IMG/VR virus record: IMGVR_UViG_3300031555_002006
Length of the DNA: 64,000 nt
From: an uncultured virus (IMG/VR IMGVR_UViG_3300031555_002006)
Taxonomy: Duplodnaviria; Heunggongvirae; Uroviricota; Caudoviricetes
Strand: one strand, 5' to 3'
A program made the translations under genes and the position numbers. This document shows, piece after piece, positions 1 to 64,000 of the stretch. The notes under the pieces were generated by a model, which was not told the origin of the DNA, made no database searches, and worked only from the letters and a program-made list of their open reading frames with translations. Within the stretch, counting starts at the first letter, position 1. Every line of letters begins with the position of its first letter.

Positions 1-35
1 CTCCCAAGCCCATCGGCACCATCGAGTGGGAATAA
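1..35 (+). CDS. guaA: 3' end of host GMP synthase (partial); prophage integration site
   Basis: Frame from position 3 reads PKPIGTIEWE*, the characteristic GuaA C-terminus; immediately followed by the integrase. Confidence 0.85.
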   Translation, partial: PKPIGTIEWE

Positions 36-43
36 TATAAAAA

Positions 44-89
44 ATCCCCGGAAGCCTTGATTTTACAGGGTTTCCGGGGTTATTTTTTT
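44..89 (+). terminator. Hairpin with T-tract after guaA, in the attL region
   Basis: ccccggaagcc...gggtttccgggg followed by tattttttt. Confidence 0.55.
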
Positions 90-95
90 GCCCTT

Positions 96-115
96 TGGCT
101 CTACAATGGCTCTAC
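96..115. repeat. Direct repeat TGGCTCTAC x2, putative integrase arm-binding sites
   Basis: tggctctac at 96-104 and 107-115, next to the integrase stop. Confidence 0.5.
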
Positions 116-119
116 TTTT

Positions 120-1292
120 TCAAAGCTCATGGTTTTTGTGCTCTGTTTCCATCTGTTCCAGCAATTCCTTTTCGTTGTAAACCATGCCGTCCTCGTCCGC
201 CGATGTCACGGCTTCATCCACGATACCGTCCCGGTGTTTGTTCAGCTCCAGAGCGATGTGGTGGGCCTTGTTGGGGTACAGATGGGCGTAGGTTCGGTCT
301 ACCTCTGCCGGCGTGTCGCCGAGACGTTGGGCAATGGCATGGGTGCGATATCCGAGCTCAATGAGCAGCGCCACATGGGAATGTCTCAGATCATGCACGC
401 GGATGCGCTGCAGGCCAGCGGCCTCGGCCATCCTGCCGATCTCGGAGAGCAGGCCATGCTTGGACATATAAAAGATTGGGTCATCCGGCTCAAGCCCGTA
501 CAGCCCATTCATGTAGGCTGTGAGCTCTTCATATAAGAAGTCGGGGAGCGTGACTATGCGCACGCTGTTTTCTGTCTTAGGGTCTCCGAGGACCATTTCG
601 CCGTTCTCGCGCTTCAAGGTGTGCGAGATCTTGATTGCCTTCTCTTGATGCAGGATCTTCTTCGGCGACAGAGCCAGCAGCTCGCCCTCGCGGATGCCGG
701 TCCAGTACAGAGTGAGAAACGCCATGCGGTAGCCGATGCCGTTGACATACTTCAAGGCCTCGTTGAACTCGTCCAGCGTCCAGAAGTTCATCTCGTCGGC
801 CTGTTTCTTGCCCATGGCCTTGACCTGAGAGCAAGGATTAACAGGCAGCTTGAAATACTGGACGGCAAAGTTGAAGATTGCCGAGAGCTGGCTATTGAGG
901 GTGCGGAGATAGGTGGGCTTGTACGGCTCACCGTTCTTCTGCTTCTTCTTGATCATCGCGTTTTGCCACTGACGCACGTCGGTGTTGGTGATCTCCGAAA
1001 TGATCTTGTTCTTGAAGTATGGAACTATGTGAGTGTCAATGGCGCTCTTTTTGGTTTCGAGGGTGCTGGCTCTGATATGGTTCTCCATGTCCGCATAGTA
1101 CCTCTCGACCAGCGAGGCGAATGTCATGTTGGGATTGCCGGCGTTCTGCAACAAGAACTCGCGCTCCCACTCTTCGGCCTCGCGCTTCAGCTTGAAGCCA
1201 CGCTTATTCTTCTTGTGCCTTACGCCCTGCCAGTCCGTGTAATAGAACTGAGCACGCCAGGTCTTTTTCTCTCTATCGTAGCTTGCCGGCAC
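120..1292 (-). CDS. int: Tyrosine recombinase/integrase
   Basis: N-terminal arm-binding domain; catalytic R (TGIREGE), HDLRHSH and Y (TYAHL). Confidence 0.95.
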   Translation of the reverse strand: MPASYDREKKTWRAQFYYTDWQGVRHKKNKRGFKLKREAEEWEREFLLQNAGNPNMTFASLVERYYADMENHIRASTLETKKSAIDTHIVPYFKNKIISEITNTDVRQWQNAMIKKKQKNGEPYKPTYLRTLNSQLSAIFNFAVQYFKLPVNPCSQVKAMGKKQADEMNFWTLDEFNEALKYVNGIGYRMAFLTLYWTGIREGELLALSPKKILHQEKAIKISHTLKRENGEMVLGDPKTENSVRIVTLPDFLYEELTAYMNGLYGLEPDDPIFYMSKHGLLSEIGRMAEAAGLQRIRVHDLRHSHVALLIELGYRTHAIAQRLGDTPAEVDRTYAHLYPNKAHHIALELNKHRDGIVDEAVTSADEDGMVYNEKELLEQMETEHKNHEL

Positions 1293-1304
1293 GGCTGCAC
1301 CTCC

Positions 1305-2294
1305 TTATGGATTTATGAGTTCCGTAACCAATTCGGGCGTAATGTCTTCTTTGTAGGTTACTATCCTCAGAAGCACGCCGTTTGCTTTGCATAGACGCAC
1401 TTTCTTTTTGTCTCGCTCTTTCTGGGCTTCCAGCGCCTTTTCGCCGCCCCAGTGCTTTACGGGTATGTAGTGTTGTTGCCCTTGGTACTCAATACCTATC
1501 CTCCGCTCCGGAAGGAATATGTCGAGTTCGAGGCCTTCGAGCCAGTCAGGACGATAATGGAAAACAACCTCTTCGTTTGGGCAGAGCGAGCAGACCGTAT
1601 TATATAGTAAGGACTCTGACACCCAGCCGAAACCGACCGGTTTAATGCCAAAGTCAGCACGGACGCTGTTCACGATCTCCGTGGCAACAGGTTCCACGAT
1701 AGCGCTGATTTGCTTGGATACCCTCTTCATGTCATCTTTCACCTTGAGCCATTCCTCGCGATCGAATGATGCACCACGAAGGCTGCCTTCCAATCTCACA
1801 AGCCTATCTTGTTCTTTGCGTAGATCTGTCGTGCTATCGATGATTGCAGCAATATTGAGATCTGCGACATCGGGGAGATAATCGCTTAGGTTTGCACTGA
1901 CCCCTCGCCGACAGTATTCTTGATTGACATACCAGCCGTGGCGCTGAGTGAATATCGTACCATACATCGGATGACAGTAGGCGACGCTGGGCGTGGTTTT
2001 CATACAGCGATGACAAATGCCTTCTTTATACGGGAGATCCTCGGCGTGCTCGAACTCTTCCGGATTTAGGCAGCCGGTACGTTTGAACTCTAAATACTTG
2101 AGTCTGTTATATGCTTCAGGACCCCCACGGAAGCACTCGCAGTAATACCGCTGTCCGTTGGGGGTCTCAGAAAAAGATATAATCGTGCCATAATTACCGG
2201 GATATGTGACATAGGGAAGCGGCATCAAAGGCTCAAATATGGTGGTCTTTGTCAGTGGAAGTGGAACATCTATCTTCTTTTTTCTCTTTGCCAT
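1305..2294 (-). CDS. Hypothetical protein with Cys/His cluster and C-terminal PD-(D/E)XK/DUF559-like nuclease domain
   Basis: LELDIFLPERRIGIEYQGQQHY and ERDKKKVRLC motifs. Confidence 0.6.
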   Translation of the reverse strand: MAKRKKKIDVPLPLTKTTIFEPLMPLPYVTYPGNYGTIISFSETPNGQRYYCECFRGGPEAYNRLKYLEFKRTGCLNPEEFEHAEDLPYKEGICHRCMKTTPSVAYCHPMYGTIFTQRHGWYVNQEYCRRGVSANLSDYLPDVADLNIAAIIDSTTDLRKEQDRLVRLEGSLRGASFDREEWLKVKDDMKRVSKQISAIVEPVATEIVNSVRADFGIKPVGFGWVSESLLYNTVCSLCPNEEVVFHYRPDWLEGLELDIFLPERRIGIEYQGQQHYIPVKHWGGEKALEAQKERDKKKVRLCKANGVLLRIVTYKEDITPELVTELINP

Positions 2295-2401
2295 CGTATC
2301 TTCCTCGGAAATAATCTAACATTTTCTACTCTATTGACAGTCTAAGTGTATAATGAAGTTGATACACGCGTGTAGAGTAAAAAATAAGGTGGTGCTACAC
2401 G

Positions 2402-2602
2402 TTGAAAGAGAACCAGTCCCAAAGATCTGCATACCAACAAATCGTTGAGCTATGCTACAAGTACGGCATAATCGCTAAGCCGTCAATGACAGAGAGCGAA
2501 TTGCGTGTCGTGCTTGATTCGTTATGTGCTGCCCTGACTACTCCTTCTCCCGAACGAGCAGTTTCAGAATATCGGCATTCCGAGCAAGATACTCACGAAT
2601 AG
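2402..2602 (+). CDS. Small hypothetical protein, convergent with and overlapping the repressor 3' end
   Basis: RBS-like aaggtggtg upstream and TATAAT at 2349-2354. Confidence 0.35.
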   Translation: MKENQSQRSAYQQIVELCYKYGIIAKPSMTESELRVVLDSLCAALTTPSPERAVSEYRHSEQDTHE

Positions 2603-2912
2603 CCTTTTCGCCGCCTGGTGTTAAAGAGCCATCTTCGGCGAGCAGGCCTGTATCCTTCAAAGCGCTTTGAATAATCCTGTCCCCTTGCCCAACGGTGAGG
2701 GGACATTTTTTGCAGCTTCGCACATTGGACAGGCCGAGCAGATAGTCTGCACTACAGCTGAAAATATCACACAGCTGTTCAATCAGTTCATCAGATAATG
2801 CAGATCTACCAATTTCATATTTAGAAATGGCGGACTTCTGAACCTTGAGCTTTGCTCCAAGTTCTTCTTGAGTCCACCCGCGCTCTACTCTGAGCTCTCG
2901 TAGTCTATTCAA
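2538..2912 (-). CDS. CI-like XRE-family repressor (probable TTG start at 2912; ORF track start 2936)
   Basis: HTH_3 signature RLRELRVERGWTQEELG...SAISKYEIG; divergent from cro. Confidence 0.9.
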   Translation of the reverse strand: MNRLRELRVERGWTQEELGAKLKVQKSAISKYEIGRSALSDELIEQLCDIFSCSADYLLGLSNVRSCKKCPLTVGQGDRIIQSALKDTGLLAEDGSLTPGGEKAIREYLARNADILKLLVREKE

Positions 2913-2941
2913 GATACCACGCCCCTTTTTCTTCATTATAT

Positions 2942-3052
2942 AGTGTCCAAAATGGAAAGTCTCGAAAGTATCTGAATTAGCAAAATATTTTGAAAAAAGT
3001 CTTGACAGTCTCCAAAACGGACACTATAATGGAAGTATCCAAAATGGACACC
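2942..3052. promoter_or_regulatory. Lysis/lysogeny switch: three operators plus consensus sigma-A promoter
   Basis: Operators AGTNTCC-N5-GGA(C/A)A at 2942-2960, 3007-3025 and 3034-3052; TTGACA 3002-3007, 17 bp, TATAAT 3025-3030; leftward TATAAT at 2940-2935. Confidence 0.85.
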
Positions 3053-3073
3053 GCTTAAAGGAGGTTAGATGCA

Positions 3074-3292
3074 ATGTTTGAGCGTCTCAGAGAAATCAGA
3101 ACGCAGAGAGGTATCTCCGCGCAGACCATGACAGATCTGCTCGGGCTGGAAACCGAGGGTGCCTACTACAAAAAAGAGAATGGAACCATCAAATTCTCTC
3201 TGTTTGAAGCAAAGGCTGTTGCAGATTTTTTTGGCATGACCATCGAGGCCATTTTTTTTGCTAACGAAGTTTCCGAAATGGACACTTTATAA
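3074..3292 (+). CDS. Cro-like HTH regulator
   Basis: 72-aa XRE HTH, first gene after the rightward promoter, RBS aaggagg. Confidence 0.85.
   Translation: MFERLREIRTQRGISAQTMTDLLGLETEGAYYKKENGTIKFSLFEAKAVADFFGMTIEAIFFANEVSEMDTL
3268..3286. promoter_or_regulatory. Fourth operator copy in the cro 3' end
   Basis: agtttccgaaatggacact matches the operator consensus. Confidence 0.6.
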
Positions 3293-3331
3293 TATCCAGC
3301 TTAATTATAAGTCGAAACTGAGGTGAGATAA

Positions 3332-3820
3332 ATGCCGAGAAACCCCACGAAAGCTGCGGATAACGCCTTTTGTATTGCACGAAAGAAGGCCGCAGCGTTC
3401 AACGATAAACTCAATAGCCGCGAAGGAGCGGCAGAAGTTCTTGGTCTTGATCGGACACGTGTAGCCCGCATCGAACTCGGGAGCCTGTGGCCGTACCCGG
3501 AAGAGGTGCTTCTGATGGCCGATGGCTACAATGCGCCCGAACTGCTCAACCACTACTGCTGTGAGGTATGCCCCATCGGTTGTCGTAGCCACCAGCGCCT
3601 TGAGGTCGCAGAGCTCGACCGTCTGACAGTTAAGCTGATGTCCGCCATGCGCAAGGGCGATGACATCAAAGATCTGCTGTTGGACATCACCGAGGATGGC
3701 GCTATCGATACAGACGAGCGCCCCCAGCTCGACCGCGTGATCGCGTATCTTGACAATGTTGCCAAGGTCGCCGCCGAACTTAAACTGTGGGCCGAGAAAA
3801 ATCTGAAAGAGGAGGAATAA
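3332..3820 (+). CDS. HTH phage regulatory protein (CII-like)
   Basis: SREGAAEVLGLDRTRVARIELG HTH plus a C-x3-CP motif. Confidence 0.6.
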   Translation: MPRNPTKAADNAFCIARKKAAAFNDKLNSREGAAEVLGLDRTRVARIELGSLWPYPEEVLLMADGYNAPELLNHYCCEVCPIGCRSHQRLEVAELDRLTVKLMSAMRKGDDIKDLLLDITEDGAIDTDERPQLDRVIAYLDNVAKVAAELKLWAEKNLKEEE

Positions 3821-3822
3821 GC

Positions 3823-4059
3823 ATGGCAACCGCCACATCACGTAACATCTTCTACCATGTCGAGGACGTCATGGAGCTGCTTGGCGTATCCCGGTCGAAG
3901 GCCTACAAGATCATTCAGGATCTGAACGACGAGCTCAAGAAGAACGGGTACATAGTCGCAGTCGCAGGCCGCGTCCCTAAGAAATTCTTCAACGAGCGCT
4001 TCTACTGCGACATCGAAGCCCCGGAGACGGTCAAGCTGGAAAGGAGGGCAAGTCGATGA
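3823..4059 (+). CDS. Excisionase-like HTH protein
   Basis: VEDVMELLGVSRSKAYKIIQDLNDEL...GRVPKKFF resembles ICE/phage Xis proteins. Confidence 0.7.
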   Translation: MATATSRNIFYHVEDVMELLGVSRSKAYKIIQDLNDELKKNGYIVAVAGRVPKKFFNERFYCDIEAPETVKLERRASR

Positions 4060-4811
4060 ACTGCAAAGGCTGCACCTCTGATAGCTGCTTTTCTTGCGGT
4101 TATAAGTACGGCATCGAAATGAGGAGAGACCGTATCCGCAAGGAGTACGAGCCGAAGCGTCTGGCCGCCAAAGCCCGGCGGCGCCGCAGGAGTTTCAATT
4201 CGTTTTTTACCTTCGTTCTGGCTCTGGCGCTTCTCCTTGGCCTGTTCTTCGCCGCCCGTGCCGCATGGGACGAGCCGGAAGTAATAGAGGTCCCCACCTT
4301 CGAGATTGGAGAACCTACCATCTCCGCCACGCAGGCTATGACGCTCGAAGAAATCATGGCATTCGCCGCAGAACCTTATCCGCTGCCTACGCCGCTCACC
4401 CTTATTGAGGACGCTCCGGTAATTGCCCTTCCTCTCTACACCGAGGAGGAACGCGAGATCTTAGCCATCATCATCTATCAGGAAGCCGGCGCGGACTACT
4501 GTAGTAATGATACCCGCTTGAAGGTCGGCACAGTATTCCTTAACCGCGTAGCATCTGACGAGTTCCCCGATACCTTCTACGAGGTGGCAACCGCCGAAGC
4601 TCAGTATGGCACCCTTCATTGGACAGGCATCCAGTGGCCGGATAGAGCGAGCAGTCCCCTCGAAGCCCACGCCGTTGAAAGAGCCTATGAGATCGCCGAC
4701 CAGCTGCTTGCAGGCTACAGATCCTTCGACGAGGATGTTATCTGGCAGGCTGAGTTCCCCCAGGGAACCGAGACCATTTCTTTTCAGGACGGCATCTATT
4801 TCTGCAAATAA
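4056..4811 (+). CDS. Membrane-anchored SleB-like cell wall hydrolase (Hydrolase_2)
   Basis: Hydrophobic segment, then LAIIIYQEAG...VFLNRVASDEFPDT..EV...QY. Confidence 0.7.
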   Translation: MNCKGCTSDSCFSCGYKYGIEMRRDRIRKEYEPKRLAAKARRRRRSFNSFFTFVLALALLLGLFFAARAAWDEPEVIEVPTFEIGEPTISATQAMTLEEIMAFAAEPYPLPTPLTLIEDAPVIALPLYTEEEREILAIIIYQEAGADYCSNDTRLKVGTVFLNRVASDEFPDTFYEVATAEAQYGTLHWTGIQWPDRASSPLEAHAVERAYEIADQLLAGYRSFDEDVIWQAEFPQGTETISFQDGIYFCK

Positions 4812-4823
4812 GGAGGTGGCAAC

Positions 4824-5096
4824 ATGGCACTTCCCCGCTGCAAAAGATGCCACCGGGTACTGAAAGACCCGGAGTCCATCGCCTCGGGGCTGGGCCCCTC
4901 ATGCCGAAGAAAACTCTATGGGCAAAAAGAAAAGCCGAGCCGCAAGCAGATCGTCAAAGGTAAGCGCCCGGCGGCGCCCCGGAAGCGGGGAGACCCGAAC
5001 ACCATGACCCTTGATGACTGGATGGCTCGACTTGATGGAGGTGAGTGCGAAGACGATGAAGAAGGCCTACAAAAGGAGAAAGAGCCCACGGCATGA
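4824..5096 (+). CDS. Zn-finger protein (DUF6011-like)
   Basis: CKRCHRVLKDPESIASGLGPSC. Confidence 0.65.
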   Translation: MALPRCKRCHRVLKDPESIASGLGPSCRRKLYGQKEKPSRKQIVKGKRPAAPRKRGDPNTMTLDDWMARLDGGECEDDEEGLQKEKEPTA

Positions 5097-5170
5097 AGCC
5101 GAGGACCCTCTCGAAGCACTCCTATTGTAGCACGGATTTTTAATGAAATCAATATGGAGGTAACAATTTT

Positions 5171-6298
5171 ATGAACCACAATTCTACCGCAATCGCCGCG
5201 ATCCAGCAGCAGTACCAAGGCTGTAACCTGCTGGTTCCCACGGCGTCCGAAGCTCAGCTGAACCCGTATTACAAATTGACTGTCATGGAGGTCAAAGCAG
5301 ACCTCTCCGATGGCTCCGGCGACATCTTCCCCCTTGGCAAGGTCAAGCGCGGCGAAGCATGGGTGGAGACCTTCTCCCCGGCGAAGCCCCTGCTCATGAA
5401 GCTGGCCGCTGCCGCCGGCATCCAGTTCGACCCCAACAACACCTATGGCACGATGCTCTCCAAGAACTGCTACAAGGCCAAGGCCTACGGCGCTATGCGA
5501 ATGCCCGACGGTACCGGCAAGACCCACTGCGACGAAAAGATCATCAATCTCGATGACGAGGAGGATCGTTTCCGTTTGGAGTTCATGGACAAGTCCATTC
5601 AGGGCATCGTAGACCCGAGAGCTGCCGAAGAAGCAGCCAAGCTGTTCAAAGGAGAGTTCTTCGACACCACCAACAAATTCGGCAAGCCTGTCAAGGGCTA
5701 TAAGATCGCCGACTGTGACCGCCAGAAGTACATCGACAGATCTGTGCTGGTCAACATGACTCTGCTCCGCAAGACTGCTGCCGAAAAGGCTATGACTGGC
5801 GCGATCCTCCGCGTCATCCGTGCTCTGATTGGCATGAAGGGTGCGTACACCATGGAGGAGCTGCGCAAACCCTTCGCCGTGGCTCGCGTCACTTTCTCCC
5901 CCGATTACAGCGACCCCGCTGTCAGAAACGCCATGCTCAGCCAGGGCATGAACGCCGTTGGCAATATGTTCGGAAGCCGCCCGCCGCTGGCCATGGGCGC
6001 CGCCGATGCCACCCCTTCCGTTTCCGCAGACACCTTCAACCCGGAGGAGTTCGCTGATAATCCTGCCTTTGCAACCGACACCCCTCCGACCATCGACGAA
6101 GACTACGCCACGCCCCATCCTGAGTATAGTGCTCCCCCGCAGGGAGAAACTAATTTCCCGGGCGACGAAGGCGGTGGAGAAGAAGAGCCGTTGGCTTGCT
6201 CCCAGTGCGGCCGCGAAATCAGCCAGAAGATCTATGACTTCTCCAAGCGCCGTTTCGGTGTCGCCCTGTGCATGAAGTGTCAGAAGGAGGTGGAATGA
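5171..6298 (+). CDS. Hypothetical protein, possibly recombination-related, with acidic linker and C-terminal Zn finger
   Basis: Strong RBS; located upstream of SbcCD; CSQC...CMKC. Confidence 0.55.
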   Translation: MNHNSTAIAAIQQQYQGCNLLVPTASEAQLNPYYKLTVMEVKADLSDGSGDIFPLGKVKRGEAWVETFSPAKPLLMKLAAAAGIQFDPNNTYGTMLSKNCYKAKAYGAMRMPDGTGKTHCDEKIINLDDEEDRFRLEFMDKSIQGIVDPRAAEEAAKLFKGEFFDTTNKFGKPVKGYKIADCDRQKYIDRSVLVNMTLLRKTAAEKAMTGAILRVIRALIGMKGAYTMEELRKPFAVARVTFSPDYSDPAVRNAMLSQGMNAVGNMFGSRPPLAMGAADATPSVSADTFNPEEFADNPAFATDTPPTIDEDYATPHPEYSAPPQGETNFPGDEGGGEEEPLACSQCGREISQKIYDFSKRRFGVALCMKCQKEVE

Positions 6299-6299
6299 G

Positions 6300-6551
6300 A
6301 TGGATATGGGCAGAAGCGCATCCAACGTTAAGCGCATCATCCTCGAGCGCGAGGACGGCACGACCGAAATTATTACTCGCGGTCTGATTGCTGACTACGC
6401 CGAGTGCAGTGATGGCGAGACCGGTGAGGTCCACTTCGACCTCTGCGGCCTGAGCGGTAAAGAGGTCGGCATGGTCGTAATGTCGATGCTGCAGCTCGGT
6501 CAGCAGCTCGGCATGTTTGATGTAAGCGACGAGGAGGGTGATGAAGAATGA
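6300..6551 (+). CDS. Hypothetical protein
   Basis: Closely packed between neighbours, RBS present. Confidence 0.6.
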   Translation: MDMGRSASNVKRIILEREDGTTEIITRGLIADYAECSDGETGEVHFDLCGLSGKEVGMVVMSMLQLGQQLGMFDVSDEEGDEE

Positions 6552-9500
6552 AGATCCTCCACACCGCTGATTGGCACATCGGCAATTTCCCCGGCCCCGA
6601 AAAGGATGGCCGCAATCTGAGAGCTGATGATACCGGCATGTGCATCCAGCATCTGCACGACATCGCCCTTCTCAAGAAGCCGCAGATGATACTCATTTCA
6701 GGTGACCTGTTCCATCAGGCTCGCGTGTGGGCAGATCGTGGCCTGCACGAAGTCGAGGTAGCTATCCGCGCACTGACCGCCCTCTCGGACATTTGCCCGG
6801 TGGTGGTCATGCGCGGCACCCCCAACCATGACGGCAGTGAGCAGTTCTCTATGCTCAAGGCTCATTTCTACGGCGATGACAGCGTGCATATCGTCACGGA
6901 ACCTACGGTGCTCCGGGTGAAGGGCTATAAGATGACCGACCGCTGGGTGAACATCGCATGCCTGCCTGGCTTCGACCGCGGCGTATTCCGCGCCAAGTTC
7001 CCCGGGCTTTCCAAAGAGGAAGAGAACATGGTATTCACCGAGGAGCTGGGCAAGATCGTCCTTGCTCTCCGTGCCGAATGCGACCCCTCGCTCCCTTCCA
7101 TCCTCATGTCCCACTATACCGTCCCCGGTTGTAACACCGAGAGCGGACAGACCCAGTTCCTCACGCAGTTCGAGCCGGTGCTTCTCCCTGAAACGCTGGA
7201 TGCTGCCGGCTTCGACCTTGTGGCCCTGGGCCATATCCACAGACCCCAGCAGATCGCCACCTGTAAGAATACATTCTACTCGGGCGCCATCAACGCCTTT
7301 AACTTCAACGACGAAGGTCAGGAGCGCGGCTTCTGGATCCACGAGTTCCCCGACGCTCCCGTCCTCGATGTTACCGCAGACACTCCCATCCCCGCTGTAA
7401 AGCACACCTTCTACAAGACCCCTGCCAGAGAGTTCCTGACTATGCACTTCACGCAGACGGATATTGACGGCATCAATGCCGGTGTCCTCGATGATGTGGC
7501 CCATAACTGGTGGAAGTGGGATAACAGCGTTGAGGGGAAGATCGTCCGAGTCCTCTATACCTGTACGGAGGACGCACATAAGGCCTTTAACCGTTCCCTC
7601 TTGGAGAAGCAGCTTTACGCTGACGGCGCCTTTTGGGTGTCTGAGATCTCCCCGGAGCAGGTCACGATCGGCACCAATAAGGACGAGCTGTCGGAGAAGA
7701 CCGACCCCGAAAAGAACCTTCGCCTTTACCTCGACGAGAAGGGACTTCCCGACACAGATGTCGGGGAGATCGTGGAGATTGCCCGTCCCATTATCGGAGC
7801 CGCGACCGCCAGCACCCTTTCCTCTCAGTTCAGCGGCGCCTTCGTGCCGGTGAGCATCGAGGTCAAGAATTACCGCAACTACGCCGAAGCTTACTTCGAC
7901 TTCACGGACATTTCGTTCTGTACCATCAACGGCGTCAACGGTGCTGGTAAGTCTTCTCTGTTCATGGATGCCATCTTGGATTGCCTGTTTGAGGAGCCGC
8001 GTGAAGGCGACCTGACCGGCTGGATCAGAGCGGACGAAAAGGCTCGCAGCGGCTCTATCTGCTTTACCTTCTCCATTGGAGAGCATGTTTTCCGCGTTAC
8101 TCGAACCCGTGCCAAGTCCGGCAAAGCCACACTGAATATCGCCGAAAAGCTCAACGGCGAGTGGCAGAACCGTTCTGCTGAGAAGATCAAGGACACTCAG
8201 GCCATGATCGAGAACATCTTGGGTATGGATAGCCTGACCTTCCGCAGCTGCGCTCTTATCATGCAGGACCAATACGGCCTGTTCTTGCAGGCTTCTAAGG
8301 AAGACCGCATGGCAATCCTCGGCAATATCCTCGGCCTTGGCGTTTACGGTGCCATGGAGCATATCGCAAGGAACTGCCTGTCTGATGTCAACCGTTTAAT
8401 CGCCCAGAACAAGACCGTGATCGCCACCCTGTCCCAGGGCATCGAAGAAGCAGACCAGCTTGAGAGCGATTATGTGGAGCTGCAGAGCATGGCCGAAGAT
8501 CTTCACCGTGATGTGGTCGGCAACTCCATGAGGAAAGACACCGTCACAGCGAAGCTCTCCGCCCTCTCTCAGGCTCGCGACAGGGCAAAGAAGGTAGAGG
8601 ACAGTATTGTAGATGTCTCCACCAAAAAAGCCGCCCTCAGACGAAATCTGGAGGATTACGAGAGGGTTATCGCCCTTGCTGACGGCACATTGAAAGATGA
8701 AGAAGTCATCCGCGCCGGTGCCGCTGCTCACCCCGCAAACCTCGAAGAGGAAAAGCAGCTTCTCGCCGACAAGGCGGCTCTCAAGGTCAGAATGGATACG
8801 GTAGACAGCACCGCTGCCGAGTATCGCAGATGCTTGGACGAGGAGAAGCGCCTTGCCAAGCGGATTGAGGATCTCACCGCCCACAAGGCCATGCTCAAGC
8901 AGCACTATGACCACGCTATGCAGTGTGAGTCGGCGGCTCAGAAGCTTGCTGAAGGTCTGCGATATATCGAAGAAGCCGAGGCCACGGAAGTCAAATATCG
9001 AGAGGAAACCTCCCGTTTGCAGGCTTTACAGGCCGAATATCAGGGTGCTAAGGGAGCGTTTGATGCCGAAGCCATTGCCCGAAAGGACAAGGTCGATGCT
9101 TTGGAAGTTAAGGCTCGAATGCTGGCAGACAGCCGATGCCTTGATGTTGAGAACGCCACCTGTCGTTTCCTGTCTGATGCGAAGGCTGCGAAGGCTGTAC
9201 TGGAAAAGTACCGTCCCGAATGTACCGCTTGGAAAGAAGCTGGCCTCGCCGCCCTCGAAGATCTCCGCACCCGTATCTCCGCTATTCAGGATGCACTTAT
9301 CCGCATGAATTATGACCCCTCCAAGCTCGCCGCTGTTCGCCGCGAGGTCGAAAGCTACCGTAAGGATGCCGAGATCTACGAGCATCGCACCGTCTACGTG
9401 GATATGATCGCATCCGATGACGAACAGATCGAGCAGGCAATGTCCGACAGGGCCAGCGTACAGACACGAATTGCGGCACTGCGCACCCAGGTTGATTTGA

Positions 9501-10444
9501 GCGACACCCTCAAGGCTCAGATGGACAACATCGACCGAGCAATCGACAGTGCTAAAGCGAAGGTTGCCGTTTCTGCCCATTGGGTGGATAAGCTGAACGA
9601 GTTGCCGGTGGTCAGAGAACGCAAAGACTCCGCGGTACGCCGTGTAGCTGAGATCTCTGGTGAGATTGCCGATCTCGATAAACAGATTGAAGCCCTTCTC
9701 GCTGAGAAGATCCAGCTTGCCGAACAGACCGCCGGTTATGCAGATCTGCAAGCAGAACTGCTGGCCATCGACGGCATCATCGAAAGCAAGCGTAAGGAGC
9801 TGGGAAAGGTACAGGGTGACATTGGTGCCATCCGTGTACGCCTTGACCTCATTGAGGAGCGTCGCGCCGAGATCTCCGAGAAGCAGGCGGAAGCCGTCAG
9901 CATGTCCAAGAAGGCGGCCATCTACGATACCCTGAAAGCAGCATTCTCCCAAGACGGTATTCCCCACAACATCATTCGTTCCATGCTCCCCCTTCTGACC
10001 TCCACTGCAAACACTATTCTCGGCCAGATGACCGGAGGAAAGATGGGTATGGAGTTTGTCACCGATAAGGTCCTCAAATCCAACAGCAAGAAGGAAATCC
10101 CCACGCTGGACATTATCATCAACGAGTATGGCAAAGACAGTTTGCCGTATCTCTCCAAGTCCGGCGGTGAGAAGGTCAAGGCATCCCTGTCCGCAATCCT
10201 CTCCCTTGCGGAGATCAAGAGCAGTCAGGCCGGCATCCAGCTCGGCATGCTGTTTATCGACGAGCCGCCCTTCCTCGATGCTGACGGTATCCAGGCCTAC
10301 TGTGACGCTTTGGAGACCATTCAGGCCAGATATTCCGGCTTGAAGGTCATGGCGATTACCCACGACCCCACCATGAAAGCTCGCTTCCCTCAGAGCATCG
10401 ACATCATTAAGACACCCGAAGGAAGCCGCGTAGAACTTGGATAA
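6548..10444 (+). CDS. Fused SbcD (Mre11-like phosphoesterase) and SbcC (Rad50/SMC-like ATPase)
   Basis: DWH, GDLFH, NHD and GHIH motifs; Walker A GVNGAGKS; long coiled coil; SGGEK; LFIDEP. Confidence 0.9.
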   Translation: MKILHTADWHIGNFPGPEKDGRNLRADDTGMCIQHLHDIALLKKPQMILISGDLFHQARVWADRGLHEVEVAIRALTALSDICPVVVMRGTPNHDGSEQFSMLKAHFYGDDSVHIVTEPTVLRVKGYKMTDRWVNIACLPGFDRGVFRAKFPGLSKEEENMVFTEELGKIVLALRAECDPSLPSILMSHYTVPGCNTESGQTQFLTQFEPVLLPETLDAAGFDLVALGHIHRPQQIATCKNTFYSGAINAFNFNDEGQERGFWIHEFPDAPVLDVTADTPIPAVKHTFYKTPAREFLTMHFTQTDIDGINAGVLDDVAHNWWKWDNSVEGKIVRVLYTCTEDAHKAFNRSLLEKQLYADGAFWVSEISPEQVTIGTNKDELSEKTDPEKNLRLYLDEKGLPDTDVGEIVEIARPIIGAATASTLSSQFSGAFVPVSIEVKNYRNYAEAYFDFTDISFCTINGVNGAGKSSLFMDAILDCLFEEPREGDLTGWIRADEKARSGSICFTFSIGEHVFRVTRTRAKSGKATLNIAEKLNGEWQNRSAEKIKDTQAMIENILGMDSLTFRSCALIMQDQYGLFLQASKEDRMAILGNILGLGVYGAMEHIARNCLSDVNRLIAQNKTVIATLSQGIEEADQLESDYVELQSMAEDLHRDVVGNSMRKDTVTAKLSALSQARDRAKKVEDSIVDVSTKKAALRRNLEDYERVIALADGTLKDEEVIRAGAAAHPANLEEEKQLLADKAALKVRMDTVDSTAAEYRRCLDEEKRLAKRIEDLTAHKAMLKQHYDHAMQCESAAQKLAEGLRYIEEAEATEVKYREETSRLQALQAEYQGAKGAFDAEAIARKDKVDALEVKARMLADSRCLDVENATCRFLSDAKAAKAVLEKYRPECTAWKEAGLAALEDLRTRISAIQDALIRMNYDPSKLAAVRREVESYRKDAEIYEHRTVYVDMIASDDEQIEQAMSDRASVQTRIAALRTQVDLSDTLKAQMDNIDRAIDSAKAKVAVSAHWVDKLNELPVVRERKDSAVRRVAEISGEIADLDKQIEALLAEKIQLAEQTAGYADLQAELLAIDGIIESKRKELGKVQGDIGAIRVRLDLIEERRAEISEKQAEAVSMSKKAAIYDTLKAAFSQDGIPHNIIRSMLPLLTSTANTILGQMTGGKMGMEFVTDKVLKSNSKKEIPTLDIIINEYGKDSLPYLSKSGGEKVKASLSAILSLAEIKSSQAGIQLGMLFIDEPPFLDADGIQAYCDALETIQARYSGLKVMAITHDPTMKARFPQSIDIIKTPEGSRVELG

Positions 10445-10503
10445 CATCATCCCCACGGTGGTGCTTGCGCAGCGCCACCGTGGGACCGAGAGGAGGAAGA
10501 GTA

Positions 10504-11481
10504 GTGATACCGTGGATACAGGTCTACTCCAACATACTCACCCACGATAAGACCTATTCGCTGGCCGAGGCGCTAAAGGTCCCCAATTACTCAGCTGTAG
10601 GGCTCATGGTCTCCCTGTGGTGCTGGGTGGCTGTAAATGCCCCTGACGGCGACATCACGAGGTATCCTCCTCGCGCTATCACAGAAGCTACAGGATGGAC
10701 AAAGAAGCCCGAAACATTCTATAACGCCTTGGTAAACGCCGGGCTTATAGAAAAAACTGAGGACGGCCGTGCGGTGATAAGGAATTGGGAGCAATACGCC
10801 ATGCTGCTTATCGATCTGATGTCCAGTCAGAAAAAGAAGACGGCTGAGCGTGTCAAAAAGCACCGGGAACGCAAGAAGCAGCGGGAGCAGGCTGGTGACG
10901 ATCCTGCACCGCAGGAAGAAACGCCACCTGTAACACCCGAACCGGAAGAAGTGAAACAGGGGTGTAACGTTACAGAAACGGAAAGTAACGCTCTACATAA
11001 CATAACCCTACATAACCCTACAGGACATAACCCTTCTCCTAACGGAGAAGATATAAATTCTTTTGTTGTTGATGATGATGGGCCGGCCGCCCGAGCGAAA
11101 AAAATCATTGACGATTATGTGGACGAACGAGACCTTCGGATTGAGAGCTTTTTCGGTCAGAACGAGCAGACCATGGCTGAGATCCGTGAGATCACGGAAC
11201 AGATATTCAAGAAGTTCTCCCTCCGCAGACCTACCGACAACGATGTCGCCCAGGTGTTCTTCCACGTCAAGCACCAAGACAGACTCCAAACCGGGGAATG
11301 GGCGCTTAGCTTTGATGATGACGCCCTCAAGCTGCTCATGTATTGCTTCGAGCAGGCCTCTAATGCATCTTGCCCGGGTAATTGGAACTACATCAACGGA
11401 TGCATGGCTAAGCTTGCTCAGCGTGGCATCCGCACCCTGCAACAGGCAGAAGATTACGACTGGGAGCGTGAAAAAGCCTAA
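10504..11481 (+). CDS. Phage replication initiator (C-terminal DnaD-like region)
   Basis: GLMVSLWCW, IRNWEQY, ERVKKHRE, NWNYINGCM..L..RGIRTL; internal repeats. Confidence 0.75.
   Translation: MIPWIQVYSNILTHDKTYSLAEALKVPNYSAVGLMVSLWCWVAVNAPDGDITRYPPRAITEATGWTKKPETFYNALVNAGLIEKTEDGRAVIRNWEQYAMLLIDLMSSQKKKTAERVKKHRERKKQREQAGDDPAPQEETPPVTPEPEEVKQGCNVTETESNALHNITLHNPTGHNPSPNGEDINSFVVDDDGPAARAKKIIDDYVDERDLRIESFFGQNEQTMAEIREITEQIFKKFSLRRPTDNDVAQVFFHVKHQDRLQTGEWALSFDDDALKLLMYCFEQASNASCPGNWNYINGCMAKLAQRGIRTLQQAEDYDWEREKA
10963..11034. repeat. Candidate replication origin iterons inside the initiator gene
   Basis: Palindrome tgtaacgttaca (10963-10974) and repeated acataac(cct) units, followed by an AT-rich stretch. 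Confidence 0.5.
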
Positions 11482-12365
11482 TGAAACACATCACGAGAGT
11501 AGCCAGAGGTGAACGGCAGCGGACAATGATCAAGCTGTTCGATGGCCTGTGCGGCAGTCGCTCTCGATGGCAAGTGTGGTCCGATATGGTCTACATGATG
11601 GCGGCCAGTATTTCAAACTTGGTCGATAAGAGCAATTTCAAGAGCCGAGAAGAACACTACCTCGCCATTGCCAAGCACTACAACGAGCGGCAGATGGATT
11701 GCTTCGCGAAGATCTTCGCTGAGATCGTGTTGGAGCTGGAAGAACGACCGGAGCAGGATCTCCTTGGCGAGCTCTATATGGCGCTCGAACTTGGAAACGC
11801 CCACAACGGCCAGTTTTTCACCCCCTACGACGTATGCCGCGCCATGGCATCAATCTCCAACGACAACCTCAAGGCGCGCATTGAGCGCGACCATTGGATC
11901 TCCGTCAATGACCCGGCCTGCGGTGCGGGCGCCCTGTTGGTGGCTTTTGCCAACGAATGCCGCCGTCCCGGCGTGGACATTAACTATCAGACCTCCGTCT
12001 TGTTTGTTGCCCAGGACATTGACATGGTTGCGGGCCTGATGTGCTACATACAGCTGAGCCTACTCGGTTGCCCCGGGTATGTGGCTATTGCGAACACCCT
12101 CACAAACCCCTGCACCTCTATCGACGGCCGCGGCCTTATCCCTCGCCATGGTGAGCACATTTGGTACACACCCTTCTATTTCCGCGAGGAATGGCACTGG
12201 CGCCGCATAGCGGCACAGATGGATATGCTTATCAACTCGGGCAGATCGCTTGAACAAGCGACAAGCGACAGAAAACAAGCGACAGAAACGAGTGAACCGC
12301 CAAAGCCCGAACCGGCTACACCGGAGCCGCAGGCGGATAAGTTCGGACAGCTGACCTTGTTCTGA
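11481..12365 (+). CDS. N6-adenine methyltransferase-like protein
   Basis: GQFFTP and DPACGAG SAM-binding motifs; no NPP(Y/F) motif. Confidence 0.7.
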   Translation: MKHITRVARGERQRTMIKLFDGLCGSRSRWQVWSDMVYMMAASISNLVDKSNFKSREEHYLAIAKHYNERQMDCFAKIFAEIVLELEERPEQDLLGELYMALELGNAHNGQFFTPYDVCRAMASISNDNLKARIERDHWISVNDPACGAGALLVAFANECRRPGVDINYQTSVLFVAQDIDMVAGLMCYIQLSLLGCPGYVAIANTLTNPCTSIDGRGLIPRHGEHIWYTPFYFREEWHWRRIAAQMDMLINSGRSLEQATSDRKQATETSEPPKPEPATPEPQADKFGQLTLF

Positions 12366-12370
12366 GAGGA

Positions 12371-12730
12371 ATGCCTATGTCGAACAATGTGAACAGATCT
12401 CGGTTTATCGGCTTGCCGGGATTTCGTGAGTCAGAAGCCGGTTTAGAAGAGCGAGGGAGACCGAGCCACTGGATTTTCGATACCGTGGACACGGGAGATC
12501 CTCACGCCATCTTCGTAAAGAACGGAAAGCCCTGGTACCGAAGCGAATGCCCCTTCTTTGAGGGCTATTGGTTACTCGGCGGCTGCGGCTCCGTGCAGTG
12601 CGGTAAGTGCCATACGGTATTGCCCGGCCTGCTTTGGGACCACACCTGCAGCAAAGATCATGCAGCCTGCCCCATTTATCGGGACGAGCCTTGGGAGGCT
12701 GACAGCAACGACCAGGTCAAGCTTTTCTGA
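12371..12730 (+). CDS. Cys-rich hypothetical protein
   Basis: ORF within the operon. Confidence 0.5.
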   Translation: MPMSNNVNRSRFIGLPGFRESEAGLEERGRPSHWIFDTVDTGDPHAIFVKNGKPWYRSECPFFEGYWLLGGCGSVQCGKCHTVLPGLLWDHTCSKDHAACPIYRDEPWEADSNDQVKLF

Positions 12731-12742
12731 AAGGAGCCCCAT

Positions 12743-13282
12743 ATGGAGAAAGTTATTGATATAACCTCGAAGCAAAATTATACCCAGCTGGCGGTTGAGA
12801 AGATCGCCGAGGAGCTGAAAACTTTTAAGGGCGACCGCTACGGCGAAGCCGTGAAAAACCATGTCGCTTCCACCATTACCCATTTCTGCGAGCAGGAACC
12901 CCGCTTTGCAGAGGTGGTCTACAAGACCAAGCGAACGCTCTCCGACTGCTGTGCGGAGATCATGAAAGGCTGCGGTACCAGCATTTCTGACATCGATGTG
13001 TATCGTGGCGCAGTTAAGAACTACTTCCCCAATGCAGAGGTCGTGTTCACCATGACCATCAGCATCGATGGTGACGCCCCATCCGAGGACGAAATGAACC
13101 GTGAGGTGCGGAAACCTGAACCCAAGAAGCCCGCCAAGGCTGCGGCACCCAAGCCCGAAAAGCCCAAGGCGGCGAAGCCGGCACCGTCACCCAAGCCGAA
13201 GACTGCACAGCCAGCCAAGGCACCCGAAAAGCCCAAGGAAAAATCCAAGGCGCCCGAAGTCATTCAGCTTACGCTGTTTTGA
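12743..13282 (+). CDS. PcfK-like protein
   Basis: KRTLSDCC...ISDIDVYRGAVKNYF, Pro/Lys-rich linker, QLTLF tail; precedes PcfJ-like gene. Confidence 0.55.
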   Translation: MEKVIDITSKQNYTQLAVEKIAEELKTFKGDRYGEAVKNHVASTITHFCEQEPRFAEVVYKTKRTLSDCCAEIMKGCGTSISDIDVYRGAVKNYFPNAEVVFTMTISIDGDAPSEDEMNREVRKPEPKKPAKAAAPKPEKPKAAKPAPSPKPKTAQPAKAPEKPKEKSKAPEVIQLTLF

Positions 13283-13296
13283 TGGGAGGGGATACG

Positions 13297-15231
13297 ATGC
13301 TGGTTAAGAAAGAATTATTGACCCTGCCGTTGCTCCCCATCCCCAAGATCAAACAGCCCAGAAGCCAGACCCGCCGCTTTATCGTGGCGGTAGACATCGT
13401 GAAGCTGCCCCGCAGTGGCGAGATCCTGGTTGCCGATTTTTACGAGCGTGCCGGCAAGACGCTCAAGATGCGATTTTTCTCAGACGCCAAGAACTTCATC
13501 TGTTGCCGGGAATGGCCTGCTCAGAAATGGACAGAACGAAATCCGCGCGTGGAATTACAGCAGTGGAACACCGACTGTGTCCCTGAAGATAGCGAGAGGG
13601 TCAAGAGCTTCCTTGGTGCCGGCCGCAGCTGGTATTGCTCCGGCGTCCTCGGTTGGATCGACGCTTTCTGCTGTGATGTCCAGTCGGAGTACCGGGAGCG
13701 CAGAGAACATAATCGGCGAGAGCTTCAAAAGAAGCACTTCGCCATGTATCCCGAACTGCCGAAAGATCTCCCGCAGTATTGCGACGAGCACGTCTTCGAT
13801 CTCGGCTACATCTTCTTTGCTGCGCAGGACAAGCAAGGCAAGCGAGAGGGTTTCTGTAGCGAGTGCGGACAGCACTTCCCTATCGAAAAGGGCGTAAGAT
13901 CTGGAAGCATCACCTTCTGCCCCAAGTGCGGCAAGGCCGTCCAGTACCGGGCTATGTGGATCAAGAGTGATGTGGTCAACAAGGCAAAGCTTTGTGTCAC
14001 TGCCAACGTCGACGGGCAGCTGCTTATCCGATGGATGCACGTTGAGCGCGTCTTCGCATGGCCTGAGTTTCAGAAAAAATACTACTTTGACGATTACGCC
14101 TATAACCTCCACCTCCACACTTCGCAAGGGCCGAAGCTGTATTTCTACAAGTGGCTCAAGGGTCCGTACTGCTACAGCTACGACTGGTACCGGGGCCAGA
14201 TCGGGGATTACTGCTATGATGCAAGCTATGTGTATACCCGAAATCTGGACGAGGTGTTCGGGACGGATTACTACCATGTGAACATGAAAGAGATCCTTTC
14301 CGAGCACGATGTCCAAGTGCCGTTTGCAAAACTGCTGAACAATTTGAAGAATAAGCCCTCGGCCGAGTATCTTTTCAAGCTCGGTATGCCATCTCTGGCA
14401 GCGTCCGCCGACTATCTCGGTTCCCAAGATCGAGAGGACGAGAATGGCTTCACCGGCGTTTTGGGTGTCAGCAAGCAGCTGCTCGACCTGTATAGCACCA
14501 TGAACGTCTCCTTGCACGAGCACCGGGTTATCAAAGCCTATGGCAAATGGGTAAGCAAAGAAGATCTTGAGAGCTACCGAGCCCTTGGAGATCTGAGCGG
14601 CGCCCAAGACGAGGTTATCCAGCTGCTCCGCACTATGAGCATCAGCAAGTTCGTTCGGTACTTCGCCAAGCAGAAAGCCGCAAACCCAAAGGCGAAGATC
14701 AAGAATATCGTCATCCAATACCGCGACTACATCGATATGTCTATCGGCCTGAAAGTTGATCTATCCCACAAATCCGTGCGCTTCCCGGCAGACTGCATGG
14801 AAGCTCACGCTCAGATCCTGGGCAGGTTCAATGCCGTCAAGCATGAGGTTGAGGACACGATCTTTGTCGAGAAGGTAAAAGACCTTTACGCGAGACTCAG
14901 CGTCACAGAGTTCGAAAAAGACGGCTTCTGCATCATCCTCCCGCAGCTGAGAAGCGACCTCATTACCGAAGGTCAGTCCCTCAACCACTGCGTAGGTGGT
15001 GAGGGGTATTACAAGAACCATATCGCCGGCACGAAAATGATTTTCTTCGTCAGAAAGTCCGACCGGCCGAACAAGCCGTTCTTTACGCTGGAGGTCAATA
15101 TGGACACATACAAGATCAATCAGCTGTACGGCTTCGGCGACTGTTCAGCACCCAAGGAGGTCAGACGCTTTGCGGAAGCGTTTGTAAAGAAACTCGCCGC
15201 ACCCGCAGCGGCACAGCGGAGGACGGCATGA
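13297..15231 (+). CDS. PcfJ-like protein
   Basis: YRDYIDM, EGQSLNHCVG, IFFVRK...PFFTLE; double Zn ribbon. Confidence 0.85.
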   Translation: MLVKKELLTLPLLPIPKIKQPRSQTRRFIVAVDIVKLPRSGEILVADFYERAGKTLKMRFFSDAKNFICCREWPAQKWTERNPRVELQQWNTDCVPEDSERVKSFLGAGRSWYCSGVLGWIDAFCCDVQSEYRERREHNRRELQKKHFAMYPELPKDLPQYCDEHVFDLGYIFFAAQDKQGKREGFCSECGQHFPIEKGVRSGSITFCPKCGKAVQYRAMWIKSDVVNKAKLCVTANVDGQLLIRWMHVERVFAWPEFQKKYYFDDYAYNLHLHTSQGPKLYFYKWLKGPYCYSYDWYRGQIGDYCYDASYVYTRNLDEVFGTDYYHVNMKEILSEHDVQVPFAKLLNNLKNKPSAEYLFKLGMPSLAASADYLGSQDREDENGFTGVLGVSKQLLDLYSTMNVSLHEHRVIKAYGKWVSKEDLESYRALGDLSGAQDEVIQLLRTMSISKFVRYFAKQKAANPKAKIKNIVIQYRDYIDMSIGLKVDLSHKSVRFPADCMEAHAQILGRFNAVKHEVEDTIFVEKVKDLYARLSVTEFEKDGFCIILPQLRSDLITEGQSLNHCVGGEGYYKNHIAGTKMIFFVRKSDRPNKPFFTLEVNMDTYKINQLYGFGDCSAPKEVRRFAEAFVKKLAAPAAAQRRTA

Positions 15232-15416
15232 TGAAGATCTACAGCCTGAAGCACGGCTCCCTCAACGAGCAGGACCGTTTAGAGCTTGCCCGGCTGCTCA
15301 TTAAAGCCGGCTATACCGTGAGGATCGGCGCCGAAGCGCCGCCCTCTAATCCCAAAGGCAATAAGCGCCATTTTGTAGAATTCACCGAAGGAGGTACATC
15401 GAATGCACAGGTGTAG
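15228..15416 (+). CDS. Hypothetical protein
   Basis: Overlapping start/stop with neighbours. Confidence 0.55.
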   Translation: MMKIYSLKHGSLNEQDRLELARLLIKAGYTVRIGAEAPPSNPKGNKRHFVEFTEGGTSNAQV

Positions 15417-16350
15417 TATCGAATGGCTTGATTACGTATGGAACCCTATCACAGGGTGTCTGAATAGCTGTGAGTATTGCAGCGCCCGAAAGCAGTCGCT
15501 TCAGCAATGCGGCGACCGCAGACTGAATATGTCCTCGGCTAAGAGATGGAAGGACACGGAGATCTTCTATCTCGAGAAGCCGTTTGGTGCCAGAAGCGGG
15601 CGTTCTCTCGTATTTCCTTATGGGTATGCTCCTACATTCCACGAGTACCGCATGGACAATTTGACCAGACGGAAAGTTGGAGCACGTATCCTTGTCGGCT
15701 CCATGGGCGAGATGTTCGGCGATTGGGTGCCGGACGAGCTGATCGAGAGAGTCTTCGCGGAATGCGCCAAGTATCCGCAGCACACCTATTTCTTCCTGAC
15801 CAGGAACCCGGCTCGATACCTCAAACTGGCCGAAGCCGGCAAATTGCCGAAGCGCGACAACATGTGGTACGGAACAACGGTACCCACCGAAGAAACGGAG
15901 TATTTCTTCGCCGACGGCTATAAGGTGTACATCAACATCGAGCCCCTGCTTGGTGATTTTTCGTTCCCTCGAAATCTGCGAGTCGATTGGGTTATCGTCG
16001 GAGCTGAGGTAAAAGTCAGAAAACAGCCCGTCATTCCCCAGAAGGAGTGGGTCTACAGCCTTATCCAAGCCTGCGAGAGTCACGGTATCCCTTTGTTCAT
16101 GCGGAATAGTCTTGCTGAATTGATGGCCGCCGATTTCATGCAGGTATACCCCGATATTTTGACCGTCAAGCCCGAATTGACGATCAAGCAGAAGGAACGA
16201 CTGCTGGATGCTTGCGGCTTCTGCAAGCAGAATATGCCCAAAATGGAAATGAACACCATCACCGTCAGAAAAGGCAGACACGGTCAGAACAAGACTCTCG
16301 GCTTCCTCTGTGATGCGTGTATGGAAAAACTGCGTAAGAAAATGGAGTGA
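15403..16350 (+). CDS. DUF5131 (phage gp37/gp68-like) radical-SAM-like protein
   Basis: IEWLDYVWNPITGCLNSCEYC, SMGEMF, IEPLL, DWVIVGAE. Confidence 0.8.
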   Translation: MHRCSIEWLDYVWNPITGCLNSCEYCSARKQSLQQCGDRRLNMSSAKRWKDTEIFYLEKPFGARSGRSLVFPYGYAPTFHEYRMDNLTRRKVGARILVGSMGEMFGDWVPDELIERVFAECAKYPQHTYFFLTRNPARYLKLAEAGKLPKRDNMWYGTTVPTEETEYFFADGYKVYINIEPLLGDFSFPRNLRVDWVIVGAEVKVRKQPVIPQKEWVYSLIQACESHGIPLFMRNSLAELMAADFMQVYPDILTVKPELTIKQKERLLDACGFCKQNMPKMEMNTITVRKGRHGQNKTLGFLCDACMEKLRKKME

Positions 16351-16355
16351 TAAAG

Positions 16356-16649
16356 ATGGCAAAGAAGAGAAACTGCCGTAAGAGCGATTTCGAGAAGGAG
16401 CAGCACGAACGTGCTACTCGCCTTCGCAAGATGACGGACGCTCAGATCTGCGAGTATCTGGACTCGCTGACTCCCGTCAGAACCTGTCCCCATGACTGCG
16501 CCGGAGCGCCCGGAGCAGCTGCACGAGTGATCGACCATCTGCTGTGCAAGCTTGACGAGAGCTGCGGCACCGGCAATGGTATCGGCAAGTCCACGGTGTT
16601 CAAGCTGAGAAAGTTCGTGGAAAAAGAGGGTTTGATGGATGGGGTATAA
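16356..16649 (+). CDS. Hypothetical protein
   Basis: ORF within the operon. Confidence 0.55.
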   Translation: MAKKRNCRKSDFEKEQHERATRLRKMTDAQICEYLDSLTPVRTCPHDCAGAPGAAARVIDHLLCKLDESCGTGNGIGKSTVFKLRKFVEKEGLMDGV

Positions 16650-17232
16650 AGGCTGGGAAGGCTTTAATCCCAACGCCAAGGGCGGGAAAAAGCCGAGTGC
16701 GAAGCGTCAGTACCAAGGGTACAGGAGCCACGAAGTAGGCGACCAGCTGGAAGAATACATAAGGGCTGCCTGCGAGGTTTACCGCCTGTACCATTTGGCA
16801 GAAGTCGAAAAGACCCCCGAGCCGTTCAAGGTCATGGGTCCGAAGCATCAGCTTGCCAATGGTGCATGGGGCTTTGAGGGCGTCTTCACCACCCAGGCTC
16901 AACCCGATTTCAAGGGGACGCTCAAGGGCGGCAGATCTGTCGTTTTTGAGGCCAAGGCTTCGGAGAGCGGCCAGATCAAGCAGAGCGTAGTTACCCACGA
17001 ACAGGAGCGCGCACTATCCTCGCACGCAGCCCTTGGCGCCGTAGCCTTTGTTCTTGTGTCCCTGTCCTTGCGTGACTTCTACCGCGTACCGTGGAGTGTG
17101 TGGAAGGACATGAAGTCACTGTACGGGCGCAAGTACATGACGGCCGAGGAGCTGGAAAAATACCGCGTGTCATTCAAAAACGGATTTCTGCATCTTTTTG
17201 ATAACTTGGAGGAAACGCATGAAAATCGATAA
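16639..17232 (+). CDS. recU: RecU-like Holliday junction resolvase
   Basis: EKTPEP, PDFKG, VFEAK and HEQ..L motifs. Confidence 0.8.
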   Translation: MGYKGWEGFNPNAKGGKKPSAKRQYQGYRSHEVGDQLEEYIRAACEVYRLYHLAEVEKTPEPFKVMGPKHQLANGAWGFEGVFTTQAQPDFKGTLKGGRSVVFEAKASESGQIKQSVVTHEQERALSSHAALGAVAFVLVSLSLRDFYRVPWSVWKDMKSLYGRKYMTAEELEKYRVSFKNGFLHLFDNLEETHENR

Positions 17233-18277
17233 AAGTGAGATCGCCGGTAAACTGGCGATGCTGAGAAAAACAATCCCCTCAAAAACGGACATTGAGTGTC
17301 TGCGCGGCGTACTGGTCACAGACCGCACCATGACGGCGACCAATCTGAACACCACCTTGCAGACTACCATCGACTGCGACCCCGCGGAGAGGTTCATCCT
17401 CCCCATCAAGGCAATCGAAATGATCGAGAGCCTGCCCGAAGGTGTGGTCGAGATCCAGGCCGAGAAAGACAACACCCTGTTCATTCGCTCTGGCAGCATC
17501 AGGAACAGGATCGCAACCTATCCCGCCGACGACTTCCCCGCCGTAGACATCCTCGAAGGAGCGGAAGCGGTGGGCATCGAGAGCGACCGCCTGCAGGATG
17601 CCATCAACACCGTTCTGTATGCCGTCGCAACAACGTCGCCCCGCCCGGCCGCAACCGGCTTGCTGTTTGAGGGTGACGGCGAAAACCTCAACCTCGTAGC
17701 ACTGGACGGGTACCGCGTGGCCTGGGCGAAGATCCCCTACACCAGTGAGTTCCGTATGATCGTTCCCCGCGCAGCTGTTCAGACGCTGCTTACTCTCGGG
17801 CTGAGCGGTACGGTCAATATCCGCTATAACCGCAGAGCAGCTATCTTCGAGGTCTCTGATTATACGTTCTACTCCCGCCTGCTGGAGGGCGAGTACCCGG
17901 AATACAAGAAGGTGTTCCCCGAACACAAGAACAGTGTTCTTATTGACCGCAGAGCAATGATGGAGAGTATCAGACGCGCCACGATCTGCCTTGAAGAAAA
18001 GTCCCGCCCCATGGTCGTGCTCGATATCGACGATAACGAACTGCTTCTCAGCACCAAGTCTGGCATCGGCGATTATTCCGAAGCTCTCCGCTTGGAAGCT
18101 CCGGCAGAGCAGAAAGTCAAGATCGGCTTCAACGGCCGCTATTTGCAGGACTGCTTCAAGTCCTATGACGGCGAGGTTGTGGAGTGCTTCTTTGGCACAG
18201 GCAACCAGCCTATGGTCGTAGATGACGGCGAGATCAAGTCCCTCGTACTTCCTGTGCGCCTGTCGGGAGCGAATTGA
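17219..18277 (+). CDS. dnaN: DNA polymerase III beta sliding clamp
   Basis: ATNL, VALDGYRVA, RLLEGEYPEY, IGFNGRYL, LVLPVR. Confidence 0.9.
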   Translation: MKIDKSEIAGKLAMLRKTIPSKTDIECLRGVLVTDRTMTATNLNTTLQTTIDCDPAERFILPIKAIEMIESLPEGVVEIQAEKDNTLFIRSGSIRNRIATYPADDFPAVDILEGAEAVGIESDRLQDAINTVLYAVATTSPRPAATGLLFEGDGENLNLVALDGYRVAWAKIPYTSEFRMIVPRAAVQTLLTLGLSGTVNIRYNRRAAIFEVSDYTFYSRLLEGEYPEYKKVFPEHKNSVLIDRRAMMESIRRATICLEEKSRPMVVLDIDDNELLLSTKSGIGDYSEALRLEAPAEQKVKIGFNGRYLQDCFKSYDGEVVECFFGTGNQPMVVDDGEIKSLVLPVRLSGAN

Positions 18278-18278
18278 T

Positions 18279-19445
18279 ATGATCGAGATCCGCGTGGGAG
18301 TAAAGCTCCCGTTATATCCGCAAACCATATCCACCACAGACGGCGAGAAGGGGCCGAGCAAAGCCTTGGTTGGTATGGTTGCATACATACCAAAGCACCG
18401 GCGCTACTTTGTGGCAGAGTTCAAAACAGGCGGAGTCCCTATCCGAGAGTGTTTCAAGCTGCCGCTGCTCCCGTGCGATACCCCGCTGGTAAAGGAGAAG
18501 CGAAATGAAAAAAGATAAAATCCCCAAGAAGAAGGTCAAGTACACGCTGGTGCTGGACGAACGCCAGGCCAAACTACTGGCGAAGGCCTGCGAGTTCTAC
18601 GCCCGGGTCAACATCGGTCAGTGGAATGAGATTTTCCAGAGCTGCGTAGATCTGCGCAGGGATGACTACTGCGAGGTCCGTGATGCTATGGAGCCGCTGA
18701 TGCTGCAGGCCCGCCAGCTGGTGTGGCCTGAGTTGCAGGGTGTCGGACACTCCTTCGGTATCGGCAAGTTCGAACACGCCGACATCGTGTGGGAGATCTA
18801 CGAAGTCCTTCGCAACAGGATTGCGTGGACTGACCACCCCGAAGGCGGCCCCGGCGTTGACTTTTCACCTCCCATGTCCATTGCTGGCCGCGAACTCCCG
18901 GTATGTACCGTTGCTGTCGCCGGTCGCCGCTGCCAGATCTTCAACTGCGACCGCAGGCATGGAAGCTACTGCTGCTTCGACTGTCCCCAGCGGAGCAAAT
19001 GCAAAAATGCCTGCCAGAATAACCCGGAGAACTGCGGACAGGTAGCAGAGCCGGCCAAGAAAACGATTAAACGATAACACTCAGGAGGTGTCAATATGCT
19101 GCAGTGGGCTTTAGCGCATCCGTGGATGATGTTTTTCATCGCTTGTACGGGCTTACTCGTGATCGAGAGCGCAATTTGCAATGTCTGCAAGGTCATCATC
19201 GCATACATACAGAACAGGCCTTTCCGCCGCCGCAAAAGACCGGAGGGCTTCAATTCCGGGGAGGGGTGGAAATTATGAGCCAGAAGCGGGAAAAGCGCCG
19301 CCGCCAGCGCATTCGAGCTGAGTGGAGACCTCGATACCTCTGGTGGCTCAGCTGCGAGCCTCCCCGCTGGCGCTTTATCAGCCGTTGGCTGTGGAAGAAA
19401 GACCGCCCCATCCCGCCGAAAGGAGTGAAGCGGAGTGATCGATAG
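18279..19445 (+). CDS. Four small hypothetical ORFs (18279-18518, 18505-19077, 19096-19278, 19275-19445)
   Basis: Closely packed + strand ORFs, most with a visible RBS. Confidence 0.5.
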
Positions 19446-19893
19446 GCTCTTGAAGCGCACAAAGTACGGAATTGAGCGCGTCTGCCATTATCCCGAGAGT
19501 CGATGTGGAACCGCTCCGTGCTATAACTGCCCGGCCAGAACCAAGTGCAATGCCGATCTCTTTGAGCGGCTGGCTGAATATGAGGACAAGGCTGTTTTGG
19601 CCGACAAAGCCCACGATGTATGCCGGGCAGCGATTGAACACTATGGCGCCGAACCGCAGAAGCTCATGGTGATGGAGGAAATGTCAGAACTCCAGAAGGA
19701 GCTCTGCAAGAACTCCCGCGGCAAAGACAATCGCCTGAACATTGCAGAGGAAATCGCCGATGTTCTAATTATGTTGGAGCAAATGGTCATCCTTTATGAC
19801 TGCGCCGAACAGGTCGAAGACTGGCACAAGGTCAAGGTGGCCCGGTTGAAGAAACGCATCGGAAAGGTGGCAGAAAGTGAATGCTGTAATTAA
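19435..19893 (+). CDS. MazG-like nucleotide pyrophosphohydrolase
   Basis: EEMSEL...IAEEIADVLIMLEQ. Confidence 0.7.
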   Translation: MIDRLLKRTKYGIERVCHYPESRCGTAPCYNCPARTKCNADLFERLAEYEDKAVLADKAHDVCRAAIEHYGAEPQKLMVMEEMSELQKELCKNSRGKDNRLNIAEEIADVLIMLEQMVILYDCAEQVEDWHKVKVARLKKRIGKVAESECCN

Positions 19894-20689
19894 GTATCCC
19901 GGGGCAAAGTGGTCATTGGCAAGATGGATCATCGATATGTTTCCACCGCATCACAGCTATCTTGAACCCTTTTTCGGTTCCGGGGCGGTACTCTTCACGA
20001 AGCCCCGGAGCCCCATCGAGACGGTGAACGATTTGGACAATGATGTAGTCAATCTGTTTTCGTGGATACGCGAAGATCCAGAGCGGCTTGCAAAAGCGAT
20101 ATACTGGACGCCCTACGCTCGCGAGGTCTACGAAAAGGCTTGGGCGGCACAATACACTGAAACAGACCCATTTCAGAGGGCAGTGGACTTTTACATTCGC
20201 ATGATGATGGGTCACGGCTTTCGTACCACCGGGGAAAAGGTCGGGTGGAAAAACGACGTCCAAGGTCGTGAAGCGGCCTATGCTGCCGGCTATTGGTGTA
20301 AGACCCCGGATGTCATCTACCAAGCAGCCGAGCGCCTGCGTGGGGTTCAGATCGAGCATCGTCCAGCAGTGGAGTTGATAAGCCGTTTTAACTTCCCGAA
20401 TGTGCTCATATATGCCGATCCGCCGTATATGCTCGGTACTCGGCACGGGAAGCAGTACCGATGTGAAATGACAGATGAAGATCATGGGGAGCTTCTGGAT
20501 GTCCTCAAGGCTCACAAAGGCCCTGTCGTTGTCTCTGGGTATGACAGCCCGCTCTATAATTCCGAGTTGCATGGATGGTGCCGCGCCGAGTGCTCAGCCA
20601 TAGCCCAAACTTCCACCAAGCGACGAGAAGTTCTTTGGATGAACTTCGAACCAGCGAGTCAACTTGATTTATTCGGAATGGAGGATTGA
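19877..20689 (+). CDS. Dam-like DNA adenine methyltransferase
   Basis: KYPGAK, YLEPFFGSGAV, ND, YADPPY. Confidence 0.9.
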   Translation: MNAVIKYPGAKWSLARWIIDMFPPHHSYLEPFFGSGAVLFTKPRSPIETVNDLDNDVVNLFSWIREDPERLAKAIYWTPYAREVYEKAWAAQYTETDPFQRAVDFYIRMMMGHGFRTTGEKVGWKNDVQGREAAYAAGYWCKTPDVIYQAAERLRGVQIEHRPAVELISRFNFPNVLIYADPPYMLGTRHGKQYRCEMTDEDHGELLDVLKAHKGPVVVSGYDSPLYNSELHGWCRAECSAIAQTSTKRREVLWMNFEPASQLDLFGMED

Positions 20690-22861
20690 AATACATGATC
20701 TTTGAAGATCTCGCCCTGCTCGGGCGTTTTACGAGAGCATTTCCGTTGTTCTACATTAACCACAATCTCGAAGCTATCGTGCATCCCCGACGAAACTCCT
20801 ATTTTCGGCTCGAAGACGTAAAGACCGAACTGGACCTAAAGTCCAAGATCCTCGAATGGCTCTCCCGTGAGGCCTGCAAGGGCGGCACCAAGAAGACACA
20901 GGCATATCACCTTGACGGCATCAACGCCTTTCTTGGAACGACCTTCTCGCAGGAGGACATGATGGAGATCTACACCTATCTCGGCAATCGCGTGAACCAC
21001 GCCAAGACACTACGCTTCATCGAGAGTGGGTACGATATGACCGTGCTCAAGGAGGATAGGTCAGATGGATAGACTGACGGAGAAAGCCCCCGGATGCTTC
21101 CAGTATAGTCTGAAAGACCACAAGTCCGTCCCCGGAGAATTTGGGACCTACGACGCGTTCTACGACTATTCCATGGCAGTCAAGAAGCTTGGCGCCTACG
21201 AGGATGCCGAGCAGGCGGGCCAGCTGGTGATCTTCCCTTGCAAGGTGGGAGAAATTGTCTGGCTGATTGACACCCGGTTTTTCCAGAGAGAAAAGAGCCG
21301 CCTGCCGCTGGTGCGCTGCAGGGTCAACGAGTTCTCGAATGATGGCAAACACACCTACATGGTGCTCGATGGTGCCGAAAGGTGGTACGCAATGCGGCGC
21401 TTCCGTGCGGTTTTGATTGAAGACTTCGGTCATATCGTTTTCCGTACCAGGGACGAAGCTACGGCCGCGCTTGATAAGGACAATGATGTCCTTTGCAAAA
21501 AGGATGTGTGACAATGAGTCTTCGAAAAATTGACCTGATGCATCAGATGTTCGGAAAAGTCGAACAGTTCAAGTGCAAGGATTGTTCAAACCTTGTTTGT
21601 GGCAGATACCATGACAAGACTTTGAGGAAATGCAAGGTGTACGGCCTGACCCATAGCGAAGCTTCGGATTGGGCATTGAAATACATAGCCTGTGGAATGT
21701 TCAACAAGGAATACAGCGGTCAGCCGATCATTCGGCTCGTGAGGCGCAATAGTTGCGAGGCCAAGCTATCGGAAGAACCGCTGCCAGGACAGATTAAACT
21801 TAGTGTTTAACCACGGGAGCTATATGAAACTGGAGGAAATCGAAAAATGAAAGACATTTCTGAGATCAATGATCTCATGGTGGAACTGCTTGAGGATGGG
21901 GTGGATATGGAATGCGCTAAGTTCTCCCCCAGAGGTCGGGAGATCGTGAACGAAATCGCCGACTATGCGGAAAAGACCCGCATCTTTCAAGATAACAAGG
22001 AGCGAGGCACGATGTTTGATGGCGCTACGCTTCAGCAGGTCTTTGGATACATGCTTGACCGCATCGTAAATGCTCCGACCTCCATCCACCGGGAGTCCAG
22101 CATCATCCTGATTATGCCCTTTGTTCGCCAGAGACTGGCCGAGGAAGCGTGAACTGCTACCGTTGCAAGTGCAACTTCTGCGCCCGCAACTGTGAGCTTC
22201 CCTCATTCTATGTCACCATAGGCGAGATCAAAGCGGCCGAGCAGATTTGCTTTGCCTGTGACGAGTGCCGGCATTATGACGGAGATCATCGGAAGCGCAG
22301 CCAATGGCGCGGTGAGTGTGAGGGCTACATAGAGGCAAAAAAATACACCGAAGCCTGTATAGAGGCCCGGCGCCGCAGTTTCAAGATCATCAAAGGAGGA
22401 AAACGTGAGTAATAAGTGTTCGTTCCCGGAAGGGATGACCATTCGCCCCGATGGAGTCCACGAGCTGGATCCCTGTACGTATGAGGTGGTCGAGAAATAT
22501 CGGAATGTAACAGTCGAAGTCCTCCGCTGCCCCAAGTGCGGACACACGGAAATCAGCTGGTACCGGCAGGAGGACACCGAGGAGGTGGAGTTGGATGCTG
22601 AACCTTGATGGTGTAATCGAAGCGTGGGACGAGATCGTTGAGCTCCTGCGCCGAGCGTTCGGCATTGTCAACGACTCTCTCGCAGATCTGGCCGATGCTG
22701 CCTTTGACGCGCAGGAGGCCGTGGACAAGCGTGCTGCTGAGCGTAAGCGGTGGGGACACCCACCGAAATCTATTCGCATGGGTTATAAACAGCCTGTGAA
22801 AAAAGTAAAGCCCAACGCAAGATCTCGCATCCAGAAGCGGAGCGGCCAGCGTCGGGCATAA
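20686..22861 (+). CDS. Seven small hypothetical ORFs (20686-21072, 21065-21511, 21514-21810, 21847-22152, 22149-22412, 22405-22608, 22595-22861)
   Basis: Overlapping or adjacent starts and stops with RBS; several are Cys-rich. Confidence 0.55.
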
Positions 22862-22951
22862 AAAAGGAAGAGCGTTTCCGCTCCCCCCAAAGGCATAACC
22901 ATTGTATCAAAAAACTTCACATAGAGCAATAGGTAAAAAAGGAGGAGCGGA

Positions 22952-23503
22952 ATGGGTACACCTGATAATGTCGAGGCCTTGGTACGGCTCGCTGCCGAAG
23001 CAGGGGCGAAGGCCGCATTAGAGACCATCGAAAAGGAAAAGCAGAAAGAGCGGAAGTCCCGGCATGACCGCCGCCTGAGAAACACGAAGCTGCTTCTCAG
23101 AAACTTCCGTATGTTCAAGGAGCATTGCAGAAATGCAGTGTTTGAAGTATCGCAGCTGGACGAGAATGCTATTGATATTCTCGATCTCATGTGGAACCGC
23201 ACGGGCTCTGACAACTTCGTTGAGAGCATCAAAAAGAGCGCCCAGCGCACAGCGATCATCATGCAGCACATCACAGATATGCTCGGTCTGTACGAAGCAT
23301 ACTGTTTCAGATCTGGGAAGCCCGAAGACTCCCGGCGTTACCGTGTCATCGACGCTCTGTACATAGCGGACGAGCCCCTGACCCCCGCGCAGATCGCGGA
23401 GCGTGAGGACATCGATGTCCGCACGGTCTACAAGGACGTGGACGCCGCAGCGGAGAAATTGTCCGCCTTGATCTTCGGCATTGACGGCCTGAAAAGCGAA
23501 TAA
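22952..23503 (+). CDS. Late transcriptional activator (ArpU/RinA-like, C-terminal HTH)
   Basis: NTKLLLRNFR...QIAEREDIDVRTVYKD; last gene before the late operon. Confidence 0.7.
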   Translation: MGTPDNVEALVRLAAEAGAKAALETIEKEKQKERKSRHDRRLRNTKLLLRNFRMFKEHCRNAVFEVSQLDENAIDILDLMWNRTGSDNFVESIKKSAQRTAIIMQHITDMLGLYEAYCFRSGKPEDSRRYRVIDALYIADEPLTPAQIAEREDIDVRTVYKDVDAAAEKLSALIFGIDGLKSE

Positions 23504-23534
23504 TCCCTGCCGCCTTTTGGGGAATAATCGGGCA

Positions 23535-23578
23535 GGGCAAAAAGTGGGCATTGTCAAGGCACTATGAAATCTGATAAT
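23535..23578 (+). promoter_or_regulatory. Putative activator-dependent late promoter
   Basis: (G/A)GGCA repeated at 11-bp spacing (23535, 23546, 23557), then GATAAT at 23573-23578; no consensus -35. Confidence 0.5.
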
Positions 23579-23757
23579 ATTAAGCTCGTACAATTCTAAA
23601 TCATGTCCAGAGGGCGTCCTACGGGGCGCCCTCAATCCATTTTGAGAGGAGGACAGATAGCACATAATCGCCATGTCCGCTCCTTCGTGGCGTACCCTGT
23701 AGGGCGTGTCAGTCGCCAATGACGCGTGTTGCAGGTAAATCAAAGGAGGAAATAAAC

Positions 23758-25128
23758 ATGTACGGATTTGTCGTACTCGCAATCTACGCAGTCTTGATGC
23801 TGGGAGTGACATTTATCCTCTCGCGCAAGTCTGCAACATCGGAAAACTTTCACGTTGCCGACAGGAAGGTCGGTTTAGTCCAGGGTGCCATGAGCATCGC
23901 AGCTACATGGATTTGGGCGCCGGCGCTGTTCACTTCGGCAGAAAAGGCATACTCGAACGGTATCCCGGGCCTGTTTTGGTTCCTGGTTCCGAATGTGCTG
24001 TGCCTGCTGATCTTTGTGCCTTTCGGCAAGAAAATCCGGCAGCAGATGCCCGATGGCATCACCCTGTCGGGATACATGATGCGCCGGTACCACTCGAAGG
24101 CGGTACACGGCGCTTATCTTTTTGAGCTGTCCGCTCTTACGGTCCTGTCCACAGGTGTTCAGTTGCTCGCCGGTGCGAAGATCCTCGCCACGGTGACGGG
24201 CTGGCCCTTCTGGCTTATGACCGTTGTTCTGGCGGTTATCGCTTATTCCTACTCGCAGTATTCTGGTATCAAGGCCTCTGTGCTGACAGATGCTTTGCAG
24301 ATGATCTTGATGTTGGCCTGCTGCGCACTGCTTGTACCTTGGGCGCTGGCAGATGGCGGAATTGCCGATCTGGTCAATGGCCTGGGCGGTGCAAGCGGTG
24401 AATATATGCACCTGTTCGACAGCAAGGGTATTGAGGTGCTGTTTGCTTTTGGCCTCCCCACCGCTATCGGGCTTATTGCTGCGCCGTTTGGAGACCAGTG
24501 CTTCTGGCAGAGAGCCTTCTCCATCCGCGAGGACAAGATCGGAAAGGCGTTCAAGCTGGGCGCCCTGTTCTTTGCCATCGTCCCTCTGTCCATGGGCATC
24601 CTCGGATACATTGCAGCCGGCTCCGGCTATGTGGCTGCCGATGCGGGCATGGTCAACCTTGAAATGGTAACGTCCATGTTCCCCGGGTGGGTAATGCTTC
24701 CGTTCCTGTTCATGCTGCTTTCCGGCCTGCTCTCTACCGTTGATAGCAACCTGTGTGCAGCCGCGTCCTTGACGAGTGACTTTGGTGGCAGCATGAAGGC
24801 CGCCAAGGGCTCTATGATCGCTCTGCTGGCGCTGGCTATTGGAATTGCCAACATCCCCGGGCTGGCCGTGACTGATTTGTTCCTGATTTATGGCACACTG
24901 AGAGCAACGACCATGCTGCCTACGGTGTTGACCTTGAAGGGGAAAATGTTATCGGCAGGCGGTGTTGCGGGTGGAATTGCGGCATCTCTCGTTATTGGAA
25001 TGCCCATTTTCGTTATTGGCACCATAGCGGGTGACTCTACGCTGAAGACCATCGGCTGTTTGTGCGCCGTCCTGATCTCCGGTATCGTGGCCCTGCTCAC
25101 TGCCCCCAGAAAGGCGGTGAAGGCATGA
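23758..25128 (+). CDS. Sodium:solute symporter (SSS/PutP-like) family transporter
   Basis: Many hydrophobic segments; F.VADR, SIAATWIWA, SGIKASVLTD..Q, DQCFWQR, LSTVDS. Confidence 0.85.
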   Translation: MYGFVVLAIYAVLMLGVTFILSRKSATSENFHVADRKVGLVQGAMSIAATWIWAPALFTSAEKAYSNGIPGLFWFLVPNVLCLLIFVPFGKKIRQQMPDGITLSGYMMRRYHSKAVHGAYLFELSALTVLSTGVQLLAGAKILATVTGWPFWLMTVVLAVIAYSYSQYSGIKASVLTDALQMILMLACCALLVPWALADGGIADLVNGLGGASGEYMHLFDSKGIEVLFAFGLPTAIGLIAAPFGDQCFWQRAFSIREDKIGKAFKLGALFFAIVPLSMGILGYIAAGSGYVAADAGMVNLEMVTSMFPGWVMLPFLFMLLSGLLSTVDSNLCAAASLTSDFGGSMKAAKGSMIALLALAIGIANIPGLAVTDLFLIYGTLRATTMLPTVLTLKGKMLSAGGVAGGIAASLVIGMPIFVIGTIAGDSTLKTIGCLCAVLISGIVALLTAPRKAVKA

Positions 25129-25907
25129 GCATCAGAAGAAAGCAGAACTCTGATAACGGAGCATGGCTCGACGCCATGGCGAACATCGAAAGCGTTGTCA
25201 GCCGCGAGGAGATCGCGGAGATCTCTGCAAAGGCCATTGAAGAAATCCGCGCCACGACCGCCGACAAAAAAGCGGCCTACGCTTGGAGCGGTGGTAAGGA
25301 CAGTATTGTCCTTAGCAAATTGTGCGAGGATGCCGGGGTGACATCCTCCCTCATTGGCGTATGCGACCTCGAATACCCCGAGTTCATGCGCTGGATCGAG
25401 AGCAACAAGCCCGCTGGCTGCGAGGTCATCAACACCAAGCAGGATCTCGACTGGCTTGCAAAGCACCCCGAAATGCTGTTTCCCAGAGACAGCGCCCACG
25501 CTGCACGCTGGTTCTCCATTGTGCAGCACAGAGCGCAGCGCATCTATTTCCAGAAACATGAGCTTGATGTTCTGATTTTGGGTAGACGCAGAGCCGATGG
25601 CAACTATGTCGGCCGCGGCTCCAACATTTACACCGATGGCAAAGGTGTGACACGATATAGTCCGCTTGCGGCCTGGACGCATGAGCACATCCTTGCCTTT
25701 ATCCATTATAACCAGCTGCCCACACCGCCGATTTACGGCTGGCCTAACGGCTATGTGTGCGGCACACATCCTTGGCCGGCGAGACAGGGTACCGGCAGTG
25801 AAGAAAACGGATGGCGTGAGATCTACAGCATTGACCCATCCGTGGTAACTGCCGCCGCCGAGAAAATCCCCGGCGCCCGTCGCTTCCTTGAGGAGGTGAC
25901 GGCATGA
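25125..25907 (+). CDS. PAPS-reductase-like PP-loop protein
   Basis: AWSGGKDS, LGRRRAD, SPLAAW. Confidence 0.8.
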   Translation: MSIRRKQNSDNGAWLDAMANIESVVSREEIAEISAKAIEEIRATTADKKAAYAWSGGKDSIVLSKLCEDAGVTSSLIGVCDLEYPEFMRWIESNKPAGCEVINTKQDLDWLAKHPEMLFPRDSAHAARWFSIVQHRAQRIYFQKHELDVLILGRRRADGNYVGRGSNIYTDGKGVTRYSPLAAWTHEHILAFIHYNQLPTPPIYGWPNGYVCGTHPWPARQGTGSEENGWREIYSIDPSVVTAAAEKIPGARRFLEEVTA

Positions 25908-26548
25908 ATATCGTAAAGATGCCCCTGGCCGATCTGAAAAGGCCTGAGCGCAATATTCGTATTCACCCCGAAGCGCAGATAAAGGAATACGTCCGCTCCG
26001 TAAAAAAGAACGGACAGATCAAGCTGCTCGTCATTGACGAGAACAACACCATTTTGATCGGTAACGGCCTGCACGAAGCAATGCTGAGAAGCGGGTACAC
26101 CGAAGCCTACTGCATTGTTAAGGCAGGCATGACCGAAGCCGACAAAATGAAGATGATGATGGCTGACAACAAGATTTTCAGCCTTGGCATTGATAACCTC
26201 GACACCTTCAATGCGTTTCTTGAGGAACTGGTGGATGATCTCGATATTCCCGGCTATGACGAAGACATCCTCCGGAGCATGGTGGCAGATGCGGAGGATA
26301 TCAGCGAGAAGATCTCCGAGTACGGAACTATCGACGATGATGAAATCGAAGAGATCCGTGCGGCGCGAGAGAAAAAAGAAGCGCTGATAGCCAAAGCGGA
26401 GCAGGCCACCACGGCGCCTGCGGCAACGAGCGTTCCTCCAACTCCTGCTCAGGCGCCAGCTCCACCCATCTCTGAGCCGCCCGCACCCACGACAGATGTG
26501 CAGAAATATGTCATCTGCCCCAAGTGCGGGGAAAAGATTTGGCTGTAA
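25904..26548 (+). CDS. ParB/Srx-like domain protein with C-terminal Zn ribbon
   Basis: NIRIHP..QI...SVKKNG, ILIGNG, ADNK, CPKCG. Confidence 0.8.
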   Translation: MNIVKMPLADLKRPERNIRIHPEAQIKEYVRSVKKNGQIKLLVIDENNTILIGNGLHEAMLRSGYTEAYCIVKAGMTEADKMKMMMADNKIFSLGIDNLDTFNAFLEELVDDLDIPGYDEDILRSMVADAEDISEKISEYGTIDDDEIEEIRAAREKKEALIAKAEQATTAPAATSVPPTPAQAPAPPISEPPAPTTDVQKYVICPKCGEKIWL

Positions 26549-27672
26549 AGCGAATTGCGGCCAGCATAAACGTTGTGGAGGCCGCTGAGAAGCGCATCAT
26601 CAATGTGTTTCGCAACGGTCTCCCGGTTTATATGTCCTTCAGTGGAGGAAAGGACAGTTTGACACTGGCCCAGCTTGTGGTGTCGCTCATTCAGCGCGGA
26701 AAGATCGACCCCAAGCAGCTGACGGTTCAGTTCGTGGATGAAGAAGCGATATTCCCGTGCATCGAAAAGACTACGATGGCATGGCGCAAGAAGTTCCTGC
26801 TCCTTGGCGCTAAGTTCGAGTGGTTCTGCATTGAAGTCAAGCATTATAACTGCTTCAATGAGCTGTCCGAGGACGAAAGCTTCATCTGCTGGGACCGAGA
26901 AAAGGAGGCTGTGTGGGTAAGACGCCCACCATCCTTCGCCATTCGCAGCCATCCGCTGCTGAGACCGAGGGTAGACGCCTATCAGGATTTCATGCCCCGG
27001 CTCTGCATGGACGGCATAACCATCACCGGCATTCGCGCAGCCGAGTCCATCCAGCGGTTAAAGAATATCTCAAAGATGCAGACCGCAGGAAAGAAAATCA
27101 CCGGGAAGCGCCAGATATTCCCCATTTACGATTGGAGCAACAACGATGTTTGGCTCTATCTAAGGGAACAGGGCGTGGAGATCCCGGACATTTACCTGTA
27201 TCTGTGGCAGTCGGGGACGAGCAAAGGCCAGCTCCGTGTGTCACAGTTCTTTTCGGTCGATACGGCCAAGAGCCTTGTCAAGATGAACGAGTATTACCCC
27301 GACCTCATGGAGCGAGTAATACGCCGTGAACCCAATGCATATCTCGCTGCCCTATATTGGGACAGTGAAATGTTCGGCCGCAGGAGCCGCAACCGCCGCG
27401 AACTGGAAAAGGGCGAGCAGAAGGATTATCGAGCCAAGCTGATTGAGATCTTCAACAACATCGACACCTTCTTCACCGGCGCACACCAGCGCCATGTTGC
27501 CACCAGATACCGAAACTTCTTTTTGCAGGTCAGCGCATTCATAGACCAAAAGGATTGCCAGATGATTTATGAAGCGTTGATACGAGGTGACCCCAAAATG
27601 AGAGCCTTCCGAGCGTTGTATCAGCGCATCTATGGACGGTATATCACGACTGCGAAAAAGGAGGAACAGTAA
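26539..27672 (+). CDS. PAPS-reductase-like protein (IbrA/YbdN-like)
   Basis: SFSGGKDS, FVDEE, GIRAAESIQR, PIYDWSNNDVW, LRVSQ. Confidence 0.8.
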   Translation: MAVKRIAASINVVEAAEKRIINVFRNGLPVYMSFSGGKDSLTLAQLVVSLIQRGKIDPKQLTVQFVDEEAIFPCIEKTTMAWRKKFLLLGAKFEWFCIEVKHYNCFNELSEDESFICWDREKEAVWVRRPPSFAIRSHPLLRPRVDAYQDFMPRLCMDGITITGIRAAESIQRLKNISKMQTAGKKITGKRQIFPIYDWSNNDVWLYLREQGVEIPDIYLYLWQSGTSKGQLRVSQFFSVDTAKSLVKMNEYYPDLMERVIRREPNAYLAALYWDSEMFGRRSRNRRELEKGEQKDYRAKLIEIFNNIDTFFTGAHQRHVATRYRNFFLQVSAFIDQKDCQMIYEALIRGDPKMRAFRALYQRIYGRYITTAKKEEQ

Positions 27673-28194
27673 ATGGAACACGCAAATCTTTTCAGTCCGC
27701 TTGGCTCCCTGCAGTGGGTAGATCGTACACTGCTCAAGCCCAACGACTACAACCCCAATAAAGTCAGCCGCGAAAACCTGAAACTGCTGACACAATCCAT
27801 TCTGACGAATGGCTGGACGCTCCCCATTGTGGTTCGTCCCGACTTTACCATCATTGACGGCTTCCATCGCTGGACAGTATCCGGCGAGGAGCCGCTTTTT
27901 TCTGCCCTGGGAGGCAAGGTACCCGTGGTTATCGTGGACCACAAGGACGCCAGTCAGGACATTTACGGCACGGTCACCCATAACAGAGCCAGAGGTACAC
28001 ATCTGCTCGAGCCGATGAAGGCTATCGTCAAAAGGCTCATGGATGACGGGAAATCCGTTGAGGAAATCGGCAAAGAGCTCGGCATGAGACCCGAAGAGAT
28101 CTTCCGCCTGTCCGACTTCTCCAAAGACGATTTTCTGCTGATGATGGTAAAGAATACCAGCTACAGCAAGGCCGAGCTTCTTACCAATGTCTAA
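27673..28194 (+). CDS. ParB-like protein (IbrB/YbdM-like)
   Basis: PNDYNPNKV, SILTNGWTLPIVV, IIDGFHRW, HNRARG. Confidence 0.85.
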   Translation: MEHANLFSPLGSLQWVDRTLLKPNDYNPNKVSRENLKLLTQSILTNGWTLPIVVRPDFTIIDGFHRWTVSGEEPLFSALGGKVPVVIVDHKDASQDIYGTVTHNRARGTHLLEPMKAIVKRLMDDGKSVEEIGKELGMRPEEIFRLSDFSKDDFLLMMVKNTSYSKAELLTNV

Positions 28195-28241
28195 GCCTTG
28201 CAGCGAATTAACTCAAATATCAAATCTGATGTGAGGTGGTG

Positions 28242-29054
28242 ATGATGGCAAGGAAGCGAAGTCCGCAAAGCATCGAGGCGGAAAAAATGCACAAGGACGG
28301 AATGCTCCTTGTCGATATTGCCGCAAAACTCGGCGTTCCTGCCAGTACCGTCCGCCGCTGGAAGAGCGACCAAGATTGGGACGGCAAGAAGGCCGAAGCC
28401 GCAAAAAAAAACAAACCGAACGCTCGGAATAAATCGGAAGATAAGAAACCGAGCGCTCGGAAACCGCGAGGGGCGCCGCCGGGGAATAAAAACGCCCTTG
28501 GAAACTCCGGTGGCGCACCCAAGGGGAATAGCAATGCACTCAAGCATGGCGGCTATTCCGCTATCTTCTGGGACACCCTCTCCGATGATGAAAAGGAAAT
28601 GATCGACACAATGGAGCATGACGAAGAACAGCTCCTCATTGACGAAATCAACCTGCTCACCGTTAGAGAGCGGCGCATCATGCAGAGCATAGCCAAGTAC
28701 AAGGACTCCAAGTCCGGACAGGCGGTGCGGTCTATCTATACCTCGGAGCAAAAGCGAAGGTTCACTGGCACCGAGGAAGAGAAAGCCAATGACGAGGCCT
28801 TATATGCCAGACGGATACGGGAGAAGGTGGAAGCCAACGAACGACTCCCCGGCGAACTCTATCAGGTGGCAACTACAACGGAGGCCACTTACGATATTGT
28901 CCAGCGGCTCGAAGAAGCTCTTACCCGCTGTCAGGCTCAGAAGCAACGCTGTATCGACAGCCTGTGCAGAGTCCGACAGAACAAGGGCAGCGGCGGCAGC
29001 GAGGTCGTAAATGACTGGATCTCCGGCGTGTTGGGAGGTGCTGACGTTGAGTAG
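28242..29054 (+). CDS. terS: Terminase small subunit
   Basis: HTH (STVRRWKS..W), GAPPGNKNA and GAPKGNSNALKHG. Confidence 0.85.
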   Translation: MMARKRSPQSIEAEKMHKDGMLLVDIAAKLGVPASTVRRWKSDQDWDGKKAEAAKKNKPNARNKSEDKKPSARKPRGAPPGNKNALGNSGGAPKGNSNALKHGGYSAIFWDTLSDDEKEMIDTMEHDEEQLLIDEINLLTVRERRIMQSIAKYKDSKSGQAVRSIYTSEQKRRFTGTEEEKANDEALYARRIREKVEANERLPGELYQVATTTEATYDIVQRLEEALTRCQAQKQRCIDSLCRVRQNKGSGGSEVVNDWISGVLGGADVE

Positions 29055-30438
29055 TGCTCGCAGTAATTTCTTTCAGCAGCGGATACCGCTGTATCGAGAG
29101 AATGTCGTTCTGTTTGCTCAGGAAGTCCTTCGCTTTGAACCTGACGATTGGCAGCGCGAAGTTTTGGAAGATCTCGCAAAGCAGAGACAGGTCGCCGTTA
29201 AGTCTGGGCAGGGTGTTGGTAAAACTGGCTTGGAGTCGGTGGCCCTTCTGTGGTTTCTCTCTTGCTTCCCATTCCCTCGCGTGGTAGCTACCGCCCCCAC
29301 AAAGCAGCAGCTGCATGATGTCCTGTGGTCCGAGGTTGAGAAGTGGCGAAGCAGATCTCCGCTGCTCCAAGAGATCCTCAAGTGGACCAAGACCTATATC
29401 TACATGAAGGGGTACGAAAAGCGGTGGTTCGCCGTTGCTCGCACGGCCACGAAGCCCGAAAATATGCAGGGCTTCCATGAGGACAATATGCTGTTCATCG
29501 TGGACGAGGCCTCCGGCGTTGCTGACCCCATCATGGAAGCTATTCTCGGTACTCTGACAGGCGACAATAACAAGCTGCTCCTGTGCGGAAACCCCACGCG
29601 GACGAGCGGCGTTTTCTTCGATGCTTTCAATGCTTCCCGTGCGCTGTATGCCTGTCATACGGTCAACTCAGAGGACAGCAAGCGCACGAACAAAACAAAC
29701 ATTGAGGCCCTGGCTCGGAAGTACGGGCGCGAGAGCAATGTCTATCGAGTCCGTGTGCTGGGCGAGTTCCCCAAGCAGGAAGATGATGTGCTGATTGCTC
29801 TTGACCTTGTAGAAGCTGCCGTGAAGCGACGCTTTGAAGGTAAGAAGCTCACCAAAGCCACCATCGGCGTCGACGTGGCCCGGTTCGGCAATGATGAAAC
29901 CGTCCTGTTCACCAACGAGGGCGGCACGATCTTACCCCCGAAGGCTCGTCATGGGCAGGATCTTATGAAGACCGTGGGCGATATTGTTGTCGAGTATAAG
30001 CGCCTGCTCACCAAATACCCCAAGATCAAAACCGTTCAGGTGGTCATCGATGATACCGGCTTGGGCGGCGGCGTGACCGACAGATTGCGCGAGGTGGCTC
30101 GAGAACTGAGCCTTACCAAAATGCATATCATCCCGGTCAACTTCGCAGAGAGTGTCCCGGAAAAGGAGAATGTGGACGGCTTTGCCAATATCTCCACATA
30201 CATCTGGTTCAAGATCCGGACGGCGCTTGAGCGGGGAGAACTGGCCCTCCCAAATGACCCTGAGCTGATTTCTCAGCTGACGGCCAGAAAATACACCATA
30301 ACAAGCCGTGGACAAATACAGGTCGAATCCAAGGAGCAGATGAAGAAGCGTGGCCTTGACTCCCCCGACCGGGGCGATGCCCTTGCTCTCAGCTGCTACG
30401 ATGTGAAGACCTTTGACCTGGCGGCACTTACTCGATAA
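29047..30438 (+). CDS. terL: Terminase large subunit
   Basis: SGQGVGKT, IVDEASG, GNPT, GVDVARFG.D, SPDRGDAL. Confidence 0.95.
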   Translation: MSSARSNFFQQRIPLYRENVVLFAQEVLRFEPDDWQREVLEDLAKQRQVAVKSGQGVGKTGLESVALLWFLSCFPFPRVVATAPTKQQLHDVLWSEVEKWRSRSPLLQEILKWTKTYIYMKGYEKRWFAVARTATKPENMQGFHEDNMLFIVDEASGVADPIMEAILGTLTGDNNKLLLCGNPTRTSGVFFDAFNASRALYACHTVNSEDSKRTNKTNIEALARKYGRESNVYRVRVLGEFPKQEDDVLIALDLVEAAVKRRFEGKKLTKATIGVDVARFGNDETVLFTNEGGTILPPKARHGQDLMKTVGDIVVEYKRLLTKYPKIKTVQVVIDDTGLGGGVTDRLREVARELSLTKMHIIPVNFAESVPEKENVDGFANISTYIWFKIRTALERGELALPNDPELISQLTARKYTITSRGQIQVESKEQMKKRGLDSPDRGDALALSCYDVKTFDLAALTR

Positions 30439-30453
30439 AGGAGGAATGAAGCT

Positions 30454-32721
30454 ATGAAAGTCGAGCGCGGAGGGGCATACCGCGAAGACGGATATGTCAA
30501 TCTGCTCACGAACTATGGCACAAGGCGCGACAGCTCCTCGGCCTACGCTTATCAGGCTGCGCCCCTCGTGGATGACCAGACCTTGACGGAGTATTATATC
30601 TCCAACGGTCTGTTTGCCAAGATCATCGACGCACCCTCTGAGCGTGCCGCAACAGGAGGTTTCGACCTGGGCTTGAATGACGAAGATCTTGAGACCATCG
30701 TTTCTGACGCTCTTGACGATCTCGATTGGGAGGCTATCGCCACCGAAGCCATCAAGTGGACACGCCTGTTCGGCGGTGCCATCGGCGTCATGCTCATTGA
30801 TGACGGCGGCACATTGGAGCAGCCCCTCAACTATGCACGTATCAAGGGCATTGAGGAAATCGTCATGTTTGAGCGCCCTTGCGTAGAACCGGATTACACC
30901 CGGCTTTACGGCTTCGGCGGTGACGGACAGAACCTCAAAAGGAAGATGCGAGATCCTGAGTATTACCGAGTGACCTCGCAGATGGGCAGCTTCATCGTGC
31001 ATGAAAGCCGCTGCCTGACATTCCGAGCAAACAAGCTCCCCGAATTGACCAAGTTCCAGCAGTACCAGTTCTGGGGAGTGCCTGAATATGTCCGCATTCG
31101 TGAAGAGTTGCGGGAAACCATGGTGAGCCATGGGTATAGCGTCCGAATGTTGGAGCGCTGCATTCAGGCCGTACATAAAATGGGCGACCTCGCCTATAAG
31201 ATGATGTCCGAAGCCGGCGAAGCTGAGGTGCTCAAGCGCATCGAGCTCGTAGACCTTGCCCGGAGCCTTTTCAACACCATCGTCATCGACAAGGAGGGTG
31301 AGGATTACGGCTTCCAGACCTACACCATGTCCGGCGTGAAGGAGATCCTCGACGGCACCTGTAATATGCTGTCTGCTGTGACACAGATCCCGCAGACGGT
31401 TCTGTTTGGCCGCTCCCCTGCAGGTGAGAACTCCACCGGAGAGAGTGATATGGAGAACTATTACGGCTATCTCGGCAGCGTTCAGAAGGTTGTCCTCAAG
31501 CCTGGCATTGCTCGACTGCTGGACATCATCTTTACAGCTGCAAAGAACATCGGGCAGATCGATAAGGTTCCCAAGTTCAGGGTAGACTTCAATCCCTTGT
31601 GGAAACTCTCTGACACTGAGGAAGCCAACCTCGACAAGGCCAGAGCCGATGCCACCTTCGTTCGCGCACAGGCTGCATCTCTGTATCTCACCAATCAGGT
31701 TCTCAGCCCCGAGGAAGTCCGCGAGGGTCTCAAGACCAGCAATGACTTCAATGTTGAGGACCTTGTGGACGAGGACTCTGAGTGGGATGTTCCTGATACC
31801 CCGCCTTTGCCTCCTAATTTGACCGCAGGCGGCCTTAATCCTACTCCGCAGGAAAATATACTCCCGAAAGTTTGGCCTGATGCAGGGCGCGGAGACGGCG
31901 AAGAAGTGAAGGGTGTGGGCGTCCTCGTTTTGGACGGCGACAAGGTGCTGTGCGCCAAGCGGCACGATGGCCCTTGGTGGGGTGGCCCTGGTGGACACAT
32001 CGAAGAGGGTGAGAGCCCGGAGGCTGCTGCTGTAAGAGAGACGCAGGAAGAGTTCAATATCACGGTCAAGGATCTCCGCCCCCTCGGACGAGTTCCCTAC
32101 ACCGAAGAATATGGCGCCCCCTTCATTTTTGTGTGCACGGATTACGACGGCAAGCCAAAGGCTGACGGCGAGGAAATGCACAATCAGCAGTGGAAGTCTG
32201 CTGCCGAGCTGGTGCTTGATCCCGAAACCGTGTTTCCTCCCTTCTACGACTCGTTAAAACTCCTTTTCCCTCAGATGTTCACTGAGGACTGGGACGAAAA
32301 CGAGCACGACCGCGACAAAACGGGCAAGTTCTCCAATATGGGAGGCGAAGCGAAGTCAAAGGAAAAAGCGGAGAAGTCAAAGAAAGACTTGAAAAATGCA
32401 GAGAATAGTGGTAATATGTACGCAGAAGAACAAGTTACCAGCTATATCAAATCTCCGAAGCGGCTTGGCGAGACTACCCATCGTGAAAAGTACGATGACT
32501 TTATCGCGCACGGCACTGATGTAAAGCCCCTTGCTCGGGGCAGCCAGAAGGGCCGTGAATATCTGGATGGTGGCGGGTATAAAGTCGTTGTTCCGGCTGA
32601 CGGGGCAGCACTGTCTTATCATCCCGAGGAAGGTAGTCACCACGGCGGCGAATACTACAAGCTTGCCAGTGGCAAGACTGGTACTAAGCGATACGACATG
32701 AACGGAGATCCCATAGAGTAA
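30454..32721 (+). CDS. Portal protein (DUF1073-like) fused to a Nudix hydrolase and a C-terminal toxin-like domain
   Basis: Follows terL; IPQTVLFGRSPAG.NSTGESD..NYY; Nudix box GGHIEEGESPEAAAVRETQEE; extra C-terminal region. Confidence 0.85.
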   Translation: MKVERGGAYREDGYVNLLTNYGTRRDSSSAYAYQAAPLVDDQTLTEYYISNGLFAKIIDAPSERAATGGFDLGLNDEDLETIVSDALDDLDWEAIATEAIKWTRLFGGAIGVMLIDDGGTLEQPLNYARIKGIEEIVMFERPCVEPDYTRLYGFGGDGQNLKRKMRDPEYYRVTSQMGSFIVHESRCLTFRANKLPELTKFQQYQFWGVPEYVRIREELRETMVSHGYSVRMLERCIQAVHKMGDLAYKMMSEAGEAEVLKRIELVDLARSLFNTIVIDKEGEDYGFQTYTMSGVKEILDGTCNMLSAVTQIPQTVLFGRSPAGENSTGESDMENYYGYLGSVQKVVLKPGIARLLDIIFTAAKNIGQIDKVPKFRVDFNPLWKLSDTEEANLDKARADATFVRAQAASLYLTNQVLSPEEVREGLKTSNDFNVEDLVDEDSEWDVPDTPPLPPNLTAGGLNPTPQENILPKVWPDAGRGDGEEVKGVGVLVLDGDKVLCAKRHDGPWWGGPGGHIEEGESPEAAAVRETQEEFNITVKDLRPLGRVPYTEEYGAPFIFVCTDYDGKPKADGEEMHNQQWKSAAELVLDPETVFPPFYDSLKLLFPQMFTEDWDENEHDRDKTGKFSNMGGEAKSKEKAEKSKKDLKNAENSGNMYAEEQVTSYIKSPKRLGETTHREKYDDFIAHGTDVKPLARGSQKGREYLDGGGYKVVVPADGAALSYHPEEGSHHGGEYYKLASGKTGTKRYDMNGDPIE

Positions 32722-32739
32722 TGATTGGAGGTAGAGCCA

Positions 32740-33003
32740 ATGAAAATTGAACAGAGCAATTTCTTTGACGGTTTGGGGTTTGAAGAACTCGAGATCAATG
32801 GTGCGCCCTGTTATAAGGGGCCTGATGGCTTCTATTACAGGATGGACCATTTCGCCTCCACCTATGTCATCGAATACGCTGAGACCGAGGACGAAGCCCG
32901 CAAGAATATCTTCGATGATGCAGATCGCTTTGATGACGATCTGCCCGAAGCCGAGTTGATCGCACAAGTTCAGAACGCCCTTCGTGAGTACGTGGCAGGC
33001 TGA
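32740..33003 (+). CDS. Small acidic protein, candidate immunity protein
   Basis: 87 aa, D/E-rich, directly after the portal extension, with RBS. Confidence 0.5.
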   Translation: MKIEQSNFFDGLGFEELEINGAPCYKGPDGFYYRMDHFASTYVIEYAETEDEARKNIFDDADRFDDDLPEAELIAQVQNALREYVAG

Positions 33004-33025
33004 TTGCCACAACCCTATATTGCAG

Positions 33026-33056
33026 AAAAAGCGACGCTATCATGGCGTCGCTTTTT
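33026..33056 (+). terminator. Hairpin flanked by A/T tracts
   Basis: aaaaagcgacgc-tatcatg-gcgtcgcttttt. Confidence 0.6.
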
Positions 33057-33076
33057 TATTTTGATCGGAGGTATCT

Positions 33077-33949
33077 ATGGATAACGATCTGAGAAAAGAA
33101 GCCCTCCGGAAAGCCGCCATCAAGGCCAATCACGGAAAGAAGGTTGTAATCCCGAGCGTTGCTCCGATATACCCCTTTGCCATCGAGCGTGAATATCGTA
33201 AGTTGGCGAATGAGTATATCAGCTGCGTCAAGACGGTGTTCCTGAAGCACTTCGGCAAGGTCAAGGCAGCCAGCAAGGAAAGAACCGACAGTATCAGCGA
33301 CCGGGATTTCACCGCAATTATCCGCATGGCATTTGCTGACATGGAAGTTGAACTGACGAATGTTCTTAATAAGTTCGGCCTCAAACGCCGCATTACGAAG
33401 ATCGCCCAGCGGCTCAACAACCATTCTGCGGAGGAGTTCGCTAAGATCCTGCAATCCGTGAGCATTGATGTCACCAAGGATATGTTCATGGGTGACTTCT
33501 TCCGCTTTGAGTTGGAACGCTGGGTGCAGGCCAACGTCGATTTGATTTCCACACTTCCGCACAAGACCCTCTCGGCCATGAGGCAGACTTGCCTTGAAGG
33601 ATACCGGGAGGGTAAATCTATATCTACCATCACAAAGGAGATCCAGCGCAGGTACAAGACGGTCGGCAAGAACCACGCTCGTCTGATCGCTCGAGATCAA
33701 ACAGCAAAGATCTCTGCCAAGATCAACCAGAGCCACCAGCAGGCCGCAGGCATCCGGGAGTATATCTGGATATGCGTCATGGACGGCCGGCAGCGGAAAG
33801 ACCACGAAGATCTCCACAAAACAAGGCAATCATGGGATAACCCTCCCATCGTTGATAAACGGACAGGAGCACGCGCCCACCCGGGAGAATACTTCCAGTG
33901 TAGGTGCCGTGCAAAGCCCGTTATAGACCTGTCCGTGTTGGACCTTTAA
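33077..33949 (+). CDS. MuF/SPP1 gp7-like minor head protein
   Basis: ARLIARDQ, YIW....D.R.R..H, HPGEYFQCRC. Confidence 0.9.
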   Translation: MDNDLRKEALRKAAIKANHGKKVVIPSVAPIYPFAIEREYRKLANEYISCVKTVFLKHFGKVKAASKERTDSISDRDFTAIIRMAFADMEVELTNVLNKFGLKRRITKIAQRLNNHSAEEFAKILQSVSIDVTKDMFMGDFFRFELERWVQANVDLISTLPHKTLSAMRQTCLEGYREGKSISTITKEIQRRYKTVGKNHARLIARDQTAKISAKINQSHQQAAGIREYIWICVMDGRQRKDHEDLHKTRQSWDNPPIVDKRTGARAHPGEYFQCRCRAKPVIDLSVLDL

Positions 33950-34000
33950 GGAGGTGAGGGCTGTGAAAAAGCTGATTTTTTAAGCGAAAGGAGCTTACCA

Positions 34001-35353
34001 ATGGATAGAGAAGAAACCAGGCGCGAGTTACGCTTGGACGAAATCAATCTGGACTCGACTTACTGGACTGATGAAGGTTATCTGATTGACTCGCCCATCG
34101 TAACCACTGTCGGCGTTTTTGAATACAAGAACCCCGACGGCACCAAACGCCGGGAGCTGCGCCGCCCGGAAGATGTGTTCGATCCTGAGAGCCTTGCATC
34201 CTTCTTGGGCAAGCCCGTTCTCTTCACACACGCCGCTGGCCTTGTGGATAAAACCAATGCCAGCAAGGAGAACATCGGCACCATCACTTCCATCGGCCGC
34301 GAGGAAGGCGATAACGTCAGATGCGATATCGTCATCCATAACACCGAAGTTTTGGAGAAGTATGGATACCGCGCCCTCTCCCTGGGCTATACACAGACCT
34401 TTGTCGAAGAGCCCGGCGAATGGGAGGGCCAGCCTTATGACGGCTATCAGACTAATATCAGGATCAATCATCTTGCCCTTGTTCGCAAGGCAAGGGCTGG
34501 TGAAAACGCCCGCCTGAATATTGACAGCGCGGACGAAGAAGAAATTACAGGAGGTATCACAATGAGCAATCCCAATGACAAGAAGCGCATTGACGAAGGC
34601 ACTGACCCCGTCATTCCCCCCGCTGCTGCCGACGAGACCGCGAAGCCCTCTCCCGAGGATGTAGTGAAGAGCATCCGCGAGCGTCAGGATCGCCGCGACT
34701 CTGCCGGCATTCCCACTGACCCCGAGGCTGCATCTGCTTGTATCGCAGAGCAGGCCGAGGACATCAACACTCTGCTGTCCGCTTTCGACGGCATGATGGC
34801 ACAGCGCGATTTTGACTCTGCTGCCGACAAGCCCACCGAAGACACCGCCGCCGAGCCTCCCGTCAAGGAGGATGAGGAAGATCCCCCCACTACCGAGGAG
34901 GAAAACAAGGATGCAGTCGGCGCCCCTGCCGCCCCCGCTGCTCCTCCCGCTCCCGGCACTGAGCCCGCAGGCACCAGCGTCGAGCTGAAGGTTTCCATGG
35001 ACTCCATTGACCGCATGGTATCTGAGCGTCTGTCCATCCTGCGTGTTGGCGACAAGCTCAATCTGGACGGTCTGGAAAGCATGCCCATCCGCGAAGCCAA
35101 GGCCGCCATCGTTAAGGCGGTGAGACCCGGCATGCGCATGGACGGCGTAAGTGATGACTACATCAACGCCGCCTATGACATGGCTGTTGCTACTGTCAAC
35201 GGCAGAAAGTCCACCGACATTCAGCGCGAGCAGATGACCGGTGGCCGCAAGGCAACCTTCGACAGTGCGCCCGCACCCACCACTGGCGGCAGTGCTGCTG
35301 ATCGCAGAACTGCCATGATCAATCGTAATCAGAAGAGAAAGGATGTTGAATAA
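34001..35353 (+). CDS. Prohead protease/scaffold (DUF2213-like)
   Basis: GVFEY, LSLGY, NHLALVRKARAG, acidic C-terminal scaffold. Confidence 0.85.
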   Translation: MDREETRRELRLDEINLDSTYWTDEGYLIDSPIVTTVGVFEYKNPDGTKRRELRRPEDVFDPESLASFLGKPVLFTHAAGLVDKTNASKENIGTITSIGREEGDNVRCDIVIHNTEVLEKYGYRALSLGYTQTFVEEPGEWEGQPYDGYQTNIRINHLALVRKARAGENARLNIDSADEEEITGGITMSNPNDKKRIDEGTDPVIPPAAADETAKPSPEDVVKSIRERQDRRDSAGIPTDPEAASACIAEQAEDINTLLSAFDGMMAQRDFDSAADKPTEDTAAEPPVKEDEEDPPTTEEENKDAVGAPAAPAAPPAPGTEPAGTSVELKVSMDSIDRMVSERLSILRVGDKLNLDGLESMPIREAKAAIVKAVRPGMRMDGVSDDYINAAYDMAVATVNGRKSTDIQREQMTGGRKATFDSAPAPTTGGSAADRRTAMINRNQKRKDVE

Positions 35354-35835
35354 TGAACACCAATTACTCCTATGTTAACGCGCCTGCCCATCCCGGCATG
35401 ATTGCCGACCAGGCTCCCCGCCACGTTGTGGCCCGTATTCTGGACGAAGATGCTAAGTTCGGCATCGCCGCTATCATCGGCGCAACCCCCGGCAAGACCA
35501 TCAAGAAGCCCGCTACCGGCGCTACTGCCGCGCAGATCGAGGGCGTCATCCTGAACCATGGCACTGTTGAGCACCAGCATCTGACTGGCGGCGTTGCCCT
35601 GAAGGAGGGCACCACCTGTTCTGTCATGGCGTTCGGCACCGTCTGGGTCCGCGTGGAGACCGATATCGAGCCTTCCTACGGCGACCCCTGCAAGGTGCTG
35701 ATTTCCGGTGACGAGGCCGGTTACTTCACCACTGCCGAAACCACCGGCACCGCCATCGATGTCGCAGGCATCTTCCTTGGTGAGGCTGCCGATGGTATCG
35801 CCAAGGTCAAGCTGTTCGACTCTGCCAATGGCTAA
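35353..35835 (+). CDS. Capsid decoration/cement protein
   Basis: Size and position between scaffold and capsid genes. Confidence 0.65.
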   Translation: MNTNYSYVNAPAHPGMIADQAPRHVVARILDEDAKFGIAAIIGATPGKTIKKPATGATAAQIEGVILNHGTVEHQHLTGGVALKEGTTCSVMAFGTVWVRVETDIEPSYGDPCKVLISGDEAGYFTTAETTGTAIDVAGIFLGEAADGIAKVKLFDSANG

Positions 35836-35855
35836 TTAAGAAGGAGGAATAACAC

Positions 35856-36863
35856 ATGAAGAACCCTGCTCCCTACAATGTTGCAGACTACAATGCCCTG
35901 CTGAACTCCAATATCAGCAAGGCGCTGGCCGACAACGGCCGCTTTGACAGCGCAGAGGACGCTTCCGTCTTCTTCGCTCGTGAGCTGGACCAGGTCAAGG
36001 GCAAGACCTATGACCGCCAGTACCCCGAACTGTCCGCTCTGAACCACTTCCCTCAGACCTCCGAGATCAATCCCGGTGCTGAGACCTTCACTTTCTACGC
36101 CTACGACGAGGTCGGTCTGGCTGAGATCATCAGCAACTACTCCACCGATCTGCCCCGTGTTGACGTTCTGGGCAAGCCCAAGACCGTCCGCATTCGTTCT
36201 CTGGGCGACGCCTACGGCTACTCTGTGCAGGAAATGCGCGCTGCCTCCTTTGCGAACAAGTCTCTGGACTCCTCCAAGGCTTCCGCAGCTCGCCGCGCCA
36301 TCGAGACCAAGCACAACATGATCGCCTTTGTCGGCGACGAGGAAACCGGCCTGATTGGCGTTTTCTCCGACGATAATGGTGTTCCTCGCTACACCATCCC
36401 CGCTGGCGCTTCCGGCGATACCTCTTGGGCTTCCAAGACCGCACAGGAGATCATCAACGACGTATCCGGTATGCGCGAGGCCATCGATGATCTGACCAAC
36501 AGCGTCGAGAAGCCTGACACTCTGATGATCGCATCCAGCGTTCACGCCATCCTGTCCCGCACCATCATCGAGGGTACCGCAACCTCCGTTCTGTCCTTCA
36601 TCCGCGATAACTTCGATTGGCTGAAGGAAATCATTCCCGCCCCCGAGCTGAATGCCAAGAACACCGCCTGCAACCCCACCGGCGAGAACCTGGCGTTCCT
36701 GTATACCAACGATGCCGAGAAGTTCTCCGTGGAGACCCCCATGCCCTTCTATCAGCATCCCGCCCAGAACAAGAACCTCGAGGTCGAGATTGCCTGCGAG
36801 TCCCGCGTCGCCGGCGCCACCTTCTACTATCCCATGTCCGCCATCATCGGTATGGGCATCTAA
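35856..36863 (+). CDS. Major capsid protein (DUF2184-like)
   Basis: DLPRVDV, YGYSVQE, IAFVGD; strong codon bias. Confidence 0.85.
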   Translation: MKNPAPYNVADYNALLNSNISKALADNGRFDSAEDASVFFARELDQVKGKTYDRQYPELSALNHFPQTSEINPGAETFTFYAYDEVGLAEIISNYSTDLPRVDVLGKPKTVRIRSLGDAYGYSVQEMRAASFANKSLDSSKASAARRAIETKHNMIAFVGDEETGLIGVFSDDNGVPRYTIPAGASGDTSWASKTAQEIINDVSGMREAIDDLTNSVEKPDTLMIASSVHAILSRTIIEGTATSVLSFIRDNFDWLKEIIPAPELNAKNTACNPTGENLAFLYTNDAEKFSVETPMPFYQHPAQNKNLEVEIACESRVAGATFYYPMSAIIGMGI

Positions 36864-36878
36864 GAAAGGAGCAACATC

Positions 36879-39170
36879 ATGAAGCTGAAGAACAATTCCA
36901 AGAACATCATCTGTGTCGCCGGGGAGGCCATTCTCCCCGGTAAGACCTCCGAAAATGATGTGGTCGAAACCCCTGTCATCAAGCGCATGGTCGCGAAGAA
37001 GCAGGTCGAGTTTGTGGACGGCAAGAAGGCCAAGGCTGAGGAGCTGCCCGATGACCCCAAGACCACTCTTATCAAGAGCGTCAAGGCTATGCGTAGCCTG
37101 GATAAGATGAAGGAGAAGGCCGAGGAGCTGGGCGTGGAAGTTGCCGAGGATGACACCGCCGAGACCCTCAAGGAGAAGCTGGTCGCCTACTACGAGGCTC
37201 AGTAATGGAAGCTATCGCTATCATCCGTCTGGTAGCTCCTGAGTTTGAAAAGGTCAGCGAAGAAGATCTGTCGAAATGGGTATCCCTTTGTGAGCCGCTT
37301 ATCAGCAAGAAGAAGTTCGGCGAGCTTTATAATCAGGCATTGGCTTTGATCGTAGCACATCGAATGAAGCTGTCTGGTAAATACGAGCCGGAGGAAACAG
37401 CAGCCATTCAGAGCATTGCGAACTCCGGCCGCGTGACTTCTTACACCGAGGGTCAGGTATCCATTTCTTTCAACAGCGCGGCTTCTGCCGGCGCCGGTAG
37501 CGATGCAACCTATGAGCTTACGGCCTACGGCCAGCAGTTCTTGGAGCTTCGCCGTTCTCTCATTGTACCCATCACAATTCGGGGAGGGGTGTGTCGTGGC
37601 TGACTACGAACTGCACCTTACCCCCGAGGGTGCCGCTGCTCTGAAAGCCATCGAGGATCTTGATGGCGTAACTATCAAGGTCGGCTGGGCAAACGGCATG
37701 AAAACGGCAAGCGGTGGTTCTCAGCCCGTAAAAGGTAAGCAGCGTAAGGCTGGCGGCGCAGTTGTGCCGTCGCCGGCCTCGCTCGCAGAAATCGCCATGT
37801 TTAACGATCTGGGTACTTCCACCATCCCGGCGAGACCGTTCATGAAGCAGGCCTTCGAGAACAATCAGGACGAGATCGAGGACTTTGTATCGCAGGGGCT
37901 GAAAAAAATCGCAGTAAGCGGTAAGTTTCAGCAGTTCCTCCAGCTCCTCGGCGTAAAGTTGGTGGATGTGGTACAGTCCGAGATCGAAGAGGGCCAGTTT
38001 ACTCCCAACTCTGCGGCTACCATTCGCCGCAAGGGCAGCGCACACCCGCTTATCGACACTTCCACGATGAAAAATAGCGTGGGATACGAGATTGAGGGGG
38101 AATGACATGCTTGCCTTATTCAAGAAAAAGTACATCGTTCGCCGCTACGGTGAGCAGTCCTTCGAGAGCGGCTATGAGAAGTCGAACCATGAGGATTTTG
38201 TGGCTTTGCTGGATGTACAGCCCCTTACCAGTGATGAACTGCAGGCCCTCCCAGAGGGTGAGAGAGTGGTTCGGAGGTTCAAAGCCTTTGGTGCTTCTGC
38301 TCTCAAGACTGCTGATGTCGCCACTGGCACCAAGGCCGACCTCGTGTATATCGACGGTGCATGGTACGAGGTGAAGAGCAGCAATCCGTGGCGGCATATC
38401 TCGCTGCTTGCCCACAACAATGTCGAACTCGTCTTTGTTGATAAGCAGCCGGCAGCGCCCGATATGGAGGTGTTGAAGTCATGACGCAAGGCACCGCCAA
38501 GACCATCCTGAGCGAGATCGTCAGCAAATACTTTGCTGCGGCTGTGATTGCATGGTCCAATCAGAACCGCTCTGTAATTCCTCAAAAACCTTTTATCCGC
38601 TTGACAGCCGGGAACCTGAGACGAAACAGGTTCCCGGCTGTTGACATTATTGAGGGCGTTCCCGTGGCCTCTTACGCTTGCTACTTCCCTTTGCAGATCG
38701 ACCTGTTCACCAATGGTCGCGAAGTGCCGGGAAGCGAACAGCGAGAGAATACATCTGTCGAGGATCTTCTGCTGTTTGTGGATTATCTCGACTCTGAATA
38801 TGTAGCAGATCTGTGCTACCGCCACGGATTGACCCTCACGGTAGACTCGGATGTGCTCGATCTTTCGGCGGCAATCTATGACGCCAACTATGAGTTTCGA
38901 TCTGAGGTCACGATCGGCGTTTCCTTTATGTACAAGGCTGTGGGCTATACAGGCACCTGCGGTGAAGACACCGTAAAGGTGGTGGAGATCACAGAGCCTG
39001 ACGAGGAGACGGGTGAGGAGGTTGTTGTGGAGACTGAGGAAACCATCGACATGACCGAACCTTTTAAACCGTCTGCCAGCGGCGGTAACACACAAGAGCT
39101 GGCTCGAGAAACAGATTGCGGATACTTCACCGCAGTCGAAATCAAATACGACAGGAGTGAAAAATCATGA
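36879..39170 (+). CDS. Head-completion/neck genes (36879-37205, 37205-37603 DUF4054-like, 37596-38105, 38107-38484, 38481-39170)
   Basis: Synteny; TAYGQQFLEL, IPARPF and PLIDT motifs. Confidence 0.7.
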
Positions 39171-40267
39171 GTGATAATCTGAATAGACTCTGTCAGATCG
39201 ACATTACCCTGGACAATCCTGTCCAGACCTCTGCCGGTTATGACTGTCTGTTGCTTATCGGCGATGCGCCGAAAACTCCGAAGAACGACGTCCCCAAGGT
39301 CGGCGTGTATACCAACCTGGACGAAGTCAAGGACGTGGGCTGGGTTGCCGAAGGCACCGACGCTGAACCCATCGGCCGTGCAGCGAGAATTGCATTCTCT
39401 CAGAGTCCCCGTCCCAATCAGATCTATATTGCAGTTCGTCAGAGCGCAGGCGAAGACGGCTCCATGGAAGCTATTACCGCTACTCTCGAGAGAGCCATGG
39501 ACATCCCCGGCTGGTACGCGATCTGCCCCTGCGGTATCGAAGAAAGCGAGTATAAGACCATCGGCGAATGGACGGAAACCCAGCAGAAGATCTTTATCTT
39601 CTCTACGCTGGAAACTGTCAATCCCGTTGGCTCCCTGCTGTATCGTTCCATGGGCATCTTCGCAAAGCATCTGGCCAGCGCAGATGAAGCCGACGTTCCC
39701 GCGGACAACCTGTATGCGCATGTCGCCATGGCGGCCAAGTGCCTGTGCTATGAGGCGGGTTCTGAGACTTGGGCCAATATGGTCATCAACGGCATTACCC
39801 CCTCCGTCCTGAGTTCCACTGTCATCAACACTCTGCAGGCTCAGAACTTGAGTTATGTTATCGAGGTTGGCGGCAAGATCATCACCCAGGGTGGTAAGGT
39901 CGCAGCTGGCGAATGGGTTGACCTCATTCGCTTCCGCGACTGGTTGCAGAACGACATGGCGCAGCGCGTCTGCGATCTGCTCATTCGCAACCCCAAAATC
40001 CCCTATACCGACAACGGCATTACCGCTGTCGAAAACCAGATGGTAGCATCCCTCAAGGCCGGTCAGGTTCGCGGCGGTATTGCCGAGTCCGAGTTTGACG
40101 AGATGGACCAGGAAGTTCCCGGCTACAAGACTCAGATGCCCAAGGCATCCTCCCTGACTGCTGCGGAGCGCGCATCCCGCGTCCTTCGCAACTGCAAGTT
40201 CTGGGCTCGCATTGCCGGCGCTATCCACATGGTCGAGATAGAAGGCTCTCTGACCTATACGTTCTAA
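39167..40267 (+). CDS. Tail sheath protein (DUF3383-like)
   Basis: FSQSPRP, GEWVDLIRFRDWL, KIPYTDNG, AGAIH. Confidence 0.85.
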   Translation: MSDNLNRLCQIDITLDNPVQTSAGYDCLLLIGDAPKTPKNDVPKVGVYTNLDEVKDVGWVAEGTDAEPIGRAARIAFSQSPRPNQIYIAVRQSAGEDGSMEAITATLERAMDIPGWYAICPCGIEESEYKTIGEWTETQQKIFIFSTLETVNPVGSLLYRSMGIFAKHLASADEADVPADNLYAHVAMAAKCLCYEAGSETWANMVINGITPSVLSSTVINTLQAQNLSYVIEVGGKIITQGGKVAAGEWVDLIRFRDWLQNDMAQRVCDLLIRNPKIPYTDNGITAVENQMVASLKAGQVRGGIAESEFDEMDQEVPGYKTQMPKASSLTAAERASRVLRNCKFWARIAGAIHMVEIEGSLTYTF

Positions 40268-40284
40268 GAAGGAGGCAATAGCTA

Positions 40285-40692
40285 ATGCAGACCTATAATC
40301 CCAAAAAGATTACGATTGCCTTTGGCACTCACATTGTCACCGGCTATGCCGATGACTCTTTCGTAACCATCTCCGCAGCTGGTGATGGTACGACCTTCAA
40401 GCAGGGTTGCGATGGCGAGATCGTCCGCTCTGTCTCTCCTAATGACACTTACCTGATCAAGATGGACTTGCTCTCCTACTCCAAGACCAACTCTTGGCTT
40501 CAGAACATGTTCAACAAAGACCAGAAGGACGGAAGCGGCAGCTTCCCCGTAGTTGTCAAGGACCTCACCGGCGGTATGCTGTTCAACTCCGAGGCCGCTT
40601 GGGTCACCAAGCCTGCTGAGCGTGGCTACGGCAAGGAGGCCAACAACCGCTCTTGGGAAATCCAGACGGCATCTGGCAACCTGACTGAATAA
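40285..40692 (+). CDS. Tail tube protein
   Basis: TYNPK...G.DG; follows the sheath gene. Confidence 0.8.
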   Translation: MQTYNPKKITIAFGTHIVTGYADDSFVTISAAGDGTTFKQGCDGEIVRSVSPNDTYLIKMDLLSYSKTNSWLQNMFNKDQKDGSGSFPVVVKDLTGGMLFNSEAAWVTKPAERGYGKEANNRSWEIQTASGNLTE

Positions 40693-40703
40693 GGAGGGCG
40701 CGC

Positions 40704-41216
40704 ATGAAACAGACGAAAAGCGAAAAGGTGGTAATCGACAATATCACCTTTTACGTTCGGCCTTTCGGCGCTTTCACTGCCGCCGGCATGACTGCCAGTC
40801 TGGGCAAGATCATCGGCCCCGTGCTTGGCGGCGTGGCTCCTGTTATTGCTGACTATATGTCCGGCGAGAACGGGAACACCAAGAAACTGACCGATATGGA
40901 TTTCGGAGTCGTTGCCAGTGGTATCGGCGATGCGCTGGCTTCGCTTGATCCGGACGGCCTTGTCAGTGTTCTCAAGATGCTGCTGACCGATCACCGCAAT
41001 GTTACTTACAGCGTGGACGGTGACGAGCCTGACGTGCTGGACGAAGACGCCGCGAACGAAGTTTTCTGTCAGGATCTCGGCAGCATGATTTCCGTTGCCG
41101 TGGCAGTCATCAAGCTCAACTTCTCGGGTTTTTTCGAGAAGCTCGCAGCCCGATATGGCATCCGTTTCGAGGAGATGGGGGCTGCGATCCTGAACAGTAC
41201 GGCCACCTCGATCTGA
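40704..41216 (+). CDS. Tail assembly chaperone; predicted -1 frameshift product extends to 41398
   Basis: Located before the tape measure gene; in-frame slippery site G GGT TTT at 41126-41132. Confidence 0.8.
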   Translation: MKQTKSEKVVIDNITFYVRPFGAFTAAGMTASLGKIIGPVLGGVAPVIADYMSGENGNTKKLTDMDFGVVASGIGDALASLDPDGLVSVLKMLLTDHRNVTYSVDGDEPDVLDEDAANEVFCQDLGSMISVAVAVIKLNFSGFFEKLAARYGIRFEEMGAAILNSTATSI

Positions 41217-41402
41217 CGCAGTTCGGTGATCTGGAACTGAGGATGTATACGCTTATCAAGGCCCGTCTGGCGAGCATGGAAGAACTCAAATCTTCCTACA
41301 CGCTGGACGAGGCCTTGAAGCTTTATGCCCTTTATCAGATGGACCGGGATGTGGAAAGTGGCATCCATGAGGACTCGAAAAATGATCTGAGGAGGTGAAC
41401 TT

Positions 41403-43529
41403 GTGACTGTTGGTGAGTTTATTTACAAAATCGGCTTCAAAACCGACCAGGGCTCGAAGGGTAAAGCTGAGAGCGAAATGGAAGGTCTTGCTTCCAAGGC
41501 GAAGAAGCTTTTGGGCGCTATCGGCTTAGGCTTCTCGATCAAGGGTGCATTTGAGGCCATCAAGGCTTGTGTCGAAGTCTCTTCCGAAGTGGAAGAGATG
41601 CAGAACAAGTTCGACGTTGTTTTCCGTGGCATGACGGATGATGTCGAAGAATGGGCGCAGTCTTATGCTGATGCCATCGGACGAAACTCCAACACCATCA
41701 AGGGATACCTTGCAGACTCGCAGAACCTATTCGTTGGCATGGGTATGCAGCGCGAAGCGGGCGCCAAGCTCTCCGAGCAGATGGTTACCCTCGCGCTGGA
41801 CCTGGCCTCCTTCAACAATTTGCAGGAGACAGATGCCGTTAATGCCATGACCAAAGCGCTCATGGGCGAGAGCGAGAGCGCAAAAACCCTCGGCGCGGTA
41901 CTGAATGACAACACCCGAGCAATGGCCATGCAGACCTTGGGACTTACCGGAACCTATCAGGCTCTCGATGAAGCGACCAAGATGCAGGTCAACTATCAGG
42001 CAATCCTCAATCAGTCCGCAGATGCTGTAGGCGATTGCGAACGAAGCATGGGTAGCTATCAGAGCACCCTGAAGCAGACCCAATCCAAGCTCGAAGAGAT
42101 CAAAACGCTGGTCGGTCAGTTTTTTATGCCGACCTTTCAGCGTGTTTTGAGCTACGGAAACCAGGGCTTAATGAAGCTCAGAGATCTCATTACAAGAATT
42201 ACAGAGTTCGCCGACAGTATCGGTGGAACCGAGCGCCTGCTTGCTCTGCTGGCGGGTACCGGCGCAGCCGTTGCAGTTGCGCTGAACTTCAAGAAGATCG
42301 TCACCGGCGCTGAGTCTCTGCTCAAGATGCTCGGCAAGATCAACCTCAAAACAATGGTCATCATTGCTGTTGTGGTACTTTTGGCCCTTATCGTTGATGA
42401 CTTCATCAACTTTATGCAGGGGAACGACTCCGTTATCGGTGCAATGCTCGAGAAAGCGGGCATCGATGTGGACGAAACGCGCGAAAAGATCATCAACACA
42501 TGGAACACCATAAAATCCGTGCTGCAGGGCATCTGGAACTTCATCAAGAATGTTGCGACGAGTGTCTGGAACGGGTTGAAATCCTTTTGGAGCGAGAATG
42601 GTGATGCGATCACAAGCAATCTCATTCAGATCTGGCAGGCTGTCAGTTCTGCACTCTCTACCATCTGGGGGGCTATCAAGAGCATAGCGGAAAGCGTGTT
42701 CAATGCCCTCAAGTCCTTCTGGGCATCGTGGGGTGACGAGATTACCGCAGCTTTTTCCATTGTGTGGTCCGGCATTCAGAGCCTGTTTATGACCGCGCTG
42801 AACATCATCACGAGTCTGTGGACGGCCTTTGCAGCCCTTCTGTCGGGTGACTGGTCTACATTTTGGGAGTCCATCAAATCCGTGCTGCAGGGCATCTGGG
42901 ATGCCATTGTAACCATTGTCACAACGGTGCTGAATGCACTTTGGGCATTGTTCGGCGAGAAAATTACAGCCATCAAGGACACTATTATCAACGGTTTCAA
43001 TGCCGCTATTGCGTGGCTGCAGTCGCTCCCGGCGCAGGCAGTGACATGGGGTGCAGACCTCATTCAGGGACTGATTAACGGCATCAAGAGCAAGCTGGCC
43101 GCCGTGGGCGAAGCCGTAAAGGGCGTAGCAAACAAGATTACTTCTTTCCTGCACTTCTCCGTTCCCGATGAAGGTCCGCTGACCAAATATCAGCAGTGGA
43201 TGCCCGACTTTATGCAGGGACTTGCCAATGGCATCAACAGCAACAAGGATCTGGTGCTTGGCGCCATCTCCAAGCTGGCCGGAGACATCGACCTGAACTT
43301 TAACGGCAAGGGCGGCTCTGATCGTAAGCCCAGACCCACTGGCGTTTCTCCCAGAACGGCCGCGGCTGCCGTCAGCAACAGTAGTGCGAAGACGATCAAC
43401 CAGACCAATAATTTCAACAACCATTTCAACGGCGGCGAGCGTGAGACGCAGAAGAACCTCTCCAAGGCAGCGAAGAACAATGCCAAGGATACCTCTGCCG
43501 AGCTGGCTCGTGCGCTCAAGTTTGCGTAA
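41403..43529 (+). CDS. Tape measure protein
   Basis: Long Ala/Trp-periodic helical protein after the chaperone. Confidence 0.9.
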   Translation: MTVGEFIYKIGFKTDQGSKGKAESEMEGLASKAKKLLGAIGLGFSIKGAFEAIKACVEVSSEVEEMQNKFDVVFRGMTDDVEEWAQSYADAIGRNSNTIKGYLADSQNLFVGMGMQREAGAKLSEQMVTLALDLASFNNLQETDAVNAMTKALMGESESAKTLGAVLNDNTRAMAMQTLGLTGTYQALDEATKMQVNYQAILNQSADAVGDCERSMGSYQSTLKQTQSKLEEIKTLVGQFFMPTFQRVLSYGNQGLMKLRDLITRITEFADSIGGTERLLALLAGTGAAVAVALNFKKIVTGAESLLKMLGKINLKTMVIIAVVVLLALIVDDFINFMQGNDSVIGAMLEKAGIDVDETREKIINTWNTIKSVLQGIWNFIKNVATSVWNGLKSFWSENGDAITSNLIQIWQAVSSALSTIWGAIKSIAESVFNALKSFWASWGDEITAAFSIVWSGIQSLFMTALNIITSLWTAFAALLSGDWSTFWESIKSVLQGIWDAIVTIVTTVLNALWALFGEKITAIKDTIINGFNAAIAWLQSLPAQAVTWGADLIQGLINGIKSKLAAVGEAVKGVANKITSFLHFSVPDEGPLTKYQQWMPDFMQGLANGINSNKDLVLGAISKLAGDIDLNFNGKGGSDRKPRPTGVSPRTAAAAVSNSSAKTINQTNNFNNHFNGGERETQKNLSKAAKNNAKDTSAELARALKFA

Positions 43530-43541
43530 GGAGGCGTTAAC

Positions 43542-46500
43542 ATGGCAAAAGCGAAACAGCCGGTCACATTATCGGCTAATGGCAAATCCGTCACTTTTGA
43601 CGCCCTCCTGAAGCAGACGGATGGGTACGATAGTACCGTTCCCTCCTATCCTGTAGAAACGGGATTCAATGTCAGCGATACAATCATCATCGACAGCCCC
43701 ACGCTGTCGATGACGCTGTATCTGGCAAAAACTCCTGTCACATGGAAGAACCGAAACGGCACAAACCGCGTAGAACAGCATGTAGCCATGCTTGAAAACC
43801 TTTACTTCCAAAAGGCCTTATGCTCTATCAGCACAACCGAAAAGAGTTATGCGAACATGGCTATCGAGTCCATGAGCATCGTGAAGTCCGAGGAATTAGG
43901 CTATGACAAGCAGGTCGAGATCTCGTTCCGAAAAATCATCGTTACCTCGACCAAAACGGTCGGTATCCCTGACAGCTATGGCAAGAGCGGCTCGACCATG
44001 GCATCCAACGGTGCTGCATCTACAACGCAGGGCGGTGCCTCTGCCGGCGCGGACACTTCCGGAGGATCTTCCGGAAGTGGCGACAATTCCAAGTCTTCGA
44101 TGCTGTACGCAGCTGCGGCAGCGGCCGGGATAGTGTAGGAGGTGGAATATGAGCTATCTGATTATTGAAGTGCCTGATATGAACGACAGCGTATCCCGCA
44201 TCGTTCTGAATGGCGTTGCCTATCATATCCGCTTTACCTACAACGACACCGAAGATCGCTGGCGTTTCGGATTGTACGACTCTCAGATGCAGCCCATCGT
44301 TCAGGGCGTCAAAATCGTTCCCGGGTTCCCTTTGAACCTGTTTAAGGGGCGCGATGACATTCCCAATGGCGTATTTGCGTGCTTGAGCAAAGAGGATGTG
44401 GTTGGTAGAACAGACTTTGCCGAAGGTAAAGCCCGGTTCGTATTCGCCCCCGCTGAAGGAGGTGTCTTATGACGAACTTTGATCGCCAGTATCGCTTTGC
44501 CGCCGGAGAGGCCGGCGGCAAAGCTTTTCAAATCGGTGAGCCGGGCAGCGAAGTCCCCATGCCGCTGCGTATCCGGTTTGATATTGAAAAGACCGACCTC
44601 GAAACCCCGAATACGGGTAAGATCTCCATTTGGAACCTGTCGCCGGCTCATATTGCAGAGCTGGAAAAAACGAACTGTATCGCCTCCCTCAACGCGGGGT
44701 ACAACTCGAAGCGTCCGCTGGTCATTTCGGGCCTTGTAATCCATTGTGTGACCGAGGATGACGGCGCAGATCGTAGAACTGACATCGAAGTTGAGGATAG
44801 CTTGGTGAGTTTGAGAGACACCTATGTGACTATCAGCTACAGCGGCAAAACCAACTCCAAAACCATTCTGGATGATGTGGCAAATCAGATGGGCGTAGCT
44901 GTGACCTATTCGTATAACGCAGAGTTCGCAGACTTACCCAATGGTTACGCCTACGTCGGCCAAGCTCGGAATGTCCTCACAAAAATCTGCAACACCAGCA
45001 ACCTTGTGTGGTCGTTGCAGAACGGCATCCTCCAAATCAAAAAGCCGGGAGATACCCTTTCCAAAGAGGTGTTCATGCTGTCTGCACAGACTGGCATGGT
45101 CGGAAGTCCTCGCCGTTTCACATCCACGGCGACCGATGACAGCAAGAAGGACGATAGCGGCTGGGAGGTCGATTACCTCATGAATACCGCCATCAATATT
45201 GATGATTACGTCTATTTGCAGTCCAAGAAGGCCACCGGCTATTTCCGCGTGTACTCGGTCAAGATCACCGGTGATACCCACGGCAATTCGTGGATCTGTA
45301 CCGCAAAACTCGTAGCTGTCTGAAAGGAGGAGCCATGAACCAGGAATATATTCAGGCGATGAAAGACCTTGTACGGTCTATGTCCAATGAAATGCACACG
45401 GCTCTCCCGGGACAGATCGTGTCATTCGACCCTGCGACATGCACCGCAACGGTAAAGCCTGTGATGAAATACACCAAGCCGGATAAAAGCACCATCGACT
45501 TTCCTGAGCTTCCCGGCGTTCCGGTCGTTTTCCCGCAGGGCGCGGGCTTGGGAGTGTCTATCGCATTCCCGGTCGCTGCCGGCGACACTTGTCTCATTGT
45601 TTTCTCGGAGCAGTCTATCGACTACTGGCGTTATGGACAGGAAACCGGCACGGACTTGCGCTTCGATCTCTCTAATGCAATGTGCATCCCTGGCTTGTTC
45701 ACAGCTGGCAGCGCTGCGGTGCAGAAAGCGTGCGCGGAAAATGCAGCCGTTATGGTTGCAGGGGGCGTCAGCTTGACCGTCAGCGGCTCGGGCGTGAGCA
45801 TCAAGGGTAATTTGTCGGTTGACGGGAAAATCGTTTCTACGGGCGATACGGTGGCAATGGGAAAGAGTGTCGCCACGCATACCCACACCGGCGACAGCGG
45901 CGGCAACACAAGCACCCCGCAGTAAGGAAGGTGTTATATGCTTGATATTTTACTTAGCAATAACGGTGATTTGAAAATCACGGACTCGGGCGACATCGAA
46001 TTGACGAACAGCGTACGTCAGGCTATTCGAGTACGGCTTCAGTGGTTCCTCGGCGAGTGGCGCTTGGGGCCAGATGCAGGCATTCCGTGGTTTGAAGAGA
46101 TCCTGATTAAAAACCCCAATATTGATCGGTGCTGCCAACTGTTCAGAGAAGCAATCCTGTCAGTCGAAGAAGTCAAGAACGTAACGAACATGAGTCTGGT
46201 CATCGACCCTAAGACCCGCCGTGCGGTCTTGAAGTTCTCGGCAACCACCGAGGAAGAAACATTTAACGAGGAGGTGCTGATTAGTGTCTGATTACGGAAT
46301 TACGAAATCGGGCGTCAACATCAAGCGCCTCGACACCATTCTGAGCGAAATGCACGACGATCTTTCGGAGGGTTGGGGCGTCAATACACGCATCAATCCC
46401 GAAAGCTATTTGAACGTGCAGCTGACCGCCTTTGCGGATAAAATCGCTGAGCTCTGGGAGTTCGGGCAGCAGATCTACGACAGCTATCATCCCGCCACCG

Positions 46501-48429
46501 CAGAGGACTCGGCGCTTGATAGCGCCTGCCAGTATTCCGGTGTCGAGCGTCAGTCTGCCGCCCAGACCATTTATCCCATCCATTGCACCGGTACAGATGG
46601 TACGGTACTCGAAGCCGGCACAACCGTTTCGTCGAACACGAACCCCCGTATCGACTTCACCGTCACCACGAGCAAGGCTATTGAGAGATCTTCTTTCAAC
46701 CGCGCCCGCCTGCGCATCGTCGCACTGTCTCAGGCGGCGACCTATACGATCTCCATCAACGGTACGCTCTACTCTTACACCGCATCCGAGACCGATACCG
46801 CAGAGGATGTTCTTGCCGGCCTTGCCGAGCGCATCGTGGCAGGCGGCGACTTTACCGCATTCGTCATGGACTCCACGGCAGAATTGCCCGTCACATTGTC
46901 CATTGAGGCCGTAGACGTGTCCCAAAGTTATGTGATGCTGCTGACGGAAAATCTCACCACGGAAACCGTTACATCCATTATCAACTTCTCGTCTGTGGAC
47001 TACGGCGAAATCATCGTGCCTAACGGTGCGATCTCCATTATCAGCAAAGGTCCGTCCGGCTTCGCTGGCTGCGCAAACCTGTGCTCTTATGTCGCCGGCC
47101 GCCAGCGTGAAACGGACACTGAGTTCAGGCAGTCTTATGCAGATAAGGTATTCAACCTCTCCAACCGTACATTGCAGGCCATCAAGGCTGCCATCCTCAC
47201 CAACGTTCAGGGCGTCAATAGTGTTGCGATCTATGAGAACGACCAGGATGTCCCGGATGATGCCGGGCGTTATCCACACAGTGTGGAAGTAATTGTGGAT
47301 GGTGGAAACCCGGCAGAAATCGCTACGCAGATCTTCCGAAGGAAGGCCGGCGGTATTAACACCTACGGATCCACGGAGGTTGATCTTGTTGGCGATAACG
47401 GCGAGACCATCACCATCCGTTTCAACCGCCCCTCCTATGTCTATGTGTGGTGGCACATCGGCATCACACAGGATACGGCTTCTCAGCTTCCGACTGATTA
47501 TGCAACGCAGATCAAAGCCATTATCGCCGATGCTATGAAGGATATTGAGACTGGCGATGACATCATTCCCCAGCGAGTATTCAAGAGCATCTACGAGAAC
47601 GTAGACGGCATTGCCTACATTGACGTCAAGCTTTATGCCACCGCCGATGCGGCTGCTGCCCCGGACTCTTCTGCTGCATACACACTGCGAAGCCTTACCA
47701 TGTCCGACCGTGAACTGGCTATCACCAGTGACGCAATGGTAGAGGTGGCACTGGATGGATAAGAATACTGCATTTGATTATCTCGTCAGGCTTCAAGCTG
47801 ACTTGATCGAGCAGTTTCGCGGGCTTCCGAATATCGAGGTGCTCAATAAGGTGCTGGCAAAGCAGTTGCAGGAGGTTTACGACTTCCTGCTCCAGCTTCG
47901 CACTGTGCTTGAGATCGACAACTGTTCCGGACAGCAGCTCGATAACATCGGAAGCATCGTCCAGCTCACGAGAAAGGAAGCTGCTGCGCTGGCGCAGCAG
48001 TCGAGCTACATCTACGCAGACGAGGACGATATGTACCGCGTGTTCCTGCATTACAAGATCTTCCTCAACACCGCAGAGTGCACCTATAGCGACATCATGC
48101 GCTCGATTTACATGCTGTGGGACGGAAAACTTTCTTATCACGAGTACCCCGAAGACCCGGCGACGATCTATCTGGATTATGAAATGTTCAGCGGCAAAAA
48201 CAACCGGCAGCTGCTGAACATCCCCATCCTAAAGCCTGCTGGCGTCCGCATCCGGTTCCGTGCCTACGGCAATTTCGGCATGACGCTCTATATGGGTGGC
48301 AGCACTACGCAGATGGCGAAGATCACGTATATTCAGGATACCCCAGCGGAACTTCCTCAGTATCTCGTCGATGACGAGAACAATATCCTTACGGATGAGC
48401 TCGGCAACATTCTTTACGAACTGGAATAG
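43542..48429 (+). CDS. Baseplate genes: 43542-44138, 44149-44472, hub 44469-45323, spike 45335-45925, gp25-like 45938-46291, baseplate J-like 46284-47762, wedge 47755-48429
   Basis: Synteny; spike ends THTHTGDSGG; GEWRL..DAGIPW; GRQRETDTEFR. Confidence 0.8.
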
Positions 48430-48441
48430 AGGTGATTATAA

Positions 48442-49500
48442 GTGGTCAAAGTTAACATTACCAATTTCGGCAAGGCACTGCTGATTAAGGCGCTCCATAA
48501 CGAGTCTCCCATCAACTTCGTGTCTATGCAGTTTGGTAACGGTGAAGTACCGGAAAACTACGAAGAGCTTACGGCTCTGATGAACCCTCTGCTCGAGTGC
48601 AGCATCTCTTCCATGGAGAAGGGCGATAACTACATTCAGCTGACATCTGTATTCGATAACAGCAATGTTGAGGCCGACTTCGACATGACAGAGATCGGTG
48701 TTTTTGCAGAGGACGCCACCTTGGGCAAGGGCTTGTTCGCCTATGTAAATCAGGAGAACGACTCTGAGCCCGTATATTCCGAGAACTCCAACAAGCTCAA
48801 GGAAAACCAGATCTCCGTGCAGATCATTGTGGATGATGCGGAGAACGTCACAGCAACGGTCAAGTCGCTGGTTTACGCCACCAAGCAGGAGCTCGAGGAC
48901 CATATCAAAAACTACGAGAACCCTCACCGGGTCACGGCGGCTCAGATCGGCCTTGGTAAGGTAGAAAATACCACTGTTGCCGATGCTGCAGTCAAGTTCA
49001 CCGCCGCGAAGGAAATGGTGAATATTGAGTCTGGTGAAAAGGTGGCCACCATCTTCGGTAAGATCTACACCGCACTCAAGGCGCTTTTGGCGCACCTTAC
49101 CGACTACAAGAACCCGCACAAGGTTACGCCTATTGATATTAAAGCTGCGGCCGAGGGTCATCTTCACTCTGCAGCTGACATCAAAACCGGCACCTTGGCT
49201 GTCGGTCGTGGCGGCACCGGCAGGGAAACTTGGACGGGAGATCTGCTGATTTATGCAGATACCGCGACGTCGCTTGCTCATGTTACTCGCCCGGCAAAGC
49301 TGTCGGTGCTTATGCAGGACTCCTCTGGCAAACCCTATTTTCAGGCGTTCGACCAGCTGCAGTTTGTGGCTTCCGGAAGCGCCGCACCTGCGAATACCAA
49401 TGTCTTCTGGATTGACCCCACACCGGTTACCGGCGGTCTCAAGTACCATAACGGCTCCGCTTGGGTGCATGTGCCTGTGGGCTATGCTGATGCTGAATAA
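48442..49500 (+). CDS. Tail fiber (proximal/collar) protein
   Basis: ITNFGKALL, EIGVFAED, two H...NPH.VT repeats, GTLAVGRGGTG. Confidence 0.8.
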   Translation: MVKVNITNFGKALLIKALHNESPINFVSMQFGNGEVPENYEELTALMNPLLECSISSMEKGDNYIQLTSVFDNSNVEADFDMTEIGVFAEDATLGKGLFAYVNQENDSEPVYSENSNKLKENQISVQIIVDDAENVTATVKSLVYATKQELEDHIKNYENPHRVTAAQIGLGKVENTTVADAAVKFTAAKEMVNIESGEKVATIFGKIYTALKALLAHLTDYKNPHKVTPIDIKAAAEGHLHSAADIKTGTLAVGRGGTGRETWTGDLLIYADTATSLAHVTRPAKLSVLMQDSSGKPYFQAFDQLQFVASGSAAPANTNVFWIDPTPVTGGLKYHNGSAWVHVPVGYADAE

Positions 49501-49514
49501 TGGAGGTGAACACC

Positions 49515-49805
49515 ATGGAAACAAAGATCCTGATTTCCGAAGAATTGTCGAACTACATCGAAGGCCTGTCTTACAGCGCCGCATCGTTGAGAGATTTGCT
49601 GCTTGATGCCGCAGAGCGCGGCTTGCAGGGGTCTCCCGCTTTCGAGCGCTGGGAGCAGAAATACATCGAGACCGACGCCGAGTTTCAGGTTGCCAAAGGG
49701 CAGCTCGAGCGCGAGTATGTGCTCCCTAAAATCGGCGACAAGCGTGTCAACTGGACGCTTGACTATAACACCAGAACGGTCACCATCGTGGAGGTGGAGG
49801 AATGA
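49515..49805 (+). CDS. Small protein associated with the rSAM cassette
   Basis: RBS ggaggtg; stop overlaps the rSAM start. Confidence 0.65.
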   Translation: METKILISEELSNYIEGLSYSAASLRDLLLDAAERGLQGSPAFERWEQKYIETDAEFQVAKGQLEREYVLPKIGDKRVNWTLDYNTRTVTIVEVEE

Positions 49806-51133
49806 GACCTTCCGAGAGCTTCATCGACAGAATGTCCAGGCTGTTTCATCCTGCGGAGCTTACCGGGTTCAGCGTCAATTCCTACCACACGAAGAATGTC
49901 ACGTTTCAGGTAACGGAAGACTGTAATCTTCGCTGTAGCTATTGCTATCAGGGAGCAAAGACCAGCAAGAAGATGTCCTTCGAGACCGCGAAAGCTATCA
50001 TGGACATGCTTCTTGCGGCTGACGAGCGTACCTGCAAATACATCACAACCACCAAGATCACTGGCGTAGTATTCGACTTCATCGGCGGAGAACCCTTTCT
50101 CGAGGTTGAATTGATCGACAAGATCATGGATTACTTTGTAGAGAGAGCCTTCCTTATGGAGCATCCGCTGGCGAATAAATACATGATAAGCATTTCGACA
50201 AACGGAACGCTGTACTTCACTCCGGAGGTACAGCGTTTTATTGCGAAATGGCACCGGCACCTCTCGCTGTCGATCTCCATTGACGGCAACAAGAAACTCC
50301 ATGACGCCTGCCGTGTATTCCCGGATGGTTCTGGCAGTTATGACATTGCCATCGCCGCAGCGAAAGACTACATGGAGCGATACGGGAAGATCGGAAGCAA
50401 GATGACGATCTCACCTGAAAACGTGATGTACCTGAACGACGCTGTGAGAGAACTGCTTGCGAATGGATACAGGGAGATTTATTTGAACTGTGTCTACGAG
50501 GAGGGCTGGACCGAAAAGCACGCGAAGATCCTTTACGAGCAGTTGAAAATGCTTGCAGACGAAGTGGTTGAGATGGAAGAACAGCCCATGCTTTCCATCT
50601 TCCAGCAGTACATCGGCCAGCCGATGCCCGAGAGCGACAATCGAAATTGGTGTGGCGGCACCGGATGTATGCTGGCCTTCGATGCAGATGGGTGCGCCTA
50701 CCCTTGTCTGCGTTATATGGCAAGCAGCCTTGCTGGTGCGCAGGAGCCGTATGCCATCGGAGATCTGAACCACGGTATCATGAATACCCCGGAGCATGAG
50801 CGGCGTGTGGATCTCCTCGGAAAAATCACACGCCGCAGTCAATCCACAGACGAGTGTTGGAACTGCCCGATTGCCTCTGGATGCAGCTGGTGCAGCGCAT
50901 ATAATTATCAGGTGTATGGAACACCCGATAAGCGTGTTACCTATATCTGCATCATGCACAAGGCGCGTGTACTGGCGACCTCGTATTATTGGAACACCTT
51001 GCTTCGCAAAAGCGGGAGCGCAAAGCGGTTCGCCCTCAATGTCCCCGAGTCCTGGGCTGTTCCCATCATCGGTGAGGAGGAGTACAGGATGCTCAAAACC
51101 CTTGCGGAGGTGAATGACGATGGCAATGATTGA
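49802..51133 (+). CDS. Radical SAM/SPASM-domain peptide maturase
   Basis: CNLRCSYC, FIGGEP, STNG, SIDG..KLHD..R; SPASM cysteines CGGTG...YPC...CWNC....GCSWC...IC. Confidence 0.9.
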   Translation: MRPSESFIDRMSRLFHPAELTGFSVNSYHTKNVTFQVTEDCNLRCSYCYQGAKTSKKMSFETAKAIMDMLLAADERTCKYITTTKITGVVFDFIGGEPFLEVELIDKIMDYFVERAFLMEHPLANKYMISISTNGTLYFTPEVQRFIAKWHRHLSLSISIDGNKKLHDACRVFPDGSGSYDIAIAAAKDYMERYGKIGSKMTISPENVMYLNDAVRELLANGYREIYLNCVYEEGWTEKHAKILYEQLKMLADEVVEMEEQPMLSIFQQYIGQPMPESDNRNWCGGTGCMLAFDADGCAYPCLRYMASSLAGAQEPYAIGDLNHGIMNTPEHERRVDLLGKITRRSQSTDECWNCPIASGCSWCSAYNYQVYGTPDKRVTYICIMHKARVLATSYYWNTLLRKSGSAKRFALNVPESWAVPIIGEEEYRMLKTLAEVNDDGND

Positions 51134-51770
51134 TGCCGCCCGGTTCACAGCCCTCAAGGCTCGTGTCCAAGCTGAATGCCTGCGCCGCAAATATAACGGA
51201 TCTGTGGTCGATTATGGCGGCGTGGATTACTATTTCAAAAACCAGCCTGCCCCCGATACGATTGCAGCAGAGGAACATTTCGAGAAAATCGCCGTCCCCT
51301 TAAACGCTATCAACTCCGACAAAATCCCGTACACCGATGGAGATCGCATCATTTCTGACGAAGAAATGACCGCCATGGAAGCGGCTGTGACCCTCTTCGA
51401 AACGAGGGCAATGACCGACCGGACACAGGGTGATTGCAAGACCAGCTGCACGGGTGCCTGTTATACAGGATGCGCAGGATCTTGTACTGGCGGCTGCGGT
51501 TCCAGCTGCTCCGGCACCTGTACCGGCGGATGCGATGGGTGTTCTGGTTGCTCCGGCTCTTGCCGTGGCGGTTGCCGTGGTTGCGGCTCCGGCTGCGCCT
51601 CCGGCTGTTCCGGGACCTGTTCTGGCACATGTAAGGGTGATTGCACGATGACTTGCGGTTATGCCGGCTGTGTCGGTTCCTGCATGGGGCTGTGTTACAA
51701 CGGCTGCACGACCAGCTGCGGTTCCTCTTGCAGTACCTGCGGCAATACCTGTTCTGGAATTTCACTTTAA
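51120..51770 (+). CDS. Protein with C-terminal CxxxC-repeat tract (28 Cys), putative rSAM substrate
   Basis: CKTSCTGACYTGCAGSCTGGC...; overlaps the rSAM stop. Confidence 0.85.
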   Translation: MAMIDAARFTALKARVQAECLRRKYNGSVVDYGGVDYYFKNQPAPDTIAAEEHFEKIAVPLNAINSDKIPYTDGDRIISDEEMTAMEAAVTLFETRAMTDRTQGDCKTSCTGACYTGCAGSCTGGCGSSCSGTCTGGCDGCSGCSGSCRGGCRGCGSGCASGCSGTCSGTCKGDCTMTCGYAGCVGSCMGLCYNGCTTSCGSSCSTCGNTCSGISL

Positions 51771-51782
51771 GGAGGCTATGTA

Positions 51783-52331
51783 ATGGAAATCACAAGCGCA
51801 TACGAAATTGCAGTAGCAAACCTCGCTGTCGCACTGAGCGAGGATGCGGTGTCCACCGAACAGCGGGCGGAGATCGCAACAGCGGTGGGCGGCGACGTCG
51901 ACCGCCTTATTGATGTGGTCAATATCTTCATTGTCCACAACAATTCCAAGATGTACGAGGGGAAAATCACCGCTGCCAAAGCGAAGAGCACCGTGAAAGC
52001 GGAATATAACGCTATTGGCCTTGGCGAAGTTGTGAAATATTACTTCCTCGAGAAACCCATCGAGGTCTTCTATGACCGCGACATTTTCTCCAAGAGCGCA
52101 CCGACCGAAAAAGTGGAACGCATCAAGGAGATTTTCAAGCGCAACCTGTCCTGTCCCAATGACCGCATCCGGGTCGGCGTGGACAGCTACGCGCTGCGCC
52201 TGCTCTATCATTTTGGCCTGATTGCAGAGGATCTTGAGTTCACCAAGAAGCTCATGATCCAGATCAACAGCTACAGCACCGATCATAAGGAGGCTGCGAT
52301 CCTGCCGCCTGCAATCGTTACCGAACTGTAA
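51783..52331 (+). CDS. Hypothetical protein of the rSAM cassette
   Basis: RBS aaggagg; lies between the Cys-rich gene and the giant protein. Confidence 0.7.
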   Translation: MEITSAYEIAVANLAVALSEDAVSTEQRAEIATAVGGDVDRLIDVVNIFIVHNNSKMYEGKITAAKAKSTVKAEYNAIGLGEVVKYYFLEKPIEVFYDRDIFSKSAPTEKVERIKEIFKRNLSCPNDRIRVGVDSYALRLLYHFGLIAEDLEFTKKLMIQINSYSTDHKEAAILPPAIVTEL

Positions 52332-52341
52332 GGAGGATACT

Positions 52342-55300
52342 ATGAGCGACGAAAACAAAGGCATTATTCCTCTTAATGAGAAGCCGGTGTCTGCTTCGGC
52401 GGCACTGGCAGATTTTTTTGTAACCGTCATCGGTGGCAAGGTTCGCCTTGCCACCGTAAAAACCATTGCCGACTGCCTTACCGATGCACAGATCAAGTCC
52501 ATCGAGGAAGCGGCGAAAGAACTGACGGCCATCCTCACAAAGGACGCACAGGATGCCGCGGATAGAGCCGAGGCTGTGGCAACGCGCCTGGAAACCTTCC
52601 TCGGAAGTATCCCTGTGGATGTAAAATACGACCCGCTGACCTATCTGCTGACCCTGATGAACGAAAACTCTTTGCCCATTGGTCAGGGTACGACCATCAA
52701 GGCAGGTATCTCCGACATCCAGATGGTGGTTGAGAAAAACGAAGAGACTGGCACCAACGATCTCGTGCTCTACGATGGAGACGGCGAGGTTGTGAGCCGC
52801 ACCCCTCTGCCTGCCGGCGGCGGTGGCGGCGGTGGTGGAGCGTCCTCCTATTCTATCTCCATCAAGAACCTTATGGACTCTCGTACGGTCAGCGCACCCG
52901 CTGGCGCCGCTATTCCGCTGACATTCCTCTACACCTCCGTGGACGAAGATGGCTATGATGACGGAAAGGGTGTTGGCACCATCTGGGTTAACGGCGTTAA
53001 AAAGGGCGCGGTTGACATTGTGCAGGGCGAAAACACGGTTTATGTGGAGTCCTACATCGGCAGCGGTGCCAATGCCGTCAAAATCACCGTGGAGAACTCT
53101 GAAGGAAGCAGCAGAAGCCTTTCCTATACCGTCAATATCGTGGCACTGAGCGTCACTACCACGCTGGATGCGTACAACGAGTGCAGAGGCGACACGATTT
53201 TCTACTACACTCCTATCGGCACCGGCGTAAAGACCATTCATTTCTTGATGGATGGCAAGGAGCTCGGTACCGCAGAGGTTTCCACCAGCGGCCGCAGCCA
53301 GAGCTACACCATCCCCGCACAGGAGCACGGCGCACACATCTTCAAGTGCTACGCCGAAATGACCGTATCCGGCGTTACCGTTACGAGTGACCCGATTATT
53401 CTTGGCATGGCTTGGATCGACTCTGAAAAATCCACGCCTATGGTAGTCTCTACGTTTGACGTCAAGGAGGCTACACAGGGCGAAGCTCTGACGATCTCCT
53501 ACTTGGCATACGACCCGGCAACAGAGGAGACCACCGTTACCCGCAGCATCATCGATGCGGACGGAAATATCGTTGAGTCGAAGGCTGTATCCGCTGACCG
53601 CACAGAGCAGAAATGGGTTGTGCAGGATTATCCTGCCGGAGCAATCAAGTTCCGCGTTGCCATCGGCGCCATCGGCGTAGACCTCCCTGTGAACGTCAAG
53701 GAGAACTCCATCGTTATCGAGCCCATCACCGACAGTTTGGTGCTCGATTTTGACCCCATCGGCCGCAGCAACAAGGAGGACAACCCCGAGAATTGGACCA
53801 GCGGCGAAGTTTCCGCTACCTTCTCCGGCGTAGGTTTCTCCGATGCCGACGGCTGGCTGACGGATGCCGATGGTGCAGCTATGTTCCGCCTGCTCCCCGG
53901 AGGTCAGATGACCATTCCGTTCCATCTGTTTGCCACCGACTGCAGAGATACTGGCGCGACCGTCGAGGTCGAAATGGCAACGCACAATGTCCGCGACTAC
54001 GACAGCGTGGTTATGTCCTGCTTGTCCGGGAACCGCGGCTTTATGATCGCAAGCCAGTATGCCGAACTCCACAGCGAGCAGAGCAGCATTTCCAAGCAGT
54101 TCAAAGAGGATAAGAAGGTTCGCGTCTCCTTCGTGGTCGAACCCCGTAACCTCCACCGCATGATTTATGTGTATGTGGACAGCGTCATGTGCGGTGCTAT
54201 CCAGTACCCTGCAGATGACAACTTTGCACAGTCTCCGGCCACCGGCATCACCATCGGCGCCGAGTCGAGCGGCATTGATGTCTACCACATTCGTCTGTAC
54301 AGGAAGGGCCTGACTCGCTTCGAGATCCTCGATAACTTTGCAGCAGATCGCCCCACTCTGAAGGAGCGCATCGATGCGCATAAGCGCAATGATATTTTCA
54401 ACGAGTCCGAAGAGGTCGTTATCACGAAGCTGCCTGTCACTCTCCCGTACATGATTATCTCCTGTCCCGAGCTGCCGCAGTCCAAGGGCGATAAGAAGAC
54501 GTGCGAGATCACTTATGTTGACCCGGCCAATCCTGCAAAGAGCTTTACGGCTTCTGGTGTCACCATCGATGTTCAGGGTACGTCTTCTGCCGGCTACAAG
54601 AAGAAGAACTGGAAGATCACCTACAAGAATGGCCTGACGCTCACGGCCAGCGGAGAGCAGGTCTCCGAATACCAGCTGCGCAGCACATCCGTCCCGGCGT
54701 CCTGTTTCTGCATGAAAGCAGACGTCGCATCGAGCGAAGGCGCCAACAATGTCGAGCTGGTTCGCTTGTATAACGACACCGTTCCTCACAAGACTCCTCC
54801 CCAGGAAGAGAATGCCAACGTCCGTGTCGGCATCGACGGCCTGCCCTGCGTCATTTTCTGGCAGAACAGCAGCACCGGCGAACTTCGGTTCTGGGGTAAG
54901 TACAACTTCAACGACGAGAAGTCCTCCACCCAAGTCTACGGCTTAACCGAAGGCTGTGAGAGCTGGGAGATCAAGAACAACACCTCCAACCGTGTCATCT
55001 TCAAGAGTGCTGACTTCTCCGGAAGCGGCTGGCTCAATGACTTCGAAGCTCGTTATCCTGACGGCAATGAAGATCCTTCCAAGCTGAAAGTCATGTGTGA
55101 GTGGGTTGTTTCCACTGATCGCGCAGCCGCTACCGGTAATTCTTTGGGCAAGACTGTTACCTATGGCGGTGTAAGTTACACCAACGATACCGCAGAATAT
55201 CGCCTTGCCAAGTTCAAGGCTGAGTTCGAGGAACACTTCGTCAAGGTCCCCATGCTCTATTACTATCTGTTCACCGAGACCTTCCTGATGGTCGATAACA

Positions 55301-58300
55301 GAGCGAAGAACTTCTTCCCCAGCACCTTTGATGGTGTCCACTGGCTGCCCCTGCCTTACGACATGGATACTGCCATGGGTATCAACAACGAAGGCCAGCT
55401 GGTCTTCGAGTACGACCTTGAGGATACCGACACAGTCGGCGGCGCAGACGTTTTCAATGGCCAGAGCTCCGTACTTTGGTGCAACATCCGCGACGCTTTC
55501 CCCGATGAACTCAAGGCTCTGTATGGCGAGCTCCGTGGTGGCTCCATGTTCAACTACTCCGAGGTCGTTAATCGCTGGGCCAGCCATCAGGCCACATGGC
55601 CCGAGGCGATCTGGAACGAGGATGCGTGGGAGAAGTACCTTGAGCCGTTGGAGAATGACAACGACAGCGGCTATCTGGCTATGCTGCAGGGCGACAAAAA
55701 GAGCCAGCGCGAGTGGTGGGTCTTCAACGGCTTCCGCTACCGCGACTCCAAGTACGAGTGCGGCGATGCCGAGGCAAGCTATATCACGCTCCGCTGCTAT
55801 GCGGTCGGTGATATTACCATCACCCCGTACAGTCATATTTGGAGCCGCATTAAGTTCGGTTCCTACACCGTCAAGGCTCGCAGCAAGCGCAACCAGGCGG
55901 TCACCCTCAAGTGCCCTCTGGACGAGATGAATGATACCGAAACCTATATCTACTCTTCTGACAGACTTGCCAAGATCGGAGATCTGAGCCATCTTCACGT
56001 CGGCTATGCGAACTTCGTCATGGCTCCCAAGCTGCAGGTGCTCAAGCTGGGCGACGGTGCCGCTGATTATCAGAATACCCGCCTGAATGAGCTGTATGTC
56101 GGCAACAACGATCTGCTCGATGAACTGGATGTCCGTAACTGTGTCAATCTGAAAATGCCCGTAGATCTGACGGGATGCGTCGGCATTGAGACCATCCGCG
56201 CTACCGGCACGGCAATCGACTCCGTCAAACTCCCGGTTGGCGGCAAGCTGAAAACGCTGGAACTCCCTGGCACCGTAACGAACCTGACTATTCGCGATCA
56301 CGCACAGTTGTCCTCCTTCACCATGGAGGGCTACGGCGAGATCCAGACTCTGCGCATCGAGAACACCCCCAACATCCCCTGGGAGGCTCTTATTAACGGC
56401 GCAGAAAAACTCAACCGTGTCCGCATCATCGGAGCGGAGTGGACGGCCAGCAGCGCCGAAGCATTGCAGGAAACCTACGACCGTCTGAGCGCGGCCGCTG
56501 GTATGAATGCTGCCGGCGACAATACCGACAAGGCTGTCGTTACCGGCCGAGTTGTGCTGAAGAGCGACATCGATGCAGATCTTCTGGCAGCTTTCACCGA
56601 AAACTTCCCCGACCTTCTGATCGTCGCCAACGGTATCGCAAACTGCACCGTCCGTTTCCGTAACTGGGATGGCACCGTGCTTCATACCACCACCGTTGCT
56701 TACGGCTCCGACGTCGCAGATCCTGTGGCAAACGGCACCATCGACGCTCCTGTTCGCGCTGCATCTGACCGCGTGGTCTATGTCTTCAAGGGCTGGGATC
56801 GCGATCTGACGAACATCACGAACAACGCCGTCTTTACTGCGGTGTTCGAGGAGCAGTACGCATGGATTGTCACCTTCTGCAACTGGGACGGCTCCGAGCT
56901 GTGCAAGGTTTCCGTCCAGAATGGCGGCGCCGCGGCAGATCCTATCGAGTCTGGCCTTATCAGTACACCCGCCCGACCGGGCGACGCCGATTACGCCTAT
57001 ACCTTCCTTGGTTGGGACAAGTCCATCTACAATGTCACCGAGGACCGCACGATCACTGCCCGGTACTCCACCGAGGCATCCGTGGCCGTCAGCTTCGTTG
57101 ACTGGGATGGCACTGTGCTGTACACCGCCTATTGCGCGGCCGGCAGCAGCATTGCCGACCCGATCCTGGCTGGTCACATCACGGCGCCCGTTAGAGCCAC
57201 CGACGAAAGCGCTCAGAAAGAGTATACCTTTACCGGATGGGATAAGGAACTGTCCAATATCACTGAGGCCACTACAGTCACGGCGACCTATTCCTCCAAG
57301 AGCTACTACACAGCGACCTTCCAGAACCCTGATGGCACCGTGCTGTTTGTTCGCAGACTCTACGCCGGCAACGCCGTCAAGGACCCCGTTGCCACCGGCG
57401 AGATCGAGACTCCTACGCAGGAGCCTACCGAGACCTATGGTTATATCTACAAAGGCTGGGACAAGACGCTCACGTCCAGTATTTCCGCCAACGTGGTCTA
57501 TACGGCAACATACAAGACCGACCAGCAGTTTACCGTCACCTTCGTGGATTACGACGGCACTGTGCTTGATACGCAGCTCGTCTATGACGAGGATGGCGCT
57601 GTTGACCCCGTTACCTCTGGACGTATCGCAACGCCTGTTCGCGCTTCCACCGCTCAGTATGAGTATAAGTGGACCGGCTGGTCTGGCACCTTCACTAACA
57701 TTACGGCAGATAAGACCATCACTGCGACCTACAGCACCACAACCCGCACTTATACCGTCACCTTCTGGAATGGTTCTACCCTCGTGCAGACTGTGGCAAA
57801 CGTGGCTTATGGCGGCAGTGCTACCTACACGGGAGATCCTGTTTCCAAGCCCGATGTTGATGATCCTGACAGTTACGTGCATGTCGGTTGGACACCCTCG
57901 CCGACCAGCATCACCGGCGATACAGCCTGCTACGCTGTCTACGTCGCCCTCCCCGAAGGCTTCAGCGATGCCTATGGTGTTCTTTGGGCTTACGGTCAGT
58001 CGAGCACAGCTCTTGGCCGCCTGGGTCTGGCAAAAACCTTTGTCAATCCCATTCCCGCAACCAGCCTGACCGACGAGGGCAGCAGCCCCTTCGACGATGT
58101 CATGCCTTGGGCCGGTATGAAGAAGTACAACATCATCGATGGTGCCATTGCGTACTCTGAGGATGACGAGGGCTTCTCCATGACCGATTACGATACGGTG
58201 GTCTACATCCCCGAGTTCTGGTTCAAGGCGGCGAAGGATACCAGCGCCGAAACATGGGTTTGGGCGATCTCGCCCACCGAGAAGGAAGGCTTCACGAAGC

Positions 58301-59016
58301 ATCCCGGCAGTGGTCGCTATATCGGCCGTTATCATACCTCTGGCGACAGCTCGGCAGTATTCTCTAAATCCGGTGTAGCCCCGCTGGTCAACACCAGCCG
58401 TACCAATTTCCGCACCTACAGCCACAACAAGGGTGATAAGTGGTGGATGCTTGACATTGCCACTTGGAGCGCCTTGCAGATGCTGTACCTGATTGAGTTC
58501 GCAGACTTCCACTCTCAGAACACATTGGGTAAAGGCTATGGCTCCAGTTCTCAGGTCAGCGGCGCAAGTGACGGTGCTGTATACCACACCGTCAACGGCG
58601 GCAACACTTACAACCAGTACCGTTGGGTCGAACAGCCCTTCGGCCGTGTTATGGACTGGGTCGATGGCTTTATGGCATCTTCCCGAAAGTGCTACCTGGG
58701 CACCGACAATGCTACCTTTGCGGACAGTACCTCGGCGCTTACCGCAGCCGGCGTAACTCTGCCTTCCTCCAACTACATCACCGGCTTCGGATACAGCGAG
58801 GAGTTCCCCTGGGCATTCCTGCCTGATGAAGCTTCTGGCGGTAGCGCTTCCACGTTCGTTCCCGACTATGTGTACTCGTTCTCTGGCATCAATGCGCTGT
58901 ATGTCGGCGGCAACTATTACAGCCTCGACCTCTACGGCTTCTGGTACTTCTATGCGAACAACTCTGCGACCAACACGTACGGCAGCCTCGGCTCCCGACT
59001 CCTTTATATCCCCTAA
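52342..59016 (+). CDS. 2224-aa multidomain tail/adhesin protein, DGR target
   Basis: Beta-rich and LamG-like N-terminus, CotH-like region, LRR-like region, six F..DG.VL...GW repeats, C-terminal CLec-like end (YVGG...LGSRL) containing the VR. Confidence 0.85.
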   Translation: MSDENKGIIPLNEKPVSASAALADFFVTVIGGKVRLATVKTIADCLTDAQIKSIEEAAKELTAILTKDAQDAADRAEAVATRLETFLGSIPVDVKYDPLTYLLTLMNENSLPIGQGTTIKAGISDIQMVVEKNEETGTNDLVLYDGDGEVVSRTPLPAGGGGGGGGASSYSISIKNLMDSRTVSAPAGAAIPLTFLYTSVDEDGYDDGKGVGTIWVNGVKKGAVDIVQGENTVYVESYIGSGANAVKITVENSEGSSRSLSYTVNIVALSVTTTLDAYNECRGDTIFYYTPIGTGVKTIHFLMDGKELGTAEVSTSGRSQSYTIPAQEHGAHIFKCYAEMTVSGVTVTSDPIILGMAWIDSEKSTPMVVSTFDVKEATQGEALTISYLAYDPATEETTVTRSIIDADGNIVESKAVSADRTEQKWVVQDYPAGAIKFRVAIGAIGVDLPVNVKENSIVIEPITDSLVLDFDPIGRSNKEDNPENWTSGEVSATFSGVGFSDADGWLTDADGAAMFRLLPGGQMTIPFHLFATDCRDTGATVEVEMATHNVRDYDSVVMSCLSGNRGFMIASQYAELHSEQSSISKQFKEDKKVRVSFVVEPRNLHRMIYVYVDSVMCGAIQYPADDNFAQSPATGITIGAESSGIDVYHIRLYRKGLTRFEILDNFAADRPTLKERIDAHKRNDIFNESEEVVITKLPVTLPYMIISCPELPQSKGDKKTCEITYVDPANPAKSFTASGVTIDVQGTSSAGYKKKNWKITYKNGLTLTASGEQVSEYQLRSTSVPASCFCMKADVASSEGANNVELVRLYNDTVPHKTPPQEENANVRVGIDGLPCVIFWQNSSTGELRFWGKYNFNDEKSSTQVYGLTEGCESWEIKNNTSNRVIFKSADFSGSGWLNDFEARYPDGNEDPSKLKVMCEWVVSTDRAAATGNSLGKTVTYGGVSYTNDTAEYRLAKFKAEFEEHFVKVPMLYYYLFTETFLMVDNRAKNFFPSTFDGVHWLPLPYDMDTAMGINNEGQLVFEYDLEDTDTVGGADVFNGQSSVLWCNIRDAFPDELKALYGELRGGSMFNYSEVVNRWASHQATWPEAIWNEDAWEKYLEPLENDNDSGYLAMLQGDKKSQREWWVFNGFRYRDSKYECGDAEASYITLRCYAVGDITITPYSHIWSRIKFGSYTVKARSKRNQAVTLKCPLDEMNDTETYIYSSDRLAKIGDLSHLHVGYANFVMAPKLQVLKLGDGAADYQNTRLNELYVGNNDLLDELDVRNCVNLKMPVDLTGCVGIETIRATGTAIDSVKLPVGGKLKTLELPGTVTNLTIRDHAQLSSFTMEGYGEIQTLRIENTPNIPWEALINGAEKLNRVRIIGAEWTASSAEALQETYDRLSAAAGMNAAGDNTDKAVVTGRVVLKSDIDADLLAAFTENFPDLLIVANGIANCTVRFRNWDGTVLHTTTVAYGSDVADPVANGTIDAPVRAASDRVVYVFKGWDRDLTNITNNAVFTAVFEEQYAWIVTFCNWDGSELCKVSVQNGGAAADPIESGLISTPARPGDADYAYTFLGWDKSIYNVTEDRTITARYSTEASVAVSFVDWDGTVLYTAYCAAGSSIADPILAGHITAPVRATDESAQKEYTFTGWDKELSNITEATTVTATYSSKSYYTATFQNPDGTVLFVRRLYAGNAVKDPVATGEIETPTQEPTETYGYIYKGWDKTLTSSISANVVYTATYKTDQQFTVTFVDYDGTVLDTQLVYDEDGAVDPVTSGRIATPVRASTAQYEYKWTGWSGTFTNITADKTITATYSTTTRTYTVTFWNGSTLVQTVANVAYGGSATYTGDPVSKPDVDDPDSYVHVGWTPSPTSITGDTACYAVYVALPEGFSDAYGVLWAYGQSSTALGRLGLAKTFVNPIPATSLTDEGSSPFDDVMPWAGMKKYNIIDGAIAYSEDDEGFSMTDYDTVVYIPEFWFKAAKDTSAETWVWAISPTEKEGFTKHPGSGRYIGRYHTSGDSSAVFSKSGVAPLVNTSRTNFRTYSHNKGDKWWMLDIATWSALQMLYLIEFADFHSQNTLGKGYGSSSQVSGASDGAVYHTVNGGNTYNQYRWVEQPFGRVMDWVDGFMASSRKCYLGTDNATFADSTSALTAAGVTLPSSNYITGFGYSEEFPWAFLPDEASGGSASTFVPDYVYSFSGINALYVGGNYYSLDLYGFWYFYANNSATNTYGSLGSRLLYIP
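58869..59004 (+). repeat. DGR variable repeat (VR)
   Basis: 136-bp match to the TR with 13 mismatches, 12 of them at TR adenines. Confidence 0.95.
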
Positions 59017-59023
59017 TGGGGGT

Positions 59024-59113
59024 CCGGGGGTCGCAACCCCCGGGGCTTCCGTCATAAACCGCCCCGCATCCCAACGGGAAAAATCTATAACGGGGTGCGG
59101 GGCGAAGCCCCGC
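59024..59113 (+). other. GC-rich hairpins downstream of the VR (putative DGR target-recognition element)
   Basis: ccgggggt-cgca-acccccgg at 59024-59043; gcggggc-gaa-gccccgc at 59097-59113. Confidence 0.7.
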
Positions 59114-59235
59114 CGAATTTTTATATTTTTCACTATAACGTATTTCGTTATTTTCTCACAAAATACTGGCTACCTCGCCGGTTGGGGCTATAATCTCTCC
59201 GGGATTTCCTGCGCGTGCGAGCCGGGCCTGCGGCT

Positions 59236-59371
59236 TGTGAACTCGAACTCTGGCACCAATGCGCTGTATGTCGGCGGCAACTATAACAGCAACGACAACT
59301 ACGGCTTCTGGTACTTCAATGCGAACAACTCTGCGACCAACACGAACGGCAACCTCGGCTCCCGACACCTT
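59236..59371 (+). ncRNA. DGR template repeat (TR)
   Basis: Copy of the VR rich in AAC/AAT (13 AAY codons in the VR frame), upstream of the RT. Confidence 0.95.
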
Positions 59372-59487
59372 GTTTCTTCCCGACATTGTGCAGGAAAATC
59401 CACACCGCTTGGTGAAAATATTGCCGATAGGACAGGGCTTAGTAGGATCTCTCGAAAGGCTCTGAGGCAAACAAGGAGAGAAGTCCT

Positions 59488-60564
59488 ATGCCCAAGAAAG
59501 TCGGTCACCTCTACGAAAAGATGTGCGACCGGGACTTGATCCGCGCAGCCATCATCAAAGGCAGCAAAGGTAAAAAGCGTCGTTGGGACGTGAAGGCCGT
59601 TCTTGCCGATGTGGATGGTTATGTGGAAAAAGTCTATAACCTGTTATCCCAAGAGAAGTACGTGCCGACTCCGCCAAGAGAGAAGCAGATCTTCGACAAC
59701 AGCTGCCAAAAGCAGCGCATCATTAGCATCGTGCCGTATTACCCGGACGGCATCATTCATCAGCTTTGTGTTATGGCCATGCAGGAAGTGCTCATGCGCG
59801 GAATGTATCGGTGGAGCTGTGCTTCTATCCCGGGAAGGGGAAATAAGTGCGCCACCGATTATGTCCGGCGAGCATTGAAAAACGACCCCAAAGGCACAAA
59901 ATACTGCTTGAAGATGGATGTCCACCATTACTATCCGAGCATATCCCCACGGCGTCTGATTTGGGCGCTGGCTCGAAAGATCAAGGACAAGCGCTTCTTG
60001 AAGATCGTCTTCGAGATTGCGGCGTCAAATCCCTCCGGTGGCCTCGCCATCGGGTTTTACATCAATCAGTGGCTTGCGAATTACTATCTCGAGCCGCTGG
60101 ACAACTTCATCCTGACCCTGCCCGGAGTCAAATACTATGTGAGAAACATGGATGACATGGTTCTGCTTGGCCCCAACAAAAAGCAGCTCCACCGGGCGAG
60201 AAAGGAAATCGAGCGCTTCCTATGGCAGCACCTCGGCCTGCGGCTCAAGAGAAACTGGCAAGTGTTTCCCGTGGCTGTCCGAGGCATCGACTTTGTCGGC
60301 TTTCGCTTTTTCCGTACGCACACCACCATGCGGCGCCGCAACTTCCTGCGGTTCGCCCGGCAGTGCCGACGGGTCCAGCGCATGATAGATACCAACAGCA
60401 AGATCCCGTATCGAGAAGCGGCCGGACTGCTCGCAAGGGCGGGCCAGCTCAGACATTGTAATGCCCACAAGATACGGGTCGCGTACTTCGACCAAATCGG
60501 AGAAAAACGGCTGAAAAGGATCGTCCGCGCTGAGAGCAAGCGAAGGCTTGAGAATGCTGCGTAG
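59488..60564 (+). CDS. DGR reverse transcriptase
   Basis: YCLKMDVHHYYPSI, GLAIGFYINQWLANYYL, VRNMDD, GIDFVGF. Confidence 0.92.
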   Translation: MPKKVGHLYEKMCDRDLIRAAIIKGSKGKKRRWDVKAVLADVDGYVEKVYNLLSQEKYVPTPPREKQIFDNSCQKQRIISIVPYYPDGIIHQLCVMAMQEVLMRGMYRWSCASIPGRGNKCATDYVRRALKNDPKGTKYCLKMDVHHYYPSISPRRLIWALARKIKDKRFLKIVFEIAASNPSGGLAIGFYINQWLANYYLEPLDNFILTLPGVKYYVRNMDDMVLLGPNKKQLHRARKEIERFLWQHLGLRLKRNWQVFPVAVRGIDFVGFRFFRTHTTMRRRNFLRFARQCRRVQRMIDTNSKIPYREAAGLLARAGQLRHCNAHKIRVAYFDQIGEKRLKRIVRAESKRRLENAA

Positions 60565-60574
60565 GAGGATACCC

Positions 60575-60766
60575 ATGTCAAATCTGCAAATGATCGAGAC
60601 GCTATGCGTCCTGGTCGAACATCAGGCAAGCGTTATTCATCACCTGTCCGTTCAGCTGGCCGAGGCCCGGTGCCTTACGGAAGCCGAGCAGCAGATGATA
60701 GATGCCACCAAAAATGAATACTCGGCGTTTCTTGGCGCCGGGGAGTTCCTTGACAATCTTGAATAA
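60575..60766 (+). CDS. Small helical hypothetical protein after the RT
   Basis: RBS aggagg; 63 aa. Confidence 0.6.
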   Translation: MSNLQMIETLCVLVEHQASVIHHLSVQLAEARCLTEAEQQMIDATKNEYSAFLGAGEFLDNLE

Positions 60767-60774
60767 CCTACATG

Positions 60775-60804
60775 AAAGAGCAGCGCGAAAGCGCTGCTCT
60801 TTTT
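60775..60804 (+). terminator. Intrinsic terminator-like hairpin
   Basis: aaagagcagcgc-gaaa-gcgctgctcttttt. Confidence 0.75.
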
Positions 60805-60826
60805 CTATGCAGAAAGGAGCTTACCT

Positions 60827-60952
60827 ATGGAAGATCGTTGTGTGTGCTGCGGCGCCATCGTTCCCGAGGGCAGAATGGTTTGCCCCATGTGCGAAAAGGA
60901 GGCCGATGCCAAAATCTCTCGGGAAGGAGGTGGTGCGAATGGTAACTCTTAA
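60827..60952 (+). CDS. 41-aa Zn-ribbon microprotein (not in the ORF track)
   Basis: RBS aaaggag; MEDRCVCCGAIVPEGRMVCPMCEKE... Confidence 0.65.
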   Translation: MEDRCVCCGAIVPEGRMVCPMCEKEADAKISREGGGANGNS

Positions 60953-61283
60953 CGTTGGCAGCCTCGTCCTTGCCTTCATCGCCGCCATGGGCATCCCCAG
61001 TGCGATCATGGGCATCATTGTGAGACGTATGGAAAAGCGTATCGCAAAGAGGGACGAGGCCAGAGAAGCAAAGGACAAAGCTCAGGAGCAGCTGCTCCTC
61101 CTGATTGTCCAGAGCAACGGAGCGGCTATCGCTCTGGGCGAGGCAACCGCCCGGGCTGTTCAGCGTATCCCCGATGCCCATTGCAATGGGGATATGCACG
61201 AAGCCTTGGCGTATGCCACAAAGGTTAAACATGAGCAGAAGGATTTCTTAGCAAAGCAGGGTATTCATGCCCTGGCAGAATGA
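60939..61283 (+). CDS. Membrane protein of the lysis module
   Basis: N-terminal hydrophobic segment plus coiled coil; RBS ggaggtgg. Confidence 0.65.
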   Translation: MVTLNVGSLVLAFIAAMGIPSAIMGIIVRRMEKRIAKRDEAREAKDKAQEQLLLLIVQSNGAAIALGEATARAVQRIPDAHCNGDMHEALAYATKVKHEQKDFLAKQGIHALAE

Positions 61284-61295
61284 AAGGAGTAAATT

Positions 61296-61619
61296 ATGTT
61301 CGACATTACTGACATCATCCTGGCGGCTTTGGCGCTGGTGTCTGTCATTATCTCCACGGTTGTGGTTCCTTATGTCAAATCCAAGACCTCTGCGCAGCAG
61401 CAGGCAGAGATCAACTCTTGGGTCAAGATCGCCGTGTCTGCTGCCGAGCAGATCTATGTCGGCTCCGGCCGCGGCGCAGAGAAGAAACAGTATGTTCTTG
61501 ATTGGCTGCATCAGCGCAATATCACCGTTGACGAAACCAAGCTGGATGCCATGATCGAGAGTGCTGTGTATGCCCTGAAGACCAGTGGCCTTGTCGCCTT
61601 GGAGGTAACCAATGGTTAA
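61296..61619 (+). CDS. Holin (LL-H-like)
   Basis: One TM segment; AVSAAEQIY..G.GAEKK..V; IESAV. Confidence 0.85.
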   Translation: MFDITDIILAALALVSVIISTVVVPYVKSKTSAQQQAEINSWVKIAVSAAEQIYVGSGRGAEKKQYVLDWLHQRNITVDETKLDAMIESAVYALKTSGLVALEVTNG

Positions 61620-61884
61620 CATCATCGAAAAGGGCGGCTACCTCGTCGATGCCGCCACCGGCCAGAAGGTCGTTTTCTATGAGTGTGACCCCGAGAAGAA
61701 CACCGAGTGCGGCAAACAGATGTGCCGTCACGATGCCGCAGAGGACGAGGGCGGCTTCGGTTTTTGCGCCAAGACTGATAACCCCGCCTTCCGCAAAGAC
61801 GGCGGTAGGGCTTGGTATGCGGTCAAAAAGACCCCTGACGAGGGTGAGCCTTATTGGGGGCGTGAGTACATCGAGGGGGTGTAA
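61612..61884 (+). CDS. Hypothetical protein
   Basis: ORF between holin and endolysin, overlapping the holin stop. Confidence 0.6.
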   Translation: MVNIIEKGGYLVDAATGQKVVFYECDPEKNTECGKQMCRHDAAEDEGGFGFCAKTDNPAFRKDGGRAWYAVKKTPDEGEPYWGREYIEGV

Positions 61885-61887
61885 GCC

Positions 61888-62733
61888 ATGATGTCTGTTG
61901 CTGAATGCCTCGCCTATGTCGAGAGTCATCTGGAAGTGCGCATTGCCACCCAGAACGGTGCATGGAGATCTGGTCGCAAGATCAACCCCGATGGCTCGGT
62001 TAACCATTCTGTCGGCTGCGCCCAGCCCAGCGTCGATGTCTTTTTCAATCTCATGAATAAGACGAGCGCCGGTTGGGGCGTAAACGCCCTTCTGGGCGAC
62101 TTCCATAAGGGCGAGGGTCGCATCATTCTTGCCCTTGATATGAACACCCGCCCCTGGGGCTGCGGTTCCGGTCCGAAAGGATCTTGGAACAACAGCAAGA
62201 TCCAGTGGGAGGTCTGCGAGCCTGCCGGTCACACTTACGCAGGCGGCACCATGATCGGGTACGACGTGGCGAAAAACACACCGTACTTCGAGCGCATGTG
62301 GAAGATGCTCGTGGCGTGGAACGTCTATTGCGTGGTCAAGCTGGGCTATCCCGTGGATGGTATCAGAGATCACGCCGAGTCCCACAAAGCCGGCTATGGC
62401 TCCAATCATGGTGATATGGGCCACTGGCTCCCGAAGCACGGTAAGAGCATGGACGCCCTCCGGGCAGAAGTGCGCAACATTCTGAATAACAAAGAGGAGG
62501 ACGACGATATGGATGTCGCAAGATTTAAGGAACTGTTCGATGAAATGCGCAAGGAGCTCCGCGACAACGACTCCAGCGAATACTCCGAGGAGGCTCGCGC
62601 CTGGGCTGTCGATACCGGCATCATTCAGGGCGGCGATGCCAAGGAGTTCAACGGCATGTGGGAGGATATGATGACCCGCGAGCAGCTGGTCACCGTTCTG
62701 TTCCGCTTTGCCAAACTCGTTGGCCTTGCGTGA
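61888..62733 (+). CDS. Endolysin, N-acetylmuramoyl-L-alanine amidase with SLH-like C-terminus
   Basis: HSVGCAQP, WGCG, IQWEVCE, HAE..SNHGD; AWAVDTGIIQG...TREQ. Confidence 0.85.
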   Translation: MMSVAECLAYVESHLEVRIATQNGAWRSGRKINPDGSVNHSVGCAQPSVDVFFNLMNKTSAGWGVNALLGDFHKGEGRIILALDMNTRPWGCGSGPKGSWNNSKIQWEVCEPAGHTYAGGTMIGYDVAKNTPYFERMWKMLVAWNVYCVVKLGYPVDGIRDHAESHKAGYGSNHGDMGHWLPKHGKSMDALRAEVRNILNNKEEDDDMDVARFKELFDEMRKELRDNDSSEYSEEARAWAVDTGIIQGGDAKEFNGMWEDMMTREQLVTVLFRFAKLVGLA

Positions 62734-63044
62734 TGGCGGGTAAGCGAGAGAAAAAGCGCCAGAAGCGCGAATGGAGTAAGATCTTCCCCCTCATTGTGGT
62801 GCTGCTTGGCTTCGTGATCGCACAAGAGTGCTTGGTGCTTATGGTACTCTGCGTAATCAGGGGCTATACGGCAACCGCAGCGTGGCTCACAGCCGCAGTC
62901 GGTTTGGCCGAGGCCGTCATAGGCCTTGGCCTGAACAGCTACATGAGCCTTGCAAAATCCGACCACAAAGAGGGTGGCATCACCTTCGAAGCTGCCAAAG
63001 CGAAAGGCTTTGAGCGCCCGGACGGGAACAGCCCGCCCATCTAA
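62733..63044 (+). CDS. Two-TM membrane protein
   Basis: Start overlaps the endolysin stop; two hydrophobic segments. Confidence 0.65.
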   Translation: MAGKREKKRQKREWSKIFPLIVVLLGFVIAQECLVLMVLCVIRGYTATAAWLTAAVGLAEAVIGLGLNSYMSLAKSDHKEGGITFEAAKAKGFERPDGNSPPI

Positions 63045-63051
63045 AATACCA

Positions 63052-63101
63052 GCCCCCGTGCACTATTGGGTCTCCCTTAGTGCGCGGGGGCTTCTTTTTT
63101 T
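63052..63101 (+). terminator. Late operon terminator
   Basis: gcccccgtgcacta...tagtgcgcgggggc followed by a T-tract. Confidence 0.75.
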
Positions 63102-63203
63102 ATGCTCCTACGTCCGAATTTATAACCTGTTTCGTGATAATCTGACAATTTACAATCTGATATGACAGGAACTGTTATATTATACGAGAGGAGCGCTAAA
63201 GAC

Positions 63204-63461
63204 ATGATTAGAATTCTACTGTCCAGGAAGCTTGGCGAAGTTCGATGGACGCAAGCTGACCTCGCACGGGCCACGGGTATTCGACCCACCACGATCAACG
63301 AAATGTATCACGAAATGGCAGATAGGGTAAACCTCGAGTATCTGGACCTTATCTGTGAAGCGCTGGACTGCGACTTGTCTGAGATCATGGTGAGAGAGCC
63401 GAACCCCGAGCCGAAGGTGACCCACTACAGAGCGGGTCTCAGAAAAAAAGGGAGTAAGTAG
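63204..63461 (+). CDS. XRE/Cro-like HTH regulator
   Basis: TQADLARATGIRPTTINEMY...LDLICEALDC. Confidence 0.85.
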   Translation: MIRILLSRKLGEVRWTQADLARATGIRPTTINEMYHEMADRVNLEYLDLICEALDCDLSEIMVREPNPEPKVTHYRAGLRKKGSK

Positions 63462-63516
63462 GAGGACCTGTTTTCCGCCTGCTTGCTCCCTTTGTGCCTT
63501 GATTGGGACGCAGAAA

Positions 63517-63553
63517 CGCCCACCTTGCAAATTGCAGGGTGGGCGCTCTTTTT
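63517..63553 (+). terminator. Terminator between convergent genes
   Basis: cgcccaccttgca-aat-tgcagggtgggcg followed by ctctttttt. Confidence 0.7.
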
Positions 63554-63923
63554 ATACAGCCTTGGGCATATATCGGAGGTTCTCGGTGCCGATGTTAATG
63601 TTGTAGGCTTCTGCTGCCTCGGCAGCTTCTGCGAATGTGGGGAACGTAAGCATTGAGCCGCGAACCCTCACCCAAGACTCAGCGGCGCCGAAAATGGAGT
63701 TTGCCGATCTCACGGCCCAAATGCCCCAGCATTCACCGGTGTACTCTCCCGGGAAGTCGATGATCTTCGAGTCCTCGTGCTCGTCCTCGTAGTCAGGGAG
63801 GCCGTTCAGCCAGTTTTCGATGATGGGGATATGCGGGAATATGTAGTCGGCAATAAAGCCGCCCACAGCGAGGATAATGGCGAAAACGCCAAGGTATCCG
63901 GAGAGGAGAAAGAGATCATCCAT
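63552..63923 (-). CDS. Hypothetical membrane protein
   Basis: N-terminal hydrophobic segment; RBS aaggagg. Confidence 0.6.
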   Translation of the reverse strand: MDDLFLLSGYLGVFAIILAVGGFIADYIFPHIPIIENWLNGLPDYEDEHEDSKIIDFPGEYTGECWGIWAVRSANSIFGAAESWVRVRGSMLTFPTFAEAAEAAEAYNINIGTENLRYMPKAV

Positions 63924-64000
63924 TATTTACAGCCTCCTTCATCTTGATATAGGCCCAACCGGTCAGCGAGGTACGGCTATCCATCATGTCTTCCAAGGCC

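What the first reader, a model, noticed from the sequence alone, without database searches (positions are those of the whole stretch)
49515..52331. RiPP-like radical SAM/SPASM cassette with a 28-Cys CxxxC protein embedded in the phage tail module
Seen: four closely packed genes sit between the tail fiber and the DGR-diversified adhesin. They encode a 96-aa protein, an intact rSAM/SPASM enzyme (CNLRCSYC plus auxiliary-cluster Cys), a ~216-aa protein whose last ~110 aa hold 28 Cys mostly in C-x3 spacing with G/S/T fillers, and a 182-aa unknown. No transporter, protease or immunity gene is present. Known: SPASM maturases install thioether crosslinks in Cys-rich peptides (sacti/ranthipeptides), and CXXX-repeat target/maturase families exist in bacteria. 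Inference: the substrate has a ~100-aa domain-sized N-terminus rather than a short leader and lies in the late structural operon. It may therefore be a post-translationally crosslinked or metal-loaded virion component, such as a fiber tip, i.e. RiPP chemistry used in virion morphogenesis.
Basis: partly seen in the sequence, partly recalled or inferred. Interest (0 to 1): 0.85.

Follow-up and report, generated by a model that had tools for sequence, protein, structure and literature searches.

The report
Phage tail-module enzyme for cysteine-ladder protein
A gut-bacterium prophage carries, among its tail genes, an iron-sulfur "radical SAM" enzyme, a small helper and a protein with a cysteine at every fourth residue that the enzyme most likely cross-links, and the same trio recurs at the end of the tail genes in many other phages.

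Summary
Four tightly packed + strand genes (49515-52331) lie between a tail fibre gene and the DGR-diversified 2224-aa tail protein of a complete temperate myophage. They encode a 96-aa protein, a radical SAM/SPASM enzyme that passes NCBIfam TIGR04115 (CXXX-repeat maturase; 470.7 bits, cut-off 350), a 216-aa protein (helical N-domain plus 28 Cys in 111 aa, 22 of 27 spacings CxxxC) and a lineage-specific 182-aa protein.

New here:
- The 96-aa protein is a distant homologue of TIGR04116, the accessory protein of the bacterial CXXX system.
- The trio enzyme + helper + N-domain/Cys-ladder protein is conserved in 66 enzyme clusters from phage contigs and Clostridia prophages.
- It nearly always sits at the end of the tail module: tail genes upstream in 20 of 25 loci sampled, lysis or further tail genes downstream in 18 of 25.
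- It lacks the bacterial second maturase (TIGR04119) and Tat export signal.
- Cys ladders are sometimes fused to fibre-type domains.
- Cultured jumbo phages (SPN3US, Erwinia Caitlin) hide unannotated Cys-ladder genes beside their radical SAM genes.

Enzymatic cross-linking is well supported by homology and one biochemical precedent (CrpC/CrpA). Incorporation into virions is inferred, not shown. Earlier notes of this scan describe the same theme on other DNA. My searches found no paper on it.

The parts
48442..49500 (+). Context: tail fibre gene (352 aa) directly upstream of the cassette
   Evidence: PF12571 Phage_tail_fib E 3.5e-8; phrog_7037 tail fiber E 1.2e-26; homologues (41-42% id) sit in the same place in L069-L072
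49515..49805 (+). 96-aa helper protein, distant homologue of TIGR04116 'CXXX repeat peptide modification system protein'
   Evidence: Iterated HMM from this protein finds a member in 43 of 44 IMG/VR loci and pulls in the bona fide TIGR04116 protein of L002 (E 3e-17). hhalign of its family alignment against that protein: probability 92.7%, E 4.4e-7, 85 columns. A direct NCBIfam scan of the window protein gives nothing; 5 of 55 family members hit TIGR04116 weakly (best E 0.0052). AF2 pLDDT 97.3: strand, two long helices, two strands.
49802..51133 (+). Radical SAM/SPASM peptide/protein maturase, CXXX-repeat target family (443 aa)
   Evidence: TIGR04115 470.7 bits against cut-off 350; PF04055; phrog_1802 E 2.9e-70. 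CX3CX2C and 7 invariant C-terminal Cys. Nearest solved chain 5wgg/5why (CteB), E 2.5e-21; query 31-370 aligns to chain 97-424, so the N-terminal ~96 residues of CteB have no counterpart.
51120..51434 (+). N-terminal helical domain (residues 1-105) of the Cys-ladder protein
   Evidence: AF2 helices 6-22, 30-33, 51-64, 80-95, block-mean pLDDT 68-88. R23 is invariant in both alignments; K13, R22, G27, P43 and K56 are at least 90% conserved in both; E19 is invariant in A3 and at least 90% in A4; L12, V16, Y32, E52 and H53 are at least 90% conserved in A3. A profile of this domain finds 672 representative clusters at E<=1e-3 and 422 at <=1e-10 in 1.84 billion.
51435..51770 (+). CxxxC 'cysteine ladder' (111 aa, 28 Cys) and stop codon; presumed core modified by the enzyme
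   Evidence: Invariant opening motif C106-x3-C110-x-G112-x-C114 in 40 of 40 aligned homologues. Weak hits to TIGR04117 (E 3.8e-4, 20.5 bits, cut-off 50) and phrog_6085. AF2 pLDDT <50 throughout.
51783..52331 (+). 182-aa protein of unknown function, specific to this phage lineage; not part of the conserved core
   Evidence: No Pfam or NCBIfam family. Homologues only in L004 (identical), four syntenic Oscillospiraceae prophages (45-48% id) and 7 protein clusters. Proteins of 175-227 aa at the same position in other phages share no detectable similarity.
52342..59016 (+). Context: 2224-aa tail protein/adhesin with DGR variable region at its C-terminus
   Evidence: phrog_14959, phrog_5302; VR/TR pair; RT at 59488-60564

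Best explanation
This is a phage version of the CXXX-repeat radical SAM maturation system, built into the late tail operon. The 443-aa radical SAM/SPASM enzyme has no recognition domain of its own. It works with the 96-aa TIGR04116-like helper to recognise the conserved helical N-domain of the 216-aa protein. It then processes that protein's CxxxC ladder, most likely by installing many intramolecular thioether (Cys-S to carbon) cross-links. The result is a covalently stapled, redox-independent segment that can be made in the reducing cytoplasm where virions assemble. The mature protein is most likely a tail-associated structural or adhesive component (a small appendage or fibre-like element), or it is needed to build one. 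Shown: gene content, family membership, conservation of the trio, position in tail modules. Inferred: the substrate-enzyme pairing (about 0.85), thioether chemistry (about 0.6), virion or tail association (about 0.5).
For: Enzyme:
- TIGR04115 above its curated cut-off.
- Intact radical SAM and SPASM cysteines.
- Next-best families are thioether-forming maturases: PapB 185 bits, CcpM, QhpD-type, SCIFF.
- Nearest solved structure is CteB.

Pairing:
- Of 80 genome loci with the closest enzyme relatives, 73 have a CxxxC ORF, 60 the N-domain and 69 the helper.
- Of 44 IMG/VR loci, 43 have the helper and 36 an N-domain/Cys-ladder protein.
- One cluster representative (P0043) fuses N-domain, ladder and helper in one ORF.

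Helper: homologous to TIGR04116.

Tail linkage:
- The window is a complete myophage with the cassette between fibre and DGR tail protein.
- No internal + strand promoter-like site, and overlapping or 10-12-nt junctions.
- In 25 dereplicated loci, tail-category PHROGs lie within 3 ORFs upstream in 20; downstream there are lysis genes in 12 and tail genes in 6. The same picture holds in 11 hand-inspected loci.
- L069-L072 keep the whole block fibre-helper-enzyme-ladder-182aa-DGR target-RT.

Structural hints:
- Ladders are fused to a PF12810 glycine-rich domain whose paralogues lie beside tail-fibre fragments (L039).
- Ladders are also fused to long non-Cys C- or N-terminal domains (L037 968 aa, P0060, P0068).
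- Jumbo contigs carry 4-6 ladder proteins with up to 104 Cys.

Importance: inteins interrupt the enzyme gene in L037, L039, L040 and L047.

Cultured analogue: SPN3US and Erwinia phage Caitlin have three conserved, unannotated ladder ORFs between a virion structural protein and two radical SAM genes. These lie next to gp168, a tail protein placed at the baseplate periphery (PMC5105663, passages).

Precedent: CrpC, a radical SAM/SPASM enzyme, installs ranthionine cross-links in the 28.8-kDa Cys-rich protein CrpA, and CrpA's N-terminal domain aids engagement (PMC13692751, abstract, passages and Discussion).

Bacterial relatives carry a Tat signal and TatA/TatC (L002). This fits a product that is finished in the cytoplasm and works outside it.
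Against: - No direct evidence that the protein is in virions. No homologue matches a PHROG annotated as tail or structural; only phrog_6085, of unknown function.
- The N-domain fold has no informative match (best Z 5.9), and the ladder is not predictable (pLDDT <50).
- The N-domain is conserved across phages with different tail genes. This fits a docking domain for the enzyme better than an attachment domain for a particular fibre.
- The slot between tail fibres and lysis genes can also hold accessory genes.
- 5 of 25 sampled loci had no tail-category gene within 3 ORFs upstream. One of them (L126) is an orphan enzyme beside a transposase.
- The chemistry is untested. PapB-type acceptors (Asp/Glu) are almost absent from the ladder (2 Asp, 0 Glu).
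- The substrate misses the curated cut-offs of TIGR04114/04117.
- Only 25 of 51 eligible dereplicated loci were scanned for neighbours.
Confidence: 0.5

Rival explanations
1. The modified Cys-ladder protein is a late-expressed but non-virion product, released at lysis. It could be a metal-binding, matrix-binding or antimicrobial factor that helps the phage or its lysogen in the gut. The tail-module position only ensures late expression.
For: No signal peptide, so it is released only by lysis. The cassette often lies immediately before holin/endolysin genes (12 of 25). The N-domain is independent of tail type. The function of the archaeal analogue CrpA is unknown, and metal binding was suggested (PMC13692751, Discussion). 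There is no similarity to any annotated structural protein.
Against: Fusions of ladders to fibre-type and large non-Cys domains. Very large investment in jumbo phages, 4-6 proteins. Conserved position downstream of baseplate and fibre genes in phages whose lysis genes lie elsewhere, including this window and L069-L072. No protease that would release a small active peptide.
Confidence: 0.25
2. The modified protein is an assembly factor (scaffold or chaperone) for the neighbouring fibre or the DGR-diversified tail protein and is absent from the finished particle.
For: Adjacency to fibre genes. Small size. Small accessory proteins that vary between lineages (182 aa here, 175-227 aa elsewhere) sit next to it.
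Against: Known tail-fibre chaperones do not need covalent modification (general knowledge, recalled). Ladder length varies from 17 to more than 100 Cys, which is odd for a chaperone. Fusions place ladders inside large putative structural proteins.
Confidence: 0.12
3. The ladder is a metal- or Fe-S-binding module that is not cross-linked. The radical SAM enzyme carries out another reaction on it, or loads it.
For: Dense Cys with G/S/T fillers resembles metal-binding sequences. Bacterial homologues use Tat, the route for cofactor-bearing proteins. AF2 gives no structure for the apo ladder.
Against: The enzyme's nearest characterised relatives all form thioethers on Cys (PMC13692751). Strict 4-residue periodicity and an invariant opening motif suggest serial enzymatic processing.
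Confidence: 0.1
4. A bacterial RiPP-like cluster captured by chance; it has no role for the phage.
For: The enzyme family was defined in bacteria (TIGR04115).
Against: The phage form is a distinct, widely conserved variant: own N-domain family of 672 representative clusters, no TIGR04119 in 0 of 80 loci, fixed position in tail modules, inteins, and presence in lytic jumbo phages.
Confidence: 0.03

Closest known systems
Bacterial CXXX-repeat radical SAM system (NCBIfam TIGR04115 maturase, TIGR04114/TIGR04117 targets, TIGR04116 accessory, TIGR04119 second maturase); uncharacterised experimentally as far as my searches show
   Same: The enzyme passes TIGR04115. The target has Cys every fourth residue. 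A small accessory is homologous to TIGR04116.
   Different: No TIGR04119 SPASM-only maturase (0 of 80 loci). No Tat signal or TatAC neighbours as in L002. The target carries a conserved ~105-aa helical N-domain and misses the curated cut-offs of TIGR04114/04117. The system is embedded in phage tail modules.
CrpC/CrpA of Methanococcus voltae (TIGR04463 family; Dieter et al. 2026, PMC13692751)
   Same: A radical SAM/SPASM enzyme modifies a Cys-rich protein, not a short peptide, that has an N-terminal domain and C-terminal Cys motifs; ranthionine thioethers were shown by MS.
   Different: Different enzyme family (TIGR04463 68.6 bits, cut-off 525). CrpC has its own RRE, whereas the phage enzyme starts at the radical SAM core and has a separate helper. 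CrpA's motifs are not CxxxC ladders. The context is cellular, not viral; the word 'phage' occurs 0 times in that paper.
PapB/PapA (freyrasin) ranthipeptide system
   Same: Second-best NCBIfam hit (185.2 bits). From recall: repeated C-x3-acceptor motifs, each closed into a small thioether ring.
   Different: Below cut-off (340). PapA's acceptor is Asp (recalled), while the phage ladder has 2 Asp and 0 Glu in 111 residues. PapA is a short leader-core peptide.
CteB/CteA (SCIFF maturase; PDB 5WGG/5WHY)
   Same: Nearest solved structure by sequence (E 2.5e-21); a thioether-forming SPASM enzyme.
   Different: CteB residues 1-96 have no counterpart in the phage enzyme. This segment is the N-terminal RRE only by my recall. 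TIGR03974 scores 107.5 bits against a cut-off of 425.
Radical SAM gene pair of SPN3US-like jumbo phages (SPN3US gp163/gp164; Erwinia phage Caitlin gp171/gp172), annotated only as 'radical SAM superfamily protein'
   Same: gp163's best NCBIfam hit is TIGR04115 (125.6 bits). Three CxxxC-ladder ORFs lie just upstream, next to virion and tail proteins.
   Different: 25% identity. A second, truncated radical SAM-like protein is present. Short ~50-aa leaders replace the 105-aa N-domain. No detectable TIGR04116-like helper was looked for beyond NCBIfam.

Membership tests
TIGR04115 radical SAM peptide maturase, CXXX-repeat target family | HMM score above NCBI's curated cut-off | tested here: met
   470.7 bits against 350, full-length match 30-396 to profile 1-359
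TIGR04115 radical SAM peptide maturase, CXXX-repeat target family | CX3CX2C radical SAM motif and C-terminal SPASM cysteines | tested here: met
   C41/C45/C48 and C284, C302, C352, C355, C361, C364, C383 invariant in 8 of 8 aligned sequences
TIGR04115 radical SAM peptide maturase, CXXX-repeat target family | Adjacent protein with Cys-Xaa-Xaa-Xaa repeats | tested here: met
   22 of 27 spacings CxxxC; a CxxxC ORF is present in 73 of 80 related genome loci
Canonical four-part bacterial CXXX system | Target passes TIGR04114 or TIGR04117 | tested here: not met
   TIGR04117 20.5 bits against cut-off 50; TIGR04114 not reported
Canonical four-part bacterial CXXX system | TIGR04116 accessory protein | tested here: inconclusive
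   The window protein gives no direct hit. Its family links to a true TIGR04116 protein by iterated HMM (E 3e-17) and hhalign (92.7%). It is a distant homologue, below the curated cut-off.
Canonical four-part bacterial CXXX system | TIGR04119 SPASM-only second maturase | tested here: not met
   None of the four window proteins matches it. phmmer with the L002 TIGR04119 protein finds it in 0 of 80 genome loci.
PapB family ranthipeptide maturase (NF047865) | HMM score above cut-off | tested here: not met
   185.2 bits against 340
TIGR04463 (CrpC) family | HMM score above cut-off | tested here: not met
   68.6 bits against 525
RiPP maturase with fused RRE (as CteB) | N-terminal recognition domain before the radical SAM core | tested here: not met
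   The radical SAM motif starts at residue 41. The alignment to 5wgg begins at chain residue 97.
PqqD-like RRE (for the 96-aa helper) | Winged-helix fold of three strands followed by three helices | tested here: inconclusive
   The AF2 model is strand, two long helices, two strands. VIA search lists only generic helical hairpins, best Z 8.2, and no PqqD entry is listed.
Phage virion (tail) structural protein | Gene lies in the tail morphogenesis module | tested here: met
Phage virion (tail) structural protein | Homology or fold likeness to a known virion protein | tested here: inconclusive
   Only phrog_6085, unknown function. PDB best Z 5.9. BFVD gives three uncharacterised homologues.
Phage virion (tail) structural protein | Detected in purified particles | not testable with these tools
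   No cultured phage with the N-domain form in the 'phages' collection. The SPN3US ladder ORFs are unannotated, so searches built on the deposited annotation would not have included them (inference; I did not see the proteome tables).

The most novel reading that the evidence does not exclude
Phages from gut Clostridia prophages to enterobacterial jumbo phages use RiPP-type radical SAM chemistry as a morphogenetic step. A dedicated enzyme and helper convert a cysteine-every-fourth-residue tract into a continuous thioether-stapled rod. That would be a new kind of covalently hardened, protease- and redox-proof structural element of the tail or adhesion apparatus, made in the reducing cytoplasm where disulfides cannot form.
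Probability: 0.4. Interest if true: 0.85.

Novelty: new variant of a known kind. Interest (0 to 1): 0.72.

Why it matters
Enzymatic thioether cross-linking is known from small antimicrobial peptides and, very recently, from one archaeal protein. I know of no virion protein matured by a radical SAM enzyme.

If the ladder protein is a tail component, this would add a new post-translational step to phage assembly. It would also explain why 'radical SAM' genes of unknown role sit in many phage genomes, including model jumbo phages. And it would define a new protein material, a poly-thioether ladder.

The idea is directly testable. The trio can be co-expressed. SPN3US-type phages are culturable, and amber mutants of other SPN3US genes have been made (PMC5105663). 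Their ladder genes are missing from the GenBank annotation I examined.

For annotation: the N-domain family (672 representative clusters) and the helper family deserve names, and CxxxC ORFs are being mis-framed in deposited genomes.

Tried and rejected
- Complex prediction of enzyme + helper + ladder protein residues 1-130 gave 'no answer' (score 0.00, mark 0.32). It says nothing either way.
- RNA evidence: two RNA-library runs (X5, X6) hold contigs over parts of the cassette and the tail genes. Contigs cannot show transcription, strand or level, and DNA carry-over is possible. I drew no conclusion on expression.
- Pairwise BLASTP of the 96-aa and 182-aa proteins against positional counterparts in L001/L002 found nothing. 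The helper link appeared only with profiles.
- The 182-aa protein has no family, no Atlas hit, only 7 close clusters, and no similarity to same-position proteins of other phages. Its function is left open.
- Fold searches: the N-domain best match is Z 5.9 (LonA fragment, helical), and the helper best is Z 8.2 (designed helical hairpins). Both are within the range the tool calls uninformative.
- PDB sequence search with the helper profile gave nothing below E 0.28.
- The fused domains of P0060, P0068, P0044, L037 and L040 have no informative Pfam, PHROG or PDB sequence match beyond the Cys-tract family phrog_6085 and two sub-threshold Pfam hits in P0043. The Atlas lead for the P0060 C-terminus scored 0.79, below the trust level.
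- Pfam PF27846 is precomputed on 20 of 25 homologue clusters but is absent from the local Pfam copy, so I could not learn its name.
- The window's own assembly is not held. The nearest record, G001, is a 12.7-kb fragment without the enzyme.
- Literature: 'CXXX repeat' + 'radical SAM' gave 0 papers. 'TIGR04115' gave 1 irrelevant paper. SPASM/phage/tail fiber/cysteine-rich, phage-encoded/RiPP/radical SAM/prophage, and radical SAM/SPASM/bacteriophage/thioether/virion gave nothing relevant in the listings. TIGR04114/04116/04119 and Cys-Xaa-Xaa-Xaa gave nothing relevant. 'SPN3US' + 'radical SAM' gave 1 paper that only mentions it. The review PMC12360287 has no passage on phage-encoded RiPPs. Subscription journals are not covered.
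- I rejected the idea that the N-domain is a fibre-specific attachment domain, because it is conserved across unrelated tail modules.
- I rejected chance capture of a bacterial cluster (see rivals).


Full report
**What is there**

The window is essentially a whole temperate myophage. It has:
- an integrase (120-1292, - strand), a repressor and replication genes;
- terminase, portal, major head protein (35856-36863), sheath (39167-40267) and tape measure (41403-43529);
- baseplate genes (44469-48429) and a tail fibre (48442-49500);
- the four genes of the finding, then a 2224-aa tail protein;
- a DGR reverse transcriptase (59488-60564), holin and endolysin.

The 2224-aa protein ends in a variable region (58869-59004) that is 90% identical to a template repeat at 59236-59371.

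The four genes are packed head to tail. The junctions are a 4-nt overlap, a 14-20-nt overlap, and gaps of 12 and 10 nt. No + strand promoter-like site lies in 47500-53000; the three sites found are all on the - strand, against 3.9 expected by chance. Co-transcription with the late tail genes is therefore the simplest reading, but it is an inference.

**The enzyme**

The 443-aa protein matches NCBIfam TIGR04115, 'radical SAM peptide maturase, CXXX-repeat target family'. It scores 470.7 bits against a curated cut-off of 350, over the full profile.

Its next-best families are all Cys-modifying or thioether-forming SPASM maturases and all fall below their cut-offs: PapB 185 bits, CcpM 116, QhpD-type 110, SCIFF 108.

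It has the CX3CX2C motif and seven more C-terminal cysteines that are invariant in 8 of 8 aligned homologues.

The nearest solved structure by sequence is 5wgg/5why (E 2.5e-21). 5WHY is CteB according to PMC13692751 (passage). The alignment starts at CteB residue 97 and query residue 31. The phage enzyme therefore has no counterpart of CteB's first ~96 residues; that this segment is CteB's N-terminal recognition domain is my recall.

**The substrate**

The 216-aa protein has 28 Cys in its last 111 residues, and 22 of the 27 spacings are CxxxC. None of 10,000 shuffles of that tail reaches 22; the maximum was 16. The DNA is hardly repetitive.

Across 40 aligned homologues the Cys columns and the opening motif C-x3-C-x-G-x-C are invariant or nearly so. 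Ladder length varies by whole repeats.

The first ~105 residues form a helical domain in the AF2 model (pLDDT 70-88). The ladder itself is not predictable (pLDDT <50).

This N-domain has conserved K13, E19, R22, R23, G27, P43, H53 and K56. A profile of it finds 672 representative clusters (422 at E<=1e-10) among 1.84 billion proteins. The domain lies at the very N-terminus in almost all of the 150 listed. Its fold has no informative match in the PDB (best Z 5.9). BFVD returns only three uncharacterised viral homologues.

**The helper**

The 96-aa protein has no direct family hit. An HMM iterated from it finds a member directly upstream of the enzyme gene in 43 of 44 IMG/VR loci, and it also pulls in the 91-aa protein of L002 (E 3e-17). 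That L002 protein is a bona fide TIGR04116 'CXXX repeat peptide modification system protein' (104.6 bits, cut-off 50).

Profile-sequence comparison gives 92.7% probability over 85 columns. TIGR04116 is the only NCBIfam family hit by more than one of the 55 family members (5 of 55).

The AF2 model is very confident (pLDDT 97.3): a strand, two long antiparallel helices and a two-strand hairpin. This is not the order of elements in a PqqD-type recognition element, and the fold search gave only generic helical hairpins.

The enzyme lacks a recognition domain, and the helper gene is translationally coupled to it. I therefore infer that the helper mediates substrate engagement. This is not shown.

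**The fourth gene**

The 182-aa protein is conserved (45-48% identity) only in four syntenic Oscillospiraceae prophages and a handful of clusters. Other phages have a protein of 175-227 aa in the equivalent place, but these share no detectable similarity. I treat it as lineage-specific and of unknown role.

**Comparison with the bacterial system**

L002 (MT837480, filed as a phage record but with cellular-looking genes) shows the canonical arrangement:
- a Cys-ladder protein with a twin-arginine signal;
- the TIGR04115 enzyme (630 bits);
- a SPASM-only TIGR04119 'CXXX repeat peptide maturase';
- TIGR04116;
- then proteins of 87 and 263 aa that I read as TatA and TatC from their sequences.

The phage form lacks TIGR04119 (0 of 80 loci) and the Tat signal, and it has its own N-domain.

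**How widespread, and where**

The enzyme has 44 relatives in IMG/VR. It has 262 in one-genome-per-species bacterial contigs; the best 80 were kept, and almost all are Clostridia. The closest (64-66% identity) are Oscillospiraceae MAGs.

Of those 80 loci, 73 hold a CxxxC ORF, 60 the N-domain and 69 the helper. In 55 of them, at least three further ORFs match non-cassette ORFs of the viral loci.

After dereplication, 114 loci with a full-length enzyme fall into 66 clusters at 75% identity, and 51 of these have three ORFs on each side. I scanned the neighbours of 25 of the 51 against PHROGs:
- 20 of 25 have a tail, baseplate or fibre family within three ORFs upstream;
- 12 of 25 have holin or endolysin within three ORFs downstream;
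- 6 of 25 have further tail genes downstream;
- 3 of 25 have neither tail nor lysis genes on either side. One of these is an orphan enzyme beside a transposase.

Hand inspection of 11 diverse loci gave the same picture. In L001, a low-GC gut phage with an enzyme only 41% identical, the order is fibre, ladder protein, 202 aa, 94 aa, enzyme, more fibre-like genes, then a DGR-type tail protein. The linkage to the end of the tail module is thus conserved far beyond this phage lineage.

**Hints on the product's role**

Ladders occur fused to other domains:
- in L039, to a PF12810 glycine-rich domain whose paralogues are adjacent and next to tail-fibre fragments;
- in L037, inside a 968-aa protein with a ~400-aa non-Cys C-terminus;
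- in P0060, followed by a ~190-aa C-terminal domain;
- in P0068, preceded by a ~175-aa N-terminal domain.

None of these extra domains could be named.

Jumbo-phage contigs carry four to six ladder proteins, with up to 104 Cys in one. Their enzyme genes are split by inteins. From general knowledge, inteins favour conserved sites of important genes. P0043 fuses N-domain, ladder and helper in one ORF.

These observations favour a structural, extracellular-facing role. They do not prove one.

**A culturable handle**

The enzyme also has 25-28% identical relatives in SPN3US-like Salmonella and Erwinia jumbo phages. SPN3US gp163's best NCBIfam hit is again TIGR04115, at 125.6 bits and below cut-off.

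Between SPN3US gp167 ('virion structural protein 20') and gp165 lie three tandem ORFs of 130, 134 and 68 aa. Each has a ~50-aa leader followed by a CxxxC ladder. They are unannotated, and the deposited gp166 is an overlapping wrong frame.

Erwinia phage Caitlin has the same three ORFs, again mis-annotated.

The upstream gene product gp168 is a tail protein similar to phiKZ gp131, which sits at the baseplate periphery (PMC5105663, passages).

**Mechanism proposed**

1. The helper and the enzyme bind the N-domain.
2. The ladder is threaded through the active site.
3. Each Cys thiol is joined to a carbon of a nearby residue by hydrogen abstraction through the 5'-deoxyadenosyl radical, with the SPASM clusters assisting.

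This is the chemistry of the enzyme's characterised relatives. It has now been shown on a 28.8-kDa Cys-rich protein, CrpA, whose N-terminal domain aids engagement (PMC13692751: abstract, passages, Discussion).

Which carbon is attacked is unknown. The Asp/Glu acceptors of PapB (recalled) are nearly absent here, so Ser, Thr, Gly or the next Cys would have to serve.

The biological rationale is inference. Virions assemble in a reducing cytoplasm, and many of these hosts are strict anaerobes. Thioethers would therefore give disulfide-like bracing that needs no oxidant and resists gut proteases.

**What remains open**

Nothing here shows the protein in a particle. The conserved N-domain argues for docking on the enzyme, not on a given fibre. 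The slot before the lysis genes can also hold accessory genes.

I therefore put:
- about 0.85 on the enzyme-substrate pairing;
- about 0.6 on thioether formation;
- about 0.5 on a tail-associated role.

The rivals, with their confidences:
- a lysis-released factor, 0.25;
- an assembly factor absent from the finished particle, 0.12;
- a metal-binding module, 0.1.

**Novelty**

The enzyme and target families are catalogued by NCBIfam, and protein-level ranthionine formation is published. My literature searches found nothing on the CXXX system's function or on any phage tail link.

Earlier notes of this same scan describe the same theme on other DNA: e1-5745852, e1-5749997, e1-6048839 and others. 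They are unreviewed AI notes and not independent evidence. One gave me the lead to the CrpC paper, which I read. Another mentions TAG recoding, which I saw independently in L044: eight in-frame TAGs, all at positions that read sensibly as Gln.

I class the finding as a new variant of a known kind.

Noticed in passing
L048 (SPN3US JN641803.1) 2094-2486, 2497-2901, 2917-3123; L129 (Erwinia phage Caitlin) 2101-2484, ~2490-2888, 2924-3142: Three tandem CxxxC-ladder ORFs, conserved between two jumbo phages, are unannotated or replaced by wrong-frame or wrong-strand calls (SPN3US_0166; CAITLIN_174-176). They lie just upstream of the phages' two radical SAM genes.
   Followed up: partly
L037 6983-8944, L039 5825-8176, L040 6362-8521, L047 6974-9304: The radical SAM genes of several large phage contigs are interrupted by inteins (Hint, Intein_splicing and LAGLIDADG hits). 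In L037, L039 and L040 the insertion lies in the N-terminal part near the radical SAM motif (Hint hits from about residue 45-70). In L047 it lies inside the SPASM 'NWCGG' motif.
   Followed up: partly
L044 7001-8323; L047 6974-9304: The enzyme gene of L044 has eight in-frame TAG codons that read as Gln at conserved positions (e.g. the FQVTD motif), so this phage recodes TAG. L047 shows in-frame stops at the same kind of place.
   Followed up: partly
P0043 (334 aa): A single ORF joins N-domain, Cys ladder and a C-terminal copy of the 96-aa helper domain. It may be a natural fusion or a missed stop.
   Followed up: no
window 58869-59004, 59236-59371, 59488-60564: Complete DGR: variable region at the end of the 2224-aa tail protein, template repeat 90% identical, and reverse transcriptase. 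In run X7 a 37.9-kb contig matches 44000-52838 with 80 differences but becomes mosaic inside the 2224-aa gene.
   Followed up: partly
window 25062-28194: Two PAPS-reductase-like genes alternate with two ParB-like nuclease/partition genes just before the terminase. This looks like a DNA-modification module.
   Followed up: no
window 30454-32721: The portal protein (755 aa) carries an internal NUDIX/MutT-like stretch at residues ~483-586 (phrog_1198, phrog_1185).
   Followed up: no
window 6548-10444: A 1298-aa protein combines SbcD-like and SbcC-like parts in one ORF (phrog_100, phrog_77).
   Followed up: no
window 22149-22412: An 87-aa + strand ORF with 10 Cys in CxxC/CxxxC pairs lies in the early region. 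It may be a zinc-ribbon protein. It was not checked and is not a ladder.
   Followed up: no
P0001-P0025: The source database has a precomputed Pfam accession, PF27846, on 20 of the 25 homologue clusters of the Cys-ladder protein. It is newer than the local Pfam copy, so its name and extent are unknown to me.
   Followed up: partly
L002 (MT837480.1) whole record: This record, filed as 'Bacteriophage sp.', looks cellular: a canonical Tat-linked CXXX system with TatA/TatC and no phage genes in 6.8 kb.
   Followed up: no
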